Positions 1 to 64,000 of a stretch of 64,000 bases of DNA are shown here, piece after piece. The DNA comes from Ignavibacteriota bacterium (lineage in GTDB: Bacteria; Bacteroidota; Ignavibacteria; UBA10030). The stretch is from NCBI GenBank assembly GCA_963701295.1, contig OY969585.1, forward strand, positions 2,880,895 to 2,944,894. The letters run 5' to 3'. Made by a program: the position numbers and the translations under genes. Positions within the stretch are counted from its first letter, which is position 1. Each line of letters begins with the position of its first letter. The notes under the pieces were generated by a model. The model did not search any database. It had not been told where the DNA came from and saw only the letters and a list, made by a program, of their open reading frames with translations.

Positions 1-227
1 GCCAGCATTAACTCTAACGAAGTAGCTGTCAGGTTCGCAATGCGTTCCGCTTCGTCTTGTTGATACCACTGCTGTGTTTGAACAAAAACTTGTTGCAGAG
101 AGTTTTGGTTTAAATATAAAACGACAAATTGAAATGCAATGAGAACCAACGCCAGCACAATAAAATGTCGAATTTCAAATTGATACTTACGGTATCCTTC
201 GAGAATTTGGAACAGTCGTTTATTCAT
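1..227 (-). CDS. Hypothetical membrane protein, N-terminal part; gene continues past the window start. Possibly a sensor kinase
   Basis: A minus-strand ATG sits at 225-227, 8 bp downstream of the stop of the upstream gene. The translation begins MNKRLFQILEGYRKYQFEIRHFIVLALVLIAFQFVVLY, with a hydrophobic helix. The function is a guess. Confidence 0.35.
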   Translation of the reverse strand, partial: MNKRLFQILEGYRKYQFEIRHFIVLALVLIAFQFVVLYLNQNSLQQVFVQTQQWYQQDEAERIANLTATSLELML

Positions 228-235
228 TTGTAATT

Positions 236-1543
236 TCATTTGATCAGGATAGCATTCGATTGAATCATATCATTCGCCTGTTGAAGAGCATCTTTGACTG
301 TGAGGTCTTGCTTAATAGCTAAATGTATAAAGTGAGAAATAATGTTTGAGGTTTTAGTGTATTCAACAAGAGCCGGACGATGGAATCCATCCTGCATTAT
401 TATTTTATAGAAAGTAAGCTCAGGATGAAAACCTAGGAATATGGAATCTTGATACACCGAATTAACAACGGGCATATATCCAGCTCGTTCAAACAATAAG
501 CGTTGAATGTGATCGCTTTGCAGAAAACGGATGAACTCAACCGCTGCTTCCTTCTTTGTTGAGGACTTGGAAACCATAAGATTCCACCCTCCTAATACTG
601 ATGTAGGATTTTCTCCGTTGAAGTGCGGCAATGGTGCTCGCCCTATTTTGGAAAGTTTCACTGTATCTGGATAGAATTGTCTGAAATTTTCGATGAAATT
701 TGGCCAGCCCCTCACAAAGACACCGTCATGATCAAGCATATAGCGATAGCTAAGGTTTTCTTCAAAGTCTAGTACAGCTATTGGTGACACGTTTGTTTTG
801 ACAAATCCAACCATCATGGAGAGTGCTTCTTCAGCAGCTGAGGAAGTCAACGGAATCGAATTATTCTTGAAAAAATCTGGTCTACGACTTACGGCTACTT
901 CAAAATAATTACAGACTAAGCCCTCATAATCCTTCGCCTGGAAAATATAGAATGGTTTGTTTTCATATTTTAGTTGTTTTCGTAATTTTAACATTTCATC
1001 CCAGGTTATTGAGGACTGCAACCGTTGCTCGATCTCTTCAGCTTTGGGTAAACGACGTATGATATCTTTTCGATAATACATAAGTCCAACATCAATATAC
1101 ATTGGCATAGCCACAAGGATCTGATCATATGTACAGGACTCTATAGCATAGGAAAGCAGTCGTTCCCTTTCTGCTTGCGAAAAATATTTATCCAAAGGTT
1201 CACTCCAGCGTGTGAATCGTGGTACCCAGATTAAGTCCACAGCAAATAGATCGATATCACTTTTACTTCGTAGAGATCGTATGAGGAGTTCTTTACGTTC
1301 GTTCGTACTAAACTTCTCAAATGGTAGATTTACAGGAATAACTTCAATTCTTCCTCGATACAACCGATTGAATTCTTCGATCACTAACTTGTGACTATGG
1401 GAAATATTATCTGCAAAATATACTTGTACTGGTTCGAGGGATCCTGAGCGCCTGAACACACCAGTGAATAATGAAAGCCAGCCTACGAGGATCATTGACA
1501 AAGTGAGTGCTAAAATAACGATAAACAGTTGTTTTTTATTCAT
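236..1543 (-). CDS. Extracellular solute-binding protein (ABC-type, family 1-like) with an N-terminal signal anchor
   Basis: 435 aa with an N-terminal transmembrane/signal segment. Overall resemblance to sugar-binding periplasmic proteins. The assignment is from memory of the family only. Confidence 0.45.
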   Translation of the reverse strand: MNKKQLFIVILALTLSMILVGWLSLFTGVFRRSGSLEPVQVYFADNISHSHKLVIEEFNRLYRGRIEVIPVNLPFEKFSTNERKELLIRSLRSKSDIDLFAVDLIWVPRFTRWSEPLDKYFSQAERERLLSYAIESCTYDQILVAMPMYIDVGLMYYRKDIIRRLPKAEEIEQRLQSSITWDEMLKLRKQLKYENKPFYIFQAKDYEGLVCNYFEVAVSRRPDFFKNNSIPLTSSAAEEALSMMVGFVKTNVSPIAVLDFEENLSYRYMLDHDGVFVRGWPNFIENFRQFYPDTVKLSKIGRAPLPHFNGENPTSVLGGWNLMVSKSSTKKEAAVEFIRFLQSDHIQRLLFERAGYMPVVNSVYQDSIFLGFHPELTFYKIIMQDGFHRPALVEYTKTSNIISHFIHLAIKQDLTVKDALQQANDMIQSNAILIK

Positions 1544-2279
1544 ACTACATCAGATCAACTTTCCACAACAATCTATACCACATTTATTAGAGTTACAAGC
1601 GACTTGAGCAAAGAATATTTCAAAGACACGATAATTTAAGAACCAAAGACCTAAGTATGAATGTTTGACCTGTTTTCCATAGCAGAACTTATTTCACACC
1701 GCGAATGCCAAGAACCAGAATAGATATTGATCAGAATTTTTGAATCAAATAATTGACAGGATAGAAAGCATCATAATTCTTCGATATGAAATAGAATTCC
1801 TAACAAATATCTATGAATCTGCTTCAATCCGCGGTGTATTTCTTCAATGCCTGTATTTTCTTTACAGCCTTTCAGCCTGGACTGATAAAAGAGATAGCAT
1901 GTTTCGATCATGTCTTCCGATGTTTCGGTAAAAGACTGAACAATCGTATGATATTTACTTTCCTTAATGTGCGGGTTTGCAAACATTGGAGCTACCTTCA
2001 GAGGATTTCTTGATTTGCAGTCAAGTCTACGGCATTCAGTAACTAAACCGAAAAAGATGATAACAATGAGTGTAAAGAGTCAAGGATAGTCTTAAATTCA
2101 CCTCAAATCTTCTAATGAGGATATTCGAATGATTCTAGGAAGAATTTTATCATATTCATGTATTTTATCGGAGGATATGACTGTTTTCAATACTGACAAA
2201 TGGTTATACGTCCATACTTCCATCGAATAAGATCTTCTTTCTCTACCTTTATAAGCCGCCTAACGGACGGGCGCTAAAT

Positions 2280-2306
2280 CCCGATTCGACTAAGAGTCGA
2301 ATCGGG
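2280..2306. other. Perfect 10-bp-stem hairpin inside a ~960-bp stretch with no ORFs
   Basis: CCCGATTCGA-CTAAGAG-TCGAATCGGG. No adjacent T-run on either strand, so it is not a classical terminator. Confidence 0.3.
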
Positions 2307-2503
2307 ATCCTGTACAGCGGGGCTGCAACGCTGATAACTTTCAAATCGTTGATAACGGAACGAGTTCATGCACAAAACTAAATTAACAACCACTTAAGTT
2401 ATGATGTAAAATAAACAATATTAATTTACAAAAACCCATCACAAGCCATTCTTAATGTGCCACGCACATCTGGTCAGCTTGAGATCCTGGTTAGGGCGAA
2501 ATA

Positions 2504-3556
2504 TTATTTTAGCAAGACAAAATCCTTTGTCTCAATAAAAGATCCAGCCTGCAAACGATAAAAATAAATTCCACTCGACATCTTTATTGCATTCCATTGT
2601 CTTGTGTAGTTACCCGCCGATAATTCTTCCGAGACAATCGTTGTCACTTCTCTTCCTAACATATCAAATACTTTCAGTGAGACTGATGAACGTGATGGAA
2701 GATTAAAAGAGAATGTTGTCGTTGGATTAAAAGGATTAGGATAGTTTTGTAAGAGTTCGTAATGATCCGGAAGTTTATAATTAGTTTCTCCAACAGAATT
2801 ATTCCCTTGTTGATAGACTCTCACATAGTCAACAGACATCGTGTCCGGAAATTGTGTTGAACTGTTAGGATTTCCCGGCCAATTGCCGCCAACTGCTAAA
2901 TTGAGAGCAATAAAAAAAGGAAGATGAAATGCCTCTGTACTATTTATATTACTTGCGATATTTCCTGTCCAATATTGATTACCATCAAGAGACCAGTTGA
3001 TCGAATTAGAATTCCATTCAATAGAATACACATGGTATTGAGTGACATCGCAAGATATACTTCCTCCATACTGTGCATTACCGTTATTTTCCCAATGCAT
3101 TGTTCCATAGATTGTCGGTGTGCCATTTATATTTTCCATAATATCAATTTCGCCACATTCAGGCCAGCCAACCTGTGTGATATTACTTCCTAACATCCAA
3201 AATGCAGGCCACATTCCTTGTCCCACAGGAAGTTTGATTCTGGCCTCTATTTTTCCATAGGTAATACTTGTCAGTCCTTGAGTTTTAATGCGTGCTGAAG
3301 TGTAATTGGATCCGTTATAAGATTCCTGTTTCGCAATGATTAAAAGATTTCCATTGCTAACTTTTGCATTATCTTGGCGATTTGTATAACACTCAAGTTC
3401 GCTATTTCCCCAGCCACCTGTACCGATATCGTACGTCCAATTATTCGTGTTAATACTAGTGCTATCAAACTCATCTGACCAAATAAGGCCCCAAGTTTGT
3501 CCTTTGCATGGAAGAAGAATAAATAGAATTAGAAAGGAAAGACAAATTATTTTCAT
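2504..3556 (-). CDS. Glycoside hydrolase family 16 (beta-glucanase/laminarinase type) with a C-terminal type-IX-secretion sorting domain
   Basis: GH16 catalytic motif E-x-D-x-x-E in ECGEIDIMEN. Signal peptide present. The C-terminus reads LQNYPNPFNPTTTFSF...GIYFYRLQAG, which is the type-IX secretion (Por) sorting domain. Confidence 0.85.
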   Translation of the reverse strand: MKIICLSFLILFILLPCKGQTWGLIWSDEFDSTSINTNNWTYDIGTGGWGNSELECYTNRQDNAKVSNGNLLIIAKQESYNGSNYTSARIKTQGLTSITYGKIEARIKLPVGQGMWPAFWMLGSNITQVGWPECGEIDIMENINGTPTIYGTMHWENNGNAQYGGSISCDVTQYHVYSIEWNSNSINWSLDGNQYWTGNIASNINSTEAFHLPFFIALNLAVGGNWPGNPNSSTQFPDTMSVDYVRVYQQGNNSVGETNYKLPDHYELLQNYPNPFNPTTTFSFNLPSRSSVSLKVFDMLGREVTTIVSEELSAGNYTRQWNAIKMSSGIYFYRLQAGSFIETKDFVLLK

Positions 3557-4045
3557 TTTGATTTTCCATATTATTGAATGTGTGATTCTATCATTGTATC
3601 AAGCAATGATTGATTCCTATCTGTTATCTGGCTTAAGGATGATTCATAAAATATTCCTATTATATATATTAGTAATTTATGTATTAAGAACAGAACTATG
3701 AAGCGTACTATAGATGAGCTCAAGTAAATGACAATTGCACCTAATGACCTGCCCACGTATTGTGTGCCAATGATAAGTTAGTATTTTTTCATTATCAAGT
3801 ACTGGCTACCTGACAAGGGAAATAAGTTTCTGGTGCTGGAGGACGATATCCCAATGCACTGTGTGGCCTGATTCTGTAATATACTTTTTACTAAGTTTAA
3901 ATTAGTCCACTTTTTCGGAGGCAGGTCAGTCTTTAGAAGGAAGGACGGGTTTAGGACCGCTGCTTTATCCATCTGAGCTACGGGGGCATACTATATTCAC
4001 CTTAAATCAAATATACGACAACATCACAGTTATATCAACTCTGTG

Positions 4046-4834
4046 TTATAATGAGTATTGATCCGGTTTTCGCCCTTTAAGCATGTGATTGTATTCATTG
4101 ATCTGCTTTTTATCGGCAAGAGCTAAATCTATATCGGCAACAGAAATGCCAGGTTCTCTTTCCCCAAGCCTACAAAGAATTTCACCGTTTGGCGCCACGA
4201 TCTCGCTTGCCCCAATGAATTTCAAATCAACACCACCTCAATTTTCCTCTCCCACCCGATCAGCTGTGGCAGTAAATACTTTATTTTCCAAAGCACGTGT
4301 GACCATGCTATCTGGGCAGTTTGGAAGAACGAGATTTGAAGGGTGAGCAATGAGCTGCGCTCCCTTCAGTGCAAGTGATCTCGCACTTTCGGGATAGAGC
4401 CAATCGAAACAAATCATCATCCCAATTTTTCCAAATGGCAAATCGAAGACAGAGAAACCAAGATTCCCAGACGCAAATAAAATATTTTCTCGATAAAATA
4501 AATGCACTTTTCGGTACACACCGATGAAACCTTCAGGGCCAATAAGAGACGAGGAATTATATATCGCGTCAGCTTTCTCTGCAAATCCATATGCAATATA
4601 GCACATTTGTTTTTTTGTGAATTCGCAAAGCATTCTACAAGTCATTCCATCTGCTTCCTCCGCCAATGTAGCCGATTCTTTTTGGTCAATAAAATTATAT
4701 CCCGTATTAAAAAGTTCTGGAAGCACATAAAGATCAGCTTTAACTGTTTCCATCAAATCCAAAGCATCTTGAATATTCTTTTTGACTTCACCAAATATCG
4801 GATTTGTTTGAACAACCGCTACGTGCACCTTCAT
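4046..4834 (-). pseudogene. Carbon-nitrogen hydrolase (nitrilase superfamily) interrupted by an in-frame TGA
   Basis: Catalytic E/K/C motifs are present (VLPELF, YRKVHLF, GMMICFDWLYPE). The 198-aa ORF ends ...ADRVGEEN followed by TGA at 4238-4240. The same frame then continues for 63 more family-typical residues (GGVDLKFIGASEIVAPNGEILCRLGEREPGISVADID...KPDQYSL) to a TAA at 4046-4048. Confidence 0.7.
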
Positions 4835-4857
4835 CCTATTCTTCCTATTTATTTCTG

Positions 4858-5052
4858 TTACATTTCATCAACAATTTCCTGTGCTTGGTTACCGCGAATT
4901 TCTTCTGTGAGTCGAAGCTGCAAGATGGATTTTTGTAATTTTATTGTTTGATGGTTCGGCGTTAATAAAATCATAACAATTGAAACAGAAATGAGTACAC
5001 CAGTGAAAAGTACAATTATTTTTGTTATCAATATTGAGCTTAATTTATTCAA
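4858..5052 (-). CDS. Possible small membrane protein (64 aa, non-ATG start)
   Basis: A single hydrophobic helix, located in the 25-bp-flanked gap between the MFS transporter and the hydrolase. No homology recognised. Confidence 0.2.
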   Translation of the reverse strand: MNKLSSILITKIIVLFTGVLISVSIVMILLTPNHQTIKLQKSILQLRLTEEIRGNQAQEIVDEM

Positions 5053-5058
5053 TAATTT

Positions 5059-6690
5059 CTATCCCTCGTGTTTGATCTTAAAATCTTTCATCATCCATTT
5101 TCGTGCAAGCAACAATAAAATTGGACTCATGACTGCAATAAGCCCAAAGATGAGCCACATTTGTCCCGTATCTTTCGGGCCCTCTGCTGGACAGTAACGC
5201 TCCATTATTTGGCCCGAATAGAGTAGTGGAACGAGAAACTTTGTAAGAAACCATGGGAGTTGTGCCACTCCCTGGTATTGTCCTGCTCGATCTGCTGGCG
5301 CAATTTCAGTAGCGTATTGAAGAAAACGTGCCGACCACATAGCTTCACCAATTGTCATGAGAATGATGTATGCAATAAGGGTTAGAGGAGTCGGACCAAG
5401 TGCCAGAATAAATGCTGAGGAACCCATAACGAACGTTCCCCAGACCATCATATTATATACATTTCTTTTGTACGTGAGTGCCGTAATTACCGGTACAAGT
5501 ATGAAGATAAGAATAGGATTTGCGTTGGATGCAATCTCATAGTACTCGCCGATCCAACCGCCAGCGAAAGCCCGTGAAATATATTGAGGCAACACAAGCC
5601 AATTATATGTAAAGAGTGTCTGCACCGGCATAAGTGCGAAGATAAAGAAAAAAAACCTCGGGTCTGCTAAGGGATGTGCAGCAACCCAATGAATGACAGG
5701 GGCTTTGAAGCGATCCGGTAAAAGTGCGATGATAATAGGAACTGCAAGCACAATCGCTTCGAGGATATAACACCATGGATCAGGAACTCGAAAATAGATT
5801 GCAATCAGAATACCGGCAAGAACGATCCACGAAGTGATAGGCACTTTTAATGGGATGGACAGCTTTTCTTTGTCAGTTTTCTGTTGTTCTGTTTCAAGGA
5901 ATTTGCTGTCCGATTTCATCAAAGCATTTTCTGCATTTACACTTGCGATTGTTTTCTCAACTGTTTTTTTTGACAATACAAAGATGGTCACAAGCAGCGA
6001 AACAAGAGTGAGAACAGTGTAAACCCAAAAAGTCCCATTTATGCCGAGGCCTAGAAATTTGTCATCACGCAGCAGGAATGCCATCATTGCCAACGATGAA
6101 CCGGCGTTCATAAGCGCATAAAGCATTGCATATGCCATAGACGCTGTTTTAGGAGTAGTGAATTGTCGAACGGCAGCATAAGCGGCAGGTTGATAGACAC
6201 CATATCCTATAACAACAAAAATAATCCCTACCATTGTGAGAATGTGCAAGGATGACCAGACTCCGTTTGGCACCATCCCGAAGATCGTTGGAGCAGCCGA
6301 CATCACGATCCTTCCTATCAGGAGAAATACGAATGAAAATATTAGAGCGCGGCGGACACCCAACTTGTCCGGTACAAAGCCTAAGAGGACCATAGCGATT
6401 GCGATACCGGCAGTCAGAACCATGACCATTTCGTGAGACCATATATCTGCATGCTCGACACCTTGGAAGACGAAATCTGAAAAATGAATAGCTAAATATG
6501 TAAGAATCCCAAAGTAGGACAGTCCTTCAATCATATAAGCTAGATTCACTCCCCATAACGCACGCGGAGCATGCACCAGATCAATAAACGGTTGAGTGAT
6601 TTCATTCCAGGTCTTTCGCAATACACTTTCAGCCTGTTGGTCTTGTGTCGGATTTATTTTAGTCATACGATCCTTTGTTTTTTTATGCAC
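5059..6690 (-). CDS. MFS transporter, POT/PTR2 (proton-dependent oligopeptide transporter)-like
   Basis: 543 aa with about 14 hydrophobic helices. An N-terminal motif resembling the POT signature (APRALWGVNLAYMIEGLSYFGILTYLAIHF, compare ExxERFSYYG). Confidence 0.55.
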   Translation of the reverse strand: MHKKTKDRMTKINPTQDQQAESVLRKTWNEITQPFIDLVHAPRALWGVNLAYMIEGLSYFGILTYLAIHFSDFVFQGVEHADIWSHEMVMVLTAGIAIAMVLLGFVPDKLGVRRALIFSFVFLLIGRIVMSAAPTIFGMVPNGVWSSLHILTMVGIIFVVIGYGVYQPAAYAAVRQFTTPKTASMAYAMLYALMNAGSSLAMMAFLLRDDKFLGLGINGTFWVYTVLTLVSLLVTIFVLSKKTVEKTIASVNAENALMKSDSKFLETEQQKTDKEKLSIPLKVPITSWIVLAGILIAIYFRVPDPWCYILEAIVLAVPIIIALLPDRFKAPVIHWVAAHPLADPRFFFFIFALMPVQTLFTYNWLVLPQYISRAFAGGWIGEYYEIASNANPILIFILVPVITALTYKRNVYNMMVWGTFVMGSSAFILALGPTPLTLIAYIILMTIGEAMWSARFLQYATEIAPADRAGQYQGVAQLPWFLTKFLVPLLYSGQIMERYCPAEGPKDTGQMWLIFGLIAVMSPILLLLARKWMMKDFKIKHEG

Positions 6691-6712
6691 GATGCAAACA
6701 CCTAAGACATAT

Positions 6713-8923
6713 TTATGGGATACGCTTTAAGAAAACAGCAGCAAGCGGCGGCAGTGATAAATTTAAAGAGAACTGCCTGCCATGATGCGGTATGGATTCA
6801 GCTTTTATTTTTCCAATGTTGCCGACATTGCTCCCTTGATAGTAGGAAGAATCACTATTCAGAATCTCTCGATACTGCCCTTCGTCCGGAACACCGAGAC
6901 GATAATTTATTCGAGGCACCGGTGTAAAGTTGTAGACAACGATAACTTTTTCAAGTCCATCATTCGATTTCCGCATAAGCGCTATAATGCTGTTCGCCTT
7001 GTCCTGGAAATCAATCCATTCAAATCCGGAATAGTGAAAATCCACTTGATGCAGCGCACTTTCTTCACGATAGACATGATTCAAGTCCGTTATCCATTTT
7101 TGGATACCGGCATGCGGTAAGTATTGGGTAAGATGCCAGTCCAGTGATTTGTCGTGATTCCACTCGTCTCGTTGTCCGAATTCTCCACCCATAAAGATTA
7201 ATTTTTTTCCGGGAAATCCAAACATCAATCCAAACAGAAGTCGAAGGTTGGCAAACTTTTGCCAATCATCTCCCGGCATTTTGTGGAGTAAAGAAGATTT
7301 GCCGTGAACCACTTCGTCATGGGAAAGCGGCAATAAAAATCGTTCTGTAAATGCGTATAACAACGCAAATGTAAGATTGTTATGGTGATGAGTTCGATGA
7401 ATTGGGTCTTTAGAAAAGTATTGCAGCATATCGTGCATCCAGCCCATGTTCCACTTCAGACTGAAACCAAGTCCGCCATACGCTAGATCTGTCGTCACAC
7501 CGGGATAAGCAGTTGATTCTTCTGCAATTGTAAGAACACCCGGATAATATTGATGCATGAGCCGTGTCGTATCTTTCAGGAAAGCAATGGCTTCTAAATT
7601 CTCGCGTCCACCATATTCATTGGGAACCCACTGACCTTCTTTTCGTGAATAATCAAGATACAACATCGAAGCGACTGCATCAATCCTAAGACCATCAATG
7701 TGATATTTATCGAGCCAAAAGAGTGCATTGCTGATAAGAAAATTGCGAACTTCTTTCCGCCCGTAATTGAAAATAAACGTACCCCAATCTTGATGTTCGC
7801 CTTTTCGTGGATCCGCGTGTTCATACAAATGCGTTCCATCAAATTCGCCAAGTGCGTATTGATCCTTTGGAAAATGAGCTGGCACCCAATCGAGAATGAC
7901 ACCGATACCATTCTGGTGAAAAGTATCTACAAAGAACATAAAGTCTTGGGGAGCACCGAATCGGCTGGTGGGTGCAAAATAGCCGGTCACTTGATATCCC
8001 CATGATGCGTCGAATGGGTGTTCCATCACAGGCAGAAGTTCAATATGTGTAAAACCTCGCTCTTGCACATATGCCACTATTCTCTCTGCCAATTCTCGAT
8101 AGGTGAGCCAACGGCTGTTTTCTTCAGGAATGCGTGCCCAAGAACCAAGGTGTACTTCATAGATGGAAATCGGTTCACCAAGATGATCGGATTTCGCACG
8201 GCTTTTCATCCACTCTGCATCATTCCATATATATTGTTGAAGAAAGTTCACTTTCGAGGCAGTGCGAGGCCGCAGTTCCATTTCAGTTGAGTATGGATCT
8301 GCCTTATCCAGCACATATCCGGATTTTGTTTTCACCTGAAATTTATAAATTTCACCTTCCGGTAATTCCGGTACAAATATTTCCCATACACCGGAAGCTC
8401 CCAGCACACGCATTGCATGTCTTCGTCGGTCCCAATGGTTAAAGTTCCCGACAACGCTCACGCTTCGCGCATTGGGCGCCCATACTGCAAACTGAACTCC
8501 GCTTACTCCGTTGACTTCGATAGCATGTGCACCTAACTTATCATAGATACGATGATGGTCACCGGCATTAAATAAATACAAGTCAAGGTCGGTCAAAGTG
8601 GGAAGAAATGAATAAGAATCATGATGAATATTCATTGTACCATCATATTTTATTTTCTTGAACTTGTATGGAAATACATCTGAATGATTCTTCAGAACTA
8701 CTTCGAAAAATCCATCTTCCATAATCTTTTCCATCGGATAAGTATTTGCGGTCTTGTCATCTTCTACCACACACATTTCCCTTGCATCAGGTTGGAATGC
8801 CCGCACAACAACGACATGCTTCCCTTCCCTCTTGAGAATGTGTGCACCTAACACAGAAAATGGATCATGATGTTCCGTGTAGATAATGCGATAAATGTCG
8901 TCAATGTGTGCTGTTGATTTCAT
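6713..8923 (-). CDS. glgB: 1,4-alpha-glucan branching enzyme
   Basis: 736 aa with a GH13 catalytic core ([39 protein letters not shown]) and an N-terminal CBM48-like region. Confidence 0.95.
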
Positions 8924-9530
8924 CTAGATTTCTTTTCCGAACAATTGGATCTGAATGTAAATACAATGCATGTCGTTTGATATATCTCTCTATTGATTTT
9001 GATATGAGTTTCGAGACGGTCAATCCTTTCATGAGTCTATTTCTAATTTCCGTAGATGATACCTGAAGAAGCTGACCTTTTATTGGTTGAAATGCAATAT
9101 TTTGATTTTTCAATGATTGATTAAATCCCCTTCGCCTATAGACAGCGAGGGAAGCGAGCTGGAGGATCACTTTGGGTGATTTCCATGATTGAAATTGTTC
9201 AAGATTATCTGCACCAACGATCAGTATAAGAGCGGCATTCGGGAAACGATTCCTGAATGATTTGAGTGTGTCAACAGTGTAGGATATCCCACGGCGTCGT
9301 AATTCTATCGTGGAAACTTTGAAATCTTTCTTTCCATCAAGAGCCAACTTCACCATCGTAAGTCTATGTTTTGCTGTTATGGAATGGTGATGCAATTTGT
9401 GTGGTGGTACGTAAGCAGGTACAAAATAGATGATATCCAGAGAAAGCTGTTTCATCGCCTTTTCTGCAATAGCAATATGCCCCCTGTGAGGCGGGTCGAA
9501 TGTTCCGCCAAAGATACCGATGCGGCTCAT
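8901..9530 (-). CDS. nadD: Nicotinate-nucleotide adenylyltransferase
   Basis: [15 protein letters not shown]...PAYVPPHK hallmark motifs. Confidence 0.9.
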
Positions 9531-10612
9531 GCTACATCCATATATATTTGAAATGTTTTCTTAGCACATTTATCCCATGAAAAACGCTCAACGTTTTTAT
9601 ATCCCTTTTGAATGACAGTCGATCGGTACTCTGTGTCGTTCAGAACGTTCTCTATAGCGCTTGTGAGATCTTCATCAGAATGAGGGTCAAATAAGATGCC
9701 TCCATCGCCCATCATTTCTGGAATTGAACCAGCACGAGCCCCGATTGCAGGAATTCCGGAAGCCATAGCTTCCAACACTGAAAAACCAAAACCTTCGTAC
9801 AACGACGGCAGCACAACCACTGATGCGGCACGGTACGCGAGCGCAAGTTCTCTTTGAGATATCTGCCCGATCTCTACTACATCTTTCGTATTATTATTTT
9901 CTTTGATCAATTTCCAAAGGTTATTCGTTCTTGTAATCGACTCCCCTGAAAAAGCTAATTGGAGATCTGATCGTTGCTTCATATGTGCGAATGCACGAAT
10001 GAGAACTTCAACATTTTTATGAGGTTTGAGACTGCCCGTGTAGAGGATTGTCGGTTTGGTGAGATGATATTTATTCCGAAATTCTTGAATACTCTTTTCT
10101 GAATACTTCGCTGAATAGATGGAGGATACTCCAAGATGAATAACATGGACTTGAGTCTCATTCACATGGAACATATCCAACAATTCTCGTTTCGTAAATT
10201 CAGAATCGACAATAATTGCTGCTGAAGACCGGCACGCATGAGAAATAATTGTCCGAGCATATACTCTTTTAGAGAATGAAAAATATTCCTTACCTCTCAC
10301 GTGTACTATGTCGTGGATAGTTGTCACACAAGGCATCTTGAGGCCAAAGGGAGTCGTATAATGAGGAGCGTGGAATACATCTGCCTTCATTCTGTTTGCA
10401 TCTTTCGCGATTGACCGTAGCTCACTAAGTGAATATTTCCTAGAAGAGTTCATAACCTTCCGGATGGAAGACGGTAAAGCAATTCTGTCTGCATCGTTGG
10501 GTGCAAGAAGGAGCACTAACTCACTACGCGACCCAACATATGGGCTAAGATTTTGAATATACGTTCCAATACCAAAATCAAAATATTTTCGTGCGTCAAG
10601 AACGATACGCAT
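9527..10612 (-). CDS. Glycosyltransferase family 4 (GT-B, glycos_transf_1)
   Basis: C-terminal EGFGFSVLEAMASGIPAI motif. Confidence 0.8.
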   Translation of the reverse strand: MRIVLDARKYFDFGIGTYIQNLSPYVGSRSELVLLLAPNDADRIALPSSIRKVMNSSRKYSLSELRSIAKDANRMKADVFHAPHYTTPFGLKMPCVTTIHDIVHVRGKEYFSFSKRVYARTIISHACRSSAAIIVDSEFTKRELLDMFHVNETQVHVIHLGVSSIYSAKYSEKSIQEFRNKYHLTKPTILYTGSLKPHKNVEVLIRAFAHMKQRSDLQLAFSGESITRTNNLWKLIKENNNTKDVVEIGQISQRELALAYRAASVVVLPSLYEGFGFSVLEAMASGIPAIGARAGSIPEMMGDGGILFDPHSDEDLTSAIENVLNDTEYRSTVIQKGYKNVERFSWDKCAKKTFQIYMDVA

Positions 10613-11471
10613 AGGAAGAAAAGGCCATAATAATCACTGAACGAGCCCGGCGGTGTTCCTCACCCCGAGTACATAGAAATGGATATAAAAATCTTAAAAG
10701 AAGATAGAACCTCAAGGCTGACAATTCAAACCAAGACCTATGTGAGGCATAGAAGAGAAGCTGTGAATGACGATATTCGGTCTTGATCATATTGATGACT
10801 TCGTGAGATATACTCCCTCCACCTATGTGGATCAACGAATACTCTGCGCAATAAAATGACTGAAAACCGGCATTCTGCAAACGGAAACAAAGATCAGCAT
10901 CCTCAAAGTACATGAAGTAACGTTCATCAAATCCGTTTACTTTTTCGAAAGCTGATCGTCGAATCATAACAGCCGCAAATGAAACCCAATCAACTTGTCT
11001 CGGAGACCTGTTTTTCGGAATGTTCTTGAACAGTGCTGTATCTCTCTTTGTGCGAAGTTCATTCAGAAGAGATGGGAATTTTCCATAAGAATGCTGGTAG
11101 GTCCCATCTGAGTTCAGCAGCAATGGGCCAACCGCACCGCAGGAAGGATTCTCTTTCATGAATTGACTAAGAGGCGTGATAATATCTTCTTTGAATAATG
11201 TATCATTATTGATGAAAAACAAATATTCACCGGTTGACGCATTTGCACCAATATTATTTGCCTTGCCAAAACCAAGATTTTGCTGTTGAGCAATAACTTT
11301 AATCTTGGGATATTGCATCTTTATCGCTTCAACACTGCCATCTCTTGAATCATTATCAACAATAATAATTTCGAAAAAACCCTTTTCGTGCATCCTTTTT
11401 ATTGACTCAATACATCGTATGGTATGTTGGCAACCATTAAAGTTTACTATTATAATGGATACCTTAATCAT
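10596..11471 (-). CDS. Glycosyltransferase family 2
   Basis: N-terminal VSIIIVNFNG...IIVDNDSRDGS (GT-A, DxD region). Confidence 0.75.
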   Translation of the reverse strand: MIKVSIIIVNFNGCQHTIRCIESIKRMHEKGFFEIIIVDNDSRDGSVEAIKMQYPKIKVIAQQQNLGFGKANNIGANASTGEYLFFINNDTLFKEDIITPLSQFMKENPSCGAVGPLLLNSDGTYQHSYGKFPSLLNELRTKRDTALFKNIPKNRSPRQVDWVSFAAVMIRRSAFEKVNGFDERYFMYFEDADLCFRLQNAGFQSFYCAEYSLIHIGGGSISHEVINMIKTEYRHSQLLFYASHRSWFELSALRFYLLLRFLYPFLCTRGEEHRRARSVIIMAFSSYAYRS

Positions 11472-11538
11472 TTTGAATCCCTTTTATCAGTAATAGCGGA
11501 TGCATAGTTAAAATCGATATAAAATATGGACATGCACA

Positions 11539-12528
11539 CTATCTCTTCTTTTGCCTAAAATTGTAATCGAAAAAAATCTTTGATTCTGATCTCCTGCGGC
11601 TGTAGAAATAACGAAGACCTATCATGACAGGCACTGGGAAACAGGCAATCAACCATGCAAAGATTTTCCAGTGTAGACTTAGCCTCTTTTCTGAAAAGTA
11701 CTGATTGTAAGATTGAAGGTCATACACACCTTCACTTCGATAAGCAAGAAGGTATTTGAAATTTTTCCAGGGTTCCCTTTGAGTGATACTCTTTTTTGCA
11801 CCATCAGAAATATCCTTGAAAGACCAAACCAGTCCGGGCCACTTAAACATCCAAATGTCAATACTGCGTGTTGTCCACTGAGAATTGCCATAACGGATAC
11901 TAATATAAGGATGGGAAATAATTACAGCCGCTTCCTCCAGTGGTCGCTGAAAAAGAACACCAATATGTATAAATTCAGTGCCATAATAAAGCTTCCGCTC
12001 TCGGCTGAGCCATGTGCTTCGCCGTATCACCACCGCACCAATAAATGAAAGAAGCCACATCGCATCAATGAAAAGATTTTCCATTTCATTTGAGGCATAT
12101 ATCTTATTCTCTTTCATCCTGATTCGCTGACTTTGCAGGACGCCCGATAATTCGCGGTTCTGAACATCAGCGTTCACAATTACCAACCCATAGCCTGCAT
12201 TGATTGCTGATTTCACCGCGGCGACAGCTCCAGGTTTCAGCAGGTCATCATCCGTAAAAAGCCAACAGAAATCTCCACGGGCAAGTTCAACTGATTTATC
12301 GTAATCTTGGTCAACGCCGCCTTTTTGGGGAAAACGGATGTAACGAATTAGTTCGGATTTCTTGATGTAGTTACGCACGACATTCTCAGTATCATCTGTG
12401 GACGCTCCGTCAACCACCACCAATTCAACATCCTCTGTTAACTGAGGAATAATACTATCGAGTGTTTCACCAATGTAATCAGCGCGGTTGTAGGTTGCGA
12501 TGCATATTGAGAGAAGTGGAGCTTTCAT
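11539..12528 (-). CDS. Glycosyltransferase family 2
   Basis: LSICIATYNRADYIGETLDSI...VVDGASTDDT. Confidence 0.75.
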   Translation of the reverse strand: MKAPLLSICIATYNRADYIGETLDSIIPQLTEDVELVVVDGASTDDTENVVRNYIKKSELIRYIRFPQKGGVDQDYDKSVELARGDFCWLFTDDDLLKPGAVAAVKSAINAGYGLVIVNADVQNRELSGVLQSQRIRMKENKIYASNEMENLFIDAMWLLSFIGAVVIRRSTWLSRERKLYYGTEFIHIGVLFQRPLEEAAVIISHPYISIRYGNSQWTTRSIDIWMFKWPGLVWSFKDISDGAKKSITQREPWKNFKYLLAYRSEGVYDLQSYNQYFSEKRLSLHWKIFAWLIACFPVPVMIGLRYFYSRRRSESKIFFDYNFRQKKR

Positions 12529-13496
12529 TCACTTTCCTCAGCTTTAATGAATTCGAGCATGATGACACCTTCGCCCGGAAGATCGTCTGTAGAAGAAAAC
12601 GACTGATATTCTCTTGCAATCATGTAGGGCTCGCGCCAGAAGGGATAAAAAGCACCAAGAAGTCGCTTCATCGAAGTATTCCTGAAAAAAAGGCCACGGC
12701 TCTTTTCACCATAGACTGCGAAATAAACTGGCATACCCGTTACACTAAAAATGCACGACTCTAACCGTTTACGATCATAATAATGCTGCCAGAAGGTATA
12801 GCCATCGTCTCCCTGATTGAGCACACCGTACTGGTTATAGCTGATGTACTGTTCCGTCGATTGAGACAAACAGGGGAGCGTCAGGATGAGTTTTCCGCCA
12901 AGACGAAGTAGTGACCACATCGTTTTAAGGGCAGCTTTATCTTCAGGTATATGCTCCAGTACGGAGAGACAGGTTATGAGATCAAATGAAGCAGAAGGAA
13001 AACTGGTATTCTCAAGGATGTCATTGAAAAACTCGCAGCGAGATTTCAACCCAAGTGCATTTGCCAACTTCTCTGTCTCTCTCAGATCATTTGAATCTGG
13101 ATTAATTAGTTCAGCGGTTGCTCCTGGCGCCGCTTTCAAAAGAAGGAGCGGCATGAGCCGTGGGGAAGAGACATCAAGGTAGCGTCTGAAGGAAAAACCC
13201 TCCAACCTTTTCCAGACTTCGTGAAACTCAAAATAACGAGTTGAATCCATAGGTAAAAAAAGATAATTATAGCAGGTTTTCAGTGATATGCGTCTAGTAA
13301 TGAACAGAATCGCAGCGGTTGCTGCACAACGCAGATGAAAACCAATTCCTGGTGCTCCTGCAATTTGAGCCATTACAAGATAGAGGGGCGAGAAAAATAT
13401 TCCCTTCAGTCGTACCCACAGTTTGTACAAAAAGCTGTACGACATCGGAAGCGGGACTTCAATAAATTGTTTTCTAACATGAGGGTCGTTGTTCAT
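12525..13496 (-). CDS. Class I SAM-dependent methyltransferase with an N-terminal membrane segment
   Basis: DLITCLSVLEHIPEDKAALKTMWSLLRLGGKLILTLP (type-11-like methyltransferase fold). 4-bp overlap with the upstream GT2 gene. Confidence 0.55.
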   Translation of the reverse strand: MNNDPHVRKQFIEVPLPMSYSFLYKLWVRLKGIFFSPLYLVMAQIAGAPGIGFHLRCAATAAILFITRRISLKTCYNYLFLPMDSTRYFEFHEVWKRLEGFSFRRYLDVSSPRLMPLLLLKAAPGATAELINPDSNDLRETEKLANALGLKSRCEFFNDILENTSFPSASFDLITCLSVLEHIPEDKAALKTMWSLLRLGGKLILTLPCLSQSTEQYISYNQYGVLNQGDDGYTFWQHYYDRKRLESCIFSVTGMPVYFAVYGEKSRGLFFRNTSMKRLLGAFYPFWREPYMIAREYQSFSSTDDLPGEGVIMLEFIKAEESE

Positions 13497-13584
13497 TTTA
13501 TTTATGATGAACTAAATCTTTCTATTTAGAGATTATTAGGTTGCTTCGAAGCAATTCGCAATATAATTCCCGATAATTATTTTA

Positions 13585-14413
13585 GGTAATTAGGTAAGAA
13601 TGTAACCATAGAATAATTGTAAGTATATTATTTTATGGCAAGTTCCAGTAAAATCAGTTACCATGACAACTTTTTGAGTGGAAAGAAGTGTGTGTATTGT
13701 GGATCGTTCAACGTCTGTCGAACGAAACGCGGCTACGTAAAATGCAACAAGTGTCAAAGACAAAAAGGAAGTCATCTTCTTCGGCGAGAGTTGAAAATCA
13801 TTCTTGGTTTTTATCAACAGCAACCGGCGTATCGATTGGCAAATGATCTTGGAATAAATTATAAAACTGTTACCAGAGTCTATCAGCGCATTCGAGAAGC
13901 GATTTATCATGTGAGCGAACTTGAAGCTGGCAAGCTCAAAGGAGAAATAGAATTGGACGAAGCGTATTTTGGTGGTCGTCGCAAAGGCAAACGAGGACGC
14001 GGTGCAGGCGGAAAAAGTATCGTTTTTGGGCTTCTGGAGCGCAATGGACGGGTCTATACTAAGGTTGTTGATTCTGTCTCGGCCAATGAATTGATGGATC
14101 ATATTCGACAACATACCAAGAAAGGATCGGTCTACTTCACGGACACCTTTCGTAGTTATCGCTCCTTGAAACGCTTTGGAAAACATCATACCATTAGTCA
14201 TGGAAAGAAATTTCCGAAAACAAAGAATCATATTAATGGTATTGAAGGATTTTGGTCTTTTGCTAAACATGTCTTATATAATTATCGCGGTGTTTCAAAA
14301 TATCATTTTCCTATGTATCTTAAAGAAGTTGAATATCGTTTTAACCATCGCGATGACAATTTGTTGAAACTCTTTACTCTAATCTATTTCGGTTACGTTT
14401 CTACCTAATTACC
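13585..14413 (+). mobile_element. IS1595-family insertion sequence, copy 1
   Basis: 23-bp terminal inverted repeats GGTAATTAGGTAAGAATGTAACC (13585-13607) and the reverse complement of GGTAATTAGGTAGAAACGTAACC (14391-14413). A perfect 8-bp direct repeat TTATTTTA flanks the element at 13577-13584 and 14414-14421. Confidence 0.8.
13635..14408 (+). CDS. IS1595-family (ISXO2-like) DDE transposase
   Basis: 257 aa with an N-terminal Cys-rich zinc finger (CVYCGS...CNKCQ) and a DDE-type core. Near-identical to the CDS at 18264-19037. Confidence 0.85.
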   Translation: MASSSKISYHDNFLSGKKCVYCGSFNVCRTKRGYVKCNKCQRQKGSHLLRRELKIILGFYQQQPAYRLANDLGINYKTVTRVYQRIREAIYHVSELEAGKLKGEIELDEAYFGGRRKGKRGRGAGGKSIVFGLLERNGRVYTKVVDSVSANELMDHIRQHTKKGSVYFTDTFRSYRSLKRFGKHHTISHGKKFPKTKNHINGIEGFWSFAKHVLYNYRGVSKYHFPMYLKEVEYRFNHRDDNLLKLFTLIYFGYVST

Positions 14414-14436
14414 TTATTTTAATACCGGGTGCCACA

Positions 14437-15981
14437 TCAAATTGATTTTATTTTCAAAAAAAATAATGCATGCAACCATGTTCTCGTTACAGGAGTAATA
14501 ATTGCCGTTATTCCAAGTGTAAGAACTGAAATAATAATTAAATAGTGTACCATTATATATTGGGAAATAGGCTCTTTCACCAACATTCGACCAAAACCTG
14601 CTACCAATGTGGATGCCACAAGTGCTAGGCAGACATCTTGCCGATACCACCGCCACATTTCTTTTCGTAATATTTTTCGGTGCATTATGGGAATTTCAAA
14701 AAATACGTATCCGATATTCAAAAGCACCCATGCACTTGATGCACCTACAGCACCATATTGCATCGCTAAAAATATAATCAGTGGAACCATAATAATCACA
14801 GCAATAATATTTTTGATAAAAGATAATTTTGTCCACCCAAACGCCAGCTGTAATGCATACGGTGGATTCATAAGACCATTCAATGCAGTTCCACAAATCA
14901 TAATACTAACAATGAGATGAGTCTTTTCGGCTGTTATCGGATTCTGTGTCCACAGAAAAATAACTTCATAGGAAAACAAAGCAATAACAATTGCGATTGG
15001 CAAGGTCAATACTGCAATGAATTGGCAGCTTTTATGATAAAGACGTTTTAATTCATCCAAATCATTAATTGAAACCAGTTGAGTAAATCTTGGGTAAATA
15101 CTAAAAAAAACTGGAGAAAAAAGACGCCCAAGACTCATTGCTATCAAACTTGCAAGCGAATAATAACCAAACATTTCCAACGAGAGTAACTTGCTTAATA
15201 TAACCTTATCTATCTGCGTAAGAACAACTGCAAGAATGGAAATTCCACTCATTCCTGCTGTAAACTTCCAAATTCCTTGAAGAAGTATTTTTTGAAAAAC
15301 AGGTTTACTTTCAGTACGAGGAAGATTTTTCCACAAAGTAACTGTAAATATAAAAGAATTAACGATACTAATTCCCAATTGCCATAATAAAAATGCCTGT
15401 ATAGTCGGAGAAACCAACCATAAAACGAAGACAGCGCCAACACCGCGCAATGTGCCCATGCATATATTGATACCATTAAGAAGAACCTGTTTTTGCAATC
15501 CCATCAGTCCTCCAGAATAAAATCCGTTAGGCATCTGAAAAATCGCAATGAGACCCATAATCACAAATGCTTGTTCAATTATTTTGGGAGATAATGCTCC
15601 TGCTTTTACCCAATAATGCGCTAAGAATGGTGAAATTGATATAATCACAATTCCTACAAAAACAGCAATACCCCAATATATCGTTTCCAGAGTACGAACA
15701 AGGTTGCGTCTTTCTTGGTCCTTCCCCGGCAAAACGGATAGCCTCGCCATTTCCCTGGTTAGGGTACTTCCTAAACCTACGTCTAAAAGTCCAAAAATAG
15801 CTTGAAGTGTCGCAAATATACCAACTAAACCATACGACTCCATTCCTATGTACTTAATGTATAATGGAATAAAGAGCAAACCCATAAGAGCCTGCCAAAA
15901 GGTTCCGGCAAAATTGGCAGTAATATTTTTTTTTAAAGGATTTGAAGAAATTTGTGAAGATGTAGATTTTTCATTTATCAT
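14437..15981 (-). CDS. Wzx-type oligosaccharide flippase / polysaccharide biosynthesis protein (MOP superfamily)
   Basis: 514 aa with about 12-14 transmembrane helices. The N-terminus follows the family pattern N..W.......L.....YLG.E.YG... Confidence 0.6.
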   Translation of the reverse strand: MINEKSTSSQISSNPLKKNITANFAGTFWQALMGLLFIPLYIKYIGMESYGLVGIFATLQAIFGLLDVGLGSTLTREMARLSVLPGKDQERRNLVRTLETIYWGIAVFVGIVIISISPFLAHYWVKAGALSPKIIEQAFVIMGLIAIFQMPNGFYSGGLMGLQKQVLLNGINICMGTLRGVGAVFVLWLVSPTIQAFLLWQLGISIVNSFIFTVTLWKNLPRTESKPVFQKILLQGIWKFTAGMSGISILAVVLTQIDKVILSKLLSLEMFGYYSLASLIAMSLGRLFSPVFFSIYPRFTQLVSINDLDELKRLYHKSCQFIAVLTLPIAIVIALFSYEVIFLWTQNPITAEKTHLIVSIMICGTALNGLMNPPYALQLAFGWTKLSFIKNIIAVIIMVPLIIFLAMQYGAVGASSAWVLLNIGYVFFEIPIMHRKILRKEMWRWYRQDVCLALVASTLVAGFGRMLVKEPISQYIMVHYLIIISVLTLGITAIITPVTRTWLHALFFLKIKSI

Positions 15982-16082
15982 TCAAAACCCTGTACGAATA
16001 ATAATTTTTCCACATACTTATCGATCGCATATTTTTAAAATAATTCCTTTCCTGAATTGTTGAATACCAATACATATGGCCT

Positions 16083-16976
16083 CTAAAAGTTACTTTCACC
16101 CATCATGACATCTGCAAGCTGGTGAAAACTGACTTTTTGTTTCCATCCAAGGCTTTTAATCAAAGATGGATTACTAACTAATATGTTAAATTCAGGAACG
16201 TAATTATCTTTTAATTGGATATGCTCTTCCCATTTTTTGTTGATTTTACTGAAACAATATTCTATCCACTCCTTCATACTGTGCGCCTCTCCAGAACCAA
16301 TAACTGCCTCGTGAATATTATTTTGATTAATTAAAATCCAAATTGCTTCTATTACATCCAATGCATAATTAAATTCCTTTTGAACATTAATATTTCCCAA
16401 TTCTATTTTTTCGTTACTCCCCGACTTAATTCGCTTTATGGTTTGAACGATCTTCTGGTTAATATGTTTTTCTGATCTAATAGGACTATCATGATGAAAT
16501 AAATATCCGACATATGTTTGCAAACCAAACGTGTTCCGATAATATCGAGAAGAATAAACTGAGTGTATTCGTGATACAGAATATGGACTAGAACCTTCAA
16601 ATGAAGTTTGTTCATCGATTGGGTTTCCATCATTCTTAAATTGCAATGCACTTCCAGAAATAAATATTTTTGAGTCTGGACAGTGAAGTCTTGCAGATTC
16701 AAGAATATTTAGAGTACCGGTACAAATTGTTTGATGATTTTCAAATAATGCGGAGTGCTTTGTAGTAGAAATTGAGGCAAAATTGAAAATATATCTGGGC
16801 TGTTTTATTTTTATTTGTTCTTCAACAAAAGCATAATCACGGACATCGCCAATGATACTTCCTTCGGATCTCGATATGCAGTCTACCTTCTTTCCATTAT
16901 TTTCTAGTAAATACTTTAAATATCTGCCATCCTGACCATTTGAACCAAAGATAATTGCATCAATACGCTCCTTCAT
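16083..16976 (-). CDS. Short Gmd/Rmd-like extended SDR (GDP-4-keto-6-deoxy-D-mannose reductase-like)
   Basis: 297 aa. Aligns along its length with the Gmd at 51288-52328 (GSNGQDGRYL versus [10 protein letters not shown]; LFHHDSPIRSEKHINQKIV versus [18 protein letters not shown]) but is shorter. The catalytic Y-x-x-x-K reads YSVSR. Confidence 0.5.
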   Translation of the reverse strand: MKERIDAIIFGSNGQDGRYLKYLLENNGKKVDCISRSEGSIIGDVRDYAFVEEQIKIKQPRYIFNFASISTTKHSALFENHQTICTGTLNILESARLHCPDSKIFISGSALQFKNDGNPIDEQTSFEGSSPYSVSRIHSVYSSRYYRNTFGLQTYVGYLFHHDSPIRSEKHINQKIVQTIKRIKSGSNEKIELGNINVQKEFNYALDVIEAIWILINQNNIHEAVIGSGEAHSMKEWIEYCFSKINKKWEEHIQLKDNYVPEFNILVSNPSLIKSLGWKQKVSFHQLADVMMGESNF

Positions 16977-16988
16977 TGTAATTCCCTT

Positions 16989-18218
16989 TTATACAATTTC
17001 AATTTCCGGCAATGGGAAAATAAATTTTCCTCCTTGTGCGACATATTCTTTTTCGCGATGTAAAATACTATCCTTAAAATGCCAAGGTAAAACTAAAAAA
17101 TAATCTGGATTCATTGCTTTCGCTTCAACTTCAGATATGATCGGTATATTTGTGCCAGGAGTAAAAGAACCATATTTTTCCTTGTTTACTTCAGCAATAA
17201 ATGGAATGTGCTTACTCGTAAATCCACAAAATTGCAATAATACATTTCCCTTTGTACTAGCTCCATAACCAATAATTTTCCTTCCATCCGCAACTAATGC
17301 TTGAATTAAATTTATTAAGTTTTTCCGGTGTCGGAATACTCTTTCTTCAAAATCTCTATACGGTTTTGGATTATCAAGTCCCATATCATCTTCTTGTTTT
17401 AGCAACCAATCAATGATCGGTGTATTAGGCATATAAGACGCATTCTTTTTACAAGACGTAACCGCAAAACTTCCACCATTAATTGAGCTCATTTGAACAT
17501 CCATAACCTTCATTCCACAAATATCCAAAATACTTTTAACAACTTTTAAAGAGTAAAATTCTAAATGTTCATGACAAATTGTATCATAACTATTAGTTCG
17601 AAGCATACTTGGCATATAGCTTTGTTCAAAATGCCAAATACCATCATCTGTTAAACATTGTTCAATATCTCTTACAAAATCTATCGGTGATTCTAAATCA
17701 TAGAACATCGCAATGGATGTGATAATTTTAGCTTTGTCATTGGGGATATTGTCCTTAAATGTCTTTGCAGTAAAAAAATCAGGAATTAAAGTGATATCAT
17801 TTCCATAGTATTTTTTGAACTTCAATCCGGTAGGGTCTATTCCAACTTTTTTATGCTTTCCCGAATATGCCTTTAATGATGTTGCATCATTACTACCAAT
17901 ATCTATTACTAAGTCAGTATCGTTTAGTTTGACAAGACGTTCCAGGGTTTTAATTTTTTGTTCAAGATGTCTTACCATTGATGAATTTAATCCAGATCGG
18001 TATCCATAATTATCTCCGTACATCTCTTGAAGACTGTAAGATTGTTTCATTTGTAATAATCCACTGTCAGGACACCAAACTAGGTCCAAAGGACCTTTTG
18101 TGATCTTTTCATCAATCCTTTTTGGAAAAACGCCTGTTAGATATTGATTCCCAAGAGATAATACTGGTATAAGATTTGTACTCTGACTAATTCGACATTT
18201 GGTTATTTCTGAATACAT
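16989..18218 (-). CDS. NDP-hexose C-methyltransferase family (TylCIII-like; Methyltransf_13/14 domains)
   Basis: 409 aa. SAM motif DIGSNDATSL. C-terminal IIGYGASTKGNVLLQFCGF typical of the C-methyltransferase C-terminal domain. N-terminal degenerate zinc-ribbon region. Confidence 0.6.
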   Translation of the reverse strand: MYSEITKCRISQSTNLIPVLSLGNQYLTGVFPKRIDEKITKGPLDLVWCPDSGLLQMKQSYSLQEMYGDNYGYRSGLNSSMVRHLEQKIKTLERLVKLNDTDLVIDIGSNDATSLKAYSGKHKKVGIDPTGLKFKKYYGNDITLIPDFFTAKTFKDNIPNDKAKIITSIAMFYDLESPIDFVRDIEQCLTDDGIWHFEQSYMPSMLRTNSYDTICHEHLEFYSLKVVKSILDICGMKVMDVQMSSINGGSFAVTSCKKNASYMPNTPIIDWLLKQEDDMGLDNPKPYRDFEERVFRHRKNLINLIQALVADGRKIIGYGASTKGNVLLQFCGFTSKHIPFIAEVNKEKYGSFTPGTNIPIISEVEAKAMNPDYFLVLPWHFKDSILHREKEYVAQGGKFIFPLPEIEIV

Positions 18219-18258
18219 ACTTAATAGTCCTATATGATAGGTTCATATTATAGTTTTA

Positions 18259-19087
18259 GGTAATTAGGTAGAAACGTAACCGAAATAGATTAGAGTAAAG
18301 AGTTTCAACAAATTGTCATCGCGATGGTTAAAACGATATTCAACTTCTTTAAGATACATAGGAAAATGATATTTTGAAACACCGCGATAATTATATAAGA
18401 CATGTTTAGCAAAAGACCAAAATCCTTCAATACCATTAATATGATTCTTTGTTTTCGGAAATTTCTTTCCATGACTAATGGTATGATGTTTTCCAAAGCG
18501 TTTCAAGGAGCGATAACTACGAAAGGTGTCCGTGAAGTAGACCGATCCTTTCTTGGTATGTTGTCGAATATGATCCATCAATTCATTGGCCGAGACAGAA
18601 TCAACAATCTTAGTATAGACCCGTCCATTGCGCTCCAGAAGCCCAAAAACGATACTTTTTCCGCCTGCACCGCGTCCTCGTTTGCCTTTGCGACGACCAC
18701 CAAAATACGCTTCGTCCAATTCTATTTCTCCTTTGAGCTTGCCAGCTTCAAGTTCGCTCACATGATAAATCGCTTCTCGAATGCGCTGATAGACTCTGGT
18801 AACAGTTTTATAATTTATTCCAAGATCATTTGCCAATCGATACGCCGGTTGCTGTTGATAAAAACCAAGAATGATTTTCAACTCTCGCCGAAGAAGATGA
18901 CTTCCTTTTTGTCTTTGACACTTGTTGCATTTTACGTAGCCGCGTTTCGTTCGACAGACGTTGAACGATCCACAATACACACACTTCTTTCCACTCAAAA
19001 AGTTGTCATGGTAACTGATTTTACTGGAACTTGCCATAAAATAATATACTTACAATTATTCTATGGTTACATTCTTACCTAATTACC
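18259..19087 (-). mobile_element. IS1595-family insertion sequence, copy 2 (inverted relative to copy 1)
   Basis: Same terminal inverted repeats (18259-18281 and 19065-19087). The 8-bp flanks are TAGTTTTA and AAATTTTA, a 6/8 match, so the target-site duplication is imperfect. Confidence 0.8.
18264..19037 (-). CDS. IS1595-family DDE transposase
   Basis: 257 aa, identical to copy 1 except for one V/I substitution. Confidence 0.85.
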   Translation of the reverse strand: MASSSKISYHDNFLSGKKCVYCGSFNVCRTKRGYVKCNKCQRQKGSHLLRRELKIILGFYQQQPAYRLANDLGINYKTVTRVYQRIREAIYHVSELEAGKLKGEIELDEAYFGGRRKGKRGRGAGGKSIVFGLLERNGRVYTKIVDSVSANELMDHIRQHTKKGSVYFTDTFRSYRSLKRFGKHHTISHGKKFPKTKNHINGIEGFWSFAKHVLYNYRGVSKYHFPMYLKEVEYRFNHRDDNLLKLFTLIYFGYVST

Positions 19088-19245
19088 AAATTTTATTATA
19101 TTATTATTTTTAATAAATAGAAATCTATTATATACACTGATTGAAAAATAAATCCTATTCTGTTTAAGGTTATTAGATAGAGCGTAAATTTATCTTCTTG
19201 TTTAATAAAATAGACCACCGTAATTGTGAGGATGACCGCTGCAAT

Positions 19246-19556
19246 TCACGCCCACAATTTCATGTAAAATTTATTTCTTAAGAGTTCATAGCGATTTTCT
19301 GGATCCTTAACAAAATTGCGCCCAACAATGCTATCCAAACCCAATGTCGTAAGCACACCAAAAAGACCTGCAAATGCAATAACATGATTTCGAAGCCGTG
19401 TTGCTCCGGCCCAAGATAACTTGCAACCCATATTCCAACTACAAGTCCTACTCCCATTCTTAAGACTTTATCAAAAGACAACCAGCCAATATTATGGACA
19501 ATATTTTGCAACTTATCCGATTGCATGTATCTCTCTTCTGAGATCATCTTGCTCAA
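19246..19556 (-). pseudogene. Remnant of a Wzx-type flippase: N-terminal ~100 codons, frameshifted and truncated
   Basis: Two overlapping frames read ...NIGWLSFDKVLRMGVGLVVGIWVASYLGPEQHGF and ...VIAFAGLFGVLTTLGLDSIVGRNFVKDPEN. Joined, they match the conserved flippase N-terminus seen in the other two flippases. The remnant ends about 158 bp before IS copy 2. Confidence 0.5.
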
Positions 19557-20419
19557 TTGTCTTTCAATTCTTCCATACTTGAGGTACTCTTGAGGATTGG
19601 GGTTACTTTCACTTGCCGAATCCGACGTGCGCTCTTCGAGATTATTGCAAAGATGAAATTCTCTGCTCGGATCTCTTCATTGAATTCTGGCAGTCGTCCT
19701 GTGATTGTCTGTAAATATCCGGCTACTGTTTCATACTCCGGTGCCTCCGGCAGCTTCAAACGAAACTGCTGATTAAAGTCTGCAATGGATAACGCAGCAT
19801 CTACAATAACCGACCCATCTCCAGCTTGTTCTACTGATTTGCGCACTTCGTCATATTCATCAAAGATGTCTCCGACAATTTCTTCGATGATATCCTCCAT
19901 GGTAACGATGCCTTCTGTTCCGCCATACTCGTCTACTACAGTACCGATATGAACTTTGTATTGCTGGAATTCATGCAAGAGCTGGCTAATCTTTTTTGAT
20001 TCTGGAACGAAGTGCGCAGGCCGGATAATATCCTGGAGAATAATAAGCGAGCGATGCTCTAAAAGACTGAGCAAATCTTTGCTGTAAATAACACCAATGA
20101 TATGGTCAATAGTACCTTTGTAGACAGGTAATCGTGAGTACCCTTCTTCAATCACTTTTCGTACTAAAACATCCCGAGACATAGAAATGTCAAGAGCAAC
20201 AATATCAGGACGCGGCACCATGATTTCCTTTGCTGTTATATCGGAAAACTGTAAAATACTCTTTATGAGTTCAAGTTCCGTTTTATCAATTGCCCCGCTG
20301 AGAGAACCGGCATCAATAACCTGCTTGAGCTCGTCTTCCGATAGTTTCGCTCTCAGCAATCCTCCTTTGATCAGTGCATCTCTCAATATGGTTTTCATTG
20401 ATCTCATATCTTCATCCAC
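19553..20419 (-). CDS. corC: CBS-pair plus CorC/HlyC-domain protein (CorC/YbeX-like; no DUF21 membrane domain)
   Basis: 288 aa. A CBS pair (ITAKEIMVPRPDIV...) followed by the C-terminal transporter-associated CorC_HlyC domain. Confidence 0.75.
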   Translation of the reverse strand: MDEDMRSMKTILRDALIKGGLLRAKLSEDELKQVIDAGSLSGAIDKTELELIKSILQFSDITAKEIMVPRPDIVALDISMSRDVLVRKVIEEGYSRLPVYKGTIDHIIGVIYSKDLLSLLEHRSLIILQDIIRPAHFVPESKKISQLLHEFQQYKVHIGTVVDEYGGTEGIVTMEDIIEEIVGDIFDEYDEVRKSVEQAGDGSVIVDAALSIADFNQQFRLKLPEAPEYETVAGYLQTITGRLPEFNEEIRAENFIFAIISKSARRIRQVKVTPILKSTSSMEELKDN

Positions 20420-20473
20420 TGCAGCACGTACTTCATTGCTACATTTTTAATATGTATCGCTTTCATGATACTC

Positions 20474-21298
20474 TTAGTGCAATGGCCCTCTACATTGCTG
20501 TGACTGCTTCGCATAAACACCTTGATGAGCCAAGGTCTGAACATCTTCAATATATTCGAATCTTGATTTTAGTACCGATATTTCTTCTAAAAACAATCCT
20601 TTTGCAGGAGCAGACATTCCGGCAATAGACCTCTCATTTGATTCTAGTATTTTATAAAATTCTTCATATTTCATATGCCCTCTTCCTACATTTACCATCG
20701 TTCCAACTAATGTACGAACCATTCCATGCAAAAAGCGATTTGCAGAAATTTCATAGATCAATAATTTTTCTTTCTGAATCCATTGTGATGTCAATACACT
20801 GCATCGATGATTGTGAATATCAGTTTCCACTTTACAGAATGAACGAAAACTATGCGTGCCCATTACTTGTTGAGCACAGTTTTGCATCGACGAAAGATTT
20901 AACTTTTGGAACACCTGCCAGCAATAATTGCGTTGAATTGCCGTCGGTTCTTGACTAATCGAATATGTGTACCGTCTGCTTTTTGCGCCGTATTGAGCAT
21001 TGAAGTCTAATGGGGCATTCATCGCTTCGAGAACAATAATGCTATGGGGCATAACCGCATTCAGACTTTTTGCAAGTAGATTGATTTCAACATCTCGCTC
21101 CACAAAGAAGCTTGCCACCTGACCACGAGCATGTACCCCGGCATCTGTTCTCCCCCCGCCGGTAATTCGAATATCTAGCTGAAGTATTTGTTTGATTGCT
21201 TTTTCAACTTCTTCTTGAACAGAACGTCCATTGGTTTGAAATTGCCAGCCAACGAAGTCGGTACCATCATATTCAAGCGTAAGCCGGATGAGAGGCAT
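20474..21298 (-). CDS. truA: tRNA pseudouridine(38-40) synthase
   Basis: LTLEYDGTDFVGWQ...GGGRTDAGVHARGQV. Confidence 0.9.
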   Translation of the reverse strand: MPLIRLTLEYDGTDFVGWQFQTNGRSVQEEVEKAIKQILQLDIRITGGGRTDAGVHARGQVASFFVERDVEINLLAKSLNAVMPHSIIVLEAMNAPLDFNAQYGAKSRRYTYSISQEPTAIQRNYCWQVFQKLNLSSMQNCAQQVMGTHSFRSFCKVETDIHNHRCSVLTSQWIQKEKLLIYEISANRFLHGMVRTLVGTMVNVGRGHMKYEEFYKILESNERSIAGMSAPAKGLFLEEISVLKSRFEYIEDVQTLAHQGVYAKQSQQCRGPLH

Positions 21299-21307
21299 GA
21301 GGGTGTT

Positions 21308-22048
21308 TTAAAAATGTGCGGTGATACTTATTCCCCATCCATTAACTTGCAATCCATTGTTCAACGTGTACGTATGAATTTCTATATTGTCCATCGACGA
21401 AAGAGATTGATTATATGATGCTGTTTTCTTTCCAGCAGAAAAAGCAGAAAGAAGATGATTCACAACAATAGCTCCTATGACAAATTTCGCATTGTTTTTC
21501 ACCTCGCCGCTTTGAATACGCATATTTTTGAATTGAAGGCGATCTGCATCTGTATCCCAATTCCATTGATATTCAGGACGTGTAGGTTGGTACATCAGAT
21601 CATACTCACGGTTTCTGCTCTTTGTATCGTTGTATTCTGCAGTTGTATTGAAGTTGCCGATGTTTACCGAATACTGGTCGTCCTTGTTGCTAAAGTTTGC
21701 ACCTGCATGTTGGCTAGCAAACGTTTGTGCATCTTGCAGCAGCCAATTGGAATGCATACGAAATCCACCGTACGTAAGCCATAAGCCGCCTTCAGCGATC
21801 AAATAATACTTCCCTGTTTCAAATGAACCTGCATACAATTCTCCCATGCCCGGTACGAGAAGCGATGCAACAACTGCCAGCATAACTGACTTCTTGGATT
21901 CAGGCACAGGCGACACGTCTTGATCCGGAATGGACATTCCTCGGAGTTGAACTTCCTTTGTTACTAAAGCCGACATTGGTCTTTGTTGCGCAAACATCTG
22001 CTGTGTCAGAAAAAGGAGTAATGCTATCGAAATAATAGATCGTTTCAT
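21308..22048 (-). CDS. Hypothetical secreted protein
   Basis: Start moved to the internal ATG (MKRSIISIALLLFLTQQMFAQ, a signal peptide). This removes a 95-nt overlap with the upstream gene. No family recognised. Confidence 0.5.
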   Translation of the reverse strand: MKRSIISIALLLFLTQQMFAQQRPMSALVTKEVQLRGMSIPDQDVSPVPESKKSVMLAVVASLLVPGMGELYAGSFETGKYYLIAEGGLWLTYGGFRMHSNWLLQDAQTFASQHAGANFSNKDDQYSVNIGNFNTTAEYNDTKSRNREYDLMYQPTRPEYQWNWDTDADRLQFKNMRIQSGEVKNNAKFVIGAIVVNHLLSAFSAGKKTASYNQSLSSMDNIEIHTYTLNNGLQVNGWGISITAHF

Positions 22049-22061
22049 AGTGCAGCTCCAG

Positions 22062-23387
22062 TTAAATGGCAATGCGTATTGTTGGTATTCTCGTAGGTTC
22101 TGCGATCGTTCCAATACATTTTTCAGAAAATGCTTCTTTGATCGTAACGTTGGCAATAGTATTTGTTAAATCTGCATTCGCTTTCACATCGACACGAACA
22201 TATTCTTCCGTCAATCCAGATACCATACCATCAGGATGCGTTGATTCAAAAAGAACCGGTACAGTTCTACCAACAAACGTCTCATAGAACATGTATCGCT
22301 TTTGAATTCCCAACTGACGCAATTTCTTACTTCTCTTCGCTTTGATCTGAGAATCAACCTTATTATCAAATGCTGCCGACGGTGTATTTGGCCGTACAGA
22401 ATAACTAAATATATGAAAATATGAAATCGGAATGCTGTTCAGAAAATTGTAAGTTTCATTAAATAATACATCACTCTCACCAGGAAATCCGACTATCACA
22501 TCTGAGCCTATGCCTGCGGTCGGAATATTCGATTTAATTCTTTCTACACGCTCAGCATAGACTTCAGTGATATATCTTCTCTGCATTTTTCGAAGTACAC
22601 TATTAGATCCTGATTGAAGCGGTATATGCCAGTGGCGACAAAGAATATCATGGGCAAACCAAAAATCAAGCAGCTCGTCGGTAAGCAAATTGGGTTCAAC
22701 CGAACTAATTCGAATACGCATTAAGCCATCAACCGTGACGAGACGTTTGAGAAGAGCCAGAAGGTTCGTGCCATCATTTTTCCCATAGTCTCCTACATTC
22801 ACACCAGTCAACACTATTTCTTTATATCCTAATCCAACTGCTTCTCTTGCCTGTTGTACTATTTCGACAATAGTTGTACTTCGGCTTTTTCCTCGCGCCT
22901 GGGGAATAGTGCAATAGGAACAATGATAATCACAGCCGTCTTGCACTTTCAGAAAAGCACGCGTTCGATCCTCAAACCCTGCAGACGATGCCAGCCCGAA
23001 GTCGTTGTTATCTATACAAGAAACAACAACGTTTGCATGGTTCTTCTTTTTCTCGGTGTCGATAATATCAAGAAGAGAGAATTTATCCTGTGTTCCAAGT
23101 ACCAAATCAACGCCATTGATTCCGGCTATTTGCTCAGATTGAAGCTGTGCATAGCAGCCAACGACCGCCACAAATGCATCTGGGGAATGCCGAATAGCTC
23201 TTCGTACTAATTGCCGGCATTCGCGATCAGCATTCGAGGTGACAGTACATGAATTGATTACCACTACATCTGCCGGGTCGTCAATGCCAACCACAGTGTA
23301 GCCCTGAGCAGTGAATTTCTTTCCGATCGCTGCAGTTTCAGCGTAATTGAGTTTACAACCAAGAGTATGTATTGCAATACGCTTCAT
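22062..23387 (-). CDS. Radical-SAM methylthiotransferase of the MiaB/RimO/MtaB family (most MtaB-like)
   Basis: N-terminal MTTase domain HTLGCKLNYAETAAI. Radical-SAM motif CSYCTIPQARG. C-terminal TRAM-like region. Start set at the internal MKRIAIHTLGC. Confidence 0.7.
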   Translation of the reverse strand: MKRIAIHTLGCKLNYAETAAIGKKFTAQGYTVVGIDDPADVVVINSCTVTSNADRECRQLVRRAIRHSPDAFVAVVGCYAQLQSEQIAGINGVDLVLGTQDKFSLLDIIDTEKKKNHANVVVSCIDNNDFGLASSAGFEDRTRAFLKVQDGCDYHCSYCTIPQARGKSRSTTIVEIVQQAREAVGLGYKEIVLTGVNVGDYGKNDGTNLLALLKRLVTVDGLMRIRISSVEPNLLTDELLDFWFAHDILCRHWHIPLQSGSNSVLRKMQRRYITEVYAERVERIKSNIPTAGIGSDVIVGFPGESDVLFNETYNFLNSIPISYFHIFSYSVRPNTPSAAFDNKVDSQIKAKRSKKLRQLGIQKRYMFYETFVGRTVPVLFESTHPDGMVSGLTEEYVRVDVKANADLTNTIANVTIKEAFSEKCIGTIAEPTRIPTIRIAI

Positions 23388-23445
23388 AAAGAAAAAGAGC
23401 TGCCCGAGCAATGTCAGACAACTCTTTTCATGAATATTTCAGAAA

Positions 23446-25218
23446 TTAGTTTGAACTTTGTGTGCTCTGTTCATTTCCACCTTCTGCGGGTGATTCATTC
23501 TTTTTCTTCTCTTCATCAGAAGGAGCGGAGATGACATCCTTCATCGTCATTGGAGCAAGTTTATGACCAGCAACATAGTCATCTACAAGCTTTTGTTCTT
23601 TACCGCGAAGATATTCAAGAGCGGAGAGAACGATCTTCTTGCTTTCTTTATCAAACTCGATCACTTTTAATGGAAGTGTATCACCGACCTTGAAGGAGTC
23701 TGAAATATTCTTGACCGGAGTATGTGAAAGCTGAGAGAGCGGCACAAAGCCATCGACACCGAGAGGCATTTCAACGATGACACCCTTCTCGATGATGCGC
23801 ACGATGCTGCCTTCAACGTCAGTATCTACTTTGTATTTAGACTCGAACACTTCCCACGGATTTTCTTGTACTTGCTTATGCCCAAGAGAGATGCGTCGTT
23901 GACTAATATCAACCGAAAGCACAATGACATCAAGCTGGTCGCCTTTTTTTACAACTTCACCGGGGTGACGAATCTTCTTTGTCCATGATAAATCGGATAT
24001 GTGCACAAGACCATCGACACCTTCTTCAAGCTCAACGAAAACACCGAAATTCGTAAGGTTGCGTACCGTACCGACATGTTTTGAACCGATGGGATATTTC
24101 TGCATAAGTGTAGTCCAAGGATCCGGCTCAAGCTGTTTCATGCCAAGCGAAATCTTCTTGCCGTCTTTATCCAGAGAGAGAATAATTGCATCGGTCATCT
24201 GTCCCATGGAAACAACTTGTGAAGGGTGTTTGATGTGCTGTGTCCAACTCATTTCAGAAATGTGAATGAGACCTTCGATGCCTTTTTCAATTTCTACAAA
24301 TGCGCCATAATCTGTCAGCGAAACGATTTTCCCATTAATTTTCGTACCGATAGGATACCGCTGATCAATATTCTCCCATGGATGCGGTTGGAGTTGTTTC
24401 ATACCTAGCGAAATTCGTTTTTTCTCGGCGTCAAAATCGAGAACGACGATGTTGACCAATTGGTCGAGCTTTACAATCTCTGAAGGATGGTTTACACGCC
24501 CCCATGAAAGATCTGTAATATGCACAAGACCGTCTACACCGCCGAGATCGACGAACACGCCGAAATCCGTAATTGCCTTAACGTGGCCTTCAAGTATCTG
24601 ACCTTTTTCAAGACTATCAAGGATAGTTTTACGCTGGCTGGAAAGTTCTTCTTCTACTAACACCTTATGACTGACAACAACATTTTCTGAAGGATGATTA
24701 ACTTTCACAACGCGGAAATCCATCTCGCGTCCGATGAATACATCAAAATCACGAACAGGCCGAACATCGATTTGTGAACCCGGCAGGAATGCATCGAGTC
24801 CCATAAGATCGACAACAATACCGCCTTTCGTCCTGCGCACGCAGCGTCCTTTAAGAACTTCACCGGTATCGTGGGATTTAACGACGCGTTCCCAGACACG
24901 CATAAAGTCGGCACGTTTACGCGAGAGTACGAGTTGGCCATCTTTGTCTTCAATGCTTTCGAGGAAAACTTCGATTTCATCGCCAATTTTTAAGTCTTTA
25001 ATGTTCGGGAATTCGCTTTTCGCAACCGTGCCTTCTGACTTGAAACCGATATCAACGGCAACATTCGAATCGCCGATATGTACAATACGTCCTTTAACGA
25101 TTTCACCGGCATTGATTTTGCCCATCGTACCGGAATAAAGTTGTTCAAGTTGTTTGTACTCTTCTTCAGAATACCCGTGCTCCTCAAACTCCTGCACGGC
25201 ATCTTTTGTAACTGACAT
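23446..25218 (-). CDS. rpsA: 30S ribosomal protein S1
   Basis: 590 aa with six S1 repeats (recurring GxV.G.V..I.DFGAFV.L..GV.GLVHIS). Confidence 0.95.
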
Positions 25219-25320
25219 TCAACCTCCAAAACTGCTTCCCGTATTCACGGGGACGGCCCAATGAAATGTTCTCCGCTGCCAGCCAACGCACACCGGCGAA
25301 CAAAACACTTCGGCTATTGA

Positions 25321-26250
25321 TTAGTGGGTGATGAGTTCTTGAATTATTTTTGGCTGTGAAACACTTTGTTTGTCTTTTTTCATATCCTCAATTCTTGCTT
25401 TCACCTGCTCCATCAACCATTGCGGTGTCGATGTCGCTCCGGTGATTCCAACAGTTTCCATTCCCTCAAACCATTCTGTATGAAGTTCTTGCACATCTTC
25501 GATGAAACGAATATTCGGATTCACCGACTTCACGATGTCATACAATACTTTTCCATTTGAACTGTGCTTCCCGGCGACAAAGATAATGAGCTCATTCGCG
25601 GCAGCAAATTCGCGAATCTTCTTCTCGCGTCCGGATACCTGACCACAAATAGTATCTTTCGCATGAAACTCAATTGCTGTTTCTTCAATGGAACCAACAA
25701 CGAATTCTTTAATTCGTTTTGATAATTCATCCTTGAGCGCATGGAATGTCGCTTTGTCCATTGTCGTTTGTGAAAACAGAACCGTTTTCCGATCCAGTTT
25801 CACTTTCCCCACTTCATCTAACGACTTGATGACAAGCGCTTCACCGTTTGTTTGGCCTACAAGACCAATAATCTCGGCATGTTCCTTCTTGCCAAAAATC
25901 ACAATCTGATACCCTTCAACGTAAAATTTTCGGATACGTTCCTGCACTTTCGTGACGACAGGACACGTGGCATCGACAAGTGTGATTCCAAGTTCCTTTG
26001 CACGTTTATATGTATCAGGCGGTTCTCCGTGCGCGCGAATAAGGATTCTCGCACCTCGAAGTTTTTCCAAATCACTATGAGAGATCGTTTCAAGACCTTT
26101 CTTTCGGAGACGCTCGATCTCCACAGGATTATGAATGATGTCTCCCAGTGAATACAGCCTCTCACCCGCGGCAATTTCCTTTTCCGCAATATCTATTGTT
26201 CGAACAACTCCCCAACAGAATCCCGAGAAATTATCGATGGATACTTTCAT
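25321..26250 (-). CDS. ispH: 4-hydroxy-3-methylbut-2-enyl diphosphate reductase
   Basis: GFCWGV...ATCPVV...SSNG motifs. Adjacent to cmk and rpsA, a common arrangement. Confidence 0.9.
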   Translation of the reverse strand: MKVSIDNFSGFCWGVVRTIDIAEKEIAAGERLYSLGDIIHNPVEIERLRKKGLETISHSDLEKLRGARILIRAHGEPPDTYKRAKELGITLVDATCPVVTKVQERIRKFYVEGYQIVIFGKKEHAEIIGLVGQTNGEALVIKSLDEVGKVKLDRKTVLFSQTTMDKATFHALKDELSKRIKEFVVGSIEETAIEFHAKDTICGQVSGREKKIREFAAANELIIFVAGKHSSNGKVLYDIVKSVNPNIRFIEDVQELHTEWFEGMETVGITGATSTPQWLMEQVKARIEDMKKDKQSVSQPKIIQELITH

Positions 26251-26951
26251 ACGAGTGTTTCTTTTGCATGGATCATTTGCTCTGCCCGCGCTACTATGAA
26301 ATCGACTTGTTCCTCAATGGTCAAGTTGGAAGTATCGAGTTCAATTGCATCCGCTGCTTTCCGGAGTGGACTTATGTCACGTGTCGAATCTTTCCGATCA
26401 CGCGCTTCAATTTCTTTGATCAATTCTTTTTCTTCCGCTTCAATTCCACACAAGGTGAGATCTTTCTTTCTTCGCTTCACTCGCTCTTGAACACTGGCAA
26501 TCATGAAAATCTTTAACTCCGCTGATGGAAGAACAACCGTGCCTATATCCCGGCCTTCCAAGACTACGCCGCCCTGGACAGCGATCCTTTGCTGTTCCTG
26601 TACCATCACTTCGCGAACACCTTGATAACTGCTCACAGTACTAACGGATCGGTTCACCTGAGGCGTTCTAATTTTATCCGTAATATCGGTGCCATCCAAG
26701 AACACCTTCGTGGTTGGATTTCCTCCTTCCAATCGAATGGTGCTTGTTTGTGCCAGTGAAACAATTTTTTCATTGTCGCTCACATCGAGCTTTTTTTCAA
26801 GTGCTTTCAGCGTCAATGCGCGATACATTGCACCTGTATCAATATGAAGATACCCTAATTTTTGAGCCACCAATTTTGCTGTTGTACTCTTACCGGATGC
26901 TGCAGGTCCATCGATGGCAATGGTTATCTTCTTTTGCTCTTTTCTTTGCAT
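26247..26951 (-). CDS. cmk: Cytidylate kinase
   Basis: IAIDGPAASGKSTTAKLVA P-loop. Start set at the internal ATG. 4-bp overlap with ispH. Confidence 0.9.
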   Translation of the reverse strand: MQRKEQKKITIAIDGPAASGKSTTAKLVAQKLGYLHIDTGAMYRALTLKALEKKLDVSDNEKIVSLAQTSTIRLEGGNPTTKVFLDGTDITDKIRTPQVNRSVSTVSSYQGVREVMVQEQQRIAVQGGVVLEGRDIGTVVLPSAELKIFMIASVQERVKRRKKDLTLCGIEAEEKELIKEIEARDRKDSTRDISPLRKAADAIELDTSNLTIEEQVDFIVARAEQMIHAKETLV

Positions 26952-27074
26952 TATGAACTTATAATATAAGAAATTAAACACTTTGGAGCAATGAAGAATT
27001 CCCAGGTTCTTGCATTTTTAACCTTTTAAGAGGACATTCACACTGATCCTAATCTATAAAAAACAAATATATTT

Positions 27075-28526
27075 ATGAAACTGCATTATATCATCCTTTT
27101 CCTTTCATTAACGCTGTTAGGTTGCGGAGCGACACGCACTGTTATAGTGCCACGCGATCCGTTGGCACAATTAAGGAAAAACATTAATTCTATTCTCACA
27201 GACTCACTCTTCGTTCCTGCTCGTGCTAGCGTCAAAGTTGTATCGCTTGAAAATGGAAATGTTCTCTATGATCATGACAGCAAAGCGCTGATGAATCCTG
27301 GATCAAACATGAAGCTGCTCACTTCCGCCGCCGCTTTGTCGATATTAGATACGAATTATCAATTTAAGACGATAGTGTTCGTTGATGCTTCTCCACCTGT
27401 TGGTATTCTTACCGGCAACATCTATTTGAAAGGATATGGAGATCCGGATTTGAAGACGTCAGACTTAGACTCTCTGGCAAATGCAGTTCGGCAAATGGGA
27501 ATCACGAGTATCGAAGGTGATATCATTGTTGATGATTCATTTTTCGATGACAACTATTGGGGTGCCGGCTGGACTTGGGATGATGAATCTGATCCGGATG
27601 CGCCATACATCAATGCACTTTCTGTGAATAAGAACTGTATCAGCATCACATTGTTAACCGATTCAACCACAATGTATCCCTATCTTGAACCGATGACAGA
27701 TTTTGTCACAGTTATCAATAGAGCGAAATTAACAAATGACAGCATTCACACTCCTCTAAAAATCAAACGCCTTTATCTGAACAATCCTAATACCATTATC
27801 ATAGAAGGTGAACTTTCTTGCTTTAGTCAGTTTACTCAAAAGTTCTCTCTCCGCCGTCCTGAGTATTATACAGGAACACTTTTTAAAGAATCACTTCGGC
27901 ATGCAGGAATTCTTGTACATGGGAATGTTGTGAATGGTGTGACTCCGATCGGAGTCCGTGAAATTGCACAGCATGACCAACCAATAGAAAAAATGGTCAC
28001 AAATATGAATAAAGTGAGTGATAATCTATCGGCTGAAAATGTACTCAAGATATTAGGCGCTACCATAAACGGCATCCCGGGCTCTACGAAAAGTGGAATA
28101 TTCGCCGTAAAACACTTCCTTGCTAATATGGGAATTGACACATTGAAACTTTTTATTGCCGATGGATCGGGTGTGTCTCGGTATAATCTTCTATCTGCCG
28201 ATCAACTTGTACAATTTCTGACAGTGATGTACAAACAGCCGCGAATATTCCCGATCTTTTACAACTCTTTACCACTTGCCGGTGTTGACGGAACTCTCGC
28301 ACGAAGGATGACTCAGTATCCTGCCGCTTGTAATCTACGTGCGAAAACCGGGAATCTAAATGGTGTGAGCTGTTTATCTGGATATGTTCTAACACGCGAT
28401 GGCGAGATGCTGGTGTTTTCTATCATGATGCAGAATTTTATTACACCAGCTGCCAATTATCATCAAGTGCAGGATAGAATCGGCACTTTATTGGCCGGAT
28501 TTAGTCGAAGAAACACAATTCAATAA
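27075..28526 (+). CDS. D-alanyl-D-alanine carboxypeptidase/endopeptidase, PBP4 family (peptidase S13)
   Basis: Signal/lipoprotein-like N-terminus. SxxK active site in NPGSNMKLLTSAAAL. Length 483 aa. Confidence 0.75.
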   Translation: MKLHYIILFLSLTLLGCGATRTVIVPRDPLAQLRKNINSILTDSLFVPARASVKVVSLENGNVLYDHDSKALMNPGSNMKLLTSAAALSILDTNYQFKTIVFVDASPPVGILTGNIYLKGYGDPDLKTSDLDSLANAVRQMGITSIEGDIIVDDSFFDDNYWGAGWTWDDESDPDAPYINALSVNKNCISITLLTDSTTMYPYLEPMTDFVTVINRAKLTNDSIHTPLKIKRLYLNNPNTIIIEGELSCFSQFTQKFSLRRPEYYTGTLFKESLRHAGILVHGNVVNGVTPIGVREIAQHDQPIEKMVTNMNKVSDNLSAENVLKILGATINGIPGSTKSGIFAVKHFLANMGIDTLKLFIADGSGVSRYNLLSADQLVQFLTVMYKQPRIFPIFYNSLPLAGVDGTLARRMTQYPAACNLRAKTGNLNGVSCLSGYVLTRDGEMLVFSIMMQNFITPAANYHQVQDRIGTLLAGFSRRNTIQ

Positions 28527-28579
28527 CGTTCAGTAAAATAAGTACATTTTATTATCTTCACATTCTTCCACTTCTATGA

Positions 28580-29269
28580 GTGAGATACTTTATGAACAAT
28601 ACACAAACATCTTCCTTTGGGTTGTACGAAGCTACCCGTATTCTTGTACCCGGTTTTTACTTTGCATCTCTCTCTGCGATGTTTTTCTATTCTTTTCTGT
28701 CACGCTATATTTCGTTTCCTCTTGAGCACGGATATTGGACTATACTGTTTTTATTTCTTGTGCTTGTCTCCGGATTGACTATGTATGCAAAAGAAACAAC
28801 AAAGCGCAGGCGAGCATTTGCCGAGAACCAGCCAAGTGCATTCCTTCAAGATATCGTCCGTCGCCATCCTACTACGAATATCCTGAATGAAGCGGAAGCT
28901 CGACAGTTATACTTTTACATTCTCAATCATTTTATTCCATCTGCATTTCATGAAAAAGTGTTCTTCTTTGGCACAGTATATCATATTATGATTCAAATAC
29001 GCCGTACTTCTTTTTGGTTTGCCATCATGTCCATCGTATGTCTTGCTGTACAAATAGCCCTGGGCATAGCCCTTGTGGATCAGCAAGGATTGATCTTTTT
29101 TTGCCTTCTTGTTTGTTTGATTTATCTTTTGAATGTCAAATACAATAAAGCAGACAGGAAAATGCAGGAAAATTATCAAGATCAAATATTCTGGCTACAA
29201 ATGAATGGTGAAATCGTCGAGGATCTCATCCGGAAGTACGATCTTTCGAAAAAAGGTACACTCTCATGA
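28580..29269 (+). CDS. Hypothetical membrane protein (about 4 transmembrane helices)
   Basis: ORF of good length between dacB-like and prmA, with 4-bp coupling to prmA. No family recognised. Confidence 0.4.
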   Translation: MRYFMNNTQTSSFGLYEATRILVPGFYFASLSAMFFYSFLSRYISFPLEHGYWTILFLFLVLVSGLTMYAKETTKRRRAFAENQPSAFLQDIVRRHPTTNILNEAEARQLYFYILNHFIPSAFHEKVFFFGTVYHIMIQIRRTSFWFAIMSIVCLAVQIALGIALVDQQGLIFFCLLVCLIYLLNVKYNKADRKMQENYQDQIFWLQMNGEIVEDLIRKYDLSKKGTLS

Positions 29270-30132
29270 CATTACGCAAGTGGTGTCAGATATGCGTTCG
29301 AATAGATGAGCCCTATCAGGACTTACTTGTCGGCCAGTTGACATCAATTGGTTTTAACGGTTTCGTTCAAGAAGAGAAATCCCTCGGTTGTTTTATCTCA
29401 GCAAATAAATGGACTTCCACGAGACGTGCAAAATTTCAGACAATGCTGGAGCGGTTTAAGTTTGAGTTTCCCGTTGTTGATCTATCCTTTACAGTCAAAT
29501 CACTGCGCGAAAAGAATTGGAATAAAACATGGGAAAAACAGACCGGAATTGTTGAAGCAACACCGCAAATAATCATCAAACCATCTTGGAAGAAATTACC
29601 AAAACATCATCGCAACAAAATAGTTCTCCACGTCGATCCAAAGATGTCGTTTGGCACAGGGCATCATGAAACAACTCGGTTAAGCCTCAGCCTGCTTGAA
29701 CGGTTTTTACAACCGGATATGAAAGTTCTTGATTTCGGCTGTGGAACCGGTGTTCTCGGTATTGCTTGTGTAAAGTTAGGCGCAAAATCCGTCATGGCAG
29801 TTGATAACGATCCGTGGGCAATCGAAAACACGCGAGAGAATATCAAGAGAAACAACGTTCAGCGCCAAATGAAAGTCCGGTTGGGAAGCGTGAGCGTACT
29901 TCCACATTCAAAATATGATCTCATCGTAGCGAATATTGATTTTCGTACGATTTCTCGATTCATAAAATCGCTTGTTAACCGAACTCGTAAGGAAAGCACA
30001 ATCATTCTTTCGGGTATTCTCACAAGCGATATGCCTGCTTTACTTCCTTTGTTTGAAAAGAATCTGCTTGTCCCATTTAAACATGACAGTGAAAACGAAT
30101 GGGCAGCAGTTGCGCTTCGCAGAATCCTATGA
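29266..30132 (+). CDS. prmA: Ribosomal protein L11 methyltransferase
   Basis: VDPKMSFGTGHHETT...VLDFGCGTGVLGIA...DNDPWAI. Confidence 0.85.
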   Translation: MTLRKWCQICVRIDEPYQDLLVGQLTSIGFNGFVQEEKSLGCFISANKWTSTRRAKFQTMLERFKFEFPVVDLSFTVKSLREKNWNKTWEKQTGIVEATPQIIIKPSWKKLPKHHRNKIVLHVDPKMSFGTGHHETTRLSLSLLERFLQPDMKVLDFGCGTGVLGIACVKLGAKSVMAVDNDPWAIENTRENIKRNNVQRQMKVRLGSVSVLPHSKYDLIVANIDFRTISRFIKSLVNRTRKESTIILSGILTSDMPALLPLFEKNLLVPFKHDSENEWAAVALRRIL

Positions 30133-31061
30133 TACGTCTTGCTTCCATCGATATCGGAACAAATACCATCCTGATGCTTGTCGCGGATGTTGAAAGAAAC
30201 GGCGCTCTTTCTGTTGTGAGAGATGAACATTTTATTGCTCGGCTTGGCAAGGGTGTCGACGAACATGGTTTTATTCAAAAAGAAACTTTCCAACGTGTTC
30301 GAAGAATTCTATCGCAGCTCAAAAGCATTGCAGACTCGAATGGAGTTCAATATCTCGCGGCATGCGGTACCAGTGCACTTCGCGACGCAGCAAATCGGCA
30401 GGAGTTCATCGATTTCATAAGAGAGAATCTATCGATCGACATAAAGATATTTTCCGGGAAGGAAGAAGCGGAATCAACGTATCTTGGAGCTGTATCAGAA
30501 TATTTGGAGGACTCTCCTTCCAGAGAATTTGCCGTACTCGATATTGGAGGTGGAAGCACGGAGCTTGTTTCTGGAATCGGATCAAACGTCTCATCAGCTG
30601 TCAGCATAGATATTGGCAGTGTCCGGCTCACCGAGAGAATTCTAAAAAATAATCCTCCCGATAATGCTGCTCTTGAGAATGCTGTGAAACTCGTTCAAAG
30701 CCATCTTCATCATATTTCACCTCTTCCATCTGCAATAACGCTGATCGGAGTAGCGGGCACACTCACAACATTAGCTGCACTTGACCTTCATCTGAAAACA
30801 TTTGATAAAACTTTGATCAATCGCTATGTACTCACGAAGGAAGCCATTGACCGAATCTTCCAAGAACTCAGACATCTCACACTGGAGCAGATCAGAAGCT
30901 ATCCTCAGATTCACCCTTCCCGTGCCGATATTCTCCTTGCCGGAATTCTCATTTTGTCGGAGACCTTACAAAAAGTAAACCTATCTCAAATAACTGTGAG
31001 TGATCGCGGATTGCGCTATGGCATTGTGTTGCAAATGGCACACACGTTCATGAACGCTTGA
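30129..31061 (+). CDS. Ppx/GppA-family phosphatase (short exopolyphosphatase form)
   Basis: MIRLASIDIGTNTILMLVA...LDIGGGSTEL. The start ATG overlaps the prmA stop (ATGA). Confidence 0.8.
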   Translation: MIRLASIDIGTNTILMLVADVERNGALSVVRDEHFIARLGKGVDEHGFIQKETFQRVRRILSQLKSIADSNGVQYLAACGTSALRDAANRQEFIDFIRENLSIDIKIFSGKEEAESTYLGAVSEYLEDSPSREFAVLDIGGGSTELVSGIGSNVSSAVSIDIGSVRLTERILKNNPPDNAALENAVKLVQSHLHHISPLPSAITLIGVAGTLTTLAALDLHLKTFDKTLINRYVLTKEAIDRIFQELRHLTLEQIRSYPQIHPSRADILLAGILILSETLQKVNLSQITVSDRGLRYGIVLQMAHTFMNA

Positions 31062-31081
31062 CTCTCTTCCTTTCTGTACAT

Positions 31082-31113
31082 AAAAAAACCGGCACAGATC
31101 ATATACCGGTTTT
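31082..31113. terminator. Bidirectional intrinsic terminator between convergent genes
   Basis: A7-AACCGG-cacagatcatata-CCGGTT-T4. A-run on one side and T-run on the other. Confidence 0.55.
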
Positions 31114-31135
31114 CCATACCTTCATAAAAACAAAA

Positions 31136-31627
31136 TTAATTGTCTCTTCGCCTGTTCCAACGATCCTTTGCAACATCACGCATCAATTCTCTTAGATTTT
31201 TGTTGAAATTACGTTCAAAGACAATAAATTGAGATATCTGTTTTAACGATAGAATATCTCTTAGTTCTTTAATAAACTTTGTATGCTCTTCCAGCATTTT
31301 TTCCTCGCTCAGATCAATGTCTTTAATAACATTTTCCAGAGCCGCATCTTTTGAATTTGATTTGCTCAACTCCTGAAGCTGATCTATCAGCTCATTTCGT
31401 TCTCTTCCAATGGCGCGTATATTCTCCTCGTGTTTATTGTATCGTGCAAAAAAACGAACTGAGGTTTCTTCATTCATTTGAACGACTTCTATAAGACGCA
31501 GCTTTTTATACTGGGCAATACGCTCTGCAGCAGGCCCATGCATAGGAAGTTGATCTTGAGCGGCTACCTGTGATAGCATGAAGAATATTGAGATCAATAA
31601 TAGATTATGTGCTCGAATAATCCTCAT
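31136..31627 (-). CDS. Periplasmic protein co-transcribed with the ECF sigma/anti-sigma pair (possibly Spy/CpxP-like)
   Basis: Signal peptide. Charged helical repeats, with LxxxQ-type motifs such as LSLKQ. 4-bp overlap with the anti-sigma gene. Confidence 0.4.
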   Translation of the reverse strand: MRIIRAHNLLLISIFFMLSQVAAQDQLPMHGPAAERIAQYKKLRLIEVVQMNEETSVRFFARYNKHEENIRAIGRERNELIDQLQELSKSNSKDAALENVIKDIDLSEEKMLEEHTKFIKELRDILSLKQISQFIVFERNFNKNLRELMRDVAKDRWNRRRDN

Positions 31628-32259
31628 AGCATTTCCCTTTCTGAAAGTTCCGACAATAATTGCTCCGCCTGTTCTCTATTCAATCCTGAGAGAACTCCGT
31701 CAATATCCATGTCCACTATCTCACCACTCTCGATTTGCTTCAAGAGAGCCTCTCGAATAAAATGATCGCCTTTCAGGTGTTCGGCGATTCCTTCAGAGGC
31801 AATTTCTTGATTCAACAACACATTCGAGCCGGCATATTCATTTGAAACCGCCTGCACAACTTCATCTGGAGAATAATTTTTCAATACCTGAAAAAGAGCA
31901 TCTGTTTGTTCATGCACGGATGAAGAATCTGAAGGTATTCTGATCAAGAGAATCAAAAACAACGCAGAAACTGCGAGCGGCAGTAGAAGCTTCGATGTAA
32001 TCTTTCTATCACTCCAGAGAGAGTCGCGATGACCCATGAGGCGCTCCTGCACACGAGGAAGAATGGTAGAATAATATACTGAACTTGGAGATACATTCCG
32101 ACTATGCTGGAGTGCATCATACACAGCTTTCAACTCATTGTAATGATTTTGACATTCAGAACATTGCTGTAAATGCAAACGAACCTGATCGCAATCGTAT
32201 TCGCCCAAATGCTCCGTAATGTAATCCATCAAGGAATATTTAATGTGCCCTGTGTGCAC
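31624..32259 (-). CDS. Anti-sigma factor with a zinc-finger (zf-HC2) N-terminus and a single transmembrane helix
   Basis: HLQQCSECQNHY H-x3-C-x2-C motif. Central transmembrane helix. Lies immediately downstream of, and overlapping, the ECF sigma gene. Confidence 0.65.
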   Translation of the reverse strand: MHTGHIKYSLMDYITEHLGEYDCDQVRLHLQQCSECQNHYNELKAVYDALQHSRNVSPSSVYYSTILPRVQERLMGHRDSLWSDRKITSKLLLPLAVSALFLILLIRIPSDSSSVHEQTDALFQVLKNYSPDEVVQAVSNEYAGSNVLLNQEIASEGIAEHLKGDHFIREALLKQIESGEIVDMDIDGVLSGLNREQAEQLLSELSEREML

Positions 32260-32797
32260 GGTTCACAAATTCTCCAATATTCTTTACAGCATGAAAATAA
32301 TTTGCTTTCAGCCCGCCAACCGATGTCTTTAATATCTTTGAAATGTCTTCATACGGTAATTCTTCGTAATAGCGAAGAATAAAAACAGCCTTTTGTTTTT
32401 CAGGAAGCTGCTGTATAGCTTCTTCGATAAGTTGTTTTTGCTCACTCTGCTCATATTGCTTGTCCGGCTGGTCACTCTCTTCACTCGGATAATCAAAGAA
32501 TTCATCAATTCGTAAGAAATCTTTTATTCGTTGTCTACGAATTGTATTGAGTGAGACATTGACCGTTATCCGGTAGAGCCATGTATAAACACTCGACTTT
32601 CCTCGAAAATCACTGAGTGCTTTATATACCTTTAAAAATACTTCTTGAACAATATCATCAGCCTGATCATGATCGTTCACGAATCGGTGTGCGATCCAAT
32701 AGACCTTTTCCTGATATCGTCGTACCAACTCGTTAAATGAGGCCTCATTGCCCTTCTGGAATGATTCAACAAGTTCTAGGTCATTTGAGACGCTCAT
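32240..32797 (-). CDS. RNA polymerase ECF-type sigma factor (sigma-24 family)
   Basis: Region 2 (DDIVQEVFLKVYKAL) and region 4 present. 185 aa. Confidence 0.85.
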   Translation of the reverse strand: MSVSNDLELVESFQKGNEASFNELVRRYQEKVYWIAHRFVNDHDQADDIVQEVFLKVYKALSDFRGKSSVYTWLYRITVNVSLNTIRRQRIKDFLRIDEFFDYPSEESDQPDKQYEQSEQKQLIEEAIQQLPEKQKAVFILRYYEELPYEDISKILKTSVGGLKANYFHAVKNIGEFVNRAHRAH

Positions 32798-32809
32798 GAG
32801 TCATTCATA

Positions 32810-32825
32810 TGTCAATAATTTGACA
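32810..32825. promoter_or_regulatory. Palindrome TGTCAA-ATTA-TTGACA 13 bp upstream of the ECF sigma start codon
   Basis: Perfect 6-bp arms seen directly in the sequence. Could be an operator, or a -35 element for a divergent or leaderless transcript. Confidence 0.25.
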
Positions 32826-32868
32826 CTCAGGAATCTTGCAGGTTTAATTCTAGCATGAATACGAGGCA

Positions 32869-34560
32869 TCACCAAATCCCTAAACTTGCGCCTATGGCAC
32901 ATTCGACCTGATGCGCGCGATTTTGAGAAGGATCGGCTTCATCTGCAATCGAACGTACCCGGCCATTGAAATGAATGAAAATATCGCGAATGGGCTGATA
33001 GAGCAAAGTCAATCCGGTTGAACGCTCGACATGTAATGGCCCAAAAAGAAATGTCCAATAACCCTGATAGTCTGAATATTGGTCTGCCAAAGGCAGTGTT
33101 CCTCCTTTTCGATATACTTCGCTAAAGATGGTAAAACGAAGCGCATGAATAGGCGAGAGACCAACTTCTAAAAATAAATCGTCGGAATTTTGACCCATCC
33201 AACTTCCGAGGCAAAATCCATTGTTGGTAAATGTTGTAGAAGGGTATTGATGATTATATGTCGCCGGATTAACCCGAGAATATTCAATAGTCATATCGAT
33301 ATTGGTGCTGGGGAAGTCGAACACCCGAACACCGGTCGTGAAAGCAACTTGTCGATGAGATAGGTTGGGATCAAATAATTTGTCGGTATTCAATTCATCA
33401 ATGAATAACGAAAGATAGGCATTGACATTCCTTATGACATTTAAATCCAAGCTTCCAAAGATCTGGCAATTGTCTTTGTTATCGTTATAATGTTCACCCG
33501 CTTTGAAGAACATAATGGGAATTAAATACATCAACAATGGCCCCCTATCGCTATACACGATTGATTCGCCTATCGAAAAGTCTACCCCACGCCACAAAGA
33601 TATTTCTATTTGATGCGCAGCAATATATTTCACATGATCAACTTCGCGGAATGTGGAATATGCCGGGTTGAAATATGTGATGGTATAGGAATTCGTCGAA
33701 TCGATAACATTTGAGTTTAATTCACCATGGAAATAAATGAAATCGATATCTTTCGAAAAGGGAACACGCAATTTGATTTGAGGATAGGAAGGGGTATTGT
33801 CAGAAAATATGACATTATTCATTCTTCCATATCCCCAAACATTGTTCATTTTTTCCAGTGACAAAGTAAATGCTCCGATTTGCCAGCTGAATTGAGCGTT
33901 TACTTCATCATATTGAAAATTATCCGTGAGCACGCCTTCTGACGGGATAACACCACGGAGAGGAGTCTTTGCCCTCTTATAATAGTCTTTGTCAAGGCTG
34001 GAAAGAAATCCTACGTCATCAAGCTGTCTATCGTTCAATCGGCTAAAATTGAGATTGTCACCTTTCTCTAAATTGTCATCTATATTAAAATAGAATCCGA
34101 CATTGTTAAACGCATAGCCATATGTTTTAAATCCCTGCGCGCGATCCGACGTTGCCTGCTTTCCTGTGTAAGTGCGTGTCAGGCTGTAATCAATATCAAA
34201 ATTCAATATCCCTTGGTCTAGTTCATGCGAATAAATATGCCAACGTGTTTCACTTGGTTCTGCATCGCCGGAGATTTTCAGCATTTCATAATTGAATTCT
34301 GTTTTCAGGAATTCATAGGTTTCTCTTTCGACTTTGGTCATTTCATCGACGTGTTTTTCCAAAGTAAGGAGTGCAGAAGCAATTTGTATTCGCGACAGAG
34401 GTTTGGCAGCATCCTTGTAATCGACGAGAATCTCACGCGCTTCCATCCTCTTGAGAAAATCATATACTTCATGTTGTACCGGCACATACACAGACTGTGC
34501 GTGCACGAGAACTCCCATAACGGCGAATAATATGATACTCTTGAAAAGAATCCGATTCAT
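32869..34560 (-). CDS. Outer-membrane protein, possibly of the capsule-assembly Wzi family
   Basis: Signal peptide. An N-terminal helical segment VYDFLKRMEAREILVDYKDAAKPLSRIQIASALL that resembles the Wzi N-terminus, followed by a long aromatic-rich beta region. The assignment is from memory only. Confidence 0.4.
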   Translation of the reverse strand: MNRILFKSIILFAVMGVLVHAQSVYVPVQHEVYDFLKRMEAREILVDYKDAAKPLSRIQIASALLTLEKHVDEMTKVERETYEFLKTEFNYEMLKISGDAEPSETRWHIYSHELDQGILNFDIDYSLTRTYTGKQATSDRAQGFKTYGYAFNNVGFYFNIDDNLEKGDNLNFSRLNDRQLDDVGFLSSLDKDYYKRAKTPLRGVIPSEGVLTDNFQYDEVNAQFSWQIGAFTLSLEKMNNVWGYGRMNNVIFSDNTPSYPQIKLRVPFSKDIDFIYFHGELNSNVIDSTNSYTITYFNPAYSTFREVDHVKYIAAHQIEISLWRGVDFSIGESIVYSDRGPLLMYLIPIMFFKAGEHYNDNKDNCQIFGSLDLNVIRNVNAYLSLFIDELNTDKLFDPNLSHRQVAFTTGVRVFDFPSTNIDMTIEYSRVNPATYNHQYPSTTFTNNGFCLGSWMGQNSDDLFLEVGLSPIHALRFTIFSEVYRKGGTLPLADQYSDYQGYWTFLFGPLHVERSTGLTLLYQPIRDIFIHFNGRVRSIADEADPSQNRAHQVECAIGASLGIW

Positions 34561-34584
34561 TCAATTTCCTTTTTGTTTTGTGAT

Positions 34585-35322
34585 CTAATGTTCATGCCGC
34601 CACAACTCGCGCCATGAATGTATTTCTTCCACTTTTGGATAGCGTGCCGGTGCTTTTCCCGTTATGAGGTATCGTACATCGCAATACGCATGAAAAAGAA
34701 CTGTCGGAAGTAAATTCTTTTTCAATCTCCGTGTTGAAACCAACGCACGTGCTTTTCTATTAACGGTACAGAATCCTAAATGCGACATTCTTCTGCTCAA
34801 GTCAAGATCTTCGACGATACCAAAATCTTCCCGAAACCCGCCGGCTGCTTCAAATCCTGCACGCCTATACGCTACGCAAATTCCTGGAAAGAGTGGCAGT
34901 CCGAAGAAATCGAATAATCGAACCATACCGTATGTGCTTCGATACACACAGCGCCGCAAAATACCGCCGTCACATGGTTGTGCCATGCCAGTCATGCCGA
35001 TAATCGCCGGATTTGAAAATTCCTGATGACAATAGCTAAGAAAATCTTGATCCAAAGTTGCATCTGCATCGACAAAAATGAGAATATCTCCGCGTGCTTT
35101 TTTCGCGCCGATATTACGGCCGTAGGCAATTCCTTTCCGATCTTCCACAAGAACGCTATCTGCATATGGACGTGCAATGTCTGCAGTGTGATCCGTTGAA
35201 CGCGCATCGGAAACAATAATTTCAAATTCTGTTCGTTGATATCGCTGCTCACCTAGTGATCGAAGGCATCTTTCGATACATCCTTCTTCCATATAGGTGG
35301 GAACAATAATTGAGAATTCCAT
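34585..35322 (-). CDS. Glycosyltransferase family 2
   Basis: FSIIVPTYMEEGCIERCL...VSDARSTDHT...FVDADATL. Confidence 0.7.
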   Translation of the reverse strand: MEFSIIVPTYMEEGCIERCLRSLGEQRYQRTEFEIIVSDARSTDHTADIARPYADSVLVEDRKGIAYGRNIGAKKARGDILIFVDADATLDQDFLSYCHQEFSNPAIIGMTGMAQPCDGGILRRCVYRSTYGMVRLFDFFGLPLFPGICVAYRRAGFEAAGGFREDFGIVEDLDLSRRMSHLGFCTVNRKARALVSTRRLKKNLLPTVLFHAYCDVRYLITGKAPARYPKVEEIHSWRELWRHEH

Positions 35323-35331
35323 CGAATCTCC

Positions 35332-38300
35332 CTACCGAACCTTTGCAAGTTTCTGGATGACTTCTGTGCCCGATTTATTGCTCTTAGCAATAACTTTATA
35401 GAAATATATTCCATTGGCTATATTATCTCCGTCATGATCCCTGCCATTCCAGTACACTCGATAATATGCATTAGCCTGAGGAGGCACCTGGATATCCTGG
35501 ATAAGGCGTCCAGCGATCGTATAGATCTTTATCTTTATTTCATCGGCATAGTCCGTGAGGATGAATGTAAAATATGTTTCCGACGCAAAGGGATTGGGAT
35601 AATTAAATACATCGAGCAACTTGAGGTTTGTCTCGACTCGAAACTGGATTTGCGTAGCTACCGAATCGGAATAATTTCCAGAAGCATCCATCACTCGTAC
35701 CGACAACGTGTGGTCCCCAGTTGCAAGAGTTGGATGGTACGTAACAGAGGCTTTTGCATTTCCGCTTTGCCCGCTTTGCGATATGAAGAGACTGTCCGGC
35801 ATAGGGCCAAGAGCTACCCTCCGTCCATCCAAGGCGAGATACACCGAAGAAGGATCAGAAATTGGCAATGGGCTGTTATCATAAATTGCTATTTTAATAG
35901 TTGGGCTGGGCAAAACATAATCGCCATTGTAAATGCGCTGTCCGTCGAATGTGATAGCAAATGTGGGACGCGTTGTATCGGTTTGAACATAAAACGAAAC
36001 AGAATAATAATTATTGATAGTATATATTTCTGGAATTGATTGTTGGGGGTCGATCGACAGTATTTCTGTGTTGCTGCCGGCGCGTCCGGTCGTTGCAAGA
36101 GAATACGTTACCGTAGTAAATGAATCAGCAGGGACAACAGGAATGATAACCGTATCCTTTTGACGGATACCGTTATTCATCAATGTAAAGACCACTTTCA
36201 CGCTGTCGGCAGGTTGCTCGCCTGCATTGTAAATTTTTGCTGTTATCCCTAAGGATTTCCCTTCCATCAATGTATCGGAAGTTATCGAAACACATTGATA
36301 ATTGATGGCAAGTTCCGGAGGAGGTTTCAGTAAAACATTCCAATTTTTTAAGAGAGGCGTTTCACCCGAAGCATTCGCAGTAAATTTTCCTAAAAGTTGT
36401 AATGTCCGATATTTCTTTGCACTAAAAGATGCAAGAGTTAACGTACTGCTCGTATCGTTTGTCACAAGCGTATCCACTGAACCTGTAAGCGTTGTCCCAA
36501 GAACATACATACCAAGATTACTTCCTGCGGGTGTTGTCTTGGTAATTGCAGCTTGTTTCCATTGAGAAGAAGGGCCAAAAGATGGGCTGAGCACATAACC
36601 AGATAGAGCTGGGCGAATGAAAGTTGTATCAAGCTGAACTCGCAATGAATCGGATCCTATATACCATCCTTCCAATGCCGTACCTACTGGATCGCCTTTT
36701 CTGCCAAGTAACGCCCATGATGCGCGCCAGCCGGTAGTGTAATCCGTTAATTTATCGATATAAGCGCTTCCAAATTCTTTGATAGCATTTGCTGCAGCAG
36801 GTGTCGGTGAGCTTGATCCTGGAATAAGAACGCCATTAAAGGCATCGTCAATCACAACCATTGCCACTAAACTTCCATTAGGCATTGCTTCAAGAAATTT
36901 TATCAATTTTGTCGAACTTGTTGAATCTCCGTAAGTATCAAAGGACTGTTGTTGAATAGCATGATAATCCATCGTATCTAATTGGACAATTGTAATGCCA
37001 CGATTGAAAGTGCTGCCAAGTAAGTTTATTCCATTTACTTTCACCGCTCCATAATCTATGGTATTTCGTCCAGATGAAACAATTTCAATCGAATACGTTG
37101 AAACTAACAGATGCACACCTGTTGAATCATGAAAACAATGAGAATAAGAATTCGTTGTCCATTCTGATGGTACGGTCTGCGTCCACCGAGTCAAAGAATC
37201 TGATGACGGAACAAATGAGCCGGATGTAGGCGAAAGAGAACCGGAAGTCTTCCAGTAATATCGTTTTACTGCTATATCGGCAGGAGTAAAGGATGTTACC
37301 ACCTGTCCTATCGGAGCTGTATAGGAAGATGCTGTCGAGAACGAATCGCTGGTATCGATCATAATTGTTACTGCATTCGTATCGCTCGGTTTTTTTACCG
37401 GATTGAGAAGAATGAACTTTTTCGGCGGACAATTCAATCCGGGAACAGGATATGCAATTCTATATACCGCCGTTTGTACTACGACAGAATATTCGCAGGA
37501 ATTGTCGGAATAATTCGACTCCGAAACCGTACGAGCCGGGTTCAATTGTATGACAAAGGTATGTTCTCCCGGCAAGTTCTTCACGACGTATGAAAGATGA
37601 ATTGTGTCGGCATACAACGGAACCGGCAAGGCAAATATCGTATCGGAACTCGTCGTGAGATATGTATGTGTGACTTTTACTTTGAAGGTATCGGTTGGCA
37701 CAGCCCCCAAATTGTGATATGGAATCGTCAGAGAAATCACATCATTATCGTCCGACGGAAAGCTGGGTGAAGAAGTTATTAGACTGCTGGAAATAACCAG
37801 ATTTGGCAATGACGGAATAGCCAACCGAACAGCAGGATCGCCGATCAATGTATTGGTCAGCATCAACTGTCTTCCCATCGCAGAGTTATTCCATCCATTT
37901 TGATTCAAGGTAAGAATTTTCCCTAAAAGATGATCTTTTCCAATGGTATGCGTGGAATCTGCCATGACTTCTTCAAAGAAGTATTCCGGCAGAGTGGTAG
38001 CGATGGATTCAAATCCCAAGGAAGAATTCCCGATATATCCAATCGCCGAGCTATTACTGCCGACAACAAACTGTTCGCTAAATGAACTGATATTCGGCTC
38101 CGCAAACTTCCCCGTCGAACATCCGAAATCGGAAATGAACGGGAAACGTCCGACTGTATTTGCTAAATCCGTTACCTTATTGATATCATTGTCCCAAGTT
38201 TCAGTCCCGCTATGTCCAATATAAGTAATCATCAACGCACTGCTGTCAATAGCATTTGCAATTTGTGTCGTTGTGTATGGGCCAAAGCTGGAAACCGGAT

Positions 38301-40605
38301 TTGATGTTTTATAAAAATCGATGGCAATGCCGCCGATCGGCCGCGGTTGAATGATCTCGTTTATAACTTGTTGATTCACAGAATGAAATGTTGAATACTC
38401 ACTGCTAGTGGAACCGCCGGCAAAGAACATATATCGTTTATTCCAGACATCGGATGTCTGTGTTACGTATGTTTGCAGCCTTGTAAAATAGCGTTGAAAT
38501 TCATCCGTTGACGCTACAGGCAATCGCCCCAAATACATTTGAGGAATATCAAGTGAATCATACAGTTTGGCTATCCATTGATCACTTACAGGCATACCAA
38601 ATACCGGAACAACGTTCCGGACATAACTGCCCTCTGCAATGCCGAGATAATTCTTAAAATCGTAATTGGCTTCGCCCACCAATAACACGTACAAAGGCAT
38701 GGGCGACGTCCAATTCGTGGTTGCTTTCAAAAATTCCCGTTCCGCTTCAGGAACAGGATAACCATAACCGAATTCATCAAATATATCTTTTATATTGATA
38801 ATGGCAGTCATCAAGCCGTATGTTGATTGGATAAAGGCAGTGTACTGTTCTGCAAGAGAAAGAAATGAGGAATCAGTGATCAAGAGATAATCGGCGTGAC
38901 GAGAAGAATTTCGTAAATCGACAAAGGCACTTTTATATGCAATCAGCGGTGTTGCAATTTTTGCCGATGAGACAATAACGTAGCGGTCTCCATTGCGAAC
39001 AGTATCTACGAAAGAGACAGTATACGTCCCTGAACCATCAACTGTTCCTAAAATACGTTTTGGATATTTTCCTGATTTATAAATTACCGCGCTGTTTGAT
39101 GCAAGTCCATGAAGAACCACTCTCCGTACGGCAGTACCGCTGAGATCATGAAATCCAAACCAGAGACTGTCATCTGTTGCTGTCAGCGAACGAGGGTATT
39201 CAACATCTGCCCAATCAAATACAATTGAATTGGTTGACGATGCCGAAGCATAGGAATACAGATGCAAGGTATTTGTTCCCTCGGTTAGGATCGAAGTACT
39301 GATCGCCCGCCGTAGGATCGATTGTTCAAAAGGACCAAGAATCGACGTATCAGGAAGCAATGTAGAATTGATACCGATTTGCACCATATGAGCATTTGCG
39401 ATGGAGCTGATAGCTGCCGATCCCGCCACCTTCATCAAAATTCGAGGAGAAAATGCTCCGGATTGTATCTGCGTCGCAGAAAAAGTCGGATCACAACTTC
39501 CTCCCGCATAGATATATGTCCAGACCCACATATCACCGGATGTCCAGTATGGATTCTGCTGTTCTACCGCATCATCGCCGCAATACGCATAGACTGTATT
39601 TTGTTCGATGTGAACGTTTTCCGTGTACCAGAAAAGCGAATCATTGGGTGTTACTGTTGTATCGTTCGTTGTATATCGCGCACCAGACGCACTTCCCCAT
39701 TCTAACCAGTAATAGGAAGTGTCGGTGTATCGGTTGAGATATTCGGAATATTCTTCCTCGCCAGTCGGAATGATCCGATACAGTGTATCAGGGTTATAAT
39801 TTTTTGTACCAACAAACTCAAGATAATCTCCTGCAGAAAAAGTATGAGCGGATACAGTGTTCACCGTCATCGGCAATTCATGTCCTTTGTTGAATAATTG
39901 AAACGTCGTCGGATCTGCTTGTGCCAACTCCGATGCAATGCTCGTTAATTGCACATAGGAAAGACGGTACACACCATCGCCGGGAATGGTAATTTTGATC
40001 GCTTTGCCGTTGATTGGAATCCATGCTTTCGTCGAATCACTCCACGTAAGTGCTTCCGTAGAAACAAATGAGGAAGCGCTATTCACTTCCAATGCATTCA
40101 AAACGGATTGAAATTGTTTATCATTGGCGGATGTCGCTGAAACCGGAAGTAGCGAGCCGCTTAGAGTCACATCAATCGTATCAACAGATTGAACAGTTTG
40201 ACCGTATCGTACAAGAGGCGCCACCGATAATTCCGCTAAACGTTGTCCCCGGAACCAGCGATATCCTTTCAATGTAACAAGAGAACTTCCCGAACTCGGT
40301 ACTTGCTGCCGCACTTGCTCTAGAGACGATGAAAATTTAGATATTTTTCCCGAAAGCGTATGTGCAGAATGATGGCGCACTTGTAGTTGAATCTTCGCCT
40401 TTGGCGCTATCGCATAATAACATGTGTATGATGTCTTCGCAGCTGTATCGGTTTCTGCATGATGCAAAACAAATTGAATATTCATTCCGCTTTGTGAAGA
40501 ATGCAGGTTCGCTCTTCCCCATGGAAAATATTTTTGTTGTGCAACAGCAGTGGAATCAAACAACAGCGATATCAGCAAAATCACGCCGACAATAAATCTG
40601 CTCAT
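35332..40605 (-). CDS. Very large type-IX-secretion cargo protein with a peptidase C25 (gingipain)-like domain
   Basis: About 1757 aa from the internal start MSRFIVGVILLISLL (signal peptide). Candidate catalytic His (ITYIGHSGTETW) and Cys (FISDFGCSTGKF). The C-terminus reads FNYPNPFASETYF...GIYFYKVIA, a type-IX sorting domain. Confidence 0.7.
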   Translation of the reverse strand: MSRFIVGVILLISLLFDSTAVAQQKYFPWGRANLHSSQSGMNIQFVLHHAETDTAAKTSYTCYYAIAPKAKIQLQVRHHSAHTLSGKISKFSSSLEQVRQQVPSSGSSLVTLKGYRWFRGQRLAELSVAPLVRYGQTVQSVDTIDVTLSGSLLPVSATSANDKQFQSVLNALEVNSASSFVSTEALTWSDSTKAWIPINGKAIKITIPGDGVYRLSYVQLTSIASELAQADPTTFQLFNKGHELPMTVNTVSAHTFSAGDYLEFVGTKNYNPDTLYRIIPTGEEEYSEYLNRYTDTSYYWLEWGSASGARYTTNDTTVTPNDSLFWYTENVHIEQNTVYAYCGDDAVEQQNPYWTSGDMWVWTYIYAGGSCDPTFSATQIQSGAFSPRILMKVAGSAAISSIANAHMVQIGINSTLLPDTSILGPFEQSILRRAISTSILTEGTNTLHLYSYASASSTNSIVFDWADVEYPRSLTATDDSLWFGFHDLSGTAVRRVVLHGLASNSAVIYKSGKYPKRILGTVDGSGTYTVSFVDTVRNGDRYVIVSSAKIATPLIAYKSAFVDLRNSSRHADYLLITDSSFLSLAEQYTAFIQSTYGLMTAIINIKDIFDEFGYGYPVPEAEREFLKATTNWTSPMPLYVLLVGEANYDFKNYLGIAEGSYVRNVVPVFGMPVSDQWIAKLYDSLDIPQMYLGRLPVASTDEFQRYFTRLQTYVTQTSDVWNKRYMFFAGGSTSSEYSTFHSVNQQVINEIIQPRPIGGIAIDFYKTSNPVSSFGPYTTTQIANAIDSSALMITYIGHSGTETWDNDINKVTDLANTVGRFPFISDFGCSTGKFAEPNISSFSEQFVVGSNSSAIGYIGNSSLGFESIATTLPEYFFEEVMADSTHTIGKDHLLGKILTLNQNGWNNSAMGRQLMLTNTLIGDPAVRLAIPSLPNLVISSSLITSSPSFPSDDNDVISLTIPYHNLGAVPTDTFKVKVTHTYLTTSSDTIFALPVPLYADTIHLSYVVKNLPGEHTFVIQLNPARTVSESNYSDNSCEYSVVVQTAVYRIAYPVPGLNCPPKKFILLNPVKKPSDTNAVTIMIDTSDSFSTASSYTAPIGQVVTSFTPADIAVKRYYWKTSGSLSPTSGSFVPSSDSLTRWTQTVPSEWTTNSYSHCFHDSTGVHLLVSTYSIEIVSSGRNTIDYGAVKVNGINLLGSTFNRGITIVQLDTMDYHAIQQQSFDTYGDSTSSTKLIKFLEAMPNGSLVAMVVIDDAFNGVLIPGSSSPTPAAANAIKEFGSAYIDKLTDYTTGWRASWALLGRKGDPVGTALEGWYIGSDSLRVQLDTTFIRPALSGYVLSPSFGPSSQWKQAAITKTTPAGSNLGMYVLGTTLTGSVDTLVTNDTSSTLTLASFSAKKYRTLQLLGKFTANASGETPLLKNWNVLLKPPPELAINYQCVSITSDTLMEGKSLGITAKIYNAGEQPADSVKVVFTLMNNGIRQKDTVIIPVVPADSFTTVTYSLATTGRAGSNTEILSIDPQQSIPEIYTINNYYSVSFYVQTDTTRPTFAITFDGQRIYNGDYVLPSPTIKIAIYDNSPLPISDPSSVYLALDGRRVALGPMPDSLFISQSGQSGNAKASVTYHPTLATGDHTLSVRVMDASGNYSDSVATQIQFRVETNLKLLDVFNYPNPFASETYFTFILTDYADEIKIKIYTIAGRLIQDIQVPPQANAYYRVYWNGRDHDGDNIANGIYFYKVIAKSNKSGTEVIQKLAKVR

Positions 40606-40640
40606 AACTGTACAACTAAAATTTGCTATCATCTCTGAAT

Positions 40641-42440
40641 TCAGCATTTCAGAGACCAATAATATCGTTTGATACCTTGCCCAATACCTGATAATATACA
40701 ATAACTTTCTGAAAGAGATAATCTAAACTGCAGCGTCTTTTTAATTGTTCGTAACACACAAAACGGAATAACGAACATCATGCATAAATGATTTCGATTT
40801 TTTAGGAAATAAATAATTTCGTTGTGGTGAAAATCCCTGTAATATTGCGCCGTTGCATTTATCTGTAAAAGAACATTTCCTGTCTTTTGAGGGATATGCT
40901 GGATAGTTGTCTCGTTCGTAAAACGAATACGGTAGCCCAAGCTTTTCAAACGCTCAGAAACATCTTGCTCTTCAAATATTGATGTCCCTCGAAATATTGC
41001 ATCAAAATAACCGGCTTCCTGCAACACAGTTTGTTTTATGGACATATTTCCCCCTACCAAAGTTTCGACATCACAACAAACATCGGAATGAAATCCATCT
41101 TTCATACGTCCGTACCATAATACACGACAAATATCTGTAGACATCAACGGCGGTAAATCGTTTTCAATAATTCTGCATGAAACACCCCCTATCGTAGTAT
41201 CTCTGTGATTCTTCACATGAACTTCCATCATCTTAGGAGAAGGAACAATATCATCATCACAGAATAAAAGAATATCTCCTGTTGCGTTACGAATTCCGAT
41301 ATTCTTAGCATTAGAGCGGTTGGGATAGGCAGAATACAGTAACTTCAATGGATAAGGAACAGATATACCTTGTCGTGATACTTGCTGTGTTGCACTACTT
41401 TGATCTACCACAATCACTTCAAACGATGTATAGGTTTGTTCTTTCAATGCTGTAAGTAAGTGGAGAACACATTCCGGACGATTACAGGTCGGAATAATAA
41501 TAGAAACAAATGGTTGAAGACGTTGTTCTTCACTTTGGATAACAGTAAGAGCATTCGCTATTTGTTGAAAGTAATTATTGGAAAATCGATGTACGGATAG
41601 GATATGATTACGTGATTCAATCCATTTGGCAAGAAGTCGAAACCAGAGACTATATATTCGCTTCATCCATATCGCACGTCGTAAGGCATGACGACGATGG
41701 AAGCGAAGAAAATTACGATAAAATTCTATTTTGTGCCGTTCCTGTACTTGCGTAAAACTTGCGCCTCCGTAGTGAATAATTGACACGGATGGAACATGCA
41801 TCACTTTAAATCCCGATGTTCGCAATCGGAACGGTAAATCAGCATCTTCAAAGAAAAAGGAAAAACCTTCATCAAATCCACCAACAGCATTAAAGTGCGA
41901 ACGGCGCAAGAATAGAAACGCCCCCTCAACATAATTTACATTTTGCCGCAGGGAGATGTTTTTGCGTCGCTCTTCAAATTCACGCCATATACCACGAAAA
42001 TTGTTCGGCACAATTTCTAATAACAACCCGCGTAACACTGTCGTTCGGGAAAACCTTGTCCTGCTATTGTCGTTTCCATCTTTATGTTGACATCCTAGCA
42101 AAGCAATCAGAGCATCTTGTTCCATAAAAGAACACAGCGTTTCTATAGCTCCGGGTTCGACAATAACATCGGCATTGGAAATAACTACATATCGTGTCGT
42201 AAGCAGTGTAGAACCAGTGTTAGCGGCATGCCCATAACCGAGATTCTCGTTCAACACACAAAATCGAATTTGTGGATACTGCACCCGAAGCTGCTCTACG
42301 CTACCATCAGTTGAACCTTGATCGAGAACAATAAGATTCTTTAACAACACACCATCCGATAAAAAAGAAGCAACACAATTCAACAAATGTTGACACGTAT
42401 TCCAACTGATAATAACTACTCCAATATCAGGTAAAATCAC
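40641..42440 (-). CDS. Glycosyltransferase with two tandem GT2 domains
   Basis: N-terminal domain (VVIISWNTCQHL...DQGSTDGS) plus a second GT-A domain (VSIIIPTCNRPECV...VVDQSS). Confidence 0.7.
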   Translation of the reverse strand: MILPDIGVVIISWNTCQHLLNCVASFLSDGVLLKNLIVLDQGSTDGSVEQLRVQYPQIRFCVLNENLGYGHAANTGSTLLTTRYVVISNADVIVEPGAIETLCSFMEQDALIALLGCQHKDGNDNSRTRFSRTTVLRGLLLEIVPNNFRGIWREFEERRKNISLRQNVNYVEGAFLFLRRSHFNAVGGFDEGFSFFFEDADLPFRLRTSGFKVMHVPSVSIIHYGGASFTQVQERHKIEFYRNFLRFHRRHALRRAIWMKRIYSLWFRLLAKWIESRNHILSVHRFSNNYFQQIANALTVIQSEEQRLQPFVSIIIPTCNRPECVLHLLTALKEQTYTSFEVIVVDQSSATQQVSRQGISVPYPLKLLYSAYPNRSNAKNIGIRNATGDILLFCDDDIVPSPKMMEVHVKNHRDTTIGGVSCRIIENDLPPLMSTDICRVLWYGRMKDGFHSDVCCDVETLVGGNMSIKQTVLQEAGYFDAIFRGTSIFEEQDVSERLKSLGYRIRFTNETTIQHIPQKTGNVLLQINATAQYYRDFHHNEIIYFLKNRNHLCMMFVIPFCVLRTIKKTLQFRLSLSESYCILSGIGQGIKRYYWSLKC

Positions 42441-43348
42441 AATCGACTCCGAAAAAGCAAAAATAATTTATCGCCTAAATAGGTTGCAAACCAATAGCGC
42501 CATAGAATCCAATTTTTCCACATTGTGGGAAATGCCTGCACAAACCATTGGCGCGCTATTCGCATGTGACCATGATAGTATTCATTTAAGCCGAGGCGAA
42601 ACTTTATAGCATATTGGTCGTTCACCGTCAGGTTGTTGTGAAGTTTATGTAATAAATAATCATTAGCAAAATTCAAGGTATAAATTCGTTGTTCGTTTTT
42701 TCGTTCGACAGAAATAGCATGTGCATGGAGGCGATACCGAAGAAGGACTTTTTGAAGATTATAAAAGTTCGTAACCGGCAATAGGCGAAGAAAGAATTCA
42801 TAATCAATTGCGCTTTGACACATTTCATTGAAACCTCCAACAACATCAAATAACTCTCTGCGCATCATGGTCGCAGGAAAGCACATAGAAGAATGCTTTG
42901 TTATTTCATATTCAATATCAGTATGTTGTTCTGGTAATCTGCGAATGGTGTGCATCACGTTGTTGCGTGCATCCATAAGCTGGTACCAGCAGGATACCAC
43001 GCCAATTTCAGGATGTTCCTGCAAAATATGATATTGTTCCTTTAATCGATCAGGTAGCGCAACATCATCTGCATCCATAAAAGCAATAATCGGAGCTTTG
43101 GTATGTTTAATTCCTTCATTTAAGGCATGCGCACGACCGGAATGATTAATAAAAATAGCTTTTCTCCTATCATCATGAAGCGACTCGATAAGAGTCCTCG
43201 TTCTGTCGGTAGAACCATCATCCACGATAAGCAATTCATAGTCGGTCATCGTCTGAGCAAGAATACTACGAATCGCTGCTTCAAGATACCGTTCTCCATT
43301 GTACACTGACATAACAATGGACACTTTACTCAATAGATCTTTACTCAT
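42437..43348 (-). CDS. Glycosyltransferase family 2
   Basis: VSIVMSVYNGERYLEAAIRSI...IVDDGSTDRT...DADD. Confidence 0.75.
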   Translation of the reverse strand: MSKDLLSKVSIVMSVYNGERYLEAAIRSILAQTMTDYELLIVDDGSTDRTRTLIESLHDDRRKAIFINHSGRAHALNEGIKHTKAPIIAFMDADDVALPDRLKEQYHILQEHPEIGVVSCWYQLMDARNNVMHTIRRLPEQHTDIEYEITKHSSMCFPATMMRRELFDVVGGFNEMCQSAIDYEFFLRLLPVTNFYNLQKVLLRYRLHAHAISVERKNEQRIYTLNFANDYLLHKLHNNLTVNDQYAIKFRLGLNEYYHGHMRIARQWFVQAFPTMWKNWILWRYWFATYLGDKLFLLFRSRL

Positions 43349-43360
43349 ACCATTCTCTTA

Positions 43361-44281
43361 TCACAACCAATGAGGTCTGCGGAAAGAATACTCCCCATCT
43401 CGAAAAAATCCACCGGCATGGTTTCCGTAACCATATCTCTTTTGAATATTACGAGACATAACTTTTCGTAGCTTCCAATTTCTTATCACTATCCATAAAC
43501 CTGCAATAAATCCTCTTGAAATGGTTAAAGCACATCCCTTGCAAATCCCAAAAATAATTCTTCCCATGATAATCCTAGTTATTCTTCCTATAACCCTATG
43601 TAATGAATAATGTGAGACTAAAATAATAATGATATTGCGATTACAATAGTATTGTTTTCTTAAATCGATTGAATTATTCGTTTTATACAAACGATGTGAG
43701 GATGAATAGGTATGATGCACGATTGCATTGGACTCATATTCAATATCATAACCTTTGTGTAATACGCGGAGGGAGAAATCTATTTCATGCGAATAAAGAA
43801 ACAAGTCTTCGTTAAACATCCCGGCAGATAAAAACATCGCATGTCGAAACAGCACTCCACAACCAATAAAGTTTGGATAAATAGAAAAACTTTTTTGAGT
43901 AGTCTCATGTTTGTTCAATGTATCATTATATATATTCAATGCTAATATTGCACAGTTAGGTAAACGATTCATCGTTTGTACACTTATTCCAAGCGCATCT
44001 TTTTCCGGATAACTATCATCATCCAAAAATAACAGATACTCCCCTTTCGCTATCTTTGCTCCCTCATTCCAGCCTGCTATGCCAATATTTTTCTGTAACT
44101 CAAGCAAACGGACGGTAGGATATTCTGATTTCACCATTTCAACAGAGCCGTCGTGAGAATTGTTATCAACAACAACCACTTCTATGTTTTTGTAGTCCTG
44201 CTCAAATACTTTTTGGAGAGTATTCCGTAAGTAGTCTTTTCTGTTGTACGAAAGAATATTTACTGTAACAAGAGGCTGCAT
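43361..44281 (-). CDS. Glycosyltransferase family 2
   Basis: VTVNILSYNRKDYL...VVVDNNSHDGS. Confidence 0.7.
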   Translation of the reverse strand: MQPLVTVNILSYNRKDYLRNTLQKVFEQDYKNIEVVVVDNNSHDGSVEMVKSEYPTVRLLELQKNIGIAGWNEGAKIAKGEYLLFLDDDSYPEKDALGISVQTMNRLPNCAILALNIYNDTLNKHETTQKSFSIYPNFIGCGVLFRHAMFLSAGMFNEDLFLYSHEIDFSLRVLHKGYDIEYESNAIVHHTYSSSHRLYKTNNSIDLRKQYYCNRNIIIILVSHYSLHRVIGRITRIIMGRIIFGICKGCALTISRGFIAGLWIVIRNWKLRKVMSRNIQKRYGYGNHAGGFFRDGEYSFRRPHWL

Positions 44282-44282
44282 G

Positions 44283-45377
44283 TTAAGAATGGGTGATGTT
44301 CTTAAAAGCTGTTAATGACTGCGCAATAACCTGATCCATATTGTAATAGCGATAAGTCGCAAGCCGGCCGACAAAATGCACAGTTTTCAATTTTTCCGCT
44401 TCGGCAGCATATAATTTATATAACGCTGTATTTTCGTCATTCGGTATAGGGTAATATGGCTCGCCTGTCTCGTGTGAATATTCTTTTGCTATAGTTGTCT
44501 TGCTCTGGTGTTGTCCGGTAATATGTTTGAATTCGATACTCCGTGTATAGGTAAAATCGTTCGGGTAGTTCACCTGCGCAACCGGTTGAACAAATTCCTT
44601 CTCGTGAGTCTCAAATTCAAAACTGAGCGAACGATACGGTAATGCACCAAATGTTTGATGAAAATACTCGTCAATCGGACCGGTGAAAATCAACCGGTTA
44701 AAAGTCCCGGACGGTATATTTTTAAAATCAGTATTGAGCTCAACCGAAATCAACGGATGAGCGATCATTTTGTTAAACATCTCGGTGTATCCATTAGCGG
44801 GCATCATTTGAAAGCGGTCATCAAAATATCGATCATCTGTATTCGTTCGGATCGGTAACCGGCCACAAACAGATGGTGCTAAATGTGATGGTTCGACACC
44901 CCAATGTTTTGTCGTATATCCTTTATACAACAAATCATACAATCGCCTGCCGATCTTTGAAACAACAACATCTTCAGAGTTTCGAATAAATGAGATCGAT
45001 TCTTTCTCCCGCTCATAAAAGGCTCTTACTTCTTCGTCGGTTGTATAATGAAACCCAAAAAGAGTGTTGACAGTTGTTCTATTGACCGGCATCGGAACAA
45101 GTGAACCGTTCACCGACGCCAAGACCCGATGTTCGTACGGATGCCATGAAGTAAATTGCGATAAGTACTTGATGATGCTTTCATCATTTGTATGGAACAA
45201 ATGAGGACCATAATGGTGTATACGAATACCGTGTTCATCGATGGAATCATATGCATTTCCACCGATGTGAGAACGACGATCAATCACTAGAACCTTCTTT
45301 CTTAATTGCGACGCCAATCGCTCCGCAAGCACACAACCAGCAAAACCGGCACCAACTATGAGATATTCGTATTTCAT
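44283..45377 (-). CDS. glf: UDP-galactopyranose mutase
   Basis: YEYLIVGAGFAGCVLAERLA FAD-binding fold and a length of 364 aa, typical of Glf. Confidence 0.9.
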   Translation of the reverse strand: MKYEYLIVGAGFAGCVLAERLASQLRKKVLVIDRRSHIGGNAYDSIDEHGIRIHHYGPHLFHTNDESIIKYLSQFTSWHPYEHRVLASVNGSLVPMPVNRTTVNTLFGFHYTTDEEVRAFYEREKESISFIRNSEDVVVSKIGRRLYDLLYKGYTTKHWGVEPSHLAPSVCGRLPIRTNTDDRYFDDRFQMMPANGYTEMFNKMIAHPLISVELNTDFKNIPSGTFNRLIFTGPIDEYFHQTFGALPYRSLSFEFETHEKEFVQPVAQVNYPNDFTYTRSIEFKHITGQHQSKTTIAKEYSHETGEPYYPIPNDENTALYKLYAAEAEKLKTVHFVGRLATYRYYNMDQVIAQSLTAFKNITHS

Positions 45378-46459
45378 TGTACATCCAATTTAATGGAATC
45401 CATCCTTAATACAATGGACGATATTTTTTCGGCCACATACTCAGAACCTTCGGGAGACAGATGCCCATCGTCTTTGATATAATAATTTCCAATATCAGTC
45501 GGTGACATTTTTTTTATATCATCATATAACTCATAATAGAAGACCTGCGTATCTTTAAGTGATTGTATAAAGTCATGGTCTTCTAAATTTTCTATTTGCA
45601 GTAAATTATCTACCCTGGGACAACGTATAACAATAAGACGTTGGTTATTGAGTTTTACACAAGTGATTAAATCTGCAAATATCTTTTTAACGATACCGTC
45701 GCTTTTGAACTTTAAATATCGTTTGTAAAAAGGGTTTAATAATTTACTATACTCTAACACTTTAATAATAACTTCGGGTGAATTATTTCTTGATGATCTT
45801 AACATCAGTTCACCATTTTCTAAATCATAACTTGGTTTATTCATTCCTTCAACTTTGCGATAGGCTTCTAATACGCGCGGAATGTCATCCTCGATAAACA
45901 TGAGAACGATGATTTGAGGCTTTATAATTGGTTCGTATTTTTTGTATGCTAGATACATTTGATCAATACCCCACCCAGGCATCCCCATATTATAAACGTT
46001 ATACTGTGACCCCAGTTTTTCTTGAAGCTTCGACGAAATAGTTGATTTTTCATCAAGAAAAACTCCAAATATAAATGAATCACCCAATAACATCACTCTT
46101 GTGTTGTTGTTTTGAGCACAAGCTGTATCATAATCGTTAGTATTTCTAAACCCTTGATTATTTATTACATACTCCACTTTTAGATCTTTGTACTTTTTAT
46201 TTGAAAATGGAATGTACTTATTCTTTTTGCATACCCATCCCAAGTCCTTTTCAGTTAACGGCCACGTGACATCGACAAGATTTGTATCAACATGGATCTC
46301 CTTATTTTTATATTGCCCGGGATATGTTCGTGAATAATTTGTTTTATCCGACCAGAATATTCTCAGCCCAATCTCAAGTAAAATCATTAACATAAGCGTT
46401 AATAGCACATTCCATAAAATTAGCCTTACAATTCTTAGATATTTTTTCCGCTTGGTCAT
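45374..46459 (-). CDS. Membrane-anchored SGNH/GDSL-family hydrolase (possible polysaccharide O-acyl esterase or transferase partner)
   Basis: Block I LLGDSFIFG, block II GMPGWG and block V DDGHLS motifs. N-terminal transmembrane helix. 4-bp overlap with glf. Confidence 0.55.
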   Translation of the reverse strand: MTKRKKYLRIVRLILWNVLLTLMLMILLEIGLRIFWSDKTNYSRTYPGQYKNKEIHVDTNLVDVTWPLTEKDLGWVCKKNKYIPFSNKKYKDLKVEYVINNQGFRNTNDYDTACAQNNNTRVMLLGDSFIFGVFLDEKSTISSKLQEKLGSQYNVYNMGMPGWGIDQMYLAYKKYEPIIKPQIIVLMFIEDDIPRVLEAYRKVEGMNKPSYDLENGELMLRSSRNNSPEVIIKVLEYSKLLNPFYKRYLKFKSDGIVKKIFADLITCVKLNNQRLIVIRCPRVDNLLQIENLEDHDFIQSLKDTQVFYYELYDDIKKMSPTDIGNYYIKDDGHLSPEGSEYVAEKISSIVLRMDSIKLDVQ

Positions 46460-46713
46460 TATTACGCTATTCAGTTCGTTATTCTTGTGTAATTCTTCAG
46501 AAGATTTAATCTGTTAAGTAATTTCTGATAAAGCGTTGAGAATAATCGTTGTCACTGATGCACAAATTGAAATTTTTGAAAAAGGTAGATGATCGGCTGG
46601 AATAATATTCATGTTGTCAGTTTTAGTTTAAATTCAGACTTCCTAAAAGATAAGAATGCCCGCCCTTCCAATTATTCTGACGTATTAAACTAGATTATTC
46701 TATAATCAAATAG

Positions 46714-48078
46714 TTACGTTTGTTTCCGATACCATCTCGTCATCAAAATGCCATACACAGCGATAAATGCTGCGCCTGAGGTTCTAAGGCTGAAAGAAAA
46801 AAGTAATACACAGAGCCCCATAGCCATAAGAGCGATAACCGCTATCTTTATAATGCTAAGGACTTCTTTCGTGAAGGTCAATGGAACTTCATGGTTAAGC
46901 GCCTTCCATGAACGCACTGCAACAAGAGTCTCGGCAAAGATTGTTGTCAGAGCGGCTCCAGTCATTCCATACATCGGAATAAGGAACACATTGAGAAGAA
47001 GATTCAATCCTGCACTCCAAGCGACAATCGATAAGTATTTCTTTTCCTTCCCGAGCAAAAGAAGCGGCTGAGCAAATGTGATACTGATGAAAACAGCTAT
47101 TATATCCAACGAGAGAAGACGGAGCGGAAGCACTGCACCGTCGTACGCCGAACCATAGAGCATTGTAATGAATTCCGGCGCATAGATGCCTATGAGGATT
47201 CCGGTCGGCAATCCAATCATACACATCGTCAAGACAAACGCTTTCCATTCTTTCACTGCTGCGGTTTTAAGTGAAACGAGATACGGCAAATAAGAAGCGA
47301 AAAGAAGATTAGGAATTGCCGAAGCGAGCGTGACAATTTTGTAAGCACTTGTGTACAGTCCGACTTCACGGCTTGTTTTGAACACCCCCAGAAGCACCGT
47401 ATCTATATTCAAATAAACCTGGACACACATGGAAGCCGCACCTACTGTAATCGCCGAAATGCAATATGCGCGAAGTTGCTCCCACCGTACGCTATGCATC
47501 CATACAAAGTTTTTTCTGAGTATTCCTGACATTGGAATGAGCGCGAGGGCGGAAGAAACTGCAAAAAAGACCGGCACACGGGGAAGATCTCCAGCACTTT
47601 GGACGCCGCCAATAACAAAAAGAAGATACAGCAAGCTCTGCGCAAAACGGCTGACCGCCACAATATGCATTTGATTATGAGCGCGGAAAAAGAATTGAAA
47701 CGTAAAGGGAATGGTAAACAGTGCCAAACCTTGCAGAATCAATAATTGTTTTACAGCTAAAGAAAACGGAACAAACAAGCAGACCAGCAGCAAGAGAGCA
47801 AAAGAGGCGATCGCAGAACCTGATTTTAAAAGAAAGAGAGAAGTGAGAATGCCGGAAGGTTCTTTTTCAGAACGCGCAGTCTCACGCGCGCCGACGATAT
47901 CATACCCTGGATTAGCAATAAGAGCAAAATATGTATACACCGCAACGACAAATCCATAGTCGCCAAACCCATTCACTCCAATTCTTCTCGCAAGATATGC
48001 AGTAGTGAGGAACCCTAAGACTTTGGAAACAATTTCTGCCGACGATAAGAAAAAGAAATTTTTTTCAGCACTTCTCAT
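46714..48078 (-). CDS. Wzx-type flippase / polysaccharide biosynthesis protein (MOP superfamily)
   Basis: Start set at the internal ATG (MRSAEKNFFF...) to avoid a 140-nt overlap. Multi-transmembrane. N-terminal pattern ...LARRIGVNGFGDYG... typical of the family. Confidence 0.55.
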   Translation of the reverse strand: MRSAEKNFFFLSSAEIVSKVLGFLTTAYLARRIGVNGFGDYGFVVAVYTYFALIANPGYDIVGARETARSEKEPSGILTSLFLLKSGSAIASFALLLLVCLFVPFSLAVKQLLILQGLALFTIPFTFQFFFRAHNQMHIVAVSRFAQSLLYLLFVIGGVQSAGDLPRVPVFFAVSSALALIPMSGILRKNFVWMHSVRWEQLRAYCISAITVGAASMCVQVYLNIDTVLLGVFKTSREVGLYTSAYKIVTLASAIPNLLFASYLPYLVSLKTAAVKEWKAFVLTMCMIGLPTGILIGIYAPEFITMLYGSAYDGAVLPLRLLSLDIIAVFISITFAQPLLLLGKEKKYLSIVAWSAGLNLLLNVFLIPMYGMTGAALTTIFAETLVAVRSWKALNHEVPLTFTKEVLSIIKIAVIALMAMGLCVLLFSFSLRTSGAAFIAVYGILMTRWYRKQT

Positions 48079-48101
48079 GCGAATGGCGGCAATTTCACGC
48101 G

Positions 48102-48896
48102 TTATCGTTTCAAGAACCGTGCGTGGAGAATACGGAGAAGAAACAACGGATTTCCGATCAAATATCGTTTCCACAATCTTCGCGGTTCTTGGATGAGGCG
48201 GAACGCCCACTCGAATCCAAGAGCTCCGAGCCACCGCGGGCAATTTATTTTATCGCCTGAGACGGTATCAAGAAAACCTCCGCCCATCCAGATTAAATTC
48301 ACATTCAGCTTTGAAAAGTTTTCCTTCGTCCAGGCTTCCTGCAGGGGAACTCCCATTCCTAAAAGAAGAATATCCGGCTGGCAAGCATTAATAGCACGAA
48401 CGACAGAATTGTTTTCCTCTTCCGAAATAAAGCCATGATGATATCCCGAAATCTGCAAGCCGGGATATAATTCCTTCAGCCTCGTTGCGGCACGCTCTGC
48501 AACAGACGATGCACCGCCAAGGAAGAACAACTTCAAGTCGTTTTCAACAGCACTCTCGGCTATGTCGTAAATATAATCCGAGAGCGTAATACGCTCGGGA
48601 ATATTTTCGCCTAAGAGCCGTGCTCCTAAGCGAACTCCCTCGCCATCGCAATAACTCACGAGCGATTGATCAAGGAATTCCTTGAACCATGGTATCTCCA
48701 GCGCGACATCAATCGTGTGAATATTGATATAGGAAAACCAGCCTCGCCGTTTGGTTTTTATAGAGTAGAGAATGAGCGACTTGAATTGCGAACGTGTGAG
48801 AATATCAACACGGATATCGAGAATACTCGTTGATCGAATCAATGGTTTTTCTTGTTCACTATGATGGCTCGGATGTGCGGACGCTGAATTGGACAT
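48102..48896 (-). CDS. WecB/TagA/CpsF-family glycosyltransferase (GT26)
   Basis: ILDIRVD...SYINIHTIDVA...LFFLGGASSVAERAATRLKELYPGLQISGYHHGF...GMGVPLQE. Confidence 0.7.
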   Translation of the reverse strand: MSNSASAHPSHHSEQEKPLIRSTSILDIRVDILTRSQFKSLILYSIKTKRRGWFSYINIHTIDVALEIPWFKEFLDQSLVSYCDGEGVRLGARLLGENIPERITLSDYIYDIAESAVENDLKLFFLGGASSVAERAATRLKELYPGLQISGYHHGFISEEENNSVVRAINACQPDILLLGMGVPLQEAWTKENFSKLNVNLIWMGGGFLDTVSGDKINCPRWLGALGFEWAFRLIQEPRRLWKRYLIGNPLFLLRILHARFLKR

Positions 48897-48912
48897 AATC
48901 ACCAACCGCTCA

Positions 48913-49860
48913 TTATTCCTGCCGAACAAGGCCGAGTTTTTCTCTGAAATACCTCATCGTTTTCAACAATCCCTCTTGCCTGCGTACCCTCGGCTCCCAC
49001 CCCAGCAACTCTTTCGCTTTAGTAATATCCGGCTGGCGTACTTTGGGATCGTCTTCAGGAAGGTCTTGGAAGATTATTTTACTACGGCTTCCGGTCAGTT
49101 GGATTATTTCTTTTGCAAGTTCCAGCATGGTTACTTCTTCCGGATTCCCAATATTCATCGGCATATCATAATCGGACATCATCAGGCTGTAAATGCCATC
49201 GATGAGATCCGAAACATAACAGACGCTTCTTGTCTGGCTGCCGTCTCCAAAGACCGTCACATTTTCATTCTTCATTGCTTGCGACATAAAGGTGGGAATT
49301 GCACGCCCATCGTTCATACGCATGCGCTCGCCGTAGGTATTGAAGATACGAATGATCCGAGTTTCCACACCATGGTATCTATGATACGCCATCGTCATGG
49401 CTTCTGCAAACCGTTTCGCTTCATCATACACACCGCGCGGACCAACGGGATTCACATTTCCCCAGTAATCTTCCTTCTGTGGATGAATCAATGGGTCACC
49501 ATACACCTCGGAGGTGGATGCGATGAAGAAGCGCGCACCTTTTGCTTTTGCAAGACCAAGCGCCTTGTGCGTTCCCAAGGAACCGACCTTGAGAGTTTGA
49601 ATAGGCAGCTTCAGATAATCAATCGGGCTTGCAGGGGAAGCGAAATGAAAAATGAAATCCACCGCCCCATCTACAAAAATATAATTCGTTACATCATGCT
49701 GGACGAAGGAAAAATGAGGATTGCCCAAGAGATGTGCTATGTTGGCGGTATCCCCCGTGATCAGGTTGTCAATGCAGATGACTTCATGATTTTCCGCAAG
49801 AAGCCGATCGCATAAATGCGAACCAAGAAATCCGGCGCCGCCGGTAACGAGCGACCGCAT
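48913..49860 (-). CDS. UDP-glucuronate decarboxylase (UDP-xylose synthase) family SDR
   Basis: [16 protein letters not shown]...IDNLITGD...FHFASPASP...STSEVYGDP. The start overlaps the fcl stop (TAATG). Confidence 0.75.
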
Positions 49861-50786
49861 TATTTGTTCTCCAGATACCATTGGATGGTTTTTCGTATCC
49901 CCTCGCGCAAGGGGGTTTTAGCTTTCCAGCCAAGCTGATGAATTTTTGAAACATCCAGTAATTTTTGCGGTGCACCATCGGGTTTCGTTGTGTCGAATAC
50001 GATGGCGCCGTTATATTCCACTTCTTGTTTGACGATGGTTGCGAGTTCGAGAATCGTCACGTCTTCCCCAACGCCGACGTTGATTATTTCTCCGTCATCG
50101 TAGTGATTCATCAAGAAGACACATGCATCTGCAAGATCATCGACAAAAAGAAACTCGCGTTTTGGCGCGCCAGTTCCCCACACAGTAACCGAAGGCGCAC
50201 CTTCTTTCCTTGCTTCGATAAATTTCCTTATCAGCGCGGGCAGCACATGAGAACTTTTCAAATCGAAGTTATCGTGCAGCCCGTACAAATTTGTCGGCAT
50301 TACGGAAATATAGTTCGTCCCGTACTGCCGGTTATACGCCTGGCACATTTCGATCCCGGCAATCTTCGCTATCGCATACGGCTCGTTGGTAGGCTCCAAC
50401 TTTCCATCCAGAAACGAATCTTCCTTGATCGGCTGAGGAGCGAACTTCGGATAGATGCATGAACTGCCTAAAAAACAGAGTTTCTTTACACCGGTTTGGT
50501 ATGCGGCGTGAATAATATTAGTTTGAATCTGAAGATTGATATAAATAAAATCAGCAGGATATGTATTATTCGCATGAATCCCGCCTACTTTAGCGGCTGC
50601 AAGAAAAACATAATCCGGTTTCTCTTGCTGAAGAAATGATTCCACAAGAGATTGTTTTGTTAAATCAAGCTCATCGATCGTGCGCAAAAGAAACCTTGCA
50701 TATCCTTGTGCCTGCAGAGACCGCAAAATCGCCGATCCCACTAATCCGGTATGACCTGCGATATATATTTTATCAGAATGATTCAT
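49860..50786 (-). CDS. fcl: GDP-L-fucose synthase
   Basis: [15 protein letters not shown]...PTNLYG...[12 protein letters not shown]. Confidence 0.9.
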
Positions 50787-50810
50787 GAATGTATAGTTCT
50801 TTGTGCGTAG

Positions 50811-51243
50811 TTAATTAGTACTTCGTTCTTTGTGCCTCGGTCTTTGTGCTTCGTTCTTTGTGCTTAGTTTTTTGTACTTAGTTCTTTTTAATAAGTATTG
50901 GATAAATCCACCAATAAGATTTTTAATATCTTTTGCTTCTGTGAATAATTCATCAAATTCATTTTGAGTAATATATCGGCAATCAACGACAACGTATAAG
51001 AGCGTTTGGACTTCGGAAGTTGATCTGTAAGCATAATTTACAGAAAAGGATAAAACTTTTCCTCGATCCCGAATCAAATCCCTCTGCAATATTTGCCATA
51101 ATAGAAACTGTTGCACGTTGAATCTGTTCTCTTAGTCCAAAATCTTTTGCGAAATCTCCTTTGGCTGTCAAGCCATATATTCGCGATGTCAGCTCACGAG
51201 CCTTTTTCCACGATTCAATATCTTCAAATCGTTCAATCTTCAA
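50811..51243 (-). pseudogene. Four-helix-bundle protein (TIGR02436-like), frameshifted; the 3' end runs into a tandem repeat
   Basis: Frame A gives MKIERFEDIESWKKARELTSRIYGLTAKGDFAKDFGLREQIQRATVSIMANIAEGFD. Frame B gives ...SEVQTLLYVVVDCRYITQNEFDELFTEAKDIKNLIGGFIQYL. Joined, they match the full family. The extended tail ...KERSTN is a translation of the 14-bp repeat. Confidence 0.55.
50832..50900. repeat. Tandem 14-bp repeat, 5 copies (TTCGTTCTTTGTGC and variants)
   Basis: Read directly: ttcgttctttgtgc / ctcggtctttgtgc / ttcgttctttgtgc / ttagttttttgtac / ttagttcttttt. Confidence 0.7.
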
Positions 51244-51287
51244 TTTCTATCATTCTCTTATTTCCAACAGAACTAACCAACTCTGAA

Positions 51288-52328
51288 CTAGTATCCACGT
51301 TTCTTCACTTTTTCAAAATCTGCATGTGCCATCATTTTCGCTAAGTCGCGAAATGTTGTCTTCGGCACCCACCCCAATTTATTTTTGGCTTTTGTTGCAT
51401 CTCCCATAAGCAATTCAACCTCTGTTGGACGATAATATCGAGGATCGACTTCTACGAATGTCTTGCCGTCTTTTTTCGATATTCCTATTTCCTGTTCCTT
51501 CTCGCCTTTCCACACCAAATCCATCTCTAATTCAGTAAACACTGTTTCGATAAATTCTTTCACAGAATGCGCCTCGCCGGTGGCAAGCACAAAATCCTCC
51601 GGTACATTCTGCTGCAGCATACGCCACATCCCTTCACAATATTCCGGCGCATATCCCCAATCGCGTTTTGCGTGAAGATTTCCTATTGTAAGTTTTTCTT
51701 GCAAACCAAGCTTGATTCTTGCAGCCGCAAGCGTAATCTTTCTCGTTACAAAGGTTTCACCGCGGCGGGGAGATTCATGATTAAAGAGGATACCATTACA
51801 GGCATACAGCCCGTATGCTTCACGATAATTGATGATGATCCAGTACCCGTACAGCTTCGCTACACCATACGGACTGCGGGGATAAAATGGCGTTCGCTCT
51901 GTTTGCGGCACTTCCTGCGCTTTGCCGAACAATTCGCTTGTCGAAGCCTGATAAAACCGCGTGCGAACTCCCGTCTCCCGAATCGCATCCAAGAACCGCA
52001 GTGTCCCTACAGCATCCACCTCAGCCGTGTACTCAGGAACCTCAAATGAGACTTTCACATGGCTTTGCGCGGCAAGATTATAGATTTCCTCGGGTTCAAC
52101 TTTTTCGAGGAGACGGTTGAGGTTGCTCGTATCCGTCACATCGCCATAATGCAGGAACATACGATCGCCGTATATTTTTGGATTATTGTAAAGATGATCG
52201 ATACGGCCTGTGTTGAATGAACTGCTGCGTCGAATGATTCCGTGTACTTCATACCCTTTTTCAAGCAAGAGTTCCAAAAGATAGGAACCATCCTGGCCGG
52301 TGATACCGGTAATGAGCGCTTTTTTCAT
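51288..52328 (-). CDS. gmd: GDP-mannose 4,6-dehydratase
   Basis: [35 protein letters not shown]...[10 protein letters not shown]...NHESPRRG. Confidence 0.95.
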
Positions 52329-52335
52329 AAAAATT

Positions 52336-52419
52336 AGTAAAGAGTGAATGGTGAATAGTAAATGGTGAATAGTAAATAGTAAATGGTAAATAGTAAATAG
52401 TGAATAGTAAATAGTGAAT
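52336..52419. repeat. Tandem heptamer array, 12 copies of RGTRAAT
   Basis: agtaaag agtgaat ggtgaat agtaaat ggtgaat agtaaat agtaaat ggtaaat agtaaat agtgaat agtaaat agtgaat. Confidence 0.8.
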
Positions 52420-52450
52420 TGTTCATGATATCTGATTAAAAGTAAAAAAA

Positions 52451-52759
52451 TCAGTCTCGAATAGATTTACTCAAACCGCTGAGTAGTTTCTGAATCTCTA
52501 TCAGATGAACTTCAATCCTTTCGTACTGTGCTTTATCAAAATAATTCATATTCAGGCATATCTCTACCTGCGTATCAATCTCACTAAGAGAACCTTGTGC
52601 AACATTAAGGAAATACAATTTCTCTTTTTTCGATTTTCGTGTAAGTCCTTCTGCTATATTTGAAGGAACTGATACGGCAGCTCGCTTCAACTGCGACTTT
52701 AAACCAAACTCTTCATCCCGTGGAAATGTCTTTGTTTCTTCATAAATCAATGTGACCAA
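52451..52759 (-). CDS. Four-helix-bundle protein (TIGR02436-like); no ATG start, N-terminus uncertain
   Basis: ...[28 protein letters not shown]...[12 protein letters not shown] matches the family. The in-frame upstream sequence codes ...[18 protein letters not shown] (helix 1) but has no ATG/GTG/TTG start there. The ORF track begins at a TTG. Confidence 0.6.
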
Positions 52760-52839
52760 TGCAATACTTTTCTTCCATGCTTCCAGCTTTTTGTGCGCCT
52801 TTCGTTGATCACAATTACTTTCTTTTCTCTGTTCCCTGT

Positions 52840-52874
52840 TTCCTCATTACTCTTCACCGTTTACTCTTTATCGG
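52840..52874. repeat. Short heptamer-periodic repeat (CATTACT CTTCACC GTTTACT CTTTATC GGTTACT) abutting the stop of the epimerase gene
   Basis: Read directly. Pyrimidine-rich on the plus strand. Confidence 0.5.
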
Positions 52875-53840
52875 TTACTTATTTTTCTTCTTTAATTTTA
52901 CTTGCGCTTCCACCCATGGATAGGTCAGTTTAATCCCATCTTCAAGATATACCTTCGCTTTCCAGCCAAGTGAGAATATCCGGTCATTTGAGAAATTACG
53001 CGATTGAACTCCGACCGGGCCCTTGACATGCTTGATAATGATTTTCTTTTCTGCGACCTTCGCGACTGTATTGGCGAGCTCATCAACCGTTACATACTGC
53101 GGGCATCCGATATTCACAGCTCCCCTCAAATCCGAATGCATCAAGAGATAAATACCATCCACCATATCGCTTACGTAGGTATAAGAACGAACTGCTGTGC
53201 CATCTCCCCAGACTTCAATTGTGCCGCCATTTTCGGCTTCCGCCACTTTGCGAGACATTGCAGCGGGAGCTTTTTCCCGTCCGCCCGTCCAGGTGCCTTC
53301 CGGGCCGTAGCAATTTTGAAACCTCGCAATCCTTACTTGCATTCCATACCGGCGCTCATACGCCATGGCAATACGCTCAGAATAAAGTTTCTCCCACCCG
53401 TATTCGTTATCGGGATGCGCAGGAATTGCCTGATCTTCCGACATCTCAGGCTCGCCCGGTTTCATATCGCGATAGACACAGACAGACGAGGAAAAGAAAT
53501 AGCGAGGTACGCCCATTCTTGCCGCGAGATCCGTCATATAAATATTCACAAGCGCGCTATTGTGCATGATCTCGGTTTCAGCGGAATGAATAAAGCCCAT
53601 TCCACCCATATCTGCAGCAAGTTGATATACTTCATCGAATGTACCGCCATCGACCGTAAGCGCTGTACGACAATTGTCTTCAATCCTTAGATCCAGCAAG
53701 AGAAATTCATCCGCCGCCTTCGGCGACCATTCGTGCGGCTTGATATCGACGCTGCGAACCCAGTAGCCTTCTTTTTTGAGTTTCTTTACAAGATGACAGC
53801 CAATAAAACCTCCTGCACCGCATACTAAAGCTTTTTTCAT
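52875..53840 (-). CDS. GDP-mannose 3,5-epimerase-like NAD-dependent epimerase
   Basis: ALVCGAGGFIGCHL plus LAADMGGMGFIHS...FFSSSVCVYRD, which matches the GDP-mannose-3,5-epimerase hallmark (AADMGGMGFIQS...YASSACIYPE) as I remember it. Confidence 0.65.
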   Translation of the reverse strand: MKKALVCGAGGFIGCHLVKKLKKEGYWVRSVDIKPHEWSPKAADEFLLLDLRIEDNCRTALTVDGGTFDEVYQLAADMGGMGFIHSAETEIMHNSALVNIYMTDLAARMGVPRYFFSSSVCVYRDMKPGEPEMSEDQAIPAHPDNEYGWEKLYSERIAMAYERRYGMQVRIARFQNCYGPEGTWTGGREKAPAAMSRKVAEAENGGTIEVWGDGTAVRSYTYVSDMVDGIYLLMHSDLRGAVNIGCPQYVTVDELANTVAKVAEKKIIIKHVKGPVGVQSRNFSNDRIFSLGWKAKVYLEDGIKLTYPWVEAQVKLKKKNK

Positions 53841-53850
53841 GATGTTATCA

Positions 53851-53878
53851 GTTAAGAGTTATGAGTGAATAGTAAATT
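53851..53878. repeat. Short heptamer repeat (AGTTAAG AGTTATG AGTGAAT AGTAAAT)
   Basis: Read directly, upstream of the epimerase-like gene. Confidence 0.4.
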
Positions 53879-54099
53879 TGTTAGATAGTTATTTTGTTCT
53901 TAGTTGTTAGTTAAAGACATATTTTATTAACCGATGGTATGAAGAAAACCCGAATTTTTATATCAGAGTAAGAAATCATTCAATGCACTTCCCCTTTTTC
54001 CCCTTCTTAACTAAGGAGGGGATATGGAGTAGTTGAAATTTTTGATTGGTGCATTTTCTATTGTAACTTCTTGTGCGGTTTTTACCTTTCTACTTGCTA

Positions 54100-54176
54100 A
54101 ATCTTCTTACTTATCACGTATTACCTATCACTCTTCACCGTTCACTCTTCATCGTTTACTCTTCACTCTTTACTGC
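54100..54176. repeat. Heptamer-periodic array of about 11 units; starts within the last codons and stop of ugd
   Basis: The minus strand reads AGTAAAG AGTGAAG AGTAAAC GATGAAG AGTGAAC GGTGAAG AGTGATA GGTAATA CGTGATA AGTAAGA. Confidence 0.7.
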
Positions 54177-55476
54177 TCTTTCTTCCAATTCCATAATAGG
54201 TAAACCCGGCATCCTGTACTTCCTTGGGATCGTAAATATTTCTTCCGTCAAACATAACCGGCGTCTTCATAATGGACTTCATGTAAAGCATATCCGGTTT
54301 ACGGAATTCATTCCATTCCGTCACGACAATCAGTGCGTCTGCATTGTTCAGTGCGGCGTATGCCGTCTTACAAAACTGCACACGAGCACCAAACACTTTC
54401 TTTGCATGAGGCATCGCAACCGGGTCATGGGCTTTTATGGTCACCCCCTCTTTCAATAAGCTTGATATGATCACCATGGAAGGAGCTTCACGAATATCGT
54501 CCGTCTGAGGCTTGAATGCAATTCCCCAAATCGCAACAGTTTTTCCTTTGAGTTTCCCTGCGAAATGTCTTTTAAGCTTTGCGATCAGCATTTTCTTCTG
54601 GTCTTCATTGATACGGTCTACCGCATCGAGAATGCGCAATGGATGCGCATTGTTCGCCGATGTTTTGATCAACGCCTTAACATCTTTTGGGAAACATGAA
54701 CCGCCGTAGCCGATACCTGCAAATAAAAAATTCTTGCCGATGCGCGGGTCGCTGCCAATTCCTTTTCGTATCCATTCGATGTCTGCGCCGACTTTCTCGC
54801 AGAGGTTTGCAAGATCGTTCATAAATGTGATCTTCGTCGCCAGAAATGAATTTGCTGCATACTTTGTCAGCTCTGCGCTTTTTTCATCCATGACGATGAT
54901 GGGATTGCCGGTACGGACAAAAGGTTCGTACAGTTCTCTCATGACTTGTGCGGTTTTCTTATCGCTAGTCCCGATAATGATGCGATCCGGTCTCAAGGAG
55001 TCTTGAAGCGCCGACCCCTCTTTGAAGAATTCCGGATTGGACACGACTTGTACGTCGTATTTCCCGCGGTTCTCAAATATTTGCCTCATTTTTTCTACTG
55101 TGCCGACCGGAACTGTACTTTTGCTGACAACGATTTTTGCTTCATTCAAATAACCTGCTATCCCCTTTGCTACTTCCATCACATGTGTAAGGTCAGCAGA
55201 ACCGTTTTCCGATTGCGGTGTTGGAAGACAGAGAAAAATAACTTGAGACTTTTCGACTGCAAATTTTAAATTCGTCGAAAATACCAAGCGCCCGTCTTTT
55301 ACGTTTCGCTTTACGACCTCATCCAGGCCCGGTTCATAGATCGGAATAATTCCTTTTTTAAGGTTGTCGATCTTTTTTTTGTCGATATCCATGCAAATGA
55401 CGTTGTTGCCTGTGTCTGCAAAACAAGCGCCTTGCACAATGCCTACATAACCGGTTCCAATAATAGATATCTTCAT
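54163..55476 (-). CDS. ugd: UDP-glucose 6-dehydrogenase
   Basis: MKISIIGTGYVGIVQGACFA...GGSCFPKD. Confidence 0.9.
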   Translation of the reverse strand: MKISIIGTGYVGIVQGACFADTGNNVICMDIDKKKIDNLKKGIIPIYEPGLDEVVKRNVKDGRLVFSTNLKFAVEKSQVIFLCLPTPQSENGSADLTHVMEVAKGIAGYLNEAKIVVSKSTVPVGTVEKMRQIFENRGKYDVQVVSNPEFFKEGSALQDSLRPDRIIIGTSDKKTAQVMRELYEPFVRTGNPIIVMDEKSAELTKYAANSFLATKITFMNDLANLCEKVGADIEWIRKGIGSDPRIGKNFLFAGIGYGGSCFPKDVKALIKTSANNAHPLRILDAVDRINEDQKKMLIAKLKRHFAGKLKGKTVAIWGIAFKPQTDDIREAPSMVIISSLLKEGVTIKAHDPVAMPHAKKVFGARVQFCKTAYAALNNADALIVVTEWNEFRKPDMLYMKSIMKTPVMFDGRNIYDPKEVQDAGFTYYGIGRKSSKE

Positions 55477-55484
55477 AATGACTT

Positions 55485-55547
55485 GTAAATAGTTAAGAGT
55501 TTATGTTGAATGGTTAATAGTAAACAGCAAACAGTGAATAGCAATCA
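55485..55547. repeat. Heptamer-periodic array of about 9 units immediately upstream of ugd
   Basis: tgtaaat agttaag agtttat gttgaat ggttaat agtaaac agcaaac agtgaat agcaatc. Confidence 0.6.
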
Positions 55548-55620
55548 TTAAAAAGTGGTCATCAAGGCATACGTTAACACTCCAAAAAAACCATAAGATT
55601 AATAATTTTACGGATTAATT

Positions 55621-55830
55621 GACAGAAAGTAAAGGATGAGAAGACGATAAACAGTGAATAGTGAAAGGTAAAGAGTTAAAATTGAATAGTGAATAGTAAA
55701 GAGTGAAGGGTTAAGAGGAAAGAGTGATGAGAGTTCGTAGTGCGTAGTTAACAGAGTAAAACAACGAAGAGTAAACAGTAAATGGTGATAAGTGATAGGT
55801 GAGATGTGAATTGTGAAGAGATACTCAACA
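55621..55830. repeat. Long purine-rich 7-bp-periodic array (~30 units) immediately downstream of the wbaP-like gene
   Basis: ...agtgaat agtgaaa ggtaaag agttaaa attgaat agtgaat agtaaag agtgaag ggttaag... The 99-aa minus-strand ORF at 55608-55907 is its low-complexity translation. Confidence 0.7.
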
Positions 55831-57270
55831 CGCACCTTTCCCGAAGAGAACAACGGGGATGGTTGCAAAGATAATCTCCAGATCGAAAATGAGGGATTGA
55901 TTCTCAATGTAATAGAGATCGAGCCAGATCATGTCATGAAATCCGAGAGCGCTTCTTCCTGATATCTGCCACAATCCGGTAATTCCCGGTTTTACTTTTT
56001 CACGAACCTTAATGGTGTTCCAATAATCTTTCGACTCTTTGAGTTTTTCTAAATCGAAAACAGGCAAGGGTCTCGGACCGACAATACTCATTTCTCCTCT
56101 GATGACATTGATCAGCTGCGGTAGTTCGTCAATACTGAGTTTTCGGATAATCTTGCCGACCTTTGTCATGCGCGGGTCATTCTTAATTTTAAAAAGCGCT
56201 CCGTTCGATTCATTTTTTTCAAACAAGGATTCTTTGAGCGCATCCGCGTCTTTCACCATACTGCGAAATTTATAAAAGTAAAACATTTCACCGCCGCGAA
56301 TTGCCGCACGATGCTGCTTAAAAAATATCGGCATCCCTGACTCTATCAATATTGCCGCTGCCGTAACAAGAAGTATCGGACTGAGAAGAATCAATGCAGT
56401 GACAGCAAAGACAATATCAAACAACCGCTTGAGCACATATTTAGCGGTGTCAATGCGTTTTCGTTCCTGGGAGTAGATAGTAATCCCTGCCATATCGTAC
56501 ACACGTGACAACGACATGAGAGAACCGGAATTCTCCGACAGTACTTTAAGTTTTATCTGTTTCTTTTGGCATATTTTCAGAATACCAGCATACCCGTTTG
56601 TCATTGTCTCAATGGAAGGAACAAAGACCCTGTCAATTTCAAATTTCTCAACGAGATGTTGAAATTCGGATAATGGATACGTTGGGATAAGAGATCCGTT
56701 TATTCTTATATGCCGGGGAGTTCTCTGAGGTTGTTGATGAACAACCATGCCTTGAATGACATATCCCAGCTCGGGGAATTTCTTAAACCGCCGTACAACA
56801 TTCATACCTTCCTGATCGTATCCTGCAAGGAGAACATGATGATTTCCATACCCCCGCTGCTGCATAGAACGAACAAAGATATTTAAAAGCACTCTGCCAA
56901 GAACGAAGAGTACGGGCAGGAGAAGAAAAAAAATAATTGTGAACCTTCTTGGAAAATCGCTGTATTGAAAGAGAAAAAGAACCGAAAAAAGAATGAGCAC
57001 AGAATAGAGATATGCCTTACTCGCTAAAAAATAGAGACGCTTGGTATTGCTGTGCAATGTAACCCGATACACTCCGATGATCAGCGCTGAAAAGATCATC
57101 GACAATCCAAGAAATGCGCTGAATTGAAGAAACACGGTTGTGGAATAATAGGATAGATTGGGAAAAAATCCCCGTACGATATAAGCAAGAATCGCGCTTG
57201 TTACAAGAGCGAGAGTATCCGTAAGAAGAGCAATGAAAATTACTATGGTTCGCCAGTTGCGTTTCAGCAT
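55825..57270 (-). CDS. Polyprenyl-phosphate hexose-1-phosphate transferase (WbaP/WcaJ-type priming sugar transferase)
   Basis: N-terminal transmembrane block. The C-terminus reads LKRLFDIVFA...PIFFKQHR...DELPQLINVIRGEMSIVGPRP. Confidence 0.85.
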   Translation of the reverse strand: MLKRNWRTIVIFIALLTDTLALVTSAILAYIVRGFFPNLSYYSTTVFLQFSAFLGLSMIFSALIIGVYRVTLHSNTKRLYFLASKAYLYSVLILFSVLFLFQYSDFPRRFTIIFFLLLPVLFVLGRVLLNIFVRSMQQRGYGNHHVLLAGYDQEGMNVVRRFKKFPELGYVIQGMVVHQQPQRTPRHIRINGSLIPTYPLSEFQHLVEKFEIDRVFVPSIETMTNGYAGILKICQKKQIKLKVLSENSGSLMSLSRVYDMAGITIYSQERKRIDTAKYVLKRLFDIVFAVTALILLSPILLVTAAAILIESGMPIFFKQHRAAIRGGEMFYFYKFRSMVKDADALKESLFEKNESNGALFKIKNDPRMTKVGKIIRKLSIDELPQLINVIRGEMSIVGPRPLPVFDLEKLKESKDYWNTIKVREKVKPGITGLWQISGRSALGFHDMIWLDLYYIENQSLIFDLEIIFATIPVVLFGKGAC

Positions 57271-57532
57271 GTATAATTGGTTTTTCTATTCAATGATCCC
57301 CTTGCCTCCGAGGAAATATGCACTATTCCTTATATAAATTTGGAATAATTATACCAGAGATGCAAGAGAGAACTGTTCTCCCAGACCAGAATGTGCGCTG
57401 AATCAACTTAAAACTAAGCAGAAGCCATACTGGGTGCTGTCGGGACTTATTTGCCCGCTTGACGAGCCCTTCGCAGTCTGATAACCAGCCTTATCGCGGG
57501 GGGGCGCTGTATTTTTTGTCATCAGATTATGC

Positions 57533-57972
57533 CGACATTGCGAATGACTGCAAGGAGCGCGACAGTCTTACACCCGTCATTGCGAATGTTTTCCAATGAA
57601 GCAATCTCTCTTTTCCCTATGGTATCAGATTGCTTCACCGCTTTCAGCGGTTCGCAATGACAATATGAAAGTCATTGCAAACGACTTCTAGGAGCACGGC
57701 AATCCCTCTTTTCCTCTTTCTCCGTCATTGCGAACAGTTTCATCGTGAAGCAATCTCTCCTTTTCTCAACGTTATCAGATTGCCTCAGTCGTTTCACTCC
57801 TTCGCAATGACATAATAGGACGGTCAGTAGACTACGTGTCATTGTGAGCGACCGTAAAGAGTGCGGCAGTCTCTCTCATTCAGTCATTGCGATCCCGACT
57901 TGTCGGGAGAAGCAATCTCGTTTTTTCCCTTAGTAAGTAGGTTTCTTCGTCTTTCGGGATCTTCGCAATGAC
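57533..57972. repeat. Array A of structured palindromic repeat modules (GTCATTGCGA / TCGCAATGAC half-sites with nested hairpins)
   Basis: Modules at 57577-57660 and 57724-57811, plus partial units. Details are in the findings. Confidence 0.75.
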
Positions 57973-57980
57973 TTGGCTCT

Positions 57981-58298
57981 TTATTCTAATTCAAGAGGAA
58001 GTATTTCTCCATCTTGATACAAATCTTTCCATTCGGGATTCACATTATCAATAAGATCAAGTTTCTTCTGTCTTGAACCTGCTTTGATTTGTTTCTCGCG
58101 TGAAATGGCATCATAAGCAGTTTCAAATATTTCATAATACACGAGTTTGGTAATATTGTACCGACTTGTAAATCCTTTTATCTGTTTCTCTTTGTGTTTC
58201 CATACTCTTCGTGCAAGATCATTTGTCATGCCGGTATACAGTACAGTATTGTTCTTATTGGTCATTATGTATGCAAAGTATTGTCGTTCTTCGTACAT
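57981..58298 (-). CDS. Small GIY-YIG nuclease-family protein
   Basis: 105 aa. FAYIMTNKNNTVLYTGMTNDLARRVWKHK is a GIY-YIG motif variant (YIM...LYTG). Typical small stand-alone form. Confidence 0.8.
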   Translation of the reverse strand: MYEERQYFAYIMTNKNNTVLYTGMTNDLARRVWKHKEKQIKGFTSRYNITKLVYYEIFETAYDAISREKQIKAGSRQKKLDLIDNVNPEWKDLYQDGEILPLELE

Positions 58299-58304
58299 AA
58301 GTTA

Positions 58305-58745
58305 TGTCGTCATTGCACTCTCACACGTCATTGCGAACGTAGTGAAGCAATCCTTCTTCTATTCAGTCACTGCGAACATTTTCATCGTGAAGCAATCTCT
58401 CCTTTTCTCGACGTTATCAGATTGCTTCGTCACCTGCCCCTTCGGGGCTTCGTTCCTCGCAATGACAATATGAAAGTCATTGCGAGTGACTGCAAGAAGC
58501 GCGACAGTCTTACACCCGTCATTGCGAACGCAGTGAAGCAATCCTTCTTCTATTCAGTCATTGCGAACAGTTTCCTCGTGAAGCAATCTCTCCTTTTCTC
58601 AACGTTATCAGATTGCTTCACCGCTTTCAGCGGTTCGCAATGACATAATAGGATGGTCAGCAGACTACGTGTCATTGCGAGTCCCAACTAAGCGGGACGA
58701 AGCAATCCCGTTTTTTCTTTCTTAAGAGAATAGCGTCGCTGTTTC
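58305..58745. repeat. Array B of the same structured palindromic repeat modules
   Basis: Modules at 58366-58466 and 58557-58642, plus partial units. A 40-bp sub-module (GTCATTGCGAACGYAGTGAAGCAATCCTTCTTCTATTCA) occurs twice. Confidence 0.75.
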
Positions 58746-58807
58746 ACTCATCGCGTTGATTTGGCGCTTTATTTGAACGGATACACACTGGACAATTACA
58801 ACAAACA

Positions 58808-59944
58808 TCAGGAGGCAACTCCAGATGCCATCTTTTCTTTTTCCCCTGAAACCATTTTACAAAATAACTTTTCGTACTGATTAGTGATCTTTTCCCAAGT
58901 ATATTTTTCTTCAATTCTTTTTTTTGCTTTTGCACGGAAAGCCTTCACAAGGGATTCATCAGAATCCATGTGATGGATAAGCCGAGTTAATTCGTTTGGT
59001 TCCTTTTTAAAATATACGCCATGCTCTTCTCCATCGAGCACTTCCCGGCTAAAGACAGTATCCAACGCAAGCACACAACAGCCGCTCGCAAGTGCCATTA
59101 GAAGAGTCGGATTAGTTCCGCCAAATTCATGTCCATGGATATATACATAAGAATTGCAATACAATTCACGCAGAACCTCCGCATCCCGTACATATCCGGT
59201 AAATATTATTCTTAGATCCTTTGTCTGCCTAATAGATTCTGCGTAAGCATCTTTATAGGGAACATCCCCTACAATAACAAGTTTCCGCTTTGTCTTAGTT
59301 TGTTCAAAACCTCTGACAATATCGGCAGCGTTATTGTCCGGTATTAATCTGCCTACAACAAGATAATATTCATCGGGAGATAAATTATATTTCTGAAGCA
59401 GTTCAGGTTTTTGGCTTGTTGAAATATGTGCGCCGTATGCAATAACCACGCTCTCTGCACTAAATTCCCTCCTATAGATCTCAGCCATGCTCTCTGAATC
59501 TGAAACAACAACATTAAATAACTTTGTAGCAAGTTTGGATGCTGTGTAGAAGTACTTAGCGCCCAATCCTTTCCATTTAGGACGCAGCCATTCTAAGCCA
59601 TCGACATTAATAGCGGTTTTCTGTCTAAAGAGTTTTGTCAGTAAACCAAACGGTCCATTGGCAGAGTTTACATAGAATACAACATCATTCCCTCTGCAAC
59701 AGACATCAAGTGTGGAAAGGAGTGAATTAGTAAATTGGCTGAGGGTTTTTGATTTAATTGAAGGAATATATCGCAATTGCACACCATCGACAATTTTTGG
59801 ATAACTCCCAAATAGCCCACGATGACAATAAACTGTTACAATATGCCCTCGTGCTGTAAGTCTCGGAGCTAACTCAGCTACAAATGTCTCATAACCGCTA
59901 TAAACATAAGGATAACCACGTGTACCTATGATTGAGATGTTCAT
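58808..59944 (-). CDS. Glycosyltransferase family 4 (DUF1972-type N-terminus plus glycos_transf_1)
   Basis: MNISIIGTRGYPYVYSGYETF... N-terminus. C-terminal GT-B fold EFGGTNPTLLMALASGCCVLALD. Confidence 0.75.
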   Translation of the reverse strand: MNISIIGTRGYPYVYSGYETFVAELAPRLTARGHIVTVYCHRGLFGSYPKIVDGVQLRYIPSIKSKTLSQFTNSLLSTLDVCCRGNDVVFYVNSANGPFGLLTKLFRQKTAINVDGLEWLRPKWKGLGAKYFYTASKLATKLFNVVVSDSESMAEIYRREFSAESVVIAYGAHISTSQKPELLQKYNLSPDEYYLVVGRLIPDNNAADIVRGFEQTKTKRKLVIVGDVPYKDAYAESIRQTKDLRIIFTGYVRDAEVLRELYCNSYVYIHGHEFGGTNPTLLMALASGCCVLALDTVFSREVLDGEEHGVYFKKEPNELTRLIHHMDSDESLVKAFRAKAKKRIEEKYTWEKITNQYEKLFCKMVSGEKEKMASGVAS

Positions 59945-59954
59945 AATTACATTG

Positions 59955-61091
59955 TCACACTGCGTTAATACAATCTATTAATTTGTTTTGATAGGAACTA
60001 CTTGAAAATAATTTTTGTGCCCTCTCCCTTGCTTTTGCACCTATTCGTTGTCTCAACATTTTATTTTCGATAAGATTTCCAATTATTTTTGCAGCTGTGG
60101 CTTCATCATCAAACGGAATTAAAAAACCTGAATCTCCATCTATCATCATCTCGGTGGCACCACCATGATTTGTAGCCACGACGGCTCTACCTGATGCCAT
60201 GGCTTCGAGAATAACCGTTGGAAAAGGATCCGGCTGAGTTGAGGGTAATACAAATATATCAAACGATCGCAAAATATTTGCTATATCTTTTCGGTATCGC
60301 AAATCGATAACAACTTTTTCAAGGCGCAATGTCCTTTTCAAATCATCTAGTTTTTCATATAAATACTCATAACCTTGAAAAGCATCACCAACCATGACAA
60401 ATATAATATTTTTGTGTTCACGATATATTCTGTCAGCAATTTTGAGAAAATAGTCTTGGCCTTTCCAGTAATGCACCCGACCAATCATCCCGATAACTAT
60501 GGTATTCTCTGTTCGTTTTAGTTCCTTGTCTATGGTCGGACCATCTAACAAATAATTAGCGTATTCAATACCGTTATAAATTACCTCAATCGGTACTTTC
60601 TTGACATATCTTTGCCAATGGCTTTTTACTGCTTCCGATACAACAATGATTTTACTTGAGCAGGAATTGAGTAGCTTTCCAGTAAACCACGAAAATAGTA
60701 AAGGTCTATCAATGATTTCATGTATGTGCCAGATATGCTTTATATGCATTCTTCTCGTGACAAAAGCACCCACTATAACAGCCGTCGTATTTGAGTATAC
60801 TAATGTGATATTATTATCTATTATAATCTTTTTTATCTTGCTATAACTCTTTGTGATTGCTTGAATTCTGTTTAAGGTACCACTGATGCTAAAATATTTT
60901 CTACGCAAGATTCCCAAATCATATATTTTTACAAAAGCGCCTTTTTTTTGCAATTCGGGGACTAAGTCACCTTCCTCTGACAATACTACGGTCACACTGT
61001 TATTTTTTGATAGCAAACTCTCAACTGTATATAAAAGTATTTTACTTGCCCCATAAAGATCAGACGAACTATGCAACATGAGTATATTCAT
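59955..61091 (-). CDS. Glycosyltransferase family 4
   Basis: FPTVILEAMASGRAVVATNHGG near the C-terminus. Confidence 0.75.
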   Translation of the reverse strand: MNILMLHSSSDLYGASKILLYTVESLLSKNNSVTVVLSEEGDLVPELQKKGAFVKIYDLGILRRKYFSISGTLNRIQAITKSYSKIKKIIIDNNITLVYSNTTAVIVGAFVTRRMHIKHIWHIHEIIDRPLLFSWFTGKLLNSCSSKIIVVSEAVKSHWQRYVKKVPIEVIYNGIEYANYLLDGPTIDKELKRTENTIVIGMIGRVHYWKGQDYFLKIADRIYREHKNIIFVMVGDAFQGYEYLYEKLDDLKRTLRLEKVVIDLRYRKDIANILRSFDIFVLPSTQPDPFPTVILEAMASGRAVVATNHGGATEMMIDGDSGFLIPFDDEATAAKIIGNLIENKMLRQRIGAKARERAQKLFSSSSYQNKLIDCINAV

Positions 61092-61189
61092 TATTATACT
61101 TAACTCTTATAAAGATTTACATTTATATTCTTGAATATTTTAGCCTAAACCTAAGATATTATGATGTTTAAAATGCAAACTTATGCTGT

Positions 61190-61909
61190 TTATTCAATTT
61201 TCACTTTTATTTCAGTAGAGAACTTTTTTTGTCTTTTCATAATAATTTTTGCTGGCACACCTGCAACTATTGAATATGGAGGAACATCCTTGGTTACCAC
61301 ACTTCCGGCCGCTACGACAGAACCATGTCCTATTGTTACGCCAGATAGGATAACACTGTTCGCTGCTATCCAGCAATCGTCTTCAATTTTTACAAAGCTT
61401 CGCGTTACCCCCTGTTCTTTCATCGGAATAGTAACGTTATCGGTGTTATGATTCTCAGCATATATGCTGACCCGCGGTGAGATCATGACATTGCTTCCGA
61501 TCTCAATATAACCTGAACAACCAATATACGAATATGCACCTATATTTGAATTATTTCCTATGTGCAAACCCTCACCAATGGGACCTCCATAAATATTTGC
61601 CGGTCGTATAATCACAAATTTACCAATAGTCACCCGATTACCAATATGTATTTTTTTTTCTGCAAGACAATTAATTTCACAATTGTCTTCTGCAATGAAG
61701 TTTTTACCAACAAAAAGATTATGTGCGTATGGTATTTTTACATCTTTACCAATGAGTACGATCCCGGCGGATTTGCCGAAGAATATTCTTTTTGCTGTTC
61801 CTCGGATAAAAAACATTGATAGTCTCGCGAAAGTCAGTACTACATCATATCCATTCCATTGGCCTCTGAAACGGTCTAAACCTAACAATATTTTTAAATC
61901 TATAGTCAT
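61190..61909 (-). CDS. Hexapeptide-repeat (left-handed beta-helix) acetyltransferase
   Basis: Repeated [LIV]G.....I. hexads: [13 protein letters not shown]...[14 protein letters not shown]...[13 protein letters not shown]...[20 protein letters not shown]. Confidence 0.75.
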
Positions 61910-61970
61910 ATCCGTTCTCTTAATATGTAGTGAAGTGAAAACAAAAATAGAAGTGAGTTAGTCCAAAGTG

Positions 61971-62795
61971 TTACGCGTTATACTTCGAGCGAAATGTGAA
62001 TCTCCTAGCTATTTGCAAAGGAAAGTAAGCACCCAATAGCGCCTTTTTGATAATTCTAAAAAACTTAAATAGATATTTTAATGGTGTATAAAATTCAGGA
62101 TTTATCCCATATTTTCCCCTGTATGCATCCGCTGTTACCTTGCACTCGTTAGCCATCTTATTCACGCTCAAATATGTTTTGCTTTGAGAATGCAGTCTGT
62201 ATGAACCGATAATGTCGTTTAATTGAAAAAATTTACATCGATTGAACGCGAATCTAAGGTAAAGCTCATAATCCATTGCATAAGTCAAATCTTCATTGAG
62301 CAGACCATACTTATCAAAACAATGCCTTCTAAAAAATCCGGCCGCATTTGCATGATAACATCTTTCTGTAAATAAATATATGTATAAATCTAATTTTAAT
62401 TCATTTGTAGCATGAAGGATTTTCCCATTTTCATCGATAAAATCTACATTCCCAAAAACAGCATCTACTTCAGGATGCTCCACAAATACTTTTGTCGCTT
62501 TTTGAATTGCATCTTCATAATATCTATCATCAGAGTTGATCCATCCAATAATTTCACCGGTTGCTATTTGCAATCCTTTATTTATAGCATGGCTTTGTCC
62601 CTTATCAGGCTCGCTTACCCAATACGCAATTTCTTTTTCATATTTATGAATAATTTCTCTAGAATTATCCGTTGACCCGCCATCTATGATAATATATTCC
62701 AGATTTAAATAATGTTGCTCGACAACACTGCCGATAGTCTCCTCAATGTATTTTCCCTGATTATACGATGGCGTTATGATTGATACTTTCAACAT
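61971..62795 (-). CDS. Glycosyltransferase family 2
   Basis: VSIITPSYNQGKYIEETI...IIIDGGSTDNS...NSDDRY. Confidence 0.75.
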   Translation of the reverse strand: MLKVSIITPSYNQGKYIEETIGSVVEQHYLNLEYIIIDGGSTDNSREIIHKYEKEIAYWVSEPDKGQSHAINKGLQIATGEIIGWINSDDRYYEDAIQKATKVFVEHPEVDAVFGNVDFIDENGKILHATNELKLDLYIYLFTERCYHANAAGFFRRHCFDKYGLLNEDLTYAMDYELYLRFAFNRCKFFQLNDIIGSYRLHSQSKTYLSVNKMANECKVTADAYRGKYGINPEFYTPLKYLFKFFRIIKKALLGAYFPLQIARRFTFRSKYNA

Positions 62796-62818
62796 TATTG
62801 ATTATGACTTAGCCAATA

Positions 62819-63661
62819 TCATTTTCCAAGAACATAGAAAACGTAGCACGGACCAATTTTTTCAAACAGATTTGTTCTATGATACTTTGTGTTAAAAGAA
62901 AATATTTTTGATAGTATTCTATCGATAATCATGAATAAACTATTATTAAATACCTGGATATTAAAAATTGTCCAGAGCTTGCCTATAAGGGGAAATTCAT
63001 GGTAATTTTTCTTAATGACTTTAAATCCAGAATCCACAATAATTTTGTCAAATATTTTGATTGGAATGCCTCTTTCATTTTTCGTACACCCATTGCGTGG
63101 AAATCGCCAATCACCCATTGATACGATAGGTTCTTTAATTAAGCAAAATCCACCAGGTTTAAGGCAGCGATACAATTCAAAAATTACTTTTGAGACATTG
63201 GCAACATGATGAAGAGTTGCAAATGAAACTATTAAATCAAATTTATCAGAGTCAAAAGGTAATTCTCCATTTATTGATGCCTTTATATACTTATAACCCT
63301 TTTTATTTTCAAAATATTTTTCAGATGATTCTATTATTGTCAAATTATTTATTTGATTGAGGATAGGCGTTAATTCCCTTCCATCTGCGCTTCCAAACCC
63401 TAATACCTCCTTAAATATATTTGACTTCTTTCTGATATAATTGAATCCATACATATTATGCAAAACATCATTATTCCTAAAGGGTTTGTATTTACCCTCA
63501 ATAAACAAGTTGAAATAAGCATCCTGTTCTTCTTTATAGAACAACTCCAATTGTTCTATATTAAAATCATCCCCATACAGTTTTATGCCTGCCAAGTATT
63601 CATTCATGATCATATTCTTTACTACATTAATTTTTTTTATATAAGCGATGCAACCATTCAA
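62819..63661 (-). CDS. Class I SAM-dependent methyltransferase
   Basis: VLGFGSADGREL (motif I)...FDLIVSFATLHHV...LKPGGFCLIKEP. Confidence 0.6.
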   Translation of the reverse strand: MNGCIAYIKKINVVKNMIMNEYLAGIKLYGDDFNIEQLELFYKEEQDAYFNLFIEGKYKPFRNNDVLHNMYGFNYIRKKSNIFKEVLGFGSADGRELTPILNQINNLTIIESSEKYFENKKGYKYIKASINGELPFDSDKFDLIVSFATLHHVANVSKVIFELYRCLKPGGFCLIKEPIVSMGDWRFPRNGCTKNERGIPIKIFDKIIVDSGFKVIKKNYHEFPLIGKLWTIFNIQVFNNSLFMIIDRILSKIFSFNTKYHRTNLFEKIGPCYVFYVLGK

Positions 63662-63758
63662 TCATCTTATTCTTGAATTAATATCAAATTATTTATTTAA
63701 CCAGATTATAAATGCGTTCTAATTATTTGACTGCGCAAAGACTAAGATATTTAAGCAA

Positions 63759-64000
63759 CTAAATAAATACAATTTTGTCTAATTCAATTTTAATTTTCTT
63801 ATACACATCATCAATTGTTATATTAGCAATACACGGAAAAGGATTTTCACGTTGCACTTGATAAATGCAATTCCATCCACACATAAAGCAATCCATTTTA
63901 TGAAACACTGGAATAATATTAGCCTTTTCCATTAATTTTTGAGGATATGGTATAAATTTGCCAAATTGCCCCCCACCGATAATACATAGCGAAGGTATTC
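63759..64000 (-). CDS. Hypothetical protein, C-terminal fragment; gene starts beyond the window end
   Basis: The open frame ...IPSLCIIGGGQFGKFIPYPQKLMEKANIIPVFHKMDCFMCGWNCIYQVQRENPFPC...ELDKIVFI ends at a TAG at 63759-63761. Function unknown. Confidence 0.3.
   Translation of the reverse strand, partial: IPSLCIIGGGQFGKFIPYPQKLMEKANIIPVFHKMDCFMCGWNCIYQVQRENPFPCIANITIDDVYKKIKIELDKIVFI

Follow-up and report, generated by a model that had tools for sequence, protein, structure and literature searches.

An inverted pair of IS1595-family elements around three genes of a native glycan array in an Ignavibacteriota-like bacterium: two probably separate insertions

The glycan array and its IS copies

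The region described here lies in a 64-kb window (the whole stretch of DNA that was analysed) and is a native polysaccharide array of the O-antigen/EPS type, located in a hypervariable slot of an Ignavibacteriota-like bacterium. Seven co-directional genes form the array in the order C-methyltransferase (C-MT), SDR, Wzx, methyltransferase, GT2, GT2 and GT4, and the first three of them are bracketed by two copies of an insertion sequence (IS). On one side of the slot, the conserved backbone comprises genes for a MiaB-like protein, a hypothetical protein, TruA and CorC; on the other side, it comprises a CTP-transferase-like gene and GlgB. The features are as follows:

8901-9530, minus strand: cytidylyltransferase-like (PF01467) protein, conserved backbone at the downstream edge of the slot, followed by GlgB
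9527-10612, minus strand: GT4 of the glycan array
10596-11471, minus strand: GT2 of the glycan array
11539-12528, minus strand: GT2 of the glycan array
12525-13496, minus strand: SAM methyltransferase (MT323) of the glycan array, downstream of IS copy 1
13577-13584, no strand: left 8-bp target-site duplication (TSD) of IS copy 1, TTATTTTA
13585-14413, plus strand: IS copy 1, 829 bp, IS1595 family (transposase ORF 13635-14408, 257 aa), terminal inverted repeats GGTAATTAGGTAAGAATGTAACC / GGTAATTAGGTAGAAACGTAACC
14414-14421, no strand: right 8-bp TSD of IS copy 1, TTATTTTA
14437-15981, minus strand: MOP/Wzx-type flippase, 514 aa (Pfam Polysacc_synt and Polysacc_synt_3; weak NCBIfam MOP flippase match)
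16083-16976, minus strand: short GMD-like extended SDR, 297 aa (GDP_Man_Dehyd match, 164 bits)
16989-18218, minus strand: TylCIII/TcaB9-type NDP-hexose C-MT, 409 aa (Methyltransf_13, Methyltransf_23, Methyltransf_14)
18259-19087, minus strand: IS copy 2, 829 bp (transposase ORF 18264-19037, V153I relative to copy 1)
19088-19552, minus strand: CorC/C-MT spacer with the frameshifted 5′ stub of an older MOP-flippase gene, common to the IS-free relatives
19553-20419, minus strand: CorC/HlyC-type CBS-domain protein, conserved backbone at the upstream edge of the slot
51288-52328: gmd (514 bits)

A first-pass annotation had described the enclosed genes as a self-contained toolkit, which does not fit with a trio that represents the 5′ end of a seven-gene array and holds the only flippase of this array. 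Its description of the IS copies was accurate: both belong to the IS1595 family, are inverted relative to each other (inverted repeat of 842 nt at 99%) and encode transposases differing in one amino acid, due to a single exchange in 829 nt (14064 G / 18608 A). With 99.9% identity and complete transposase ORFs, both copies are intact, and the minimal divergence indicates recent insertions. The transposase matches the Pfam domain DDE_Tnp_IS1595 (PF12762) with 113.4 bits (cutoff 27) and the NCBIfam model for IS1595 family transposases (NF033547) with 164.9 bits (cutoff 75); alongside the ISXO2-like/IS1595 domain, it has a CxxC…CxxC zinc-ribbon motif at the N-terminus. The 23-bp terminal inverted repeats reported before are present, but imperfect, with 20 of 23 matching positions, the first 12 being perfect.

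Short terminal repeats and a length of 829 bp, within the range of ~0.7-1.1 kb, fit with the IS1595 family, as do the single DDE transposase, the 8-bp A/T-rich duplication, the preference for intergenic sites and the multicopy lifestyle. ISApl4 (IS1016 group of the IS1595 family) is similarly small with 712 bp. Unlike the named IS1595 elements, the IS described here has imperfect repeats, and its closest protein cluster is just 95% identical; this cluster has 106 members on ~1-kb contigs, as is typical of a multicopy repeat. Neither a third copy nor a fragment was found within the 64-kb window, and a non-exhaustive search of the metagenome collection retrieved the exact IS end just twice, in unrelated contexts. 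Related IS1595-family elements generate 8-bp A/T-rich direct repeats and insert mostly into intergenic DNA (PMC12561309).

The enclosed genes and a predicted sugar pathway

Profile matches support the three gene identities given by the first-pass annotation, a flippase, a Gmd/Rmd-like short SDR and a TylCIII-type C-MT. The 514-aa flippase matches PF01943 (52.6 bits) and PF13440 (46.6 bits) and is encoded within a glycan cluster, in agreement with a Wzx/MOP assignment. Its NCBIfam equivalog scores are under the cutoff, as usually seen with divergent Wzx sequences, and the ortholog in the IS-free relative L085 has equal length and 97.5% amino acid identity.

The SDR shares with GMD and Rmd the extended-SDR fold and the GxxGxxG motif, and its length of ~300 aa is similar to that of Rmd. 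Nevertheless, it is not a GMD: its score lies far under the gmd equivalog cutoff (TIGR01472, 139 vs 415 bits), the GMD-specific insertions are missing and the catalytic Thr/Ser–Glu…Tyr-xxx-Lys set is incomplete. Throughout the subfamily the triad reads Ser-Tyr-Arg (YSVSR), with Arg in place of the Lys in YxxxK, and Leu or Met occupies the position of the dehydratase Glu. Among solved structures, GMDs match best (120-131 bits; 1n7g 131) and Rmd scores lower (2pk3 68.7 bits, 6x3b 32.4 bits). Since the sequence is nearer to GMD than to characterised Rmd, the term Rmd-like describes a guessed function rather than membership. The loss of the dehydratase Glu, the retention of GxxGxxG and Ser/Tyr and the conserved adjacency to the C-MT point to a predicted NDP-4-ketohexose reductase, not a dehydratase.

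For the C-MT, all three domains of the known architecture were recovered, i) the N-terminal zinc-binding domain (PF08421, 53.9 bits), ii) the class I SAM-MT domain (PF13489, 32 bits) and iii) the C-terminal C-methyltransferase domain (PF08484, 182.8 bits). The protein aligns end to end with sugar 3-C-methyltransferases (4rv9 168 bits; TcaB9 and the 5t64 chain ~135-138 bits), with residues 5-408 covered in the alignment to 4rv9, 3ndi and 5t64. It thereby shares with TylCIII, TcaB9, KijD1 and MtmC the three-domain architecture, the full-length alignment and a Glu-His pair (DTICHEH vs DQIYDEH in TcaB9 and DTIYHEH in 4rv9), which 115 of 120 homologs retain and which corresponds to the catalytic Glu224/His225 in the sugar pocket of TcaB9. 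The positions that align with TcaB9 His181 and Tyr222 are Asp and Cys. In contrast to the CxxC…CxxC of the solved 3-C-methyltransferases, the zinc motif of this subfamily reads CRIS…CPDS, so that two of the four Cys are lost, with Ser in place of the second Cys in both pairs, as in 106-111 of 120 close homologs; the partner SDR likewise departs with YxxxR. The C-MT subfamily is very conserved, and its 80-97% identity across Bacteroidota and Ignavibacteriota makes a lateral spread of the gene likely.

Based on these assignments, a pathway to a 3-C-methylated 6-deoxyhexose from an externally supplied NDP-4-keto-6-deoxyhexose is plausible. The C-MT would methylate C-3 of an NDP-4-keto-6-deoxyhexose made elsewhere, the leading candidate being GDP-4-keto-6-deoxymannose from the gmd at 51288-52328, which proved to be genuine as had been assumed. 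The GMD-like SDR would then reduce the 4-keto group to yield an NDP-6-deoxy-3-C-methylhexose for the repeat unit flipped by Wzx. Pairing of the methyltransferase with a 4-keto-acting SDR, an activity predicted in our case, is shared with known 3-C-methyltransferase systems. The C-MT and SDR genes are also conserved neighbours in Mucilaginibacter, while in a Methanolobus cluster they are separated by one gene, and ManC and a full-length GMD-type gene are located upstream. A comparable GDP route has been proposed for virenose in Coxiella burnetii, with a TylCIII-type enzyme acting on GDP-4-keto-6-deoxymannose supplied by Gmd (PMC3539893).

IS-free relatives and the two insertion sites

Close relatives without the IS are represented by 11 metagenome contigs from peat (90-97% DNA identity), assigned to uncultured Ignavibacteriota or “Bacteroidota”. 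Here, the locus reads CorC–C-MT–SDR–Wzx–MT–GT2–GT2–GT4–CTP-transferase–GlgB with both IS sites empty, and gene order, orientation and lengths equal those of the window (409/297/514/323/329/291/361/209/736 aa). In the closest relatives (L001, L085-L092) the trio segment occupies the exact position and orientation without IS flanks, and in L085-L088 the MT, GT2, GT2 and GT4 genes directly follow wzx with lengths as in the window. Also the more distant L084, L002 and L003 have CorC–C-MT–(SDR)–Wzx and no IS, and C-MT–SDR–Wzx recurs as a module in L003, L084, L085 and the P0008 contig. The comparison of relatives proposed with the first-pass annotation has thus recovered the trio in the same orientation and without the IS. 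The older flippase relic is part of this shared background, as a 120-aa ORF matching PF01943 occupies the position equivalent to the stub in L084, and tblastn with this ORF and a 92-aa ORF of the window matched the CorC/C-MT spacer in L001 and L084-L092.

In 29 species-level relatives (L004-L032), the backbone is conserved and the glycan content between is variable, with no IS1595 transposase in any of the 29 slots. The trio is missing from the slot in many of them, so that on a longer timescale it is a variable module of serotype-like character that is exchanged laterally. In cultured bacteria, O-antigen and capsule loci are low-GC, hypervariable and located between conserved genes, and IS elements in spacers and relics of gene sets are common there; the intergenic IS and the wzx 5′ stub fit into this picture. 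Unlike the enterobacterial galF/gnd flanks, the slot is bordered by CorC/TruA and the CTP-transferase-like gene/GlgB, and the host is an uncultured Ignavibacteriota-type bacterium from peat. Besides, MT323, Wzx, SDR and C-MT are about threefold less diverged from the L085 lineage at third codon positions than the surrounding genes, so recombination has exchanged a part of the array at a more recent time than the backbone. This younger tract ends on the right near IS copy 2, and on the other side it runs about 1 kb past IS copy 1 into MT323; hence, the IS pair is not its boundary.

The AT-richness between the copies, as noticed earlier, was borne out by the GC content of 33.8% for 14414-18258, compared to 41.9% and 41.8% in the flanks and 40.3% in the window, and by a GC3 of 0.23-0.29 in the trio genes vs 0.33-0.43 in neighbouring genes. 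The GC content is equally low in the glycan genes elsewhere in the window (43-46 kb, 58-64 kb), as is typical for this type of gene in the genome. The same is found for C-MT/SDR in IS-free relatives (33.2 vs 41.5% in L001, 32.8 vs 41.9% in L002), showing that the low GC of the trio is inherited. The first-pass annotation had reasoned that a segment without IS flanks in relatives and with host-typical composition would argue against its proposal; the former was found, while the composition is low in GC.

With regard to the insertion sites, megablast against the IS-free relatives shows collinearity on either side of each IS, with the IS and about 8 nt missing there. Copy 1 is located between the wzx and MT323 genes, 16 nt past the wzx stop codon, and is oriented antisense to the glycan operon. 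The duplication reported for this copy is indeed perfect (8/8), of the 8-bp (7-9 bp) A/T-rich type of the IS1595 family, and the chance of such a match in the AT-rich DNA here is ~1e-4 by a hand estimate. The site is empty in L085-L091: L085 reads CCCGATAA-TTATTTTG-ATACTGGG, with the single matching octamer TTATTTTG, where the window reads TTATTTTA-IS-TTATTTTA. From its private TSD, confirmed by the empty site of L085, it follows that copy 1 inserted alone, at a time when wzx was already directly followed by the methyltransferase gene.

Copy 2 points in the direction of the operon, with 40 nt between it and the start codon of the downstream C-MT gene, and is absent at this site in L001, L084 and L085-L092; an empty site is also seen in L002 and L003. 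Its flanks, TAGTTTTA at 18251-18258 and AAATTTTA at 19088-19095, are identical at 6 of 8 positions, and the window has 16 extra nt at this site in comparison to every IS-free relative. Since there is no clean TSD and additional nucleotides are present, a small rearrangement may have occurred at the insertion of copy 2. A 91%-related IS copy in L096 has flanking octamers that, like those of copy 2, differ at 1-2 positions. The imperfect flanks of copy 2 had not been mentioned in the first-pass annotation. Similarly, the outer flanks of the IS pair, TTATTTTA and AAATTTTA, agree at 6 of 8 positions and are no TSD.

Origin of the bracketed arrangement

Taken together, it is very likely that a native glycan array was struck twice, recently and independently, by a multicopy 829-bp IS1595-family element. 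Copy 1 would have entered the AT-rich octamer TTATTTTA by ordinary cut-and-duplicate transposition, and copy 2 would have inserted into the indel-prone AT-rich spacer upstream of the C-MT gene. The IS elements would neither have delivered nor inverted the trio, and the bracketing would be a by-product of the IS preference for AT-rich intergenic DNA.

The first-pass annotation had instead proposed a composite-transposon-style serotype-conversion module, in which the surface polysaccharide was converted by the joint arrival of the IS pair and the trio on a single mobile unit. Near-identical inverted copies around a low-GC segment, the absence of the trio from the slot in many related species and the high conservation of the C-MT across phyla would all suit such a delivery, and two IS copies around a passenger of a few kb are also found in the compound transposons Tn10 and Tn5 and in the IS1595-family pseudo-compound Tn7560, with the inverted orientation resembling classical compound transposons. 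However, the IS-free relatives hold the trio in equal position and orientation with sequence continuous to both IS ends, so here, unlike in Tn10/Tn5 and Tn7560, the passenger genes are ancestral and continuous with the operon; relatives lacking the IS keep the genes (L001, L084, L085-L092, L002, L003). Likewise unlike these transposons, no outer TSD surrounds the unit: the inner flank of copy 1 repeats its own outer flank, and the outer flanks mismatch. The younger recombination tract exceeds the IS pair by about 1 kb, and among the other C-MT and SDR contexts examined in a non-exhaustive search, neither a flanking IS nor an IS–trio–IS unit was found. A composite delivery is thus extremely improbable and, by the IS-free relatives and the TSD of copy 1, effectively refuted. 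The inverted orientation and near-identity of the copies, together with the missing proper TSD of copy 2, could also be explained if one copy had arisen from the other by intramolecular replicative transposition, inverting the DNA between them. This would leave no direct TSD, octamers shared crosswise as reverse complements and a trio inverted relative to IS-free relatives, but the TSD of copy 1 is perfect, crosswise comparisons fail and the trio is not inverted. Trio orientation and copy 1 TSD refute this origin as well, and we regard it as hardly credible.

A somewhat less remote, though still unlikely, reading accepts insertions in situ and regards the resulting structure as now functional for mobilisation or flipping, i.e. 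as a nascent composite transposon or an invertible segment. In the latter case, homologous recombination between the inverted copies would invert the 3.8 kb and switch the C-methyl-sugar branch and flippase on or off, similar to phase variation. The copies are intact, inverted and nearly identical with complete transposase ORFs, C-MT–SDR–Wzx is a recurring module, and active compound-type transposons can arise from IS1595-family pairs (PMC12561309). Yet, there is no sign of movement or inversion: the opposite orientation of the trio was seen neither in the window nor in any relative examined, its ancestral orientation indicates that no inversion has occurred, and the undisturbed TSD of copy 1 speaks against a fixed one. 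Furthermore, a flipped trio would have no obvious promoter logic, and as any IS pair in a genome has such potential, the arrangement is not special in this respect. Inversion or later mobilisation may nevertheless occur.

Two separate insertions into the native array would probably also affect its expression. By polarity, copy 1 probably disconnects the four transferase genes downstream of it from transcription of the operon, and copy 2 probably cuts the trio off from its native upstream region, so that the trio would rely on read-through from the transposase gene for its expression. Under this most likely reading, the arrangement is a product of normal IS activity rather than a mobile cassette for serotype switching.

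Two IS1595-family insertions in a glycan gene array

The first-pass annotation had described two IS1595-family elements in opposite orientation with transposases one amino acid apart. This is borne out by an inverted repeat of 842 nt with 99% complementarity (arms at 13573-14414 and 18258-19099 in the window), by profile matches of the 257-aa transposase (113 bits to Pfam DDE_Tnp_IS1595 and 164.9 bits to the NCBIfam IS1595-family model, which has a cutoff of 75) and by the sole difference between the copies, 14064 G in copy 1 and 18608 A in copy 2, which exchanges Val153 for Ile. The element is a new, unnamed member of this known family. The 23-bp terminal inverted repeats ascribed to it are indeed found at the IS ends, but they are imperfect, with 20 of 23 positions identical. 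Copy 1 has the perfect 8-bp target-site duplication (TSD) claimed for it, with TTATTTTA at both 13577-13584 and 14414-14421, while only six of eight positions are identical between the octamers flanking copy 2, TAGTTTTA (18251-18258) and AAATTTTA (19088-19095).

Features of the locus and of a second polysaccharide locus
9527-10612, minus strand: GT4
10596-11471, minus strand: GT2
11539-12528, minus strand: GT2
12525-13496, minus strand: SAM methyltransferase (MT323)
13585-14413, transposase on plus strand: IS1595-family copy 1, 829 bp
Between the copies, minus strand: flippase of the Polysacc_synt/MOP type, 514 aa (Wzx)
Between the copies, minus strand: SDR of the GDP_Man_Dehyd type, 297 aa
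Between the copies, minus strand: C-methyltransferase with Methyltransf_13, Methyltransf_23 and Methyltransf_14 architecture, 409 aa (C-MT)
18259-19087, transposase on minus strand: IS1595-family copy 2, 829 bp
40641-57270: second, larger polysaccharide locus with several GT2, glf (UDP-galactopyranose mutase), an SGNH-type protein and another wzx, and further with gmd, three more epimerase/dehydratase-family SDR genes, UDP-glucose dehydrogenase and a Bac_transf initiating sugar transferase
51288-52328: true gmd, 514 bits

Profile matches and, for the C-MT, solved structures show that the three genes between the copies (the trio) had been annotated essentially correctly as flippase, SDR and sugar C-methyltransferase, and the gmd mentioned elsewhere in the window is a true one. 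The trio is, however, not the self-contained toolkit it was taken for, as glycan genes of the same strand continue beyond copy 1, which is the sole separator between the trio and MT323. Spacing among MT323, the two GT2 genes and GT4 is tight or overlapping, and a cytidylyltransferase-like gene and then glgB follow after GT4. Upstream of the trio lie CorC, TruA, a hypothetical gene and a MiaB-like gene. The array from 9.5 to 18.2 kb contains no dehydratase or sugar nucleotidyltransferase gene. Besides these loci, the window encodes a predicted 1789-aa protein (35332-40701, minus strand) with Peptidase_C25 (gingipain-type), ILEI, CARDB and T9SS C-terminal sorting domains, which adjoins a Wzi-like protein (32869-34560) and a GT2 gene (34585-35322).

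With one difference in 829 nt between the copies, both insertions must be recent. The nearest transposase cluster is 95% identical and comprises 106 sequences, located on ~1-3-kb contigs, and the ~2,700 transposase homologs lie mostly on ~1-kb contigs, as is typical where assemblies break at multicopy repeats. The 64-kb window holds no third copy or fragment, and a metagenome scan with the exact 35-nt IS end returned only two loci, both with 91-95% related copies in unrelated contexts, and no IS-trio junction. Every IS flank seen, including those of related metagenome copies, is an A/T-rich octamer. This is in line with ISApl4, a characterised IS1595-family element that generates 8-bp direct repeats, prefers A/T-rich targets and is found mostly at intergenic sites (PMC12561309). 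Given such a preference, two insertions in AT-rich spacers of one AT-rich operon are unremarkable.

IS-free relatives and the origin of the pair

The contigs carrying the closest C-MTs (L001, L002, L003, L084) have a window-like neighbourhood and are IS-free. The closest SDR match, P0241 (96% identical), is found on 11 contigs, which come from several samples within a single JGI study. Four of these contigs (L085-L088) contain the full array, consisting of CorC, a 71-aa ORF, C-MT (409 aa), SDR (297), Wzx (514), MT (323), GT2 (329), GT2 (291), GT4 (361), CTP-transferase (209) and GlgB (736), with the gene lengths of the window and with both IS absent. A CorC scan of species-representative genomes places the lineage among uncultured Ignavibacteriota (partly labelled “Bacteroidota”) of peat and fen sites, represented in SPRUCE and fen MAG sets. 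The segment is not confined to IS flanks but sits IS-free in the same place and orientation, as megablast against L085 demonstrates.

Collinear megablast segments between the window and L085
Window 6550-13583: L085 19597-12558
Window 14414-18250: L085 12564-8727
Window 19093-20409: L085 8729-7415

The copy 1 site of L085 has the sequence CCCGATAA-TTATTTTG-ATACTGGG, with a single copy of the octamer found on both sides of the IS in the window. L084, whose homology stops within the wzx 3' end, gives no information on this empty site, which is supplied by L085-L091. At the copy 2 site, the IS is absent in all five IS-free relatives compared.

These data decide between the possible origins of the pair. 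For a composite transposon that delivered its cargo, one expects a TSD at the outer flanks, inner flanks unrelated to the outer ones, and unoccupied sites in which the outer flanks are joined. Instead, the outer flanks differ (TTATTTTA versus AAATTTTA), the inner octamer of copy 1 exactly repeats its own outer octamer, and the cargo is in place in relatives without any IS. The TSD of copy 1 together with the IS-free relatives shows that the genes were present before the IS, and the composite-transposon-style serotype-conversion module suggested in the first pass is not supported. Intramolecular replicative inversion would also produce an inverted pair, but it is rejected by the copy 1 TSD and the ancestral orientation of the trio. 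Low GC was considered as a mark of IS-mediated import. The 3,845 bp between the copies are indeed AT-richer, as had been judged by eye, with 33.8% GC compared to 41.9% and 41.8% in the flanks and 40.3% in the whole window (GC3 of the trio genes 0.23-0.29). The same composition is found for C-MT/SDR in IS-free relatives (L001 33.2% vs 41.5% in the flank, L002 32.8% vs 41.9%), so that the low GC of the trio is inherited. Glycosyltransferase, acetyltransferase and methyltransferase genes at ~58-64 kb (58.8-63.7 kb) are as AT-rich (30-37% GC), which makes low GC a general trait of the glycan genes of this genome and no sign of import. Taken together, the pair reflects the ordinary activity of an insertion sequence, and the glycan locus that it entered is native and hypervariable.

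The copy 2 flanks deviate from a simple insertion, as every IS-free relative lacks both octamers, and the window is longer at this point by 16 nt in addition to the IS. Since the two IS copies differ only once in 829 bp, it is unlikely that two substitutions arose within 8 bp after insertion. The duplication may have been imperfect, or the site may have undergone a small local rearrangement; the spacer is indel-prone in all lineages, and a 91%-related IS at another locus (L096, 9793-10621) has flanks with seven of eight positions identical.

We regard it as very improbable that the two in situ insertions have just packaged the glycan module as a working compound transposon or as a unit that can be inverted. 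If true, this would be a snapshot of the first step towards an IS-mobilisable surface-sugar branch in uncultured Ignavibacteriota, with a laterally successful module of C-methyltransferase, YxxxR reductase and flippase. Under the favoured reading of ordinary insertions, the copies are potential substrates for future rearrangement, and the significance beyond correct annotation is small: a low-GC segment between inverted IS copies does not suffice to call a composite transposon.

A hypervariable slot between CorC and the CTP-transferase

A tblastn table of 32 related loci reveals a conserved backbone with MiaB-like, hypothetical, TruA and CorC genes on one side and (GT4)-CTP-transferase-GlgB on the other. 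The interval from CorC to the CTP-transferase is hypervariable, being empty in three loci (L017, L022, L026) and filled with up to ~8 kb of differing glycan genes in others; an IS1595 transposase was found in the slot in none of the 32. Among ~29 species-level Ignavibacteriota relatives (L004-L032), the glycosyltransferase sets after CorC differ. The trio thus represents one gene set among several alternatives, and its presence is serotype-like variation independent of the IS.

The spacer between CorC and C-MT (19088-19552, minus strand) retains a frameshifted 5' stub of an older MOP-flippase gene, left over from an earlier exchange of gene sets in the slot. A 92-aa ORF at 19278-19556 was considered as a gene cut by copy 2 and rejected, as this frameshifted stub is also present in IS-free relatives and is consequently older than the IS; its equivalent in L084 is a 120-aa ORF that still matches PF01943.

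Identity at third codon positions between the window and L085 splits the genes into two groups.

Third-position identity to L085
MT323, Wzx, SDR, C-MT: 0.94-0.95
All other genes compared: 0.79-0.88

Overall, the block from MT323 to C-MT (window 12525-18250, L085 8727-13617) is ~97% identical, compared to 89-94% for the surrounding genes, with edges at ~12.5 kb and ~18.25 kb. This points to a ~5.7-kb tract exchanged more recently by homologous recombination. On the right it ends near copy 2, where the array itself has its natural edge. The IS pair was considered as the limit of the higher identity and rejected, because the four-gene tract extends across the insertion site of copy 1.

Operon expression and a putative C-methyl sugar route

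In this strain, both insertions probably perturb expression of the surface-polysaccharide operon. Copy 1, in antisense orientation, lies 16 nt past the wzx stop and 81 nt ahead of the next start codon, and probably has a polar effect on the four transferase genes that follow. Copy 2 is located 40 nt upstream of the C-MT ATG, separating it from a block farther upstream that is conserved in the alignment of L085, L084 and L002. Its transposase gene is directed into the operon, and read-through could drive the trio. Scans for sigma-70 promoters (28 hits vs 25.2 expected; the host may use other promoter types) and terminators (six terminator-like hits vs 4.2 expected) were at chance level and are uninformative on polarity.

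Residues 5-408 of the C-MT align with solved sugar 3-C-methyltransferases (4rv9, 168 bits; TcaB9 and a 5t64 chain, ~135-138 bits). It keeps the Glu-His pair of TcaB9 (DQIYDEH) and 4rv9 (DTIYHEH) but has CRIS…CPDS in place of the CxxC…CxxC of the solved enzymes, features present in 106-115 of 120 homologs; two of the four zinc cysteines are lost in this subfamily. The SDR, initially called Gmd/Rmd-like, is most similar to GMDs (131 bits), the likeness to Rmd being weaker (69 bits), and scores far under the gmd threshold. In its subfamily, the catalytic Glu of GMD is replaced by Leu or Met and the lysine of YxxxK by Arg, which makes a dehydratase role unlikely; our best guess from these residues is a 4-ketoreductase. 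Sources annotate the subfamily as GDP-mannose 4,6-dehydratase despite YxxxR and the missing dehydratase Glu.

C-MT and SDR (window 16083-18218) are adjacent in the trio-bearing Ignavibacteriota relatives, except L002 without SDR, and in Mucilaginibacter (L093, 9001-11130). The archaeon Methanolobus psychrophilus R15 (L095, 5924-9876) has them with one gene in between, in a cluster that opens with ManC, an NTP-transferase and a GMD-type gene of full length. In all three groups the pair belongs to polysaccharide loci. The C-MT search gave >8000 matches, and named sources among the best 120 are Bacteroidota or Ignavibacteriales MAGs; the 79-97% identity over these 120 suggests frequent lateral transfer. 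GDP-4-keto-6-deoxymannose, which gmd at 51288-52328 could supply, is the leading candidate substrate of the C-MT in view of the cluster context, the descent of the SDR from GMDs and the GDP route to virenose published in silico (PMC3539893). The C-methylated deoxysugar pathway sketched in the first pass is plausible on these grounds. The more useful by-product of this analysis is the very conserved, widespread and uncharacterised pair of C-MT and YxxxR-SDR itself, which marks a probable route to C-methyl-branched deoxysugars in environmental Bacteroidota, Ignavibacteriota and some methanogens.

Follow-up and report, generated by a model that had tools for sequence, protein, structure and literature searches.

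When a decayed flippase gene ends a few tens of bases short of an insertion sequence (IS), the obvious question is whether the mobile element broke the gene and brought in its replacement. The window (the whole 64-kb stretch of DNA that was analysed) presents this situation where a variable glycan locus begins: along the direction of transcription, truA and a corC-like gene are followed by a flippase stub, an IS copy, and a module of three genes for a C-methyltransferase, an NDP-sugar epimerase/dehydratase-like protein and an intact flippase of 514 aa (Table 1). Beyond this flippase lies a second IS copy in the opposite orientation and then further methyltransferase and glycosyltransferase genes. 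A first-pass annotation had proposed that an IS-bracketed cassette with its own complete flippase displaced the ancestral one together with its neighbours, and had regarded the locus as the footprint of a past glycan-locus remodelling. The second of these ideas is borne out, as a decayed flippase indeed adjoins a module with its own intact flippase at the variable-locus boundary. The first is contradicted by IS-free relatives, which have the same stub and carry the module at the same site. We instead favor, at a probability of roughly 85%, a history in which the stub was truncated long ago beside the module, eroded neutrally by lineage, and only much later acquired its IS neighbors by simple insertion.

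Table 1. Features of the locus in window coordinates, in the order of transcription along the minus strand
Feature	Position	Strand	Remarks
truA	20474-21298	minus	together with corC, conserved flank of the variable glycan locus
corC-like gene	19553-20419	minus	CBS pair and CorC_HlyC domains, Pfam PF00571/PF03471
Flippase stub	19117-19526	minus	fossil of a PST/Wzx flippase gene
Stub segment 1	19395-19526	minus	ATG at 19526; codons 1-44; MQSDKLQNIVHNIGWLSFDKVLRMGVGLVVGIWVASYLGPEQHG; ends at 1-nt deletion
Stub segment 2	19249-19395	minus	shifted frame; 49 codons; LRNHVIAFAGLFGVLTTLGLDSIVGRNFVKDPENRYELLRNKFYMKLWA; aligned to P0002, P0005, P0001, P0003
In-frame TGA	19246-19248	minus	same codon is GGA in L001, GAA in L082
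Stub segment 3	19117-19245	minus	43 more codons past the TGA; IAAVILTITVVYFIKQEDKFTLYLITLNRIGFIFQSVYIIDFY
AT-rich spacer	19088-19116	minus	from truncation point to IS copy 2; includes flank AAATTTTA (19088-19095)
IS copy 2	18259-19087	minus	829 bp; IS1595 family; transposase gene 18264-19037
Leader of C-methyltransferase gene	18219-18258	minus	includes flank TAGTTTTA (18251-18258)
C-methyltransferase	16989-18218	minus	Pfam
NDP-sugar epimerase/dehydratase-like gene	16083-16976	minus	Pfam
Intact PST flippase, 514 aa	14437-15981	minus	Pfam
IS copy 1	13585-14413	plus, inverted relative to copy 2	duplication TTATTTTA perfect at 13577-13584 and 14414-14421

Judged by its homologies, the stub reads as the fossil N-terminal third of a PST/Wzx flippase gene of the MOP superfamily. 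The translation of the repaired stub matches the Pfam family PF01943 (Polysacc_synt) with 31.7 bits against a cut-off of 28.2 (E = 1.3e-7), and this match spans positions 2-113 of the 274 in the profile. A search with a profile built from the exact window pieces and database fragments recovered 3930 proteins at E <= 1e-10, mostly of 430-480 aa. Residues 2-137 of the stub align with residues ~15-155 of flippases of 436-480 aa with E values of 1e-35 to 1e-52, and the nearest intact flippases that we found anywhere are 45-54% identical to it. The earlier description of a flippase fragment downstream of corC, with one frameshift and then a stop, is thus upheld, and alignment to full-length flippases is significant. 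Against both intact flippases of the window the identity is only ~20% (E = 1e-4 and 0.03), and we accordingly rejected the stub as a copy of either.

The stub comprises ~137 codons compared to ~450 in a full flippase, which has about 12-14 transmembrane helices, and ~300 codons of continuation are absent. The fragment had been rightly recognized as an N-terminal piece; its size had been put too low at ~100 codons, as the homology passes the TGA and the flippase-like reading continues in the unchanged frame ('...IGFIFQSVYIIDFY') down to 19117. Likewise, a distance of 158 bp to the IS holds for the open frame and not for the homology: in BLASTP alignments, the similarity to intact flippases stops at 19117, that is, at residue 137, and only 29 nt from IS copy 2. 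The expected continuation is indeed missing on the far side of the element, where the DNA consists of a 40-nt leader and then the C-methyltransferase start codon, with no flippase sequence. The frameshift at ~19395/19396 is a deletion of 1 nt; in a three-way DNA alignment with the metagenomic contigs L001 and L082, the window alone has a gap of one base there. With this deletion, the in-frame TGA and the loss of the ~300 codons, there is no intact full-length flippase ORF at the stub; it is a pseudogene, and the two short ORFs are one gene split over two frames.

As the frameshift is a single-base difference and the source is apparently a metagenome-derived contig of 3.64 Mb, one might suspect a sequencing or assembly artefact, with the frameshift, the stop or the junction being erroneous and the gene being intact or otherwise arranged. 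This is hardly credible given that an independent Logan contig (L163, run ERR10755942) is 100% identical to window 20572-19062, including the frameshift, the TGA and the stub/IS junction, and another (L170) is likewise 100% identical across the junction at IS copy 1, although the reads of both may be those of the source genome itself. Further, the truncation is also found in other assemblies (L001, L082), and two-thirds of the gene would be missing even without the frameshift and the stop. The lesions of the stub and the IS junctions are, in short, not peculiar to one assembly. Exact sequence matches to the window came only from Logan contigs of this one run, in which the IS is present too. 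Exact-protein look-ups with the short ORF P0004, the transposase and the C-methyltransferase returned no records and no same-species IS-free allele.

The decisive comparison is with more distant relatives of the locus. A protein search with the repaired fragment gave five matches, two of which are short 'PST transporter' ORFs on the JGI contigs L001 and L082. The first of these contigs (7.4 kb) has the order truA-corC-stub-C-methyltransferase-epimerase-flippase without an IS; it is collinear with the window on either side of IS copy 2 at 86-89% nucleotide identity, with the 829-bp element being the sole large difference, and its stub is 81.6% identical to that of the window over the fragment. 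The second (2.2 kb) reads corC-trpF-stub, followed after 36 nt by the C-methyltransferase gene, again without an IS. In both, the stub breaks off at the same codon as in the window and runs straight into the same C-methyltransferase leader. Scanning metagenomes with the C-methyltransferase yielded three further IS-free contigs in which truA-corC is directly followed by the module. In one of these (L086), blastn shows the stub to be reduced to its first ~90 nt and last ~70 nt by an internal deletion of ~290 nt, in another (L083) the last 75 nt are all that remains, and in the third (L084) a blastn search for pieces of the stub detected none. In a multiple alignment, the stub-bearing lineages have a common 3' end ('GATTTCTATTTATTA...'), and the C-methyltransferase leader 'ATCACATAGGACTATTAAATATG' is common to all the relatives aligned; the part of the leader nearest the start codon is conserved in the IS-free relatives and contiguous there with the stub. 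Position 19117 is an old truncation point common to the window, L001, L082, L083 and L086.

These IS-free comparators are metagenome contigs that are 80-90% identical to the window, rather than sister strains. Among the relatives fetched by corC or C-methyltransferase homology, the IS had no blastn match at the homologous locus, and a search of that locus with the inverted-repeat 23-mers, allowing <=5 mismatches, revealed no footprint of IS excision. An intact gene at the position of the stub, which the first-pass annotation had thought worth seeking in relatives, did not turn up among the GTDB species representatives: none has an intact ortholog of the stub beside corC, and no first-gene flippase there exceeds ~30% identity to it.

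The pattern of substitution in the stub gives its relative age. Between the window and L001, differences at the three codon positions number 29/24/23 in the stub, compared to 9/5/46 in corC and 16/15/76 in the C-methyltransferase gene. The divergence of the stub is also about the level of the third-position divergence in the adjoining genes. This flat distribution across codon positions indicates that the stub was already dead when the lineages of the window and L001 split. The individual lesions differ by lineage: the window has the 1-nt deletion and the TGA, L001 has another 1-nt deletion ~60 codons further on than that of the window, and L082 has a TAG at codon 43 and has lost the start ATG. 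The 3' truncation is the only lesion common to all stub lineages. The stub was thus already dead and truncated in the ancestor that these sequences share, or else in a block that they exchanged.

The same data speak to the idea that the short ORFs still encode something useful, either a small membrane protein with a function or a leader peptide kept by selection. In its favor, the ~410-nt stub persisted through ~18-20% divergence, and P0001 has been annotated as a transporter by JGI. Yet the substitutions are flat across codon positions, the stops and frameshifts fall at different places in each lineage, and the stub has been lost or mostly lost in L083, L084 and L086, making such a function extremely unlikely.

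We then consider the elements themselves. The transposase matches PF12762 (DDE_Tnp_IS1595; E = 3.4e-32) and the model NF033547 (164.7 bits, cut-off 75), and NCBI names one member of its 90%-identity cluster 'IS1595 family transposase'. A CxxC...CxxC motif is visible in residues ~19-40, with the zinc-ribbon domain PF12760 reaching only E = 2. At both copies, the terminal inverted repeats GGTAATTAGGTAAGAATGTAACC and GGTAATTAGGTAGAAACGTAACC agree at 20 of 23 positions. Of the 829 nt, 828 are the same in the two copies; the sole difference, G at 14064 in copy 1 versus A in copy 2, lies within the transposase gene (13635-14408 in copy 1), and both transposase ORFs are intact, with 257 aa. Public metagenomes contain more than 100 transposases that are >=90% identical, so the element is widespread and probably active.

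The IS1595 family, for which PMC8101967 cites Siguier et al. 2009, normally generates 8-bp target duplications (PMC8101967), and the perfect duplication around copy 1 indicates a simple insertion. The site of copy 1 is the loop of a 7-bp hairpin (minus strand, CCCGGTA...TATCGGG) placed 23 nt past the stop codon of the 514-aa flippase. The hairpin halves flanking the element fit together, and this hairpin may be the terminator of the module. A promoter and terminator scan of 13400-19700 gave no excess over shuffled sequence (28 vs 25.5 and 5 vs 3.3, respectively), a result with no bearing on how the IS affects expression. Both IS copies are recent, lineage-specific simple insertions into AT-rich spacers that were already contiguous, and with a divergence of 0.12% they are about two orders of magnitude younger than the truncation. 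Thus, the occurrence of the same stub in IS-free relatives, its neutral drift, and the near-identity of the two copies together show that both the truncation and the arrival of the module predate the two insertions.

It is against this background that an IS-driven origin has to be weighed, in which the arrival of copy 2, or of the IS-bracketed cassette moving as a composite transposon, would have removed or pushed aside the neighbors of the resident flippase along with its 3' part. The proximity of the element to the truncation point, the mismatch between the 8-nt flanks of copy 2, and the fact that two near-identical inverted copies bracket exactly a three-gene module with a complete flippase would all be natural outcomes of such an event. 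However, the same truncation point, the same module and the same site are found in relatives without the IS, including two (L001, L082) in which the same short ORFs occur with no IS nearby, a finding that the first-pass annotation had itself named as telling against its proposal. The sequence flanking copy 2 is contiguous in these relatives, and they lack the same ~300 codons, which is not what a deletion adjacent to the element predicts. Moreover, the stub has evolved neutrally since before the split of the window and L001, at a time well before that implied by the divergence of the IS copies. As for a composite transposon, a perfect duplication belongs to copy 1 by itself, and at the outer ends of the pair the flanks TTATTTTA (13577-13584) and AAATTTTA (19088-19095) are unlike. 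We consider this scenario very improbable. The collinearity of both sides of copy 2 with the relatives means that no gene was lost there, and their contiguity excludes an inversion or ancestral deletion between the IS copies as well as arrival as a composite transposon. An inversion of the module between the inverted copies was also rejected on its own account, since the module is collinear with L001 and the flanks of copy 1 still match.

The flanks of copy 2 are the one untidy aspect of the insertions. That they are non-identical, as first described, is correct: TAGTTTTA and AAATTTTA match at 6 of 8 positions. A 6/8 match is reached in ~2% of cases among random local 8-mers, and each flank is equally similar (6/8) to the duplication at copy 1, which is unrelated; a common target motif (xxxTTTTA) could thus lie behind the resemblance. 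Compared to the IS-free relatives, there are ~17-25 extra AT-rich bases around the site (19088-19125, 18235-18258). These bases include an imperfect 17-nt direct repeat with one copy on each side of the element (minus strand, TAAAAATAATAATATAA and TAAAACTATAATATGAA). In other metagenomes, a related 829-bp IS with 85% nucleotide identity (L164-L169) has TAACTTTA on both sides, as inferred by joining split contigs. On the contig L164 (257-1085) this related IS has unlike flanks, TAAATTTT and TAACTTTA, which could mean either that the assembly was joined across the repeat or that the DNA was truly rearranged.

Most simply, the mismatch at copy 2 would represent substitutions in a neutrally evolving AT-rich duplication, or a small local slip. 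Alternatively, the flanks might record a second small IS-mediated event, in which tens of bases were locally deleted or duplicated or the element recombined with another copy. The equal likeness of each flank to the duplication of copy 1, the extra bases with the direct repeat, and the unlike flanks in L164 are in keeping with such an event, and a small IS-associated rearrangement on that scale is conceivable at this site. Nevertheless, both flanks are collinear with the IS-free relatives, leaving no room for an inversion or ancestral deletion between the copies; a 6/8 match is rare by chance among local 8-mers; and the family normally makes 8-bp duplications (PMC8101967), as copy 1 does. On balance, we view a second event as unlikely, if still worth bearing in mind.

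Next, we turn to the conserved flank and the turnover of the genes beyond it. The corC-like protein matches CorC/GldE-like NCBIfam models with scores below the cut-off, and it groups the window with MAGs labelled as uncultured Ignavibacteriota/Bacteroidota from peat, fen and soil. The truA-corC pair is kept in ~30 Ignavibacteriota-type relatives. In many GTDB relatives the flank is truA-corC-trpF, and a PST flippase of 415-532 aa opens the variable locus (L002, L003, L008, L010). Relatives with equally similar corC genes (L002-L006) have wholly different downstream gene sets, and such turnover is the usual pattern of a glycan locus replaced through recombination. A trpF-like (PRAI) gene lies between corC and the glycan locus in most relatives (L082 503-1171; L002, L008, L009, L011-L014). 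No trpF homologue was found when looked for across the 64-kb window, and the window, L001, L083, L084 and L086 are without trpF after corC, which points to a second deletion at the boundary of corC and the glycan locus.

The module itself (14437-18218) is collinear with L001 at 85.7% nucleotide identity and occupies the same site in the IS-free L001, L083, L084 and L086. At its far end, homology between the window and L001 ceases inside the 514-aa flippase gene, within ~40 nt of its end (window ~14476; L001 7303-7402), and the genes past this flippase differ between relatives. Together, these two observations mark a second recombination boundary of the module, near IS copy 1. In a further contig (L085, 1-4310), the same module follows trpC-trpF-trpB and ~670 nt of non-coding DNA, showing that it is found in more than one genomic context.

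These features raise the possibility that the stub is the 5' end of a transferable block, with the junction of stub and module having formed once elsewhere and spread between lineages as their flanks recombined homologously. On one side of the stub the neighbor is always the C-methyltransferase gene, whereas on the other side it is corC in the window and in L001 but trpF in L082. Between the window and L082, corC has 77% nucleotide identity and a third-position divergence of 0.45, compared to 92% and 0.22 for the C-methyltransferase gene; the stub, at 0.20 over all positions, is close to the latter and not to corC, so that in this pair its history is that of the module. The wholly different loci behind equally close corC genes and the presence of the module after trpC-trpF-trpB in L085 are further points in favor of a mobile block. 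Against this, a flippase in first place after corC/trpF is the normal layout, making a resident origin equally natural, and the divergence signal comes from one comparison only, with a contig of 2.2 kb. Hence, we hold a transferable block to be a tentative option, plausible in outline but on the doubtful side. The stub may be either a resident gene or one that travelled in with the module; in both cases the event predates the IS, and the verdict on the elements is unaffected.

The favored history, of old truncation followed by late insertion, can be laid out in three steps. First, an old deletion or illegitimate recombination would have taken everything past codon ~137, and the stub would thereby have been fused to a few tens of bases upstream of the C-methyltransferase/epimerase/flippase module; here the junction itself is directly seen and the mechanism is our inference. 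The module's own 514-aa flippase would have left the old flippase dispensable. Most simply, the stub is the relic of the first-gene flippase of the variable locus, because in the relatives the place behind corC/trpF is usually taken by a flippase. Second, the stub has drifted neutrally and been eroded differently in each lineage (window, L001, L082, L086, L083, L084). Third, in the lineage of the window only, an IS would have entered the AT-rich spacer at a point 29 nt beyond the end of the stub and 40 nt short of the C-methyltransferase start codon, and its sister, copy 1, the hairpin loop just beyond the module flippase. Neither IS copy, then, would have made the truncation or delivered the module.

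The closest parallel lies in the remnant processing genes (wzy/wzx) of O-antigen and capsule clusters, for example those of Salmonella groups B1 and D1, which contain wzy remnants of which serogroups keep different pieces after 'serial deletions', with IS elements close by in some forms (PMC3715488). As in that case (PMC3715488), a dead piece of a glycan-processing gene remains here once its role has passed to another gene, the pieces retained differ by lineage, and IS elements are nearby. The two differ in that the stub is the N-terminus of a flippase at the conserved-flank boundary rather than a polymerase gene inside the cluster, that the host is an uncultured Ignavibacteriota-type lineage of peat and fen metagenomes, and that the IS beside the stub is demonstrably later than the truncation. 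The element resembles the IS1595 family in its single transposase ORF with the DDE_Tnp_IS1595 domain, its terminal inverted repeats, the 8-bp duplication at copy 1 and, from joined split contigs, at the related element, and insertion targets that are AT-rich and end in TTTA. It departs from the family norm in that copy 2 lacks a clean duplication and the zinc-ribbon match is not significant, although the CxxC...CxxC motif is visible. Most zinc-finger-bearing IS1595 subgroups are longer than 829 bp. In the galF/gnd-flanked O-antigen loci of E. coli, modules are replaced by recombination between the conserved flanking genes. The present locus similarly has a conserved flank (truA-corC, often with trpF) followed by content that differs among relatives with similar flanks, except that here the pattern alone is seen. 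Thus, the case is a new example of the remnant-gene kind in an uncultured phylum, along with a new IS1595-family element.

The locus also has the outward look of a composite transposon, in that two 99.9%-identical inverted IS copies bracket a 3.8-kb module of three genes. In a departure from such a transposon, IS-free relatives carry the module at the very same chromosomal site, copy 1 is flanked by a duplication of its own, and the outermost flanks are mismatched, so there is no sign that the IS-bracketed unit ever moved. A different thought is that the pair, having only lately come to bracket a self-contained module for making and flipping a C-methylated sugar, constitutes a nascent composite transposon or an invertible on/off expression segment. 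If so, recombination between the 829-bp inverted repeats would switch expression of the module within a population, and the imperfect match between the flanks of copy 2 would be a vestige of this activity; we regard this as highly improbable.

The stub is an ordinary gene fossil, and its importance beyond correct annotation is small. The short ORFs at 19246-19556 are to be annotated as one flippase pseudogene, and the two IS copies are to be read as recent insertions rather than as agents of remodelling; an IS adjoining a truncated gene is no evidence of the IS having caused the truncation. The relatives do offer a tidy natural series of remnant erosion, set where a hypervariable glycan locus begins and drawn from an uncultured phylum that has been little studied. 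Elsewhere in the window, a second polysaccharide cluster (42400-50800) has its own flippase at 46714-48243 (PF01943, E = 3.5e-26).

Follow-up and report, generated by a model that had tools for sequence, protein, structure and literature searches.

The window analysed, a stretch of 64 kb of DNA, contains a block of nucleotide-sugar genes whose mRNA sense is the minus strand. The gene calls of an earlier note on this DNA proved right, namely Bac_transf (the wbaP-like gene), UDPG dehydrogenase (ugd), NAD epimerase, GDP-mannose dehydratase (gmd), an fcl-like epimerase (fcl) and two PF05635 genes, termed here four-helix-bundle (4HB) genes 1 and 2. Seven 7/14-bp-periodic arrays were found, all within 50796–55830 and none elsewhere in the 64 kb (Table 1). 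In an autocorrelation scan (35-nt windows, ≥68% match), lags 7, 14 and 21 gave 130, 181 and 79 windows, compared with at most 2 for each other lag from 3 to 20, and every lag-7 and lag-14 match lay inside 50808–55820. TRF reported imperfect period-7/14 arrays, with 70–88% matches, at 50796–50887, 52335–52419, 52847–52879, 54128–54174 and 55653–55731. A degenerate pattern search (RGTRAAN x3, up to 3 mismatches) returned 50 matches versus 1.96 ± 1.48 in shuffles; 49 of the 50 fell in six blocks, indicating that the short arrays at 52840–52874 and 53851–53878 belong to the same family as the others. The array at 50796–50906 (array G) has a different, 14-nt unit consisting of two heptads of the nAAGnAC type, GCACAAAGAACGAA in mRNA sense. 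With small boundary changes, these methods recovered the seven heptad arrays that the earlier note had listed, in both orientations (RGTRAAN blocks on the + and − strands) and, as it had stated, with nothing similar elsewhere in the window. Its array at 55621–55830 is real, but its count of about 30 units there was generous, because array A is degenerate in the middle.

Table 1. Positions of arrays, spacers and 4HB genes in the window, in order of transcription, followed by the blocks of the degenerate pattern search.
Feature	Position	Strand	Identified by
Array A, Y-type heptads (STTYACY, mRNA sense), ~210 nt	55621..55830	-	TRF, autocorrelation, pattern search
Non-repetitive leader between arrays A and B	55553..55620	-	conservation in relatives
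Array B, Y-type heptads	55485..55552	-	autocorrelation, pattern search
Array C, R-type heptads (RGTRAAS)	54100..54181	-	TRF, pattern search
ORF-less loop between arms C and D, ~220 nt	53879..54099	-	HMM, motif comparison
Array D, short Y-type arm, 4 units	53850..53878	-	pattern search
Array E, R-type arm upstream of 4HB gene 2	52825..52879	-	TRF, pattern search
4HB gene 2 (PF05635 / TIGR02436)	52451..52810	-	profile search, alignment to L083
Array F, Y-type arm downstream of 4HB gene 2, 12 units	52329..52425	-	TRF, autocorrelation, pattern search
Short upstream arm of 4HB gene 1 (TAGTTCA GAGTTGG TTAGTTC TGTTGG)	51244..51287	-	
4HB gene 1, frameshifted PF05635	50907..51243	-	profile search
Array G, downstream arm of 4HB gene 1	50796..50906	-	TRF, autocorrelation
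RGTRAAN x3 block	52329-52425	+	pattern search
RGTRAAN x3 block	52825-52879	-	pattern search
RGTRAAN x3 block	53850-53876	+	pattern search
RGTRAAN x3 block	54120-54181	-	pattern search
RGTRAAN x3 block	55505-55552	+	pattern search
RGTRAAN x3 block	55639-55817	+	pattern search

Read in mRNA sense, the purine-rich (R) arrays C and E come after stop codons, and the pyrimidine-rich (Y) arrays B, D and F end 8, 9 and 7 nt before the ATG of ugd, the epimerase gene and gmd, respectively; array G likewise ends 9 nt before the ATG of fcl. The Y arrays are nearly G-free (1 G in the 97 nt of array F, 12 in the 210 nt of array A) and unstructured. The final codons of ugd and its stop lie within array C, in keeping with the earlier note's placing of an array start in the ugd stop region, and the array contains stops in all three frames (5, 3 and 4 per frame). 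Array E starts at the stop codon of the epimerase gene and, together with array F, brackets 4HB gene 2; array A begins on the stop codon of the wbaP-like gene. The leader between arrays A and B holds a promoter-like pair, TTTACT-N17-TAAAAT (promoter-like match at 55633->55605), which is conserved in the related loci L082, L083 and L084 and in the array-free L085, and probably represents the native promoter or 5′ leader of ugd. Neither A nor B has an R array as partner in its own spacer, and none lies upstream of A; the best complementary partner of A is array C (duplex of −79.8 versus −43.4 ± 4.0 kcal/mol in shuffles). Arrays C and D pair in the MFE and centroid folds, with a duplex of −29.2 to −29.4 versus −16.7 ± 3.3 in shuffles. 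The loop between them yielded no 4HB remnant by HMM, and the motif at its 3′ end, AAGAACAAAATAACTATCTAACAAAT, recurs in L083 beside a Y array of another spacer. Arrays E and F also pair in the MFE and centroid folds, although their sense duplex was no better than shuffles (−25.8 versus −23.4 ± 2.7 kcal/mol; antisense, −43.8). The short upstream arm of 4HB gene 1 is partly complementary to array G. Whole-spacer folds in the window had weak z-scores (−1.1 to −2.1).

Both 4HB copies in the window are disabled, gene 1 by a frameshift and gene 2 by loss of its start. The fragments of gene 1 lie at 51243–50983 (profile positions 1–64) and 51116–50811 (positions 62–105), the second reading frame continuing into array G; the gene is a divergent paralogue. 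Gene 2 is 86% identical at the nucleotide level, over 366 nt, to an intact gene in L083; a 2-nt insertion has put a TGA behind its ancestral TTG start, leaving helix 1 with no in-frame start ahead of it.

The same operon was compared among relatives. L085 (ugd 82%) has it with spacers of 85, 37 and 1 nt, with no arrays and no 4HB gene in 21 kb. L082 (93%) carries an R array, a loop and a Y array without an ORF in two spacers, and in a third only the first ~40 nt of 4HB gene 1 are left. In L083 (90%), the orthologue of 4HB gene 2 lies upstream of the epimerase gene, versus downstream in the window, and an NTase/NTase_sub_bind pair is also located between arrays; L084 has a ParE toxin gene near an array. 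By this comparison of sequences, the operon is shown to exist in empty (L085), arms-only (L082) and 4HB-filled versions. Array lengths differ among the window, L082, L083 and L084. Another sample yielded a contig of 99.9% identity that spans arrays A–D; it differed by 3 mismatches and one 1-nt gap, with identical array lengths and no 7-nt indel.

To place the locus in a wider setting, 80 loci with 4HB homologues (41–56% identity) were surveyed; they are the best-scoring of more than 580 matches and not a random sample, and come from Acidobacteriota, Bacteroidota, Planctomycetota, Xanthomonadales, Shewanella, Chloroflexota, Clostridia and CPR. In these best 80, 105 segments had a lag of 7, and no other lag from 4 to 13 gave more than 22; 64 of the 105 lay within 200 nt of the 4HB ORF, where their density was ~20-fold higher, which bears out the co-occurrence of TIGR02436 genes with such repeats that the earlier note had proposed to check. 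In 45 of 77 loci from this best-scoring set, a strong lag-7 array lay no more than 100 nt away from the ORF; about 40% of the set lacked a strong lag-7 array, which counts against the interpretation given below, and some had 8-nt periods. Neighbours were mostly co-directional with the 4HB gene in the best-scoring set (upstream 68/74, downstream 52/71), at median gaps of 56 and 43 nt. Pfam-verified junctions included accB/accC, dnaK/dnaJ, groES/groEL, E1alpha/E1beta, rmlB/rmlA, fcl/gmd, ilvN/ilvC and gyrB/gyrA. Nucleotide-sugar operons accounted for three of the ten junctions with both neighbours checked, and a fourth locus (L057) has gmd upstream. The earlier idea of arrays restricted to glycan loci is thereby refuted as a general rule, the same architecture occurring in acc, dnaK/J, groES/EL, pdh, ilv and gyr operons. 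In L018, L028 and L038, where the 4HB gene lies between accB and accC, a GGGAATC-type array precedes it, with a complementary C-rich arm downstream of the gene in L018 and L038; an arms-only hairpin also occurs in L017.

The heptad units differ between loci (GTGAGCA, CGGGAAT, GTCATTA, TTCTCAG and others), while the 4HB signature R...SVPSNIAEG is invariant. Among the 77 loci from the best 80, at least 3 inverted 7-mers were shared between the arms in 49 (versus 7% of permuted pairs), the upstream/downstream duplex outdid shuffles by 10 kcal/mol or more in 42, and the upstream arm was the purine-richer in 61; consensus units matched inverted at ≥6/7 positions in 13 of 22 loci from the set (versus 6% permuted). 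As far as can be judged by sequence, these data show that the two arms of one locus are locus-specific reverse complements which co-vary between loci. Sense and antisense arm duplexes were equally stable (39 versus 38 of the 77), and thus there is no G-U signature for selection at the RNA rather than the DNA level.

Taken together, we consider it probable (about 0.7) that IVS-like, hairpin-bounded 4HB (S23p, PF05635/TIGR02436) cassettes are decaying in operon junctions and that the arrays are their arms or, in two spacers, their relics. The earlier suggestion of a link to the interleaved 4HB genes is thus upheld in a stronger and more general form, the arrays being paired arms or remains of cassettes. 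These cassettes are small and selfish-looking, and their layout recurs at operon junctions in many bacterial phyla; heptad arms around a 4HB gene at operon junctions were not found described in the literature searched. Along transcription, a cassette would open with a purine-rich array of heptads, starting on or at the stop that ends the upstream gene and itself carrying stops in all frames; a small ORF would follow, and then a complementary, G-poor pyrimidine-rich array whose end lies 7–9 nt ahead of the next ATG. Arms of this tandem build could pair in many registers, and they could lengthen or shorten by slippage with complementarity kept. By analogy with the rRNA IVS of Coxiella and Leptospira, the transcribed arms may form a long imperfect duplex cut by RNase III; the host RNA would thus be freed of the insert by folding or cutting, so that a cassette between essential co-transcribed genes would be tolerated, and the stability and translation of the flanking cistrons would be uncoupled as a side effect. 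The elements in this window are old and decaying. Since their stems are weak and their ORFs dead, any present-day effect is probably limited to the long, unstructured, G-poor leaders before ugd, the epimerase gene, gmd and fcl. For arrays A and B and the C–D spacer, the name of cassette relic is an inference, since A and B have no R partner and the C–D loop has no detectable 4HB remnant, and an order of arrays first and gene later is equally compatible there.

That order is the core of an alternative that we hold to be unlikely, in which replication slippage, the known source of an excess of 7-nt long simple-sequence repeats (LSSRs), first creates heptad arrays in operon spacers at the DNA level, and small selfish genes (4HB, toxin–antitoxin pairs) are inserted into and shuffled between them; since the arrays of one genome share a unit, they would act as recombination hot spots, and the arms would work through homology or hairpins of the DNA rather than through RNA. 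Arm pairing without sense/antisense asymmetry agrees with this, as do the arms-only hairpins (L082, L017 and the C/D spacer of the window), the other cargo between or near arrays (L083, L084), the orthologous 4HB gene in different spacers of L083 and the window, and the 70–75 convergent (inverted) GGGAATC pairs of Xanthomonas (PMC4692102). Left unexplained, however, are the inverted rather than direct arms around one gene and the conserved R-upstream/Y-downstream polarity (61 of the 77 loci from the best 80). Moreover, the spacer of L082 that has lost its arrays still contains a piece of a 4HB gene, which shows gene loss rather than gain, and array G, beside the divergent paralogue 4HB gene 1, is built of a unit of its own, as though arms moved together with their gene.

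Protein binding seems still less probable as an explanation. Each heptad, on mRNA or DNA, would be a candidate site for an oligomeric factor, such as the pentameric 4HB protein, S1 or another single-strand binder on the Y arrays, or Rho (rut-like sites), and such binding would tune the next cistron in its translation or polarity. The G-poor, unstructured Y arrays ending just before four start codons suit such a role; TAACTGA heptamers just upstream of starts were proposed as sites for post-transcriptional regulators (PMC4679880), deletion of heptamer repeats altered reporter output in Nostoc/E. coli constructs (bioRxiv 10.1101/2022.06.06.494920), and the homologue XCC0516, whose deposited structure (2GSC) contains five chains, is described as a homopentameric toroid (PMC4990558). 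The completely different units at different loci, set against an invariant 4HB signature, nevertheless argue against sequence-specific recognition by the 4HB protein, and the arrays persist although both 4HB genes in the window are disabled. Phase variation, in which slipped-strand gain or loss of units would switch the sugar-precursor genes or adjust their expression, as the earlier note had envisaged, is very improbable. Heptamer number does vary among Coxiella strains (2 or 3), Cyanothece strains differ in 7-nt steps, and array lengths vary among the window and its relatives; here, however, the imperfect units lie in untranslated spacers, outside the ORFs and the promoter-like hexamer pair, arrays A–D were unchanged in the contig from another sample, and whole-heptad changes upstream of the fixed 7–9-nt gap would leave reading frame and start-codon spacing unaltered.

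Compared with known elements, the cassettes favoured here resemble REP/BIME and MITE-like elements in being imperfect inverted repeats in operon spacers, dispersed and in some cases ORF-less. Those elements can serve as RNA stability or processing elements between cistrons; they are single palindromes or TIR-bounded, with a dedicated transposase (RAYT or IS), whereas the cassettes have tandem heptads for arms and a 4HB gene as cargo, and no transposase is known for them. The 4HB proteins share a homologous four-helix-bundle fold with bAvd of diversity-generating retroelements (PF22296, 30.8 bits; NF033474, 38.9 bits), but both scores are below the curated cut-offs (40 and 80 bits), and the window has no template/variable repeat pair of the kind found there. 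Avd is a pentamer acting on nucleic acid together with a reverse transcriptase. Heptanucleotide repeats are reportedly known from cyanobacteria as STRR (Mazel et al., 1990). Further examples are TAACTGA repeats in Beggiatoaceae, Cyanobacteria and Bacteroidetes (PMC4679880), the GGGAATC repeats of Xanthomonas (PMC4692102) and the excess of 7-nt LSSRs for which PMC4679880 cites Mrazek et al. 2007. Like these LSSRs, the present arrays consist of head-to-tail 7-nt units, are intergenic and often immediately upstream of start codons, and have genome-specific units and a patchy phylogenetic distribution. In the portions of this literature (STRR, TAACTGA, GGGAATC, LSSR) covered here, we found no mention of a 4HB/S23p gene; they discuss G-quadruplexes, translational regulators and polymerase slippage, whereas here the arrays read as paired cassette arms.

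The closest characterised system is the IVS in the 23S rRNA of Coxiella burnetii, in which an S23p ORF described as “undergoing reductive evolution” is preceded by a strain-dependent number of tandem GACAGAT heptamers, and a 28-bp terminal inverted repeat forms a stem that RNase III cuts at the start of the first repeat (PMC4990558). As in the IVS of Coxiella, and also of Leptospira, a decay-prone PF05635/TIGR02436 ORF lies in the loop with heptamers directly upstream and complementary termini form a stem, and the IVS element is regarded as selfish. The IVS lies inside helix 45 of 23S rRNA, whereas the cassettes sit between protein-coding operon genes; RNase III cleavage within the repeat or stem is experimental for the IVS and predicted for the mRNA-borne cassettes; and the cassette arms comprise 4 to ~30 units, compared with 3–4 units within the 28-bp stem of the IVS.

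The seven 7-nt-periodic repeat arrays (A–G) that the earlier note had described in the spacers of the nucleotide-sugar gene block were all found to be real and non-random, because sliding autocorrelation, TRF, and a degenerate-pattern search were in agreement and array G was recognized as a double heptad. Over the whole 64 kb, strong self-similarity was restricted to lags 7, 14, and 21, and all lag-7 and lag-14 matches fell within 50808-55820, with concordant TRF results. The pattern RGTRAAN x3 matched 50 times, compared with 1.96 ± 1.48 times in shuffled sequences, and 49 of the 50 matches lay in six blocks. The arrays are limited to 5 kb of the 64-kb window, and nothing comparable was found outside the block, as had been claimed. 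They consist of head-to-tail 7-nt units in intergenic positions and are longer than expected by chance, as are heptanucleotide long simple sequence repeats. DNA curvature and a CRISPR array were both dropped on anatomy alone, the latter requiring repeats of 23–50 nt with unique spacers of similar length, while the units here are contiguous 7-mers without spacers. No enrichment was observed in a promoter and terminator scan (8 promoter-like sites vs. 10.7 expected; 3 terminator-like sites vs. 4.7); on these counts, the arrays were ruled out as terminators and as sigma-70 promoters. An Rfam scan of the window revealed no family at the gathering threshold and no rRNA; the sole sub-threshold match, inside 4HB (four-helix-bundle) gene 2, was judged to be due to chance.

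Genes and repeat arrays of the block in window coordinates (R-type, purine-rich, and Y-type, pyrimidine-rich, in mRNA sense)
Feature	Position	Strand	Remarks
wbaP-like sugar transferase	57270-55825	minus	
UDP-glucose dehydrogenase (ugd)	55476-54163	minus	
NAD-dependent epimerase	53840-52875	minus	
4HB gene 2 (PF05635)	about 52810-52451	minus	
GDP-mannose 4,6-dehydratase (gmd)	52328-51288	minus	
4HB gene 1 (PF05635)	51243-50907	minus	split by frameshift
fcl-like epimerase	50786-49860	minus	
Array A	55830-55621	minus	Y-type, STTYACY units, nearly G-free
Array B	55552-55485	minus	Y-type, STTYACY units, nearly G-free
Array C	54181-54100	minus	R-type, RGTRAAS units
Array D	53878-53850	minus	Y-type, STTYACY units, nearly G-free
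Array E	52879-52825	minus	R-type, RGTRAAS units
Array F	52425-52329	minus	Y-type, STTYACY units, nearly G-free
Array G	50906-50796	minus	14-nt double-heptad unit, unlike the other six arrays

The arrays were placed regularly with respect to the genes. R-type arrays C and E start on or at a stop codon and contain stops in all three frames, with the final ugd codons and its TAA falling within array C. Arrays B, D, and F end 7–9 nt 5' of the ATG of ugd, the epimerase, and gmd, respectively, and array G likewise ends 7–9 nt 5' of the fcl ATG; Shine-Dalgarno sequences are rarely used in this organism. Arrays E and F flank 4HB gene 2, arrays C and D enclose a 220-nt loop without an ORF, and 4HB gene 1 is enclosed by array G and a short complementary stretch (51287-51244). 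Arrays A and B share one spacer with a non-repetitive segment between them. A promoter-like pair, TTTACT-N17-TAAAAT, is found at 55633-55605 on the minus strand (within 55553-55640); the pair and the next ~70 nt are conserved in three relatives (L082–L084), the hexamers being retained also in an array-free fourth (L085). Judging from this conservation, it probably represents the native promoter or leader of ugd, relative to which array A is upstream and array B would fall in the 5' UTR. Directly upstream of the wbaP-like gene, a GIY-YIG ORF (57981-58298, PF01541) is located inside 5–6 copies of a dispersed repeat of ~100–150 nt (57536-58690) rich in GTCATTGCGA/TCGCAATGAC palindromes, which looks like a second, unrelated element of selfish character.

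The 4HB genes belong to the PF05635/TIGR02436 family (S23p, or “23S rRNA intervening-sequence” proteins), a family that is very large (20,420 clusters at 50% identity, E <= 1e-3) and has no assigned function. Gene 2 scored 126.5 bits against PF05635 (cut-off 33.8) and 117.1 bits against TIGR02436 (cut-off 24), the fragments of gene 1 scored 67.7 and 31.0 bits in the same profile search, and the orthologue of gene 2 in the relative L083 matched PDB 2GSC (XCC0516) with E = 2.4e-26. Neither copy retains an intact translatable ORF of ~115–125 aa. In gene 1, the reading frame shifts near profile position 64–70; gene 2 reads TTG TGA TCA AC... where L083 reads TTG ATT AAC, and this 2-nt insertion destroys the start, with no in-frame start before helix 1. 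Because of these lesions, both copies look non-functional as sequenced; sequencing error may be their cause. A six-frame HMM search detected no more 4HB remnants in the C–D loop or the A–B gap. A diversity-generating retroelement was rejected on its Avd and repeat features: both the Avd equivalog NF033474 (38.9 vs. a cut-off of 80 bits) and PF22296 (30.8 vs. 40 bits) scored below threshold, and the window has no template/variable repeat pair, there being no long direct repeat pairs besides the arrays and the GIY-YIG repeats. Several family representatives (P0125, P0158, P0159, P0183, P0186, P0220, P0237, and P0266) are 270–630 aa long with an N-terminal 4HB domain; given where the 4HB gene and its arms sit, these long forms probably arose by read-through into the host gene downstream or from faulty gene calling across the two.

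Co-occurrence of 4HB (TIGR02436) genes with such repeats, which the earlier note had proposed to check, was examined in the best 80 of more than 580 matches to gene 2 (41–56% identity; not a random sample), fetched from one-genome-per-species contigs with heuristically set ORF boundaries, of which 77 were usable. The loci span Acidobacteriota, Bacteroidota, Planctomycetota, Xanthomonadales, Shewanella, Chloroflexota, Clostridia, CPR, and others. The dominant periodicity was lag 7, with 105 segments compared with at most 22 at any other lag from 4 to 13, and 64 of the 105 were situated within 200 nt of the 4HB ORF, a density 20-fold above the remainder of the loci, although this ratio overstates the effect because the remainder is mostly coding. 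A strong array was observed within 100 nt on at least one side in 45 of 77 loci, and on both sides in 18. The co-occurrence was thus confirmed, and the suggestion that the arrays are linked to the interleaved 4HB genes was supported both by this density and by arrays E and F. Reading of the flanks revealed a common plan, an upstream array followed by its reverse complement downstream of the 4HB ORF, as in AGTGAGC.../...GCTTACT (L012), GAGTGAG.../...CTCACTC (L057), and TAGTCAT.../...AGTGACT (L070). At least three inverted 7-mers were common to both flanks in 49/77 loci vs. 7% of permuted flank pairs, and inverted consensus units matched at six or more of seven positions in 13 of the 22 loci with strong two-sided arrays (6% when permuted). 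Because the unit itself differs from locus to locus, it is the period and the complementarity that are conserved. The upstream arm was the more purine-rich in 61/77 loci, the same polarity as around gene 2.

In three of these loci (L018, L028, and L038), the 4HB gene separates accB from accC and is preceded by a GGGAATC-type array; L018 and L038 also have a complementary C-rich arm on its downstream side. Window gene 1 was related no more closely to its 4HB counterparts at loci with G-like units (L016 and L077) than to other family members, and tracking of the 4HB phylogeny by unit type was not borne out by this comparison. An Ignavibacteriaceae MAG (L017, 1024-1924) has AGTGAAT/AGTAAAT units, as in the window, directly after a wbaP-like gene; next come an insert of ~700 nt, in which no convincing ORF was recognized, and then a Y array that precedes the following gene. 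The 4HB gene of this MAG has arms of 8-nt period.

The neighbours of the 4HB genes were predominantly co-directional (upstream 68/74, downstream 52/71), with median gaps of 56 and 43 nt, and Pfam identified them as accB/accC (Xanthomonas), dnaK/dnaJ, groES/groEL, pyruvate-dehydrogenase E1alpha/E1beta, rmlB/rmlA, fcl/gmd, ilvN/ilvC, and gyrB/gyrA; in L057, gmd is upstream. Since the neighbours are co-directional and functionally varied, the element is an operon-junction insert rather than a glycan-locus feature, and confinement of the arrays to glycan loci is contradicted by the acc, dnaK/J, groES/EL, pdh, ilv, and gyr operons, although nucleotide-sugar operons do recur. No rRNA context was detected in 20 loci scanned with Rfam, and the window flanks are protein-coding genes, not a 23S rRNA helix. 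One 4HB gene with its arms was observed directly downstream of a tmRNA gene (L061, 2590-2938), and a tRNA gene is adjoined or flanked by heptamer arrays in two Pyrinomonadaceae loci (L049, 564-645; L059, 444-525).

Look-ups of the window's ugd, gmd, and epimerase as exact proteins gave no match, and relatives of the window locus were reached by a homology search with the window ugd. By homology, the source organism is probably an Ignavibacteriales-like member of the FCB group. In the comparison recommended in the earlier note, empty, arms-only, and filled versions of the locus were found, and no change in the length of arrays A–D was seen in a near-identical contig. In L085 (ugd 82% identical), the wbaP-ugd-epimerase-gmd-fcl order is kept with spacers of 167, 85, 37, and 1 nt, and no array or 4HB gene was found within 21 kb; these spacers are empty sites. 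In L082 (93%), with the gene order of the window and no 4HB genes, the ugd-epimerase and epimerase-gmd spacers each contain an R array, a 55–90-nt loop, and a Y array, and in the 84-nt gmd-fcl spacer ~40 nt from the start of 4HB gene 1 survive (95% identity), a remnant indicating that the gene was deleted there. In L083 (90%), the orthologue of gene 2 (86% nucleotide identity over 366 nt) is flanked by long R and Y arrays. It follows an inserted NTase/NTase_sub_bind pair and precedes the epimerase, while gene 2 of the window is downstream of the epimerase; thus, one cassette occupies different junctions in related genomes. L081, from another sample, was 99.909% identical to the window over 4384 nt with one 1-nt gap, and arrays A–D were of equal length in this single comparison. 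Other selfish-type small genes also adjoin arrays, namely, the MNT-HEPN-like NTase/NTase_sub_bind pair (L083, 6127-6827) and a ParE toxin gene (L084, 5351-5780). A 23–26-nt motif (AAGAACAAAATAACTATYTAACAAAT) occurs just 5' of a Y array in the window (53876-53901) and in L083 (4242-4264), with a diverged copy in the epimerase-gmd spacer of L082. Each of the three related genomes carries it in a different spacer, as though a hairpin element lacking an ORF had been duplicated. When metagenomes were scanned for the loop motif AACAAAATAACTATYTAACAAAT, the L083 contig alone was recovered, so there was no sign of the ORF-less hairpin as a dispersed MITE.

In predicted minimum-free-energy and centroid folds, E pairs with F and C with D. 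The sense duplex of E and F equalled shuffled sequences and that of C and D was ~4 sd better, and the strongest predicted pair in the window was A (55621-55830) with C (54100-54181), flanking ugd, at −79.8 vs. −43.4 ± 4.0 kcal/mol in shuffles. The polarity of A and C around ugd is opposite to that around the 4HB genes. Across the loci, a G-U asymmetry test of RNA-level selection revealed no difference between sense and antisense arm duplexes, so the complementarity could be made and kept at the DNA level.

On sequence comparison, the arrays most likely derive from cassettes resembling rRNA intervening sequences (IVSs), as their arms or, in two spacers, as their remains. Each cassette would be a 4HB gene or loop between an R-type upstream and a Y-type downstream arm, placed in an mRNA spacer; the window would hold an old, decaying instance of such S23p elements in operon junctions. 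Tandem heptads would allow the arms to pair in any register, so that either arm may grow or shrink without loss of the stem. The stops of the R arm would end the upstream ORF wherever the element lands, and the Y arm would give the next gene an unstructured, G-poor leader, compatible with the rare use of Shine-Dalgarno sequences. By analogy with the rRNA element, the arms might be processed by RNase III in mRNA, which the folds in the window hint at faintly.

Slipped-strand phase variation of the sugar-precursor genes, as proposed from the first reading, is disfavored: the tracts lie in spacers and touch stop codons only, the promoter-like pair is outside the arrays, the units are imperfect, and copy-number variation was absent from arrays A–D in the single strain L081. 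An origin of the arrays before the genes, as landing pads into which small selfish genes recombined, would fit the toxin-antitoxin inserts and the hairpins made of arms alone, but it would leave the inverted arms, their conserved polarity, and the 4HB remnant in L082 unexplained, and we consider it improbable. It is unlikely that the arrays are binding sites for a putative partner such as the 4HB pentamer, S1, or Rho, sequence-specific recognition by the 4HB protein being opposed by the diversity of the units against an invariant protein motif. Beyond the cassette reading itself, a wider one can be drawn, which we regard as a long shot when taken jointly. Here, 4HB/S23p genes with inverted heptad-array arms would form one phylum-spanning mobile operon-junction class with the rRNA IVS as its best-known special case; the unexplained heptamer repeats (STRR, TAACTGA, and GGGAATC) would largely be arms and fossils of cassettes; an Avd-like pentamer would recognize the 7-nt-periodic arms, with five subunits on successive heptads; and the protein would act in RNA-level excision, or in reverse-transcriptase copying of the hairpin RNA into highly transcribed sites.

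Mazel et al. reportedly noted tandem heptanucleotide repeats in bacterial genomes in 1990. Such repeats have so far been described by family (STRR, TAACTGA, and GGGAATC), without agreed origin or function. Passages of PMC4679880 present heptamer arrays as TAACTGA repeats, passages of a Nostoc preprint (bioRxiv 10.1101/2022.06.06.494920) describe regulatory “heptamer repeats”, and GGGAATC repeats form 70–75 convergent pairs in Xanthomonas (PMC4692102). The S23p/4HB gene is mentioned neither in these passages nor, by term search, in the text of the GGGAATC paper, and our literature search returned no paper linking heptamer repeats to S23p/4HB genes outside the Coxiella IVS, an absence that is not proof. 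“23S rRNA IVP” appears in a figure legend of a terascale CRISPR-association screen (PMC10910872), among the proteins or domains associated there with CRISPR or CRISPR-like repeats; heptad arrays flanking 4HB genes might be what that screen scored. The window and the 80 related loci join heptamer repeats to the PF05635/TIGR02436 family, and both to the RNase III-processed rRNA IVS, so that two separate questions merge into a single model open to test, in which a cassette bounded by hairpin arms colonizes essential-operon junctions (groESL, dnaKJ, accBC, and gyrBA). In practice, the arrays break assemblies, produce false gene fusions and pseudo-ORFs, and may pass for CRISPR-like repeats; processing at the arms, should it occur, would alter the relative amounts of the operon products.

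The rRNA IVS is the one case studied by experiment. In Coxiella burnetii, the 23S rRNA IVS is a 428-nt element whose complementary termini form a 28-bp stem and whose loop encodes an S23p protein of the PF05635/TIGR02436 family (PMC4990558). Its 5' region contains 3–4 tandem GACAGAT heptamers, the number varying by strain, RNase III cuts at the start of the first repeat, and the ORF is described as “undergoing reductive evolution” (PMC4990558). Tandem heptameric repeats likewise adjoin the 4HB ORF in the window and at the related loci. It is because the window cassettes resemble this IVS in their sequence-level features, with a candidate stem and a different host molecule (mRNA spacers vs. 23S rRNA), that we read the arrays as IVS-like arms.

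Follow-up and report, generated by a model that had tools for sequence, protein, structure and literature searches.

Few families of unknown function are as abundant in Bacteroidota and Cyanobacteria as the PF05635/TIGR02436 proteins, which since the 1990s have been known only as the product of an open reading frame (ORF) within some 23S rRNA intervening sequences (IVS). Intergenic tandem heptamers, including the STRR, TAACTGA and similar repeats, are an equally old and equally unexplained observation. The IVS of Coxiella burnetii has a stem formed by terminal inverted repeats and carries heptamers (GACAGAT, in two to three copies) beside the start of its S23p ORF; it is excised by RNase III, its ORF is in reductive evolution, and ORF-bearing 23S rRNA IVS also occur in Leptospira, Xanthomonas and Brucella (Warrier et al. 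2016, PMC4990558). TAACTGA heptamers closely precede start codons in Beggiatoaceae, Cyanobacteria and some Bacteroidetes (MacGregor 2015, PMC4679880), and further intergenic heptamer repeats comprise the heptanucleotide elements of Geobacter metallireducens (PMC2700814) and the cyanobacterial STRR sequences.

Here we report two interrupted four-helix-bundle (4HB) genes of the PF05635/TIGR02436 family, together with the heptamer arrays that border them, in the spacers of a nucleotide-sugar operon within a 64-kb stretch of DNA (the window). Among known systems, the ORF-bearing 23S rRNA IVS of Coxiella comes nearest. As in that element, a PF05635 protein is carried between complementary terminal sequences, the stem being predicted only in our case; purine-rich tandem heptamers of variable copy number lie directly upstream of the ORF start; the ORF is sense to the host transcript and appears to be dispensable, decaying by deletions and substitutions; and the distribution is sporadic, suggesting horizontal spread. 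Whereas the 23S rRNA elements are inserted in helix 45 or helix 25 of that RNA, the host here is an mRNA operon spacer. The arms also differ from the unique 28-bp inverted repeat of Coxiella in being long tandem heptamer arrays, which pair imperfectly in the window, and the downstream arm also serves as leader to the gene that follows. A further difference is that copies outside the window are mostly intact and under purifying selection.

The arrays themselves resemble the TAACTGA, STRR and Geobacter repeats in that the tandem 7-mers are only intergenic, often end a few nucleotides before a start codon, sometimes follow a stop codon directly in reverse orientation, vary in copy number and presence among close relatives, and occur in Bacteroidota and Cyanobacteria. 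Unlike TAACTGA, the units here are ATTCACT/ATTTACT, AGTGAAG/AGTAAAC, AAGAACN/AAGCACA and TAGTTCN. In the papers on TAACTGA, STRR and Geobacter heptamers we found no mention of paired complementary arrays around a gene or of a link with 4HB genes, and our literature search found, the Coxiella IVS excepted, no paper linking 4HB genes to heptamer arrays. REP/BIME sequences and MITEs are likewise short, repeated, hairpin-capable sequences of operon spacers that show presence/absence polymorphism; unlike the elements described here, they lack an ORF, are not tandem heptamers, and are mobilised by RAYT or IS-encoded transposases.

Interrupted genes in a nucleotide-sugar operon

All genes from 46.7 to 57.3 kb of the window lie on the minus strand, and the operon has the order Bac_transf, ugd, a remnant discussed below, the epimerase gene, 4HB copy 2, gmd, 4HB copy 1, fcl and UXS, with both 4HB copies co-oriented with their neighbours. 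Both hosts are spacers between protein-coding genes of nucleotide-sugar metabolism: copy 1 lies between gmd and fcl, where a first-pass annotation made from the letters alone had placed the pair, and copy 2 lies one gene away, between the NAD-epimerase gene and gmd. No rRNA or other Rfam family was found in the window under E-value and gathering thresholds, and a weak IS009 match (21.8 bits against a gathering score of 117) was dismissed as chance. The tRNA and promoter scans of the window returned nothing relevant, a terminator scan of the coding strand of the cluster revealed no terminator-like site, and PADLOC produced no match.

Profile matches confirm that both ORFs belong to the PF05635/TIGR02436 family of "23S rRNA intervening-sequence protein" (S23p). 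Read in frame, copy 2 (52451..52812, minus strand) scores 126.3 bits against PF05635, over positions 1-106 of the 106 in the domain, and 116.9 bits against TIGR02436, while copy 1 (50811..51243, minus strand), joined across its frameshift, scores 103.1 and 100.3 bits; the curated cut-offs are 33.8 and 24 bits, respectively. At the sequence level, copy 2 is homologous to solved pentameric four-helix-bundle structures, with phmmer matches among PDB chains to 2gsc (XCC0516; E=7.5e-28) and 2rld (E=6e-7). The Avd protein of diversity-generating retroelements, which forms a pentamer, has a homologous four-helix-bundle fold.

Family members are uninterrupted ORFs of ∼115-135 codons with a start, and each window copy needs a 1-nt correction to become one. 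Judged by alignment with intact homologues, both window copies are pseudogenes, each inactivated by one single-base indel, which bears out the earlier impression that both had decayed. Copy 1 runs from a TTG start at 51243 to a stop at 50813-50811, and the split by frameshift that had been proposed for it is borne out by its two halves, which match PF05635 domain positions 1-64 and 62-105 in different frames and join into one domain on correction. We located the lesion by alignment to P0121-P0129 and by DNA comparison with loci L083, L084 and L085. Against intact homologues at 85-87% identity (consensus ..KKSFILFLNYAYRS..), copy 1 carries one surplus base in "ttc tGt aaa tta t" and goes out of frame at Leu68; for the surplus base, the G at window position 51041 is the most parsimonious candidate. 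The C-terminal tail of copy 1 (..KRTKYKKLSTKNEAQRPRHKERSTN, then the stop) is indeed translated from a 14-bp repeat, the array at 50796-50887, as the first-pass annotation had noticed; since array-read tails are also present in the intact homologues P0122, P0123 and P0125, the tail alone is no evidence of decay. The dN/dS of copy 1 against intact orthologues is 0.24-0.36, compared with 0.11 between two intact copies, and its dS (0.21-0.23) is half as high as in gmd next to it (0.43-0.48).

Copy 2 had been described as lacking a canonical start, and this did not hold: a GTG is present at 52812, and the lesion is a frameshift. Homologues begin (V/M/L)(I/L)NERPHKKLE, and the window reads GTG ATC AAC GAA AGG -CG CAC AAA AAG. 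Because the N-termini of the homologues align in this way, we take the GTG at 52812 as the start and the Pro6 codon as short of one C, at 52798/52797; the stop lies at 52453-52451. Loss of an A in an A5 run, or a -1 slip at A_AAA_AAG, was considered and rejected, as the homologue alignment puts the lesion in the Pro6 codon. The corrected copy 2 is a 120-aa protein with 88% identity to P0001 and 83% to the intact copy of locus L001.

The 4HB family is not generally junk. Copies elsewhere are mostly intact, with 71 of 80 open (∼89%), and the intact copies are under purifying selection (dN/dS 0.05-0.14). Decay of 4HB ORFs is nevertheless real and recurrent, several genomes showing frameshifts, internal deletions or a nonsense codon, and the lesions in relatives are independent: L084 has a frameshift, L006 a nonsense codon, L001 a deletion and L091 a truncation. 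A preference for glycan loci, which the first-pass annotation had stated for the family, is found for this 4HB subfamily: of 57 immediate neighbours, about two-thirds are genes for nucleotide sugars or polysaccharide export.

Heptamer arrays in the window

Arrays detected by TRF and by regular-expression search border both copies on each side, as the first-pass annotation had stated. The upstream arm of copy 2 (52813..52879, minus strand) begins at the epimerase stop codon and consists of the purine-rich units AGTAAAC GGTGAAG AGTAATG AGGAAAC AGGGAAC followed by a leader (TRF array 52847-52879, regular-expression match 52845-52865). Its downstream arm (52329..52450, minus strand) is a 31-nt trailer followed by twelve heptamers of the forms ATTCACT, ATTTACT and ATTCACC, ending 6 nt before the gmd ATG at 52328; TRF reports this array at 52335-52419 with period 7 and 12.1 copies. 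Copy 1 has a contracted U/G-rich upstream arm (51244..51287, minus strand) directly after the gmd stop, reading TAGTTCA GAGTTGG TTAGTTC with a short leader, in a position where L083 and L084 have ∼9 units of TAGTTCT and TAGTGCG. These units are complementary to the AGAACTA and CGCACTA units of the downstream arm (50787..50890, minus strand), an A/C-rich alternation of AAGAACN and AAGCACA that forms a 14-mer repeated 6.5 times and extends to within 9 nt of the fcl ATG at 50786. TRF places the latter array at 50796-50887 with period 14 and 6.5 copies, its first units coding the C-terminal tail of copy 1, and the same arm type occurs in L083, L084, L085 and 49 of 74 copy-1-type loci.

Further upstream in the operon, the spacer between ugd and the epimerase gene holds a probable, almost fully deleted third 4HB copy. 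An F-type array (54112..54174, minus strand; TRF 54128-54174) overlaps the last codons and stop of ugd and reads AGTAAAG AGTGAAG AGTAAAC GATGAAG AGTGAAC GGTGAAG AGTGATA.., and an R-type array (53841..53885, minus strand; TTTACT ATTCACT CATAACT CTTAACT) lies directly upstream of the epimerase ATG at 53840. Between them, the spacer at 53886..54111 on the minus strand contains "accgcacaagaa" (..RPHKK..) at 54079-54068. A 4HB gene lies directly after ugd in L083, L084 and L001; a gapped alignment with the region from ugd to the 4HB gene of L083 continues through the F array into the first ORF codons, and the R array aligns collinearly, at 83% identity, with the array found after the intact L083 gene. 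The remaining ∼190 nt of the spacer are unrelated to any 4HB gene, and tblastn of the spacer gave no further 4HB signal. The spacer between Bac_transf and ugd (55477..55824, minus strand) has R-type arrays only (CTTCACT, ATTCACT, GTTTACT; TRF arrays 55653-55731, regular-expression matches 55653-55708 and 55770-55797), with neither an F partner nor a 4HB gene. Within the 64-kb window, a regular-expression search found arrays of at least three heptamers of this type to be confined to 52.3-55.8 kb.

Predicted pairing between the arms is weak in the window itself. For the copy 2 element both the MFE and the centroid fold pair the arms, with a z-score of only -1.1, and the bare F/R spacer of L084 folds with z=+0.2. 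The arm duplexes of the window are no better than mononucleotide shuffles; this control was dropped for arm duplexes, as purine-rich against pyrimidine-rich composition alone gives pairing. Sense and antisense duplexes, compared to look for selection on G-U pairs at the RNA level, had equal energies, and the pairing is therefore not assignable to RNA rather than DNA.

The layout across relatives

The association between gene family and repeats extends well beyond the window, as the layout of an ORF between two arms recurs in ∼150 related loci from several bacterial phyla. Arm type follows ORF subfamily without exception, copy-2-type loci having 20 A-type and 0 B-type arms and copy-1-type loci 0 A-type and 49 B-type, and for this reason the ORF and its flanking repeats can be said to behave as one unit. 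The background 95th percentile of the period-7 signal is 0.54; of 47 tabulated loci, mostly copy-2-type, 23 have values above 0.6 on both sides, and of 74 copy-1-type loci, 47 reach 0.57 or more on both sides. The 6-mers common to both arms number a median of 12-16 in reverse complement, compared with 4-5 in direct orientation. Measured against a reversed-arm control, which keeps both composition and periodicity, the real duplexes are more stable in 53 of 71 loci (-50.6 vs -33.4 kcal/mol, p=2e-8) and, in a second set, in 28 of 35 (-45.3 vs -39.0 kcal/mol, p=5e-5). Complementarity of the consensus heptamers is moderate, at 5.2 of 7 positions compared with 4.2 of 7 in the control, and reaches at least 6 of 7 in 35% of loci as against 10%. 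The cross-locus 6-mer and consensus-heptamer signals are only moderate because many loci share a unit and the arrays alternate as 14-mers.

The units vary by lineage while the arms stay complementary: the pairs AGTGAAN/NTTCACN, TAGTTCN/NGAACTA, GAGACGC/CGTCTCG and TTGAAC/GTTCAA are joined by AAGTCC/GGACTT, GTAGGGA/TCCCTAC, CAGGTGA/TCACCTG and AGTCAGG/CCTGACT. In Chryseobacterium the ORF is enclosed by a perfect stem of ∼40 bp (z=-6.4), and an RNAalifold analysis of 34 loci of the Chryseobacterium clade found arms so nearly invariant that they carry no covariation signal. Complementary arms are present in nine of ten plasmid copies in Nostocales, with duplexes of -88 and -89 kcal/mol. Relatives in Planctomycetota and Gammaproteobacteria have neither arrays nor stems, and no relatives of either 4HB subfamily were found in viral contigs.

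The hosts of relatives include glycan, cys, nrd, cas and plasmid operons, and the gene is mostly separated from its neighbours by gaps of less than 150 nt. It is encoded on the same strand as the upstream neighbour in 32 of 33 cases and as the downstream neighbour in 31 of 34 (63 of 67 in total), and two cyanobacterial copies are antisense to their neighbours. Array copy number changes fast between relatives. Among the syntenic loci L001, L083 and L084, orthologous spacers are found in intact, frameshifted, internally deleted and bare F/R states, and their occupancy differs among these loci and the window. Among the Nostoc plasmids, L170 has its 4HB gene placed further along, by one gene, than L167, L171 and L172 do. 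Within 1 Mb of loci, 41 of 53 pairs of an F with an R array enclose a 4HB gene, a share inflated by the choice of these loci for their 4HB gene.

Candidate explanations and their reach

These comparisons are best explained, we consider with reasonable probability, by an IVS-like cassette that sits in operon spacers, is dispensable and undergoes decay. The window would then hold three copies of one kind of cassette at different stages of decay, each a PF05635/TIGR02436 gene flanked by two mutually complementary tandem heptamer arrays and co-oriented with its neighbours. By analogy with Coxiella, the arms would pair in the polycistronic transcript and enclose the ORF as the loop of a stem that is long and imperfect; double-strand-specific processing might act on this stem, allowing the cassette to be tolerated in transcribed spacers, and the protein would be dispensable to the host operon and be lost by mutation. 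The G-poor downstream arm may persist because it has come to serve as the leader directly before the next start codon. Against this reading stand the weak predicted stems of the window, the R arrays at 55.5-55.8 kb with no F partner, the relatives in Planctomycetota and Gammaproteobacteria with neither arrays nor stems, the two antisense cyanobacterial copies and the equal sense and antisense duplex energies. The first-pass annotation had suggested that the 4HB gene plus its flanking repeats is, or was, an insertion element of some kind; the unity of ORF and arms and the variable occupancy of spacers stand on its side, but we found neither a mechanism of insertion nor a transposase or target-site duplication, and loss of ORFs from persistent hairpin spacers fits the data as well as insertion does.

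It is improbable that both frameshifts are sequencing or assembly errors in genes that are in fact intact and expressed. Such errors would be in keeping with lesions of a single base each, with the position of the copy 2 lesion in a CC dinucleotide and with the large majority of copies elsewhere being open, but all other long ORFs of the window are uninterrupted, including one of 1789 aa, and random error is unlikely to put two indels into ∼0.8 kb of 4HB sequence. The insertion in copy 1 also lies outside any long homopolymer, copy 1 has a raised dN/dS on the window lineage, and both the deleted third copy in the same operon and the independent lesions of L084, L006, L001 and L091 speak for decay. 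Even more remote, to a degree that we regard as extremely improbable, is the idea that the genes encode Avd of a diversity-generating retroelement or are expressed by programmed frameshifting. The weak similarity of copy 2 to PF22296 (bAvd; 30.5 bits) and NF033474 (DivGenRetAVD; 38.7 bits) falls under the curated cut-offs of 40 and 80 bits, and the neighbours are sugar-nucleotide enzymes (ugd, epimerase, gmd, fcl and UXS), with no reverse transcriptase and no TR/VR pair; close homologues are read in a single frame, and neither lesion has a conserved slippery site.

The remaining alternatives concern the arrays. They could be independent intercistronic leader or regulatory repeats (S1, Csp or CsrA-type binding sites, or unstructured G-poor leaders), with the 4HB genes being ordinary genes that are merely common in the same operons. 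We think this unlikely, as the arrays form complementary pairs around an ORF, with many different units and also outside glycan contexts, and their type tracks the ORF subfamily and not the host operon, even though in the window the distance from an R array to the ATG of gmd, fcl, the epimerase gene or ugd is only 0-40 nt. The TAACTGA repeats offer a precedent for such leaders (MacGregor 2015, PMC4679880), the predicted stems of the AGTAAAC/ATTCACT type are weak, and the R arrays at 55.5-55.8 kb have no F partner or 4HB gene; on the other hand, "empty" spacers contain 4HB remnants, and an upstream arm sitting past a stop codon would make no sense as a translation leader of the host gene. Alternatively, the cassette may be a mobile or recombining element at the DNA level, of the MITE or REP/BIME kind, its arms acting as terminal inverted repeats (through pairing in ssDNA) or as homology tracts, moved by a recombinase in trans or by array-to-array recombination, with any pairing in RNA incidental. 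This has some appeal and is in our judgement doubtful. Equal sense and antisense duplex energies, rapid change in array copy number, position polymorphisms within one operon (the window compared with L083/L084, and L170 with L167/L171/L172) and the two antisense cyanobacterial copies all favour it, and the halved dS of copy 1 relative to gmd would fit recent exchange. Near-universal co-orientation with host genes is, however, unexpected for a purely DNA-level element; there is no transposase or recombinase gene in or beside the cassettes, target-site duplications are not evident by eye, and viral contigs carry neither 4HB subfamily.

Extending the cassette reading beyond the window, we tentatively suggest, as a possibility that is still some way from probable, that the 4HB gene and its arms form a transcript-living cassette, an "intervening sequence outside the ribosome", which may reside in operon spacers of Bacteroidota/Ignavibacteriota and Cyanobacteriota as well as in 23S rRNA genes. 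Its arms would pair in RNA and be cut by RNase III, its protein may recognise its own subfamily-specific arms, and decay of the ORF could leave the arms behind as intergenic heptamer arrays of STRR-like or TAACTGA-like kind. If true, the PF05635 family, the ORFs of IVS and the intergenic heptamer repeats would share one common origin. Complementary, subfamily-specific arrays around non-rRNA 4HB genes tie both the protein family and the heptamer repeats to the experimentally studied Coxiella IVS, and both puzzles become testable in culturable carriers, namely Chryseobacterium, with perfect stems of ∼40 bp as at its thiolase-4HB locus, and Nostoc, with plasmid copies as on pNPUN01/02 of Nostoc punctiforme. 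For the window alone little follows in practice: the two ORFs still present there are dead, which leaves the arrays as the only parts that can still have a role in the source genome. On the level of annotation, such cassettes would account for the recurrent small pseudogenes and repeat-rich spacers of glycan loci, and for contig breaks there.

Four-helix-bundle genes between ugd and fcl

The window holds two, and probably three, decaying copies of a cassette resembling 23S rRNA intervening sequences (IVSs), in which a four-helix-bundle (4HB) gene lies between two complementary heptamer arrays, and no new gene system. All genes from 46.7 to 57.3 kb are on the minus strand, beginning in transcription order with a Bac_transf sugar transferase gene (57270-55825), which is followed by a 348-nt spacer packed with ATTCACT-type heptamers, ugd (55476-54163), a 322-nt spacer, an NAD-dependent epimerase gene (53840-52875), 4HB copy 2 (52812-52451), gmd (52328-51288), 4HB copy 1 (51243-50811), fcl (50786-49860) and a UXS-like gene. 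A terminator scan found no terminator-like sites on the coding strand of the cluster, an Rfam scan found no Rfam families in the window, and tblastn detected only copies 1 and 2 (32% identity) as family members there.

Profile matches to PF05635/TIGR02436 bear out the family assignment in the first-pass annotation: copy 2, read in frame, scores 126 bits over the whole Pfam domain (cut-off 33.8), and the halves of copy 1, which align in two different frames with positions 1-64 and 62-105 of the domain, score 103 bits when joined. Among solved structures the closest is XCC0516 (PDB 2gsc, E=7.5e-28), a four-helix bundle that forms a pentamer. Copy 1 is indeed frameshifted, having one extra base compared with intact relatives (85-87% identity) that read ..KKSFILFLNYAYRS.. 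against 'ttc tGt aaa tta t' in the window; the G at 51041 is the most parsimonious candidate. Its tail, correctly described as translated from the 14-bp array, is a normal subfamily trait, since the intact copy-1-type homologues P0122, P0123 and P0125 likewise read into the array (..KHKELSTKN). Copy 2, on the other hand, does not lack a canonical start as had been claimed. Its relatives (74-88% identity, 120-124 aa) begin (V/M/L)(I/L)NERPHKKLE and the window reads GTG ATC AAC GAA AGG -CG CAC AAA AAG, which identifies GTG at 52812 as the start and a Pro6 codon missing one C, a second frameshift, as the actual defect. Random error is an improbable cause of both indels, confined as they are to 0.8 kb of 4HB sequence; the other long ORFs of the window, one of 1789 aa included, are all uninterrupted. 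Both copies are ordinary pseudogenes.

Complementary arrays and the occupancy of orthologous spacers

The heptamer arrays reported beside both copies form a complementary pair around each. On the coding strand, which is the minus strand for both genes, a C-poor, G-containing (F) array lies upstream and a G-poor (R) array downstream: AGTAAAC GGTGAAG AGTAATG AGGAAAC.. and 12 units of ATTCACT/ATTTACT at copy 2, and TAGTTCA GAGTTGG TTAGTTC and 6.5 units of AAGAACNAAGCACA at copy 1. The downstream arrays stop 6-9 nt short of the next gene's ATG at both copies. Beyond copy 1, arrays of at least three such heptamers occur only at 52.3-55.8 kb of the 64-kb window, R arrays without an F partner exist (Bac_transf-ugd spacer), and predicted stems in the window are no better than those of shuffled sequences. 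An F array overlaps the 3' end of ugd, whose last codons (..RKSSKE*) are coded by the first array units (agc agt aaa gag tga, 54163-54174).

We compared the window with three loci of shared gene order, L083, L084 and L001, as a series of states. After ugd, L083 and L001 carry an intact copy-2-type gene and L084 a frameshifted one; the window has only an F array, a motif accgcacaagaa (..RPHKK..) collinear with L083, ~190 nt of unrelated sequence and an R array. Between the epimerase gene and gmd, the frameshifted copy 2 of the window is matched by cargo-less arrays in L083 and by a bare F/R array pair at its exact position in L084, while L001 lacks the epimerase gene. Between gmd and fcl, the copy-1-type gene is intact in L083 and L084, frameshifted in the window, and reduced in L001 to a remnant (KIERFED...KDIKRLIGSLSNTYKK*) that has an internal deletion and keeps its arrays. 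Orthologous spacers thus differ in occupancy and ORF decay recurs with the arrays retained: spacers and arrays endure, and the ORF comes, goes and decays. The earlier suggestion of an insertion element pointed in the right direction, in that these are IVS-like cassettes with linked arms, but the remnants favour ORF loss, rather than gain, as the likelier direction of change.

Nei-Gojobori estimates of dN/dS are 0.05-0.14 for copy-2-type genes, 0.11 for an intact copy-1-type pair, 0.04-0.05 for gmd and 0.24-0.36 on the lineage of window copy 1, where they indicate relaxed constraint. Window copy 2 and the ugd-adjacent copy of L083 differ by a dS of 1.24, compared with only 0.43 for gmd; they are therefore not orthologues and belong to separate spacers. 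Copy 1 has a dS of 0.21-0.23 between the window and L083/L084, whereas the adjacent gmd reaches 0.43-0.48, roughly twice as much; the difference could reflect synonymous-site constraint or recent cassette exchange.

Two further features stand out. A non-repetitive block of ~110 nt (..ccgtaaa.ttattaat...gatgac.ac..), conserved among the R arrays 5' of ugd (window ~55500-55640, L001 4490-4600), may be a promoter or RNA motif. A ~13.6-kb block (35300-48900) is missing from L083 and L084, where UXS leads directly to GT2 and Wzi; it encodes WecG/TagA-like, flippase and several glycosyltransferase genes and the 1789-aa protein, which has a T9SS-like C-terminus, and is free of heptamer arrays.

Distribution of the cassette and its likeness to intervening sequences

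The sample, selected for presence of a 4HB gene, comprised 80 genome loci (copy-2 subfamily), 80 metagenome loci (copy-1 subfamily) and 10 cyanobacterial plasmid regions. Against a background whose 95th percentile is 0.54, the period-7 signal exceeds 0.6 on both flanks in 23 of 47 tabulated loci (mostly copy-2-type) and is at least 0.57 on both flanks in 47 of 74 copy-1-type loci. A median of 12-16 six-mers is common to both arms in reverse complement versus 4-5 directly, and arm duplexes are more stable than those of reversed arms, which keep composition and periodicity (-50.6 versus -33.4 kcal/mol, p=2e-8; in another comparison -45.3 versus -39.0 kcal/mol, p=5e-5). Complementarity persists though the unit varies by lineage (GAGACGC/CGTCTCG, TTGAAC/GTTCAA, AAGTCC/GGACTT, GGTGCTT/AAGCACC; in Nostocales GTAGGGA/TCCCTAC, CAGGTGA/TCACCTG, AGTCAGG/CCTGACT), and the 8-mer pair GGTGGTTA/TAATCACC of L038 (Bacteroidales chromosome OY820914, ~4900-5450) means that the periodicity is not strictly heptameric. 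The association of gene and repeats surmised from the window holds elsewhere, with ORF subfamily predicting arm type without exception (20/0 versus 0/49). Neighbours are co-oriented with the 4HB gene (32/33 upstream, 31/34 downstream) across short gaps, and of 57 directly adjacent genes about two thirds are of the nucleotide-sugar or polysaccharide export kind, in keeping with the glycan-locus setting proposed earlier. Among copy-1-type ORFs, 71 of 80 are open and 9 disrupted. The Planctomycetota and Gammaproteobacteria relatives examined have no arrays or stems, and the viral contigs searched yielded no relatives.

One relative has been studied experimentally, the 23S rRNA IVS of Coxiella burnetii, in which RNase III cleavage falls within the stem formed by terminal inverted repeats, an S23p (PF05635) ORF described as undergoing reductive evolution occupies the loop, and directly 5' of the start lie a stretch rich in A and G and a tandem run of GACAGAT heptamers, two or three depending on the strain (PMC4990558). 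The cassettes match it in every sequence-level feature but the host site, which is helix 45 in Coxiella and mRNA operon spacers here, with the enclosing stem weakly predicted in the window and better supported in relatives; as that site defines an IVS, the cassettes are not IVSs in the strict sense. Tandem TAACTGA heptamers directly 5' of start codons are known (PMC4679880), and in the literature searched no paper ties heptamer repeats to paired arms or to the 4HB family outside the Coxiella IVS. The wider pattern, in which operon spacers of several phyla hold 4HB genes between complementary heptamer arrays specific to the gene subfamily, appears to be undescribed and merits experimental test.

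These comparisons show the cassette architecture, the complementarity of the arms and its co-variation by lineage, the linkage of ORF and arm, and co-orientation with host genes. As a mechanism, we propose that the arms would pair within polycistronic RNA and that RNase III-type processing would act on them, which could let transcribed spacers tolerate the cassette. The arms may instead pair or recombine at the DNA level, since sense and antisense duplexes have equal energies. The G-poor downstream array has probably been retained as the next gene's leader.

Cassettes in other settings

In Chryseobacterium and allies the 4HB gene occupies a non-glycan locus within a perfect ~40-bp stem (z=-6.4), whose arms (AAAGAATAAAGAGAAAAGAC / GTCTTTATTCTTTTCTCTTTATTCTT) are nearly invariant in 34 species. 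At L035-L082 (Chryseobacterium, Epilithonimonas, Soonwooa; ~4950-5400) it lies between a thiolase-like and a ~600-aa gene, and the ORF varies at third codon positions despite the near-invariant arms, whose sequence itself seems conserved, beyond pairing alone.

Among Nostoc plasmids, the 4HB gene of L170 lies one gene further along than in L167, L171 and L172. In L168 (Anabaena sp. 90 plasmid pANA02) a type I-D CRISPR locus harbours one cassette between its cas6 and cas4 genes; in L165 (Nostoc edaphicum pNe_5) another lies between nrdB and nrdA in antisense orientation, with near-perfect arms (GTAGGGA x8 / TCCCTAC x5; duplex -89 kcal/mol). In the Nostocales conjugative plasmids L167, L169 and L171-L174 the upstream arm comprises 3-7 units of SD-like TCAGGAG up to the 4HB start codon and the downstream arm its anti-SD-like complement CTCCTGA; if these arms pair, the 4HB ribosome-binding sites would be hidden.

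A run of small cassettes divided by heptamer-array hairpins occurs in L006 (Ignavibacteriales MAG JAPLFP010000059, 4850-9600), in the order cysC, F/R arrays, 4HB, cysD, a further 4HB gene broken by an in-frame stop (FPRRE*FG), an MNT/HEPN pair, F/R arrays, HigBA (opposite strand), F/R arrays and MNT. The arrays thus bracket toxin-antitoxin-type genes as well as 4HB genes.
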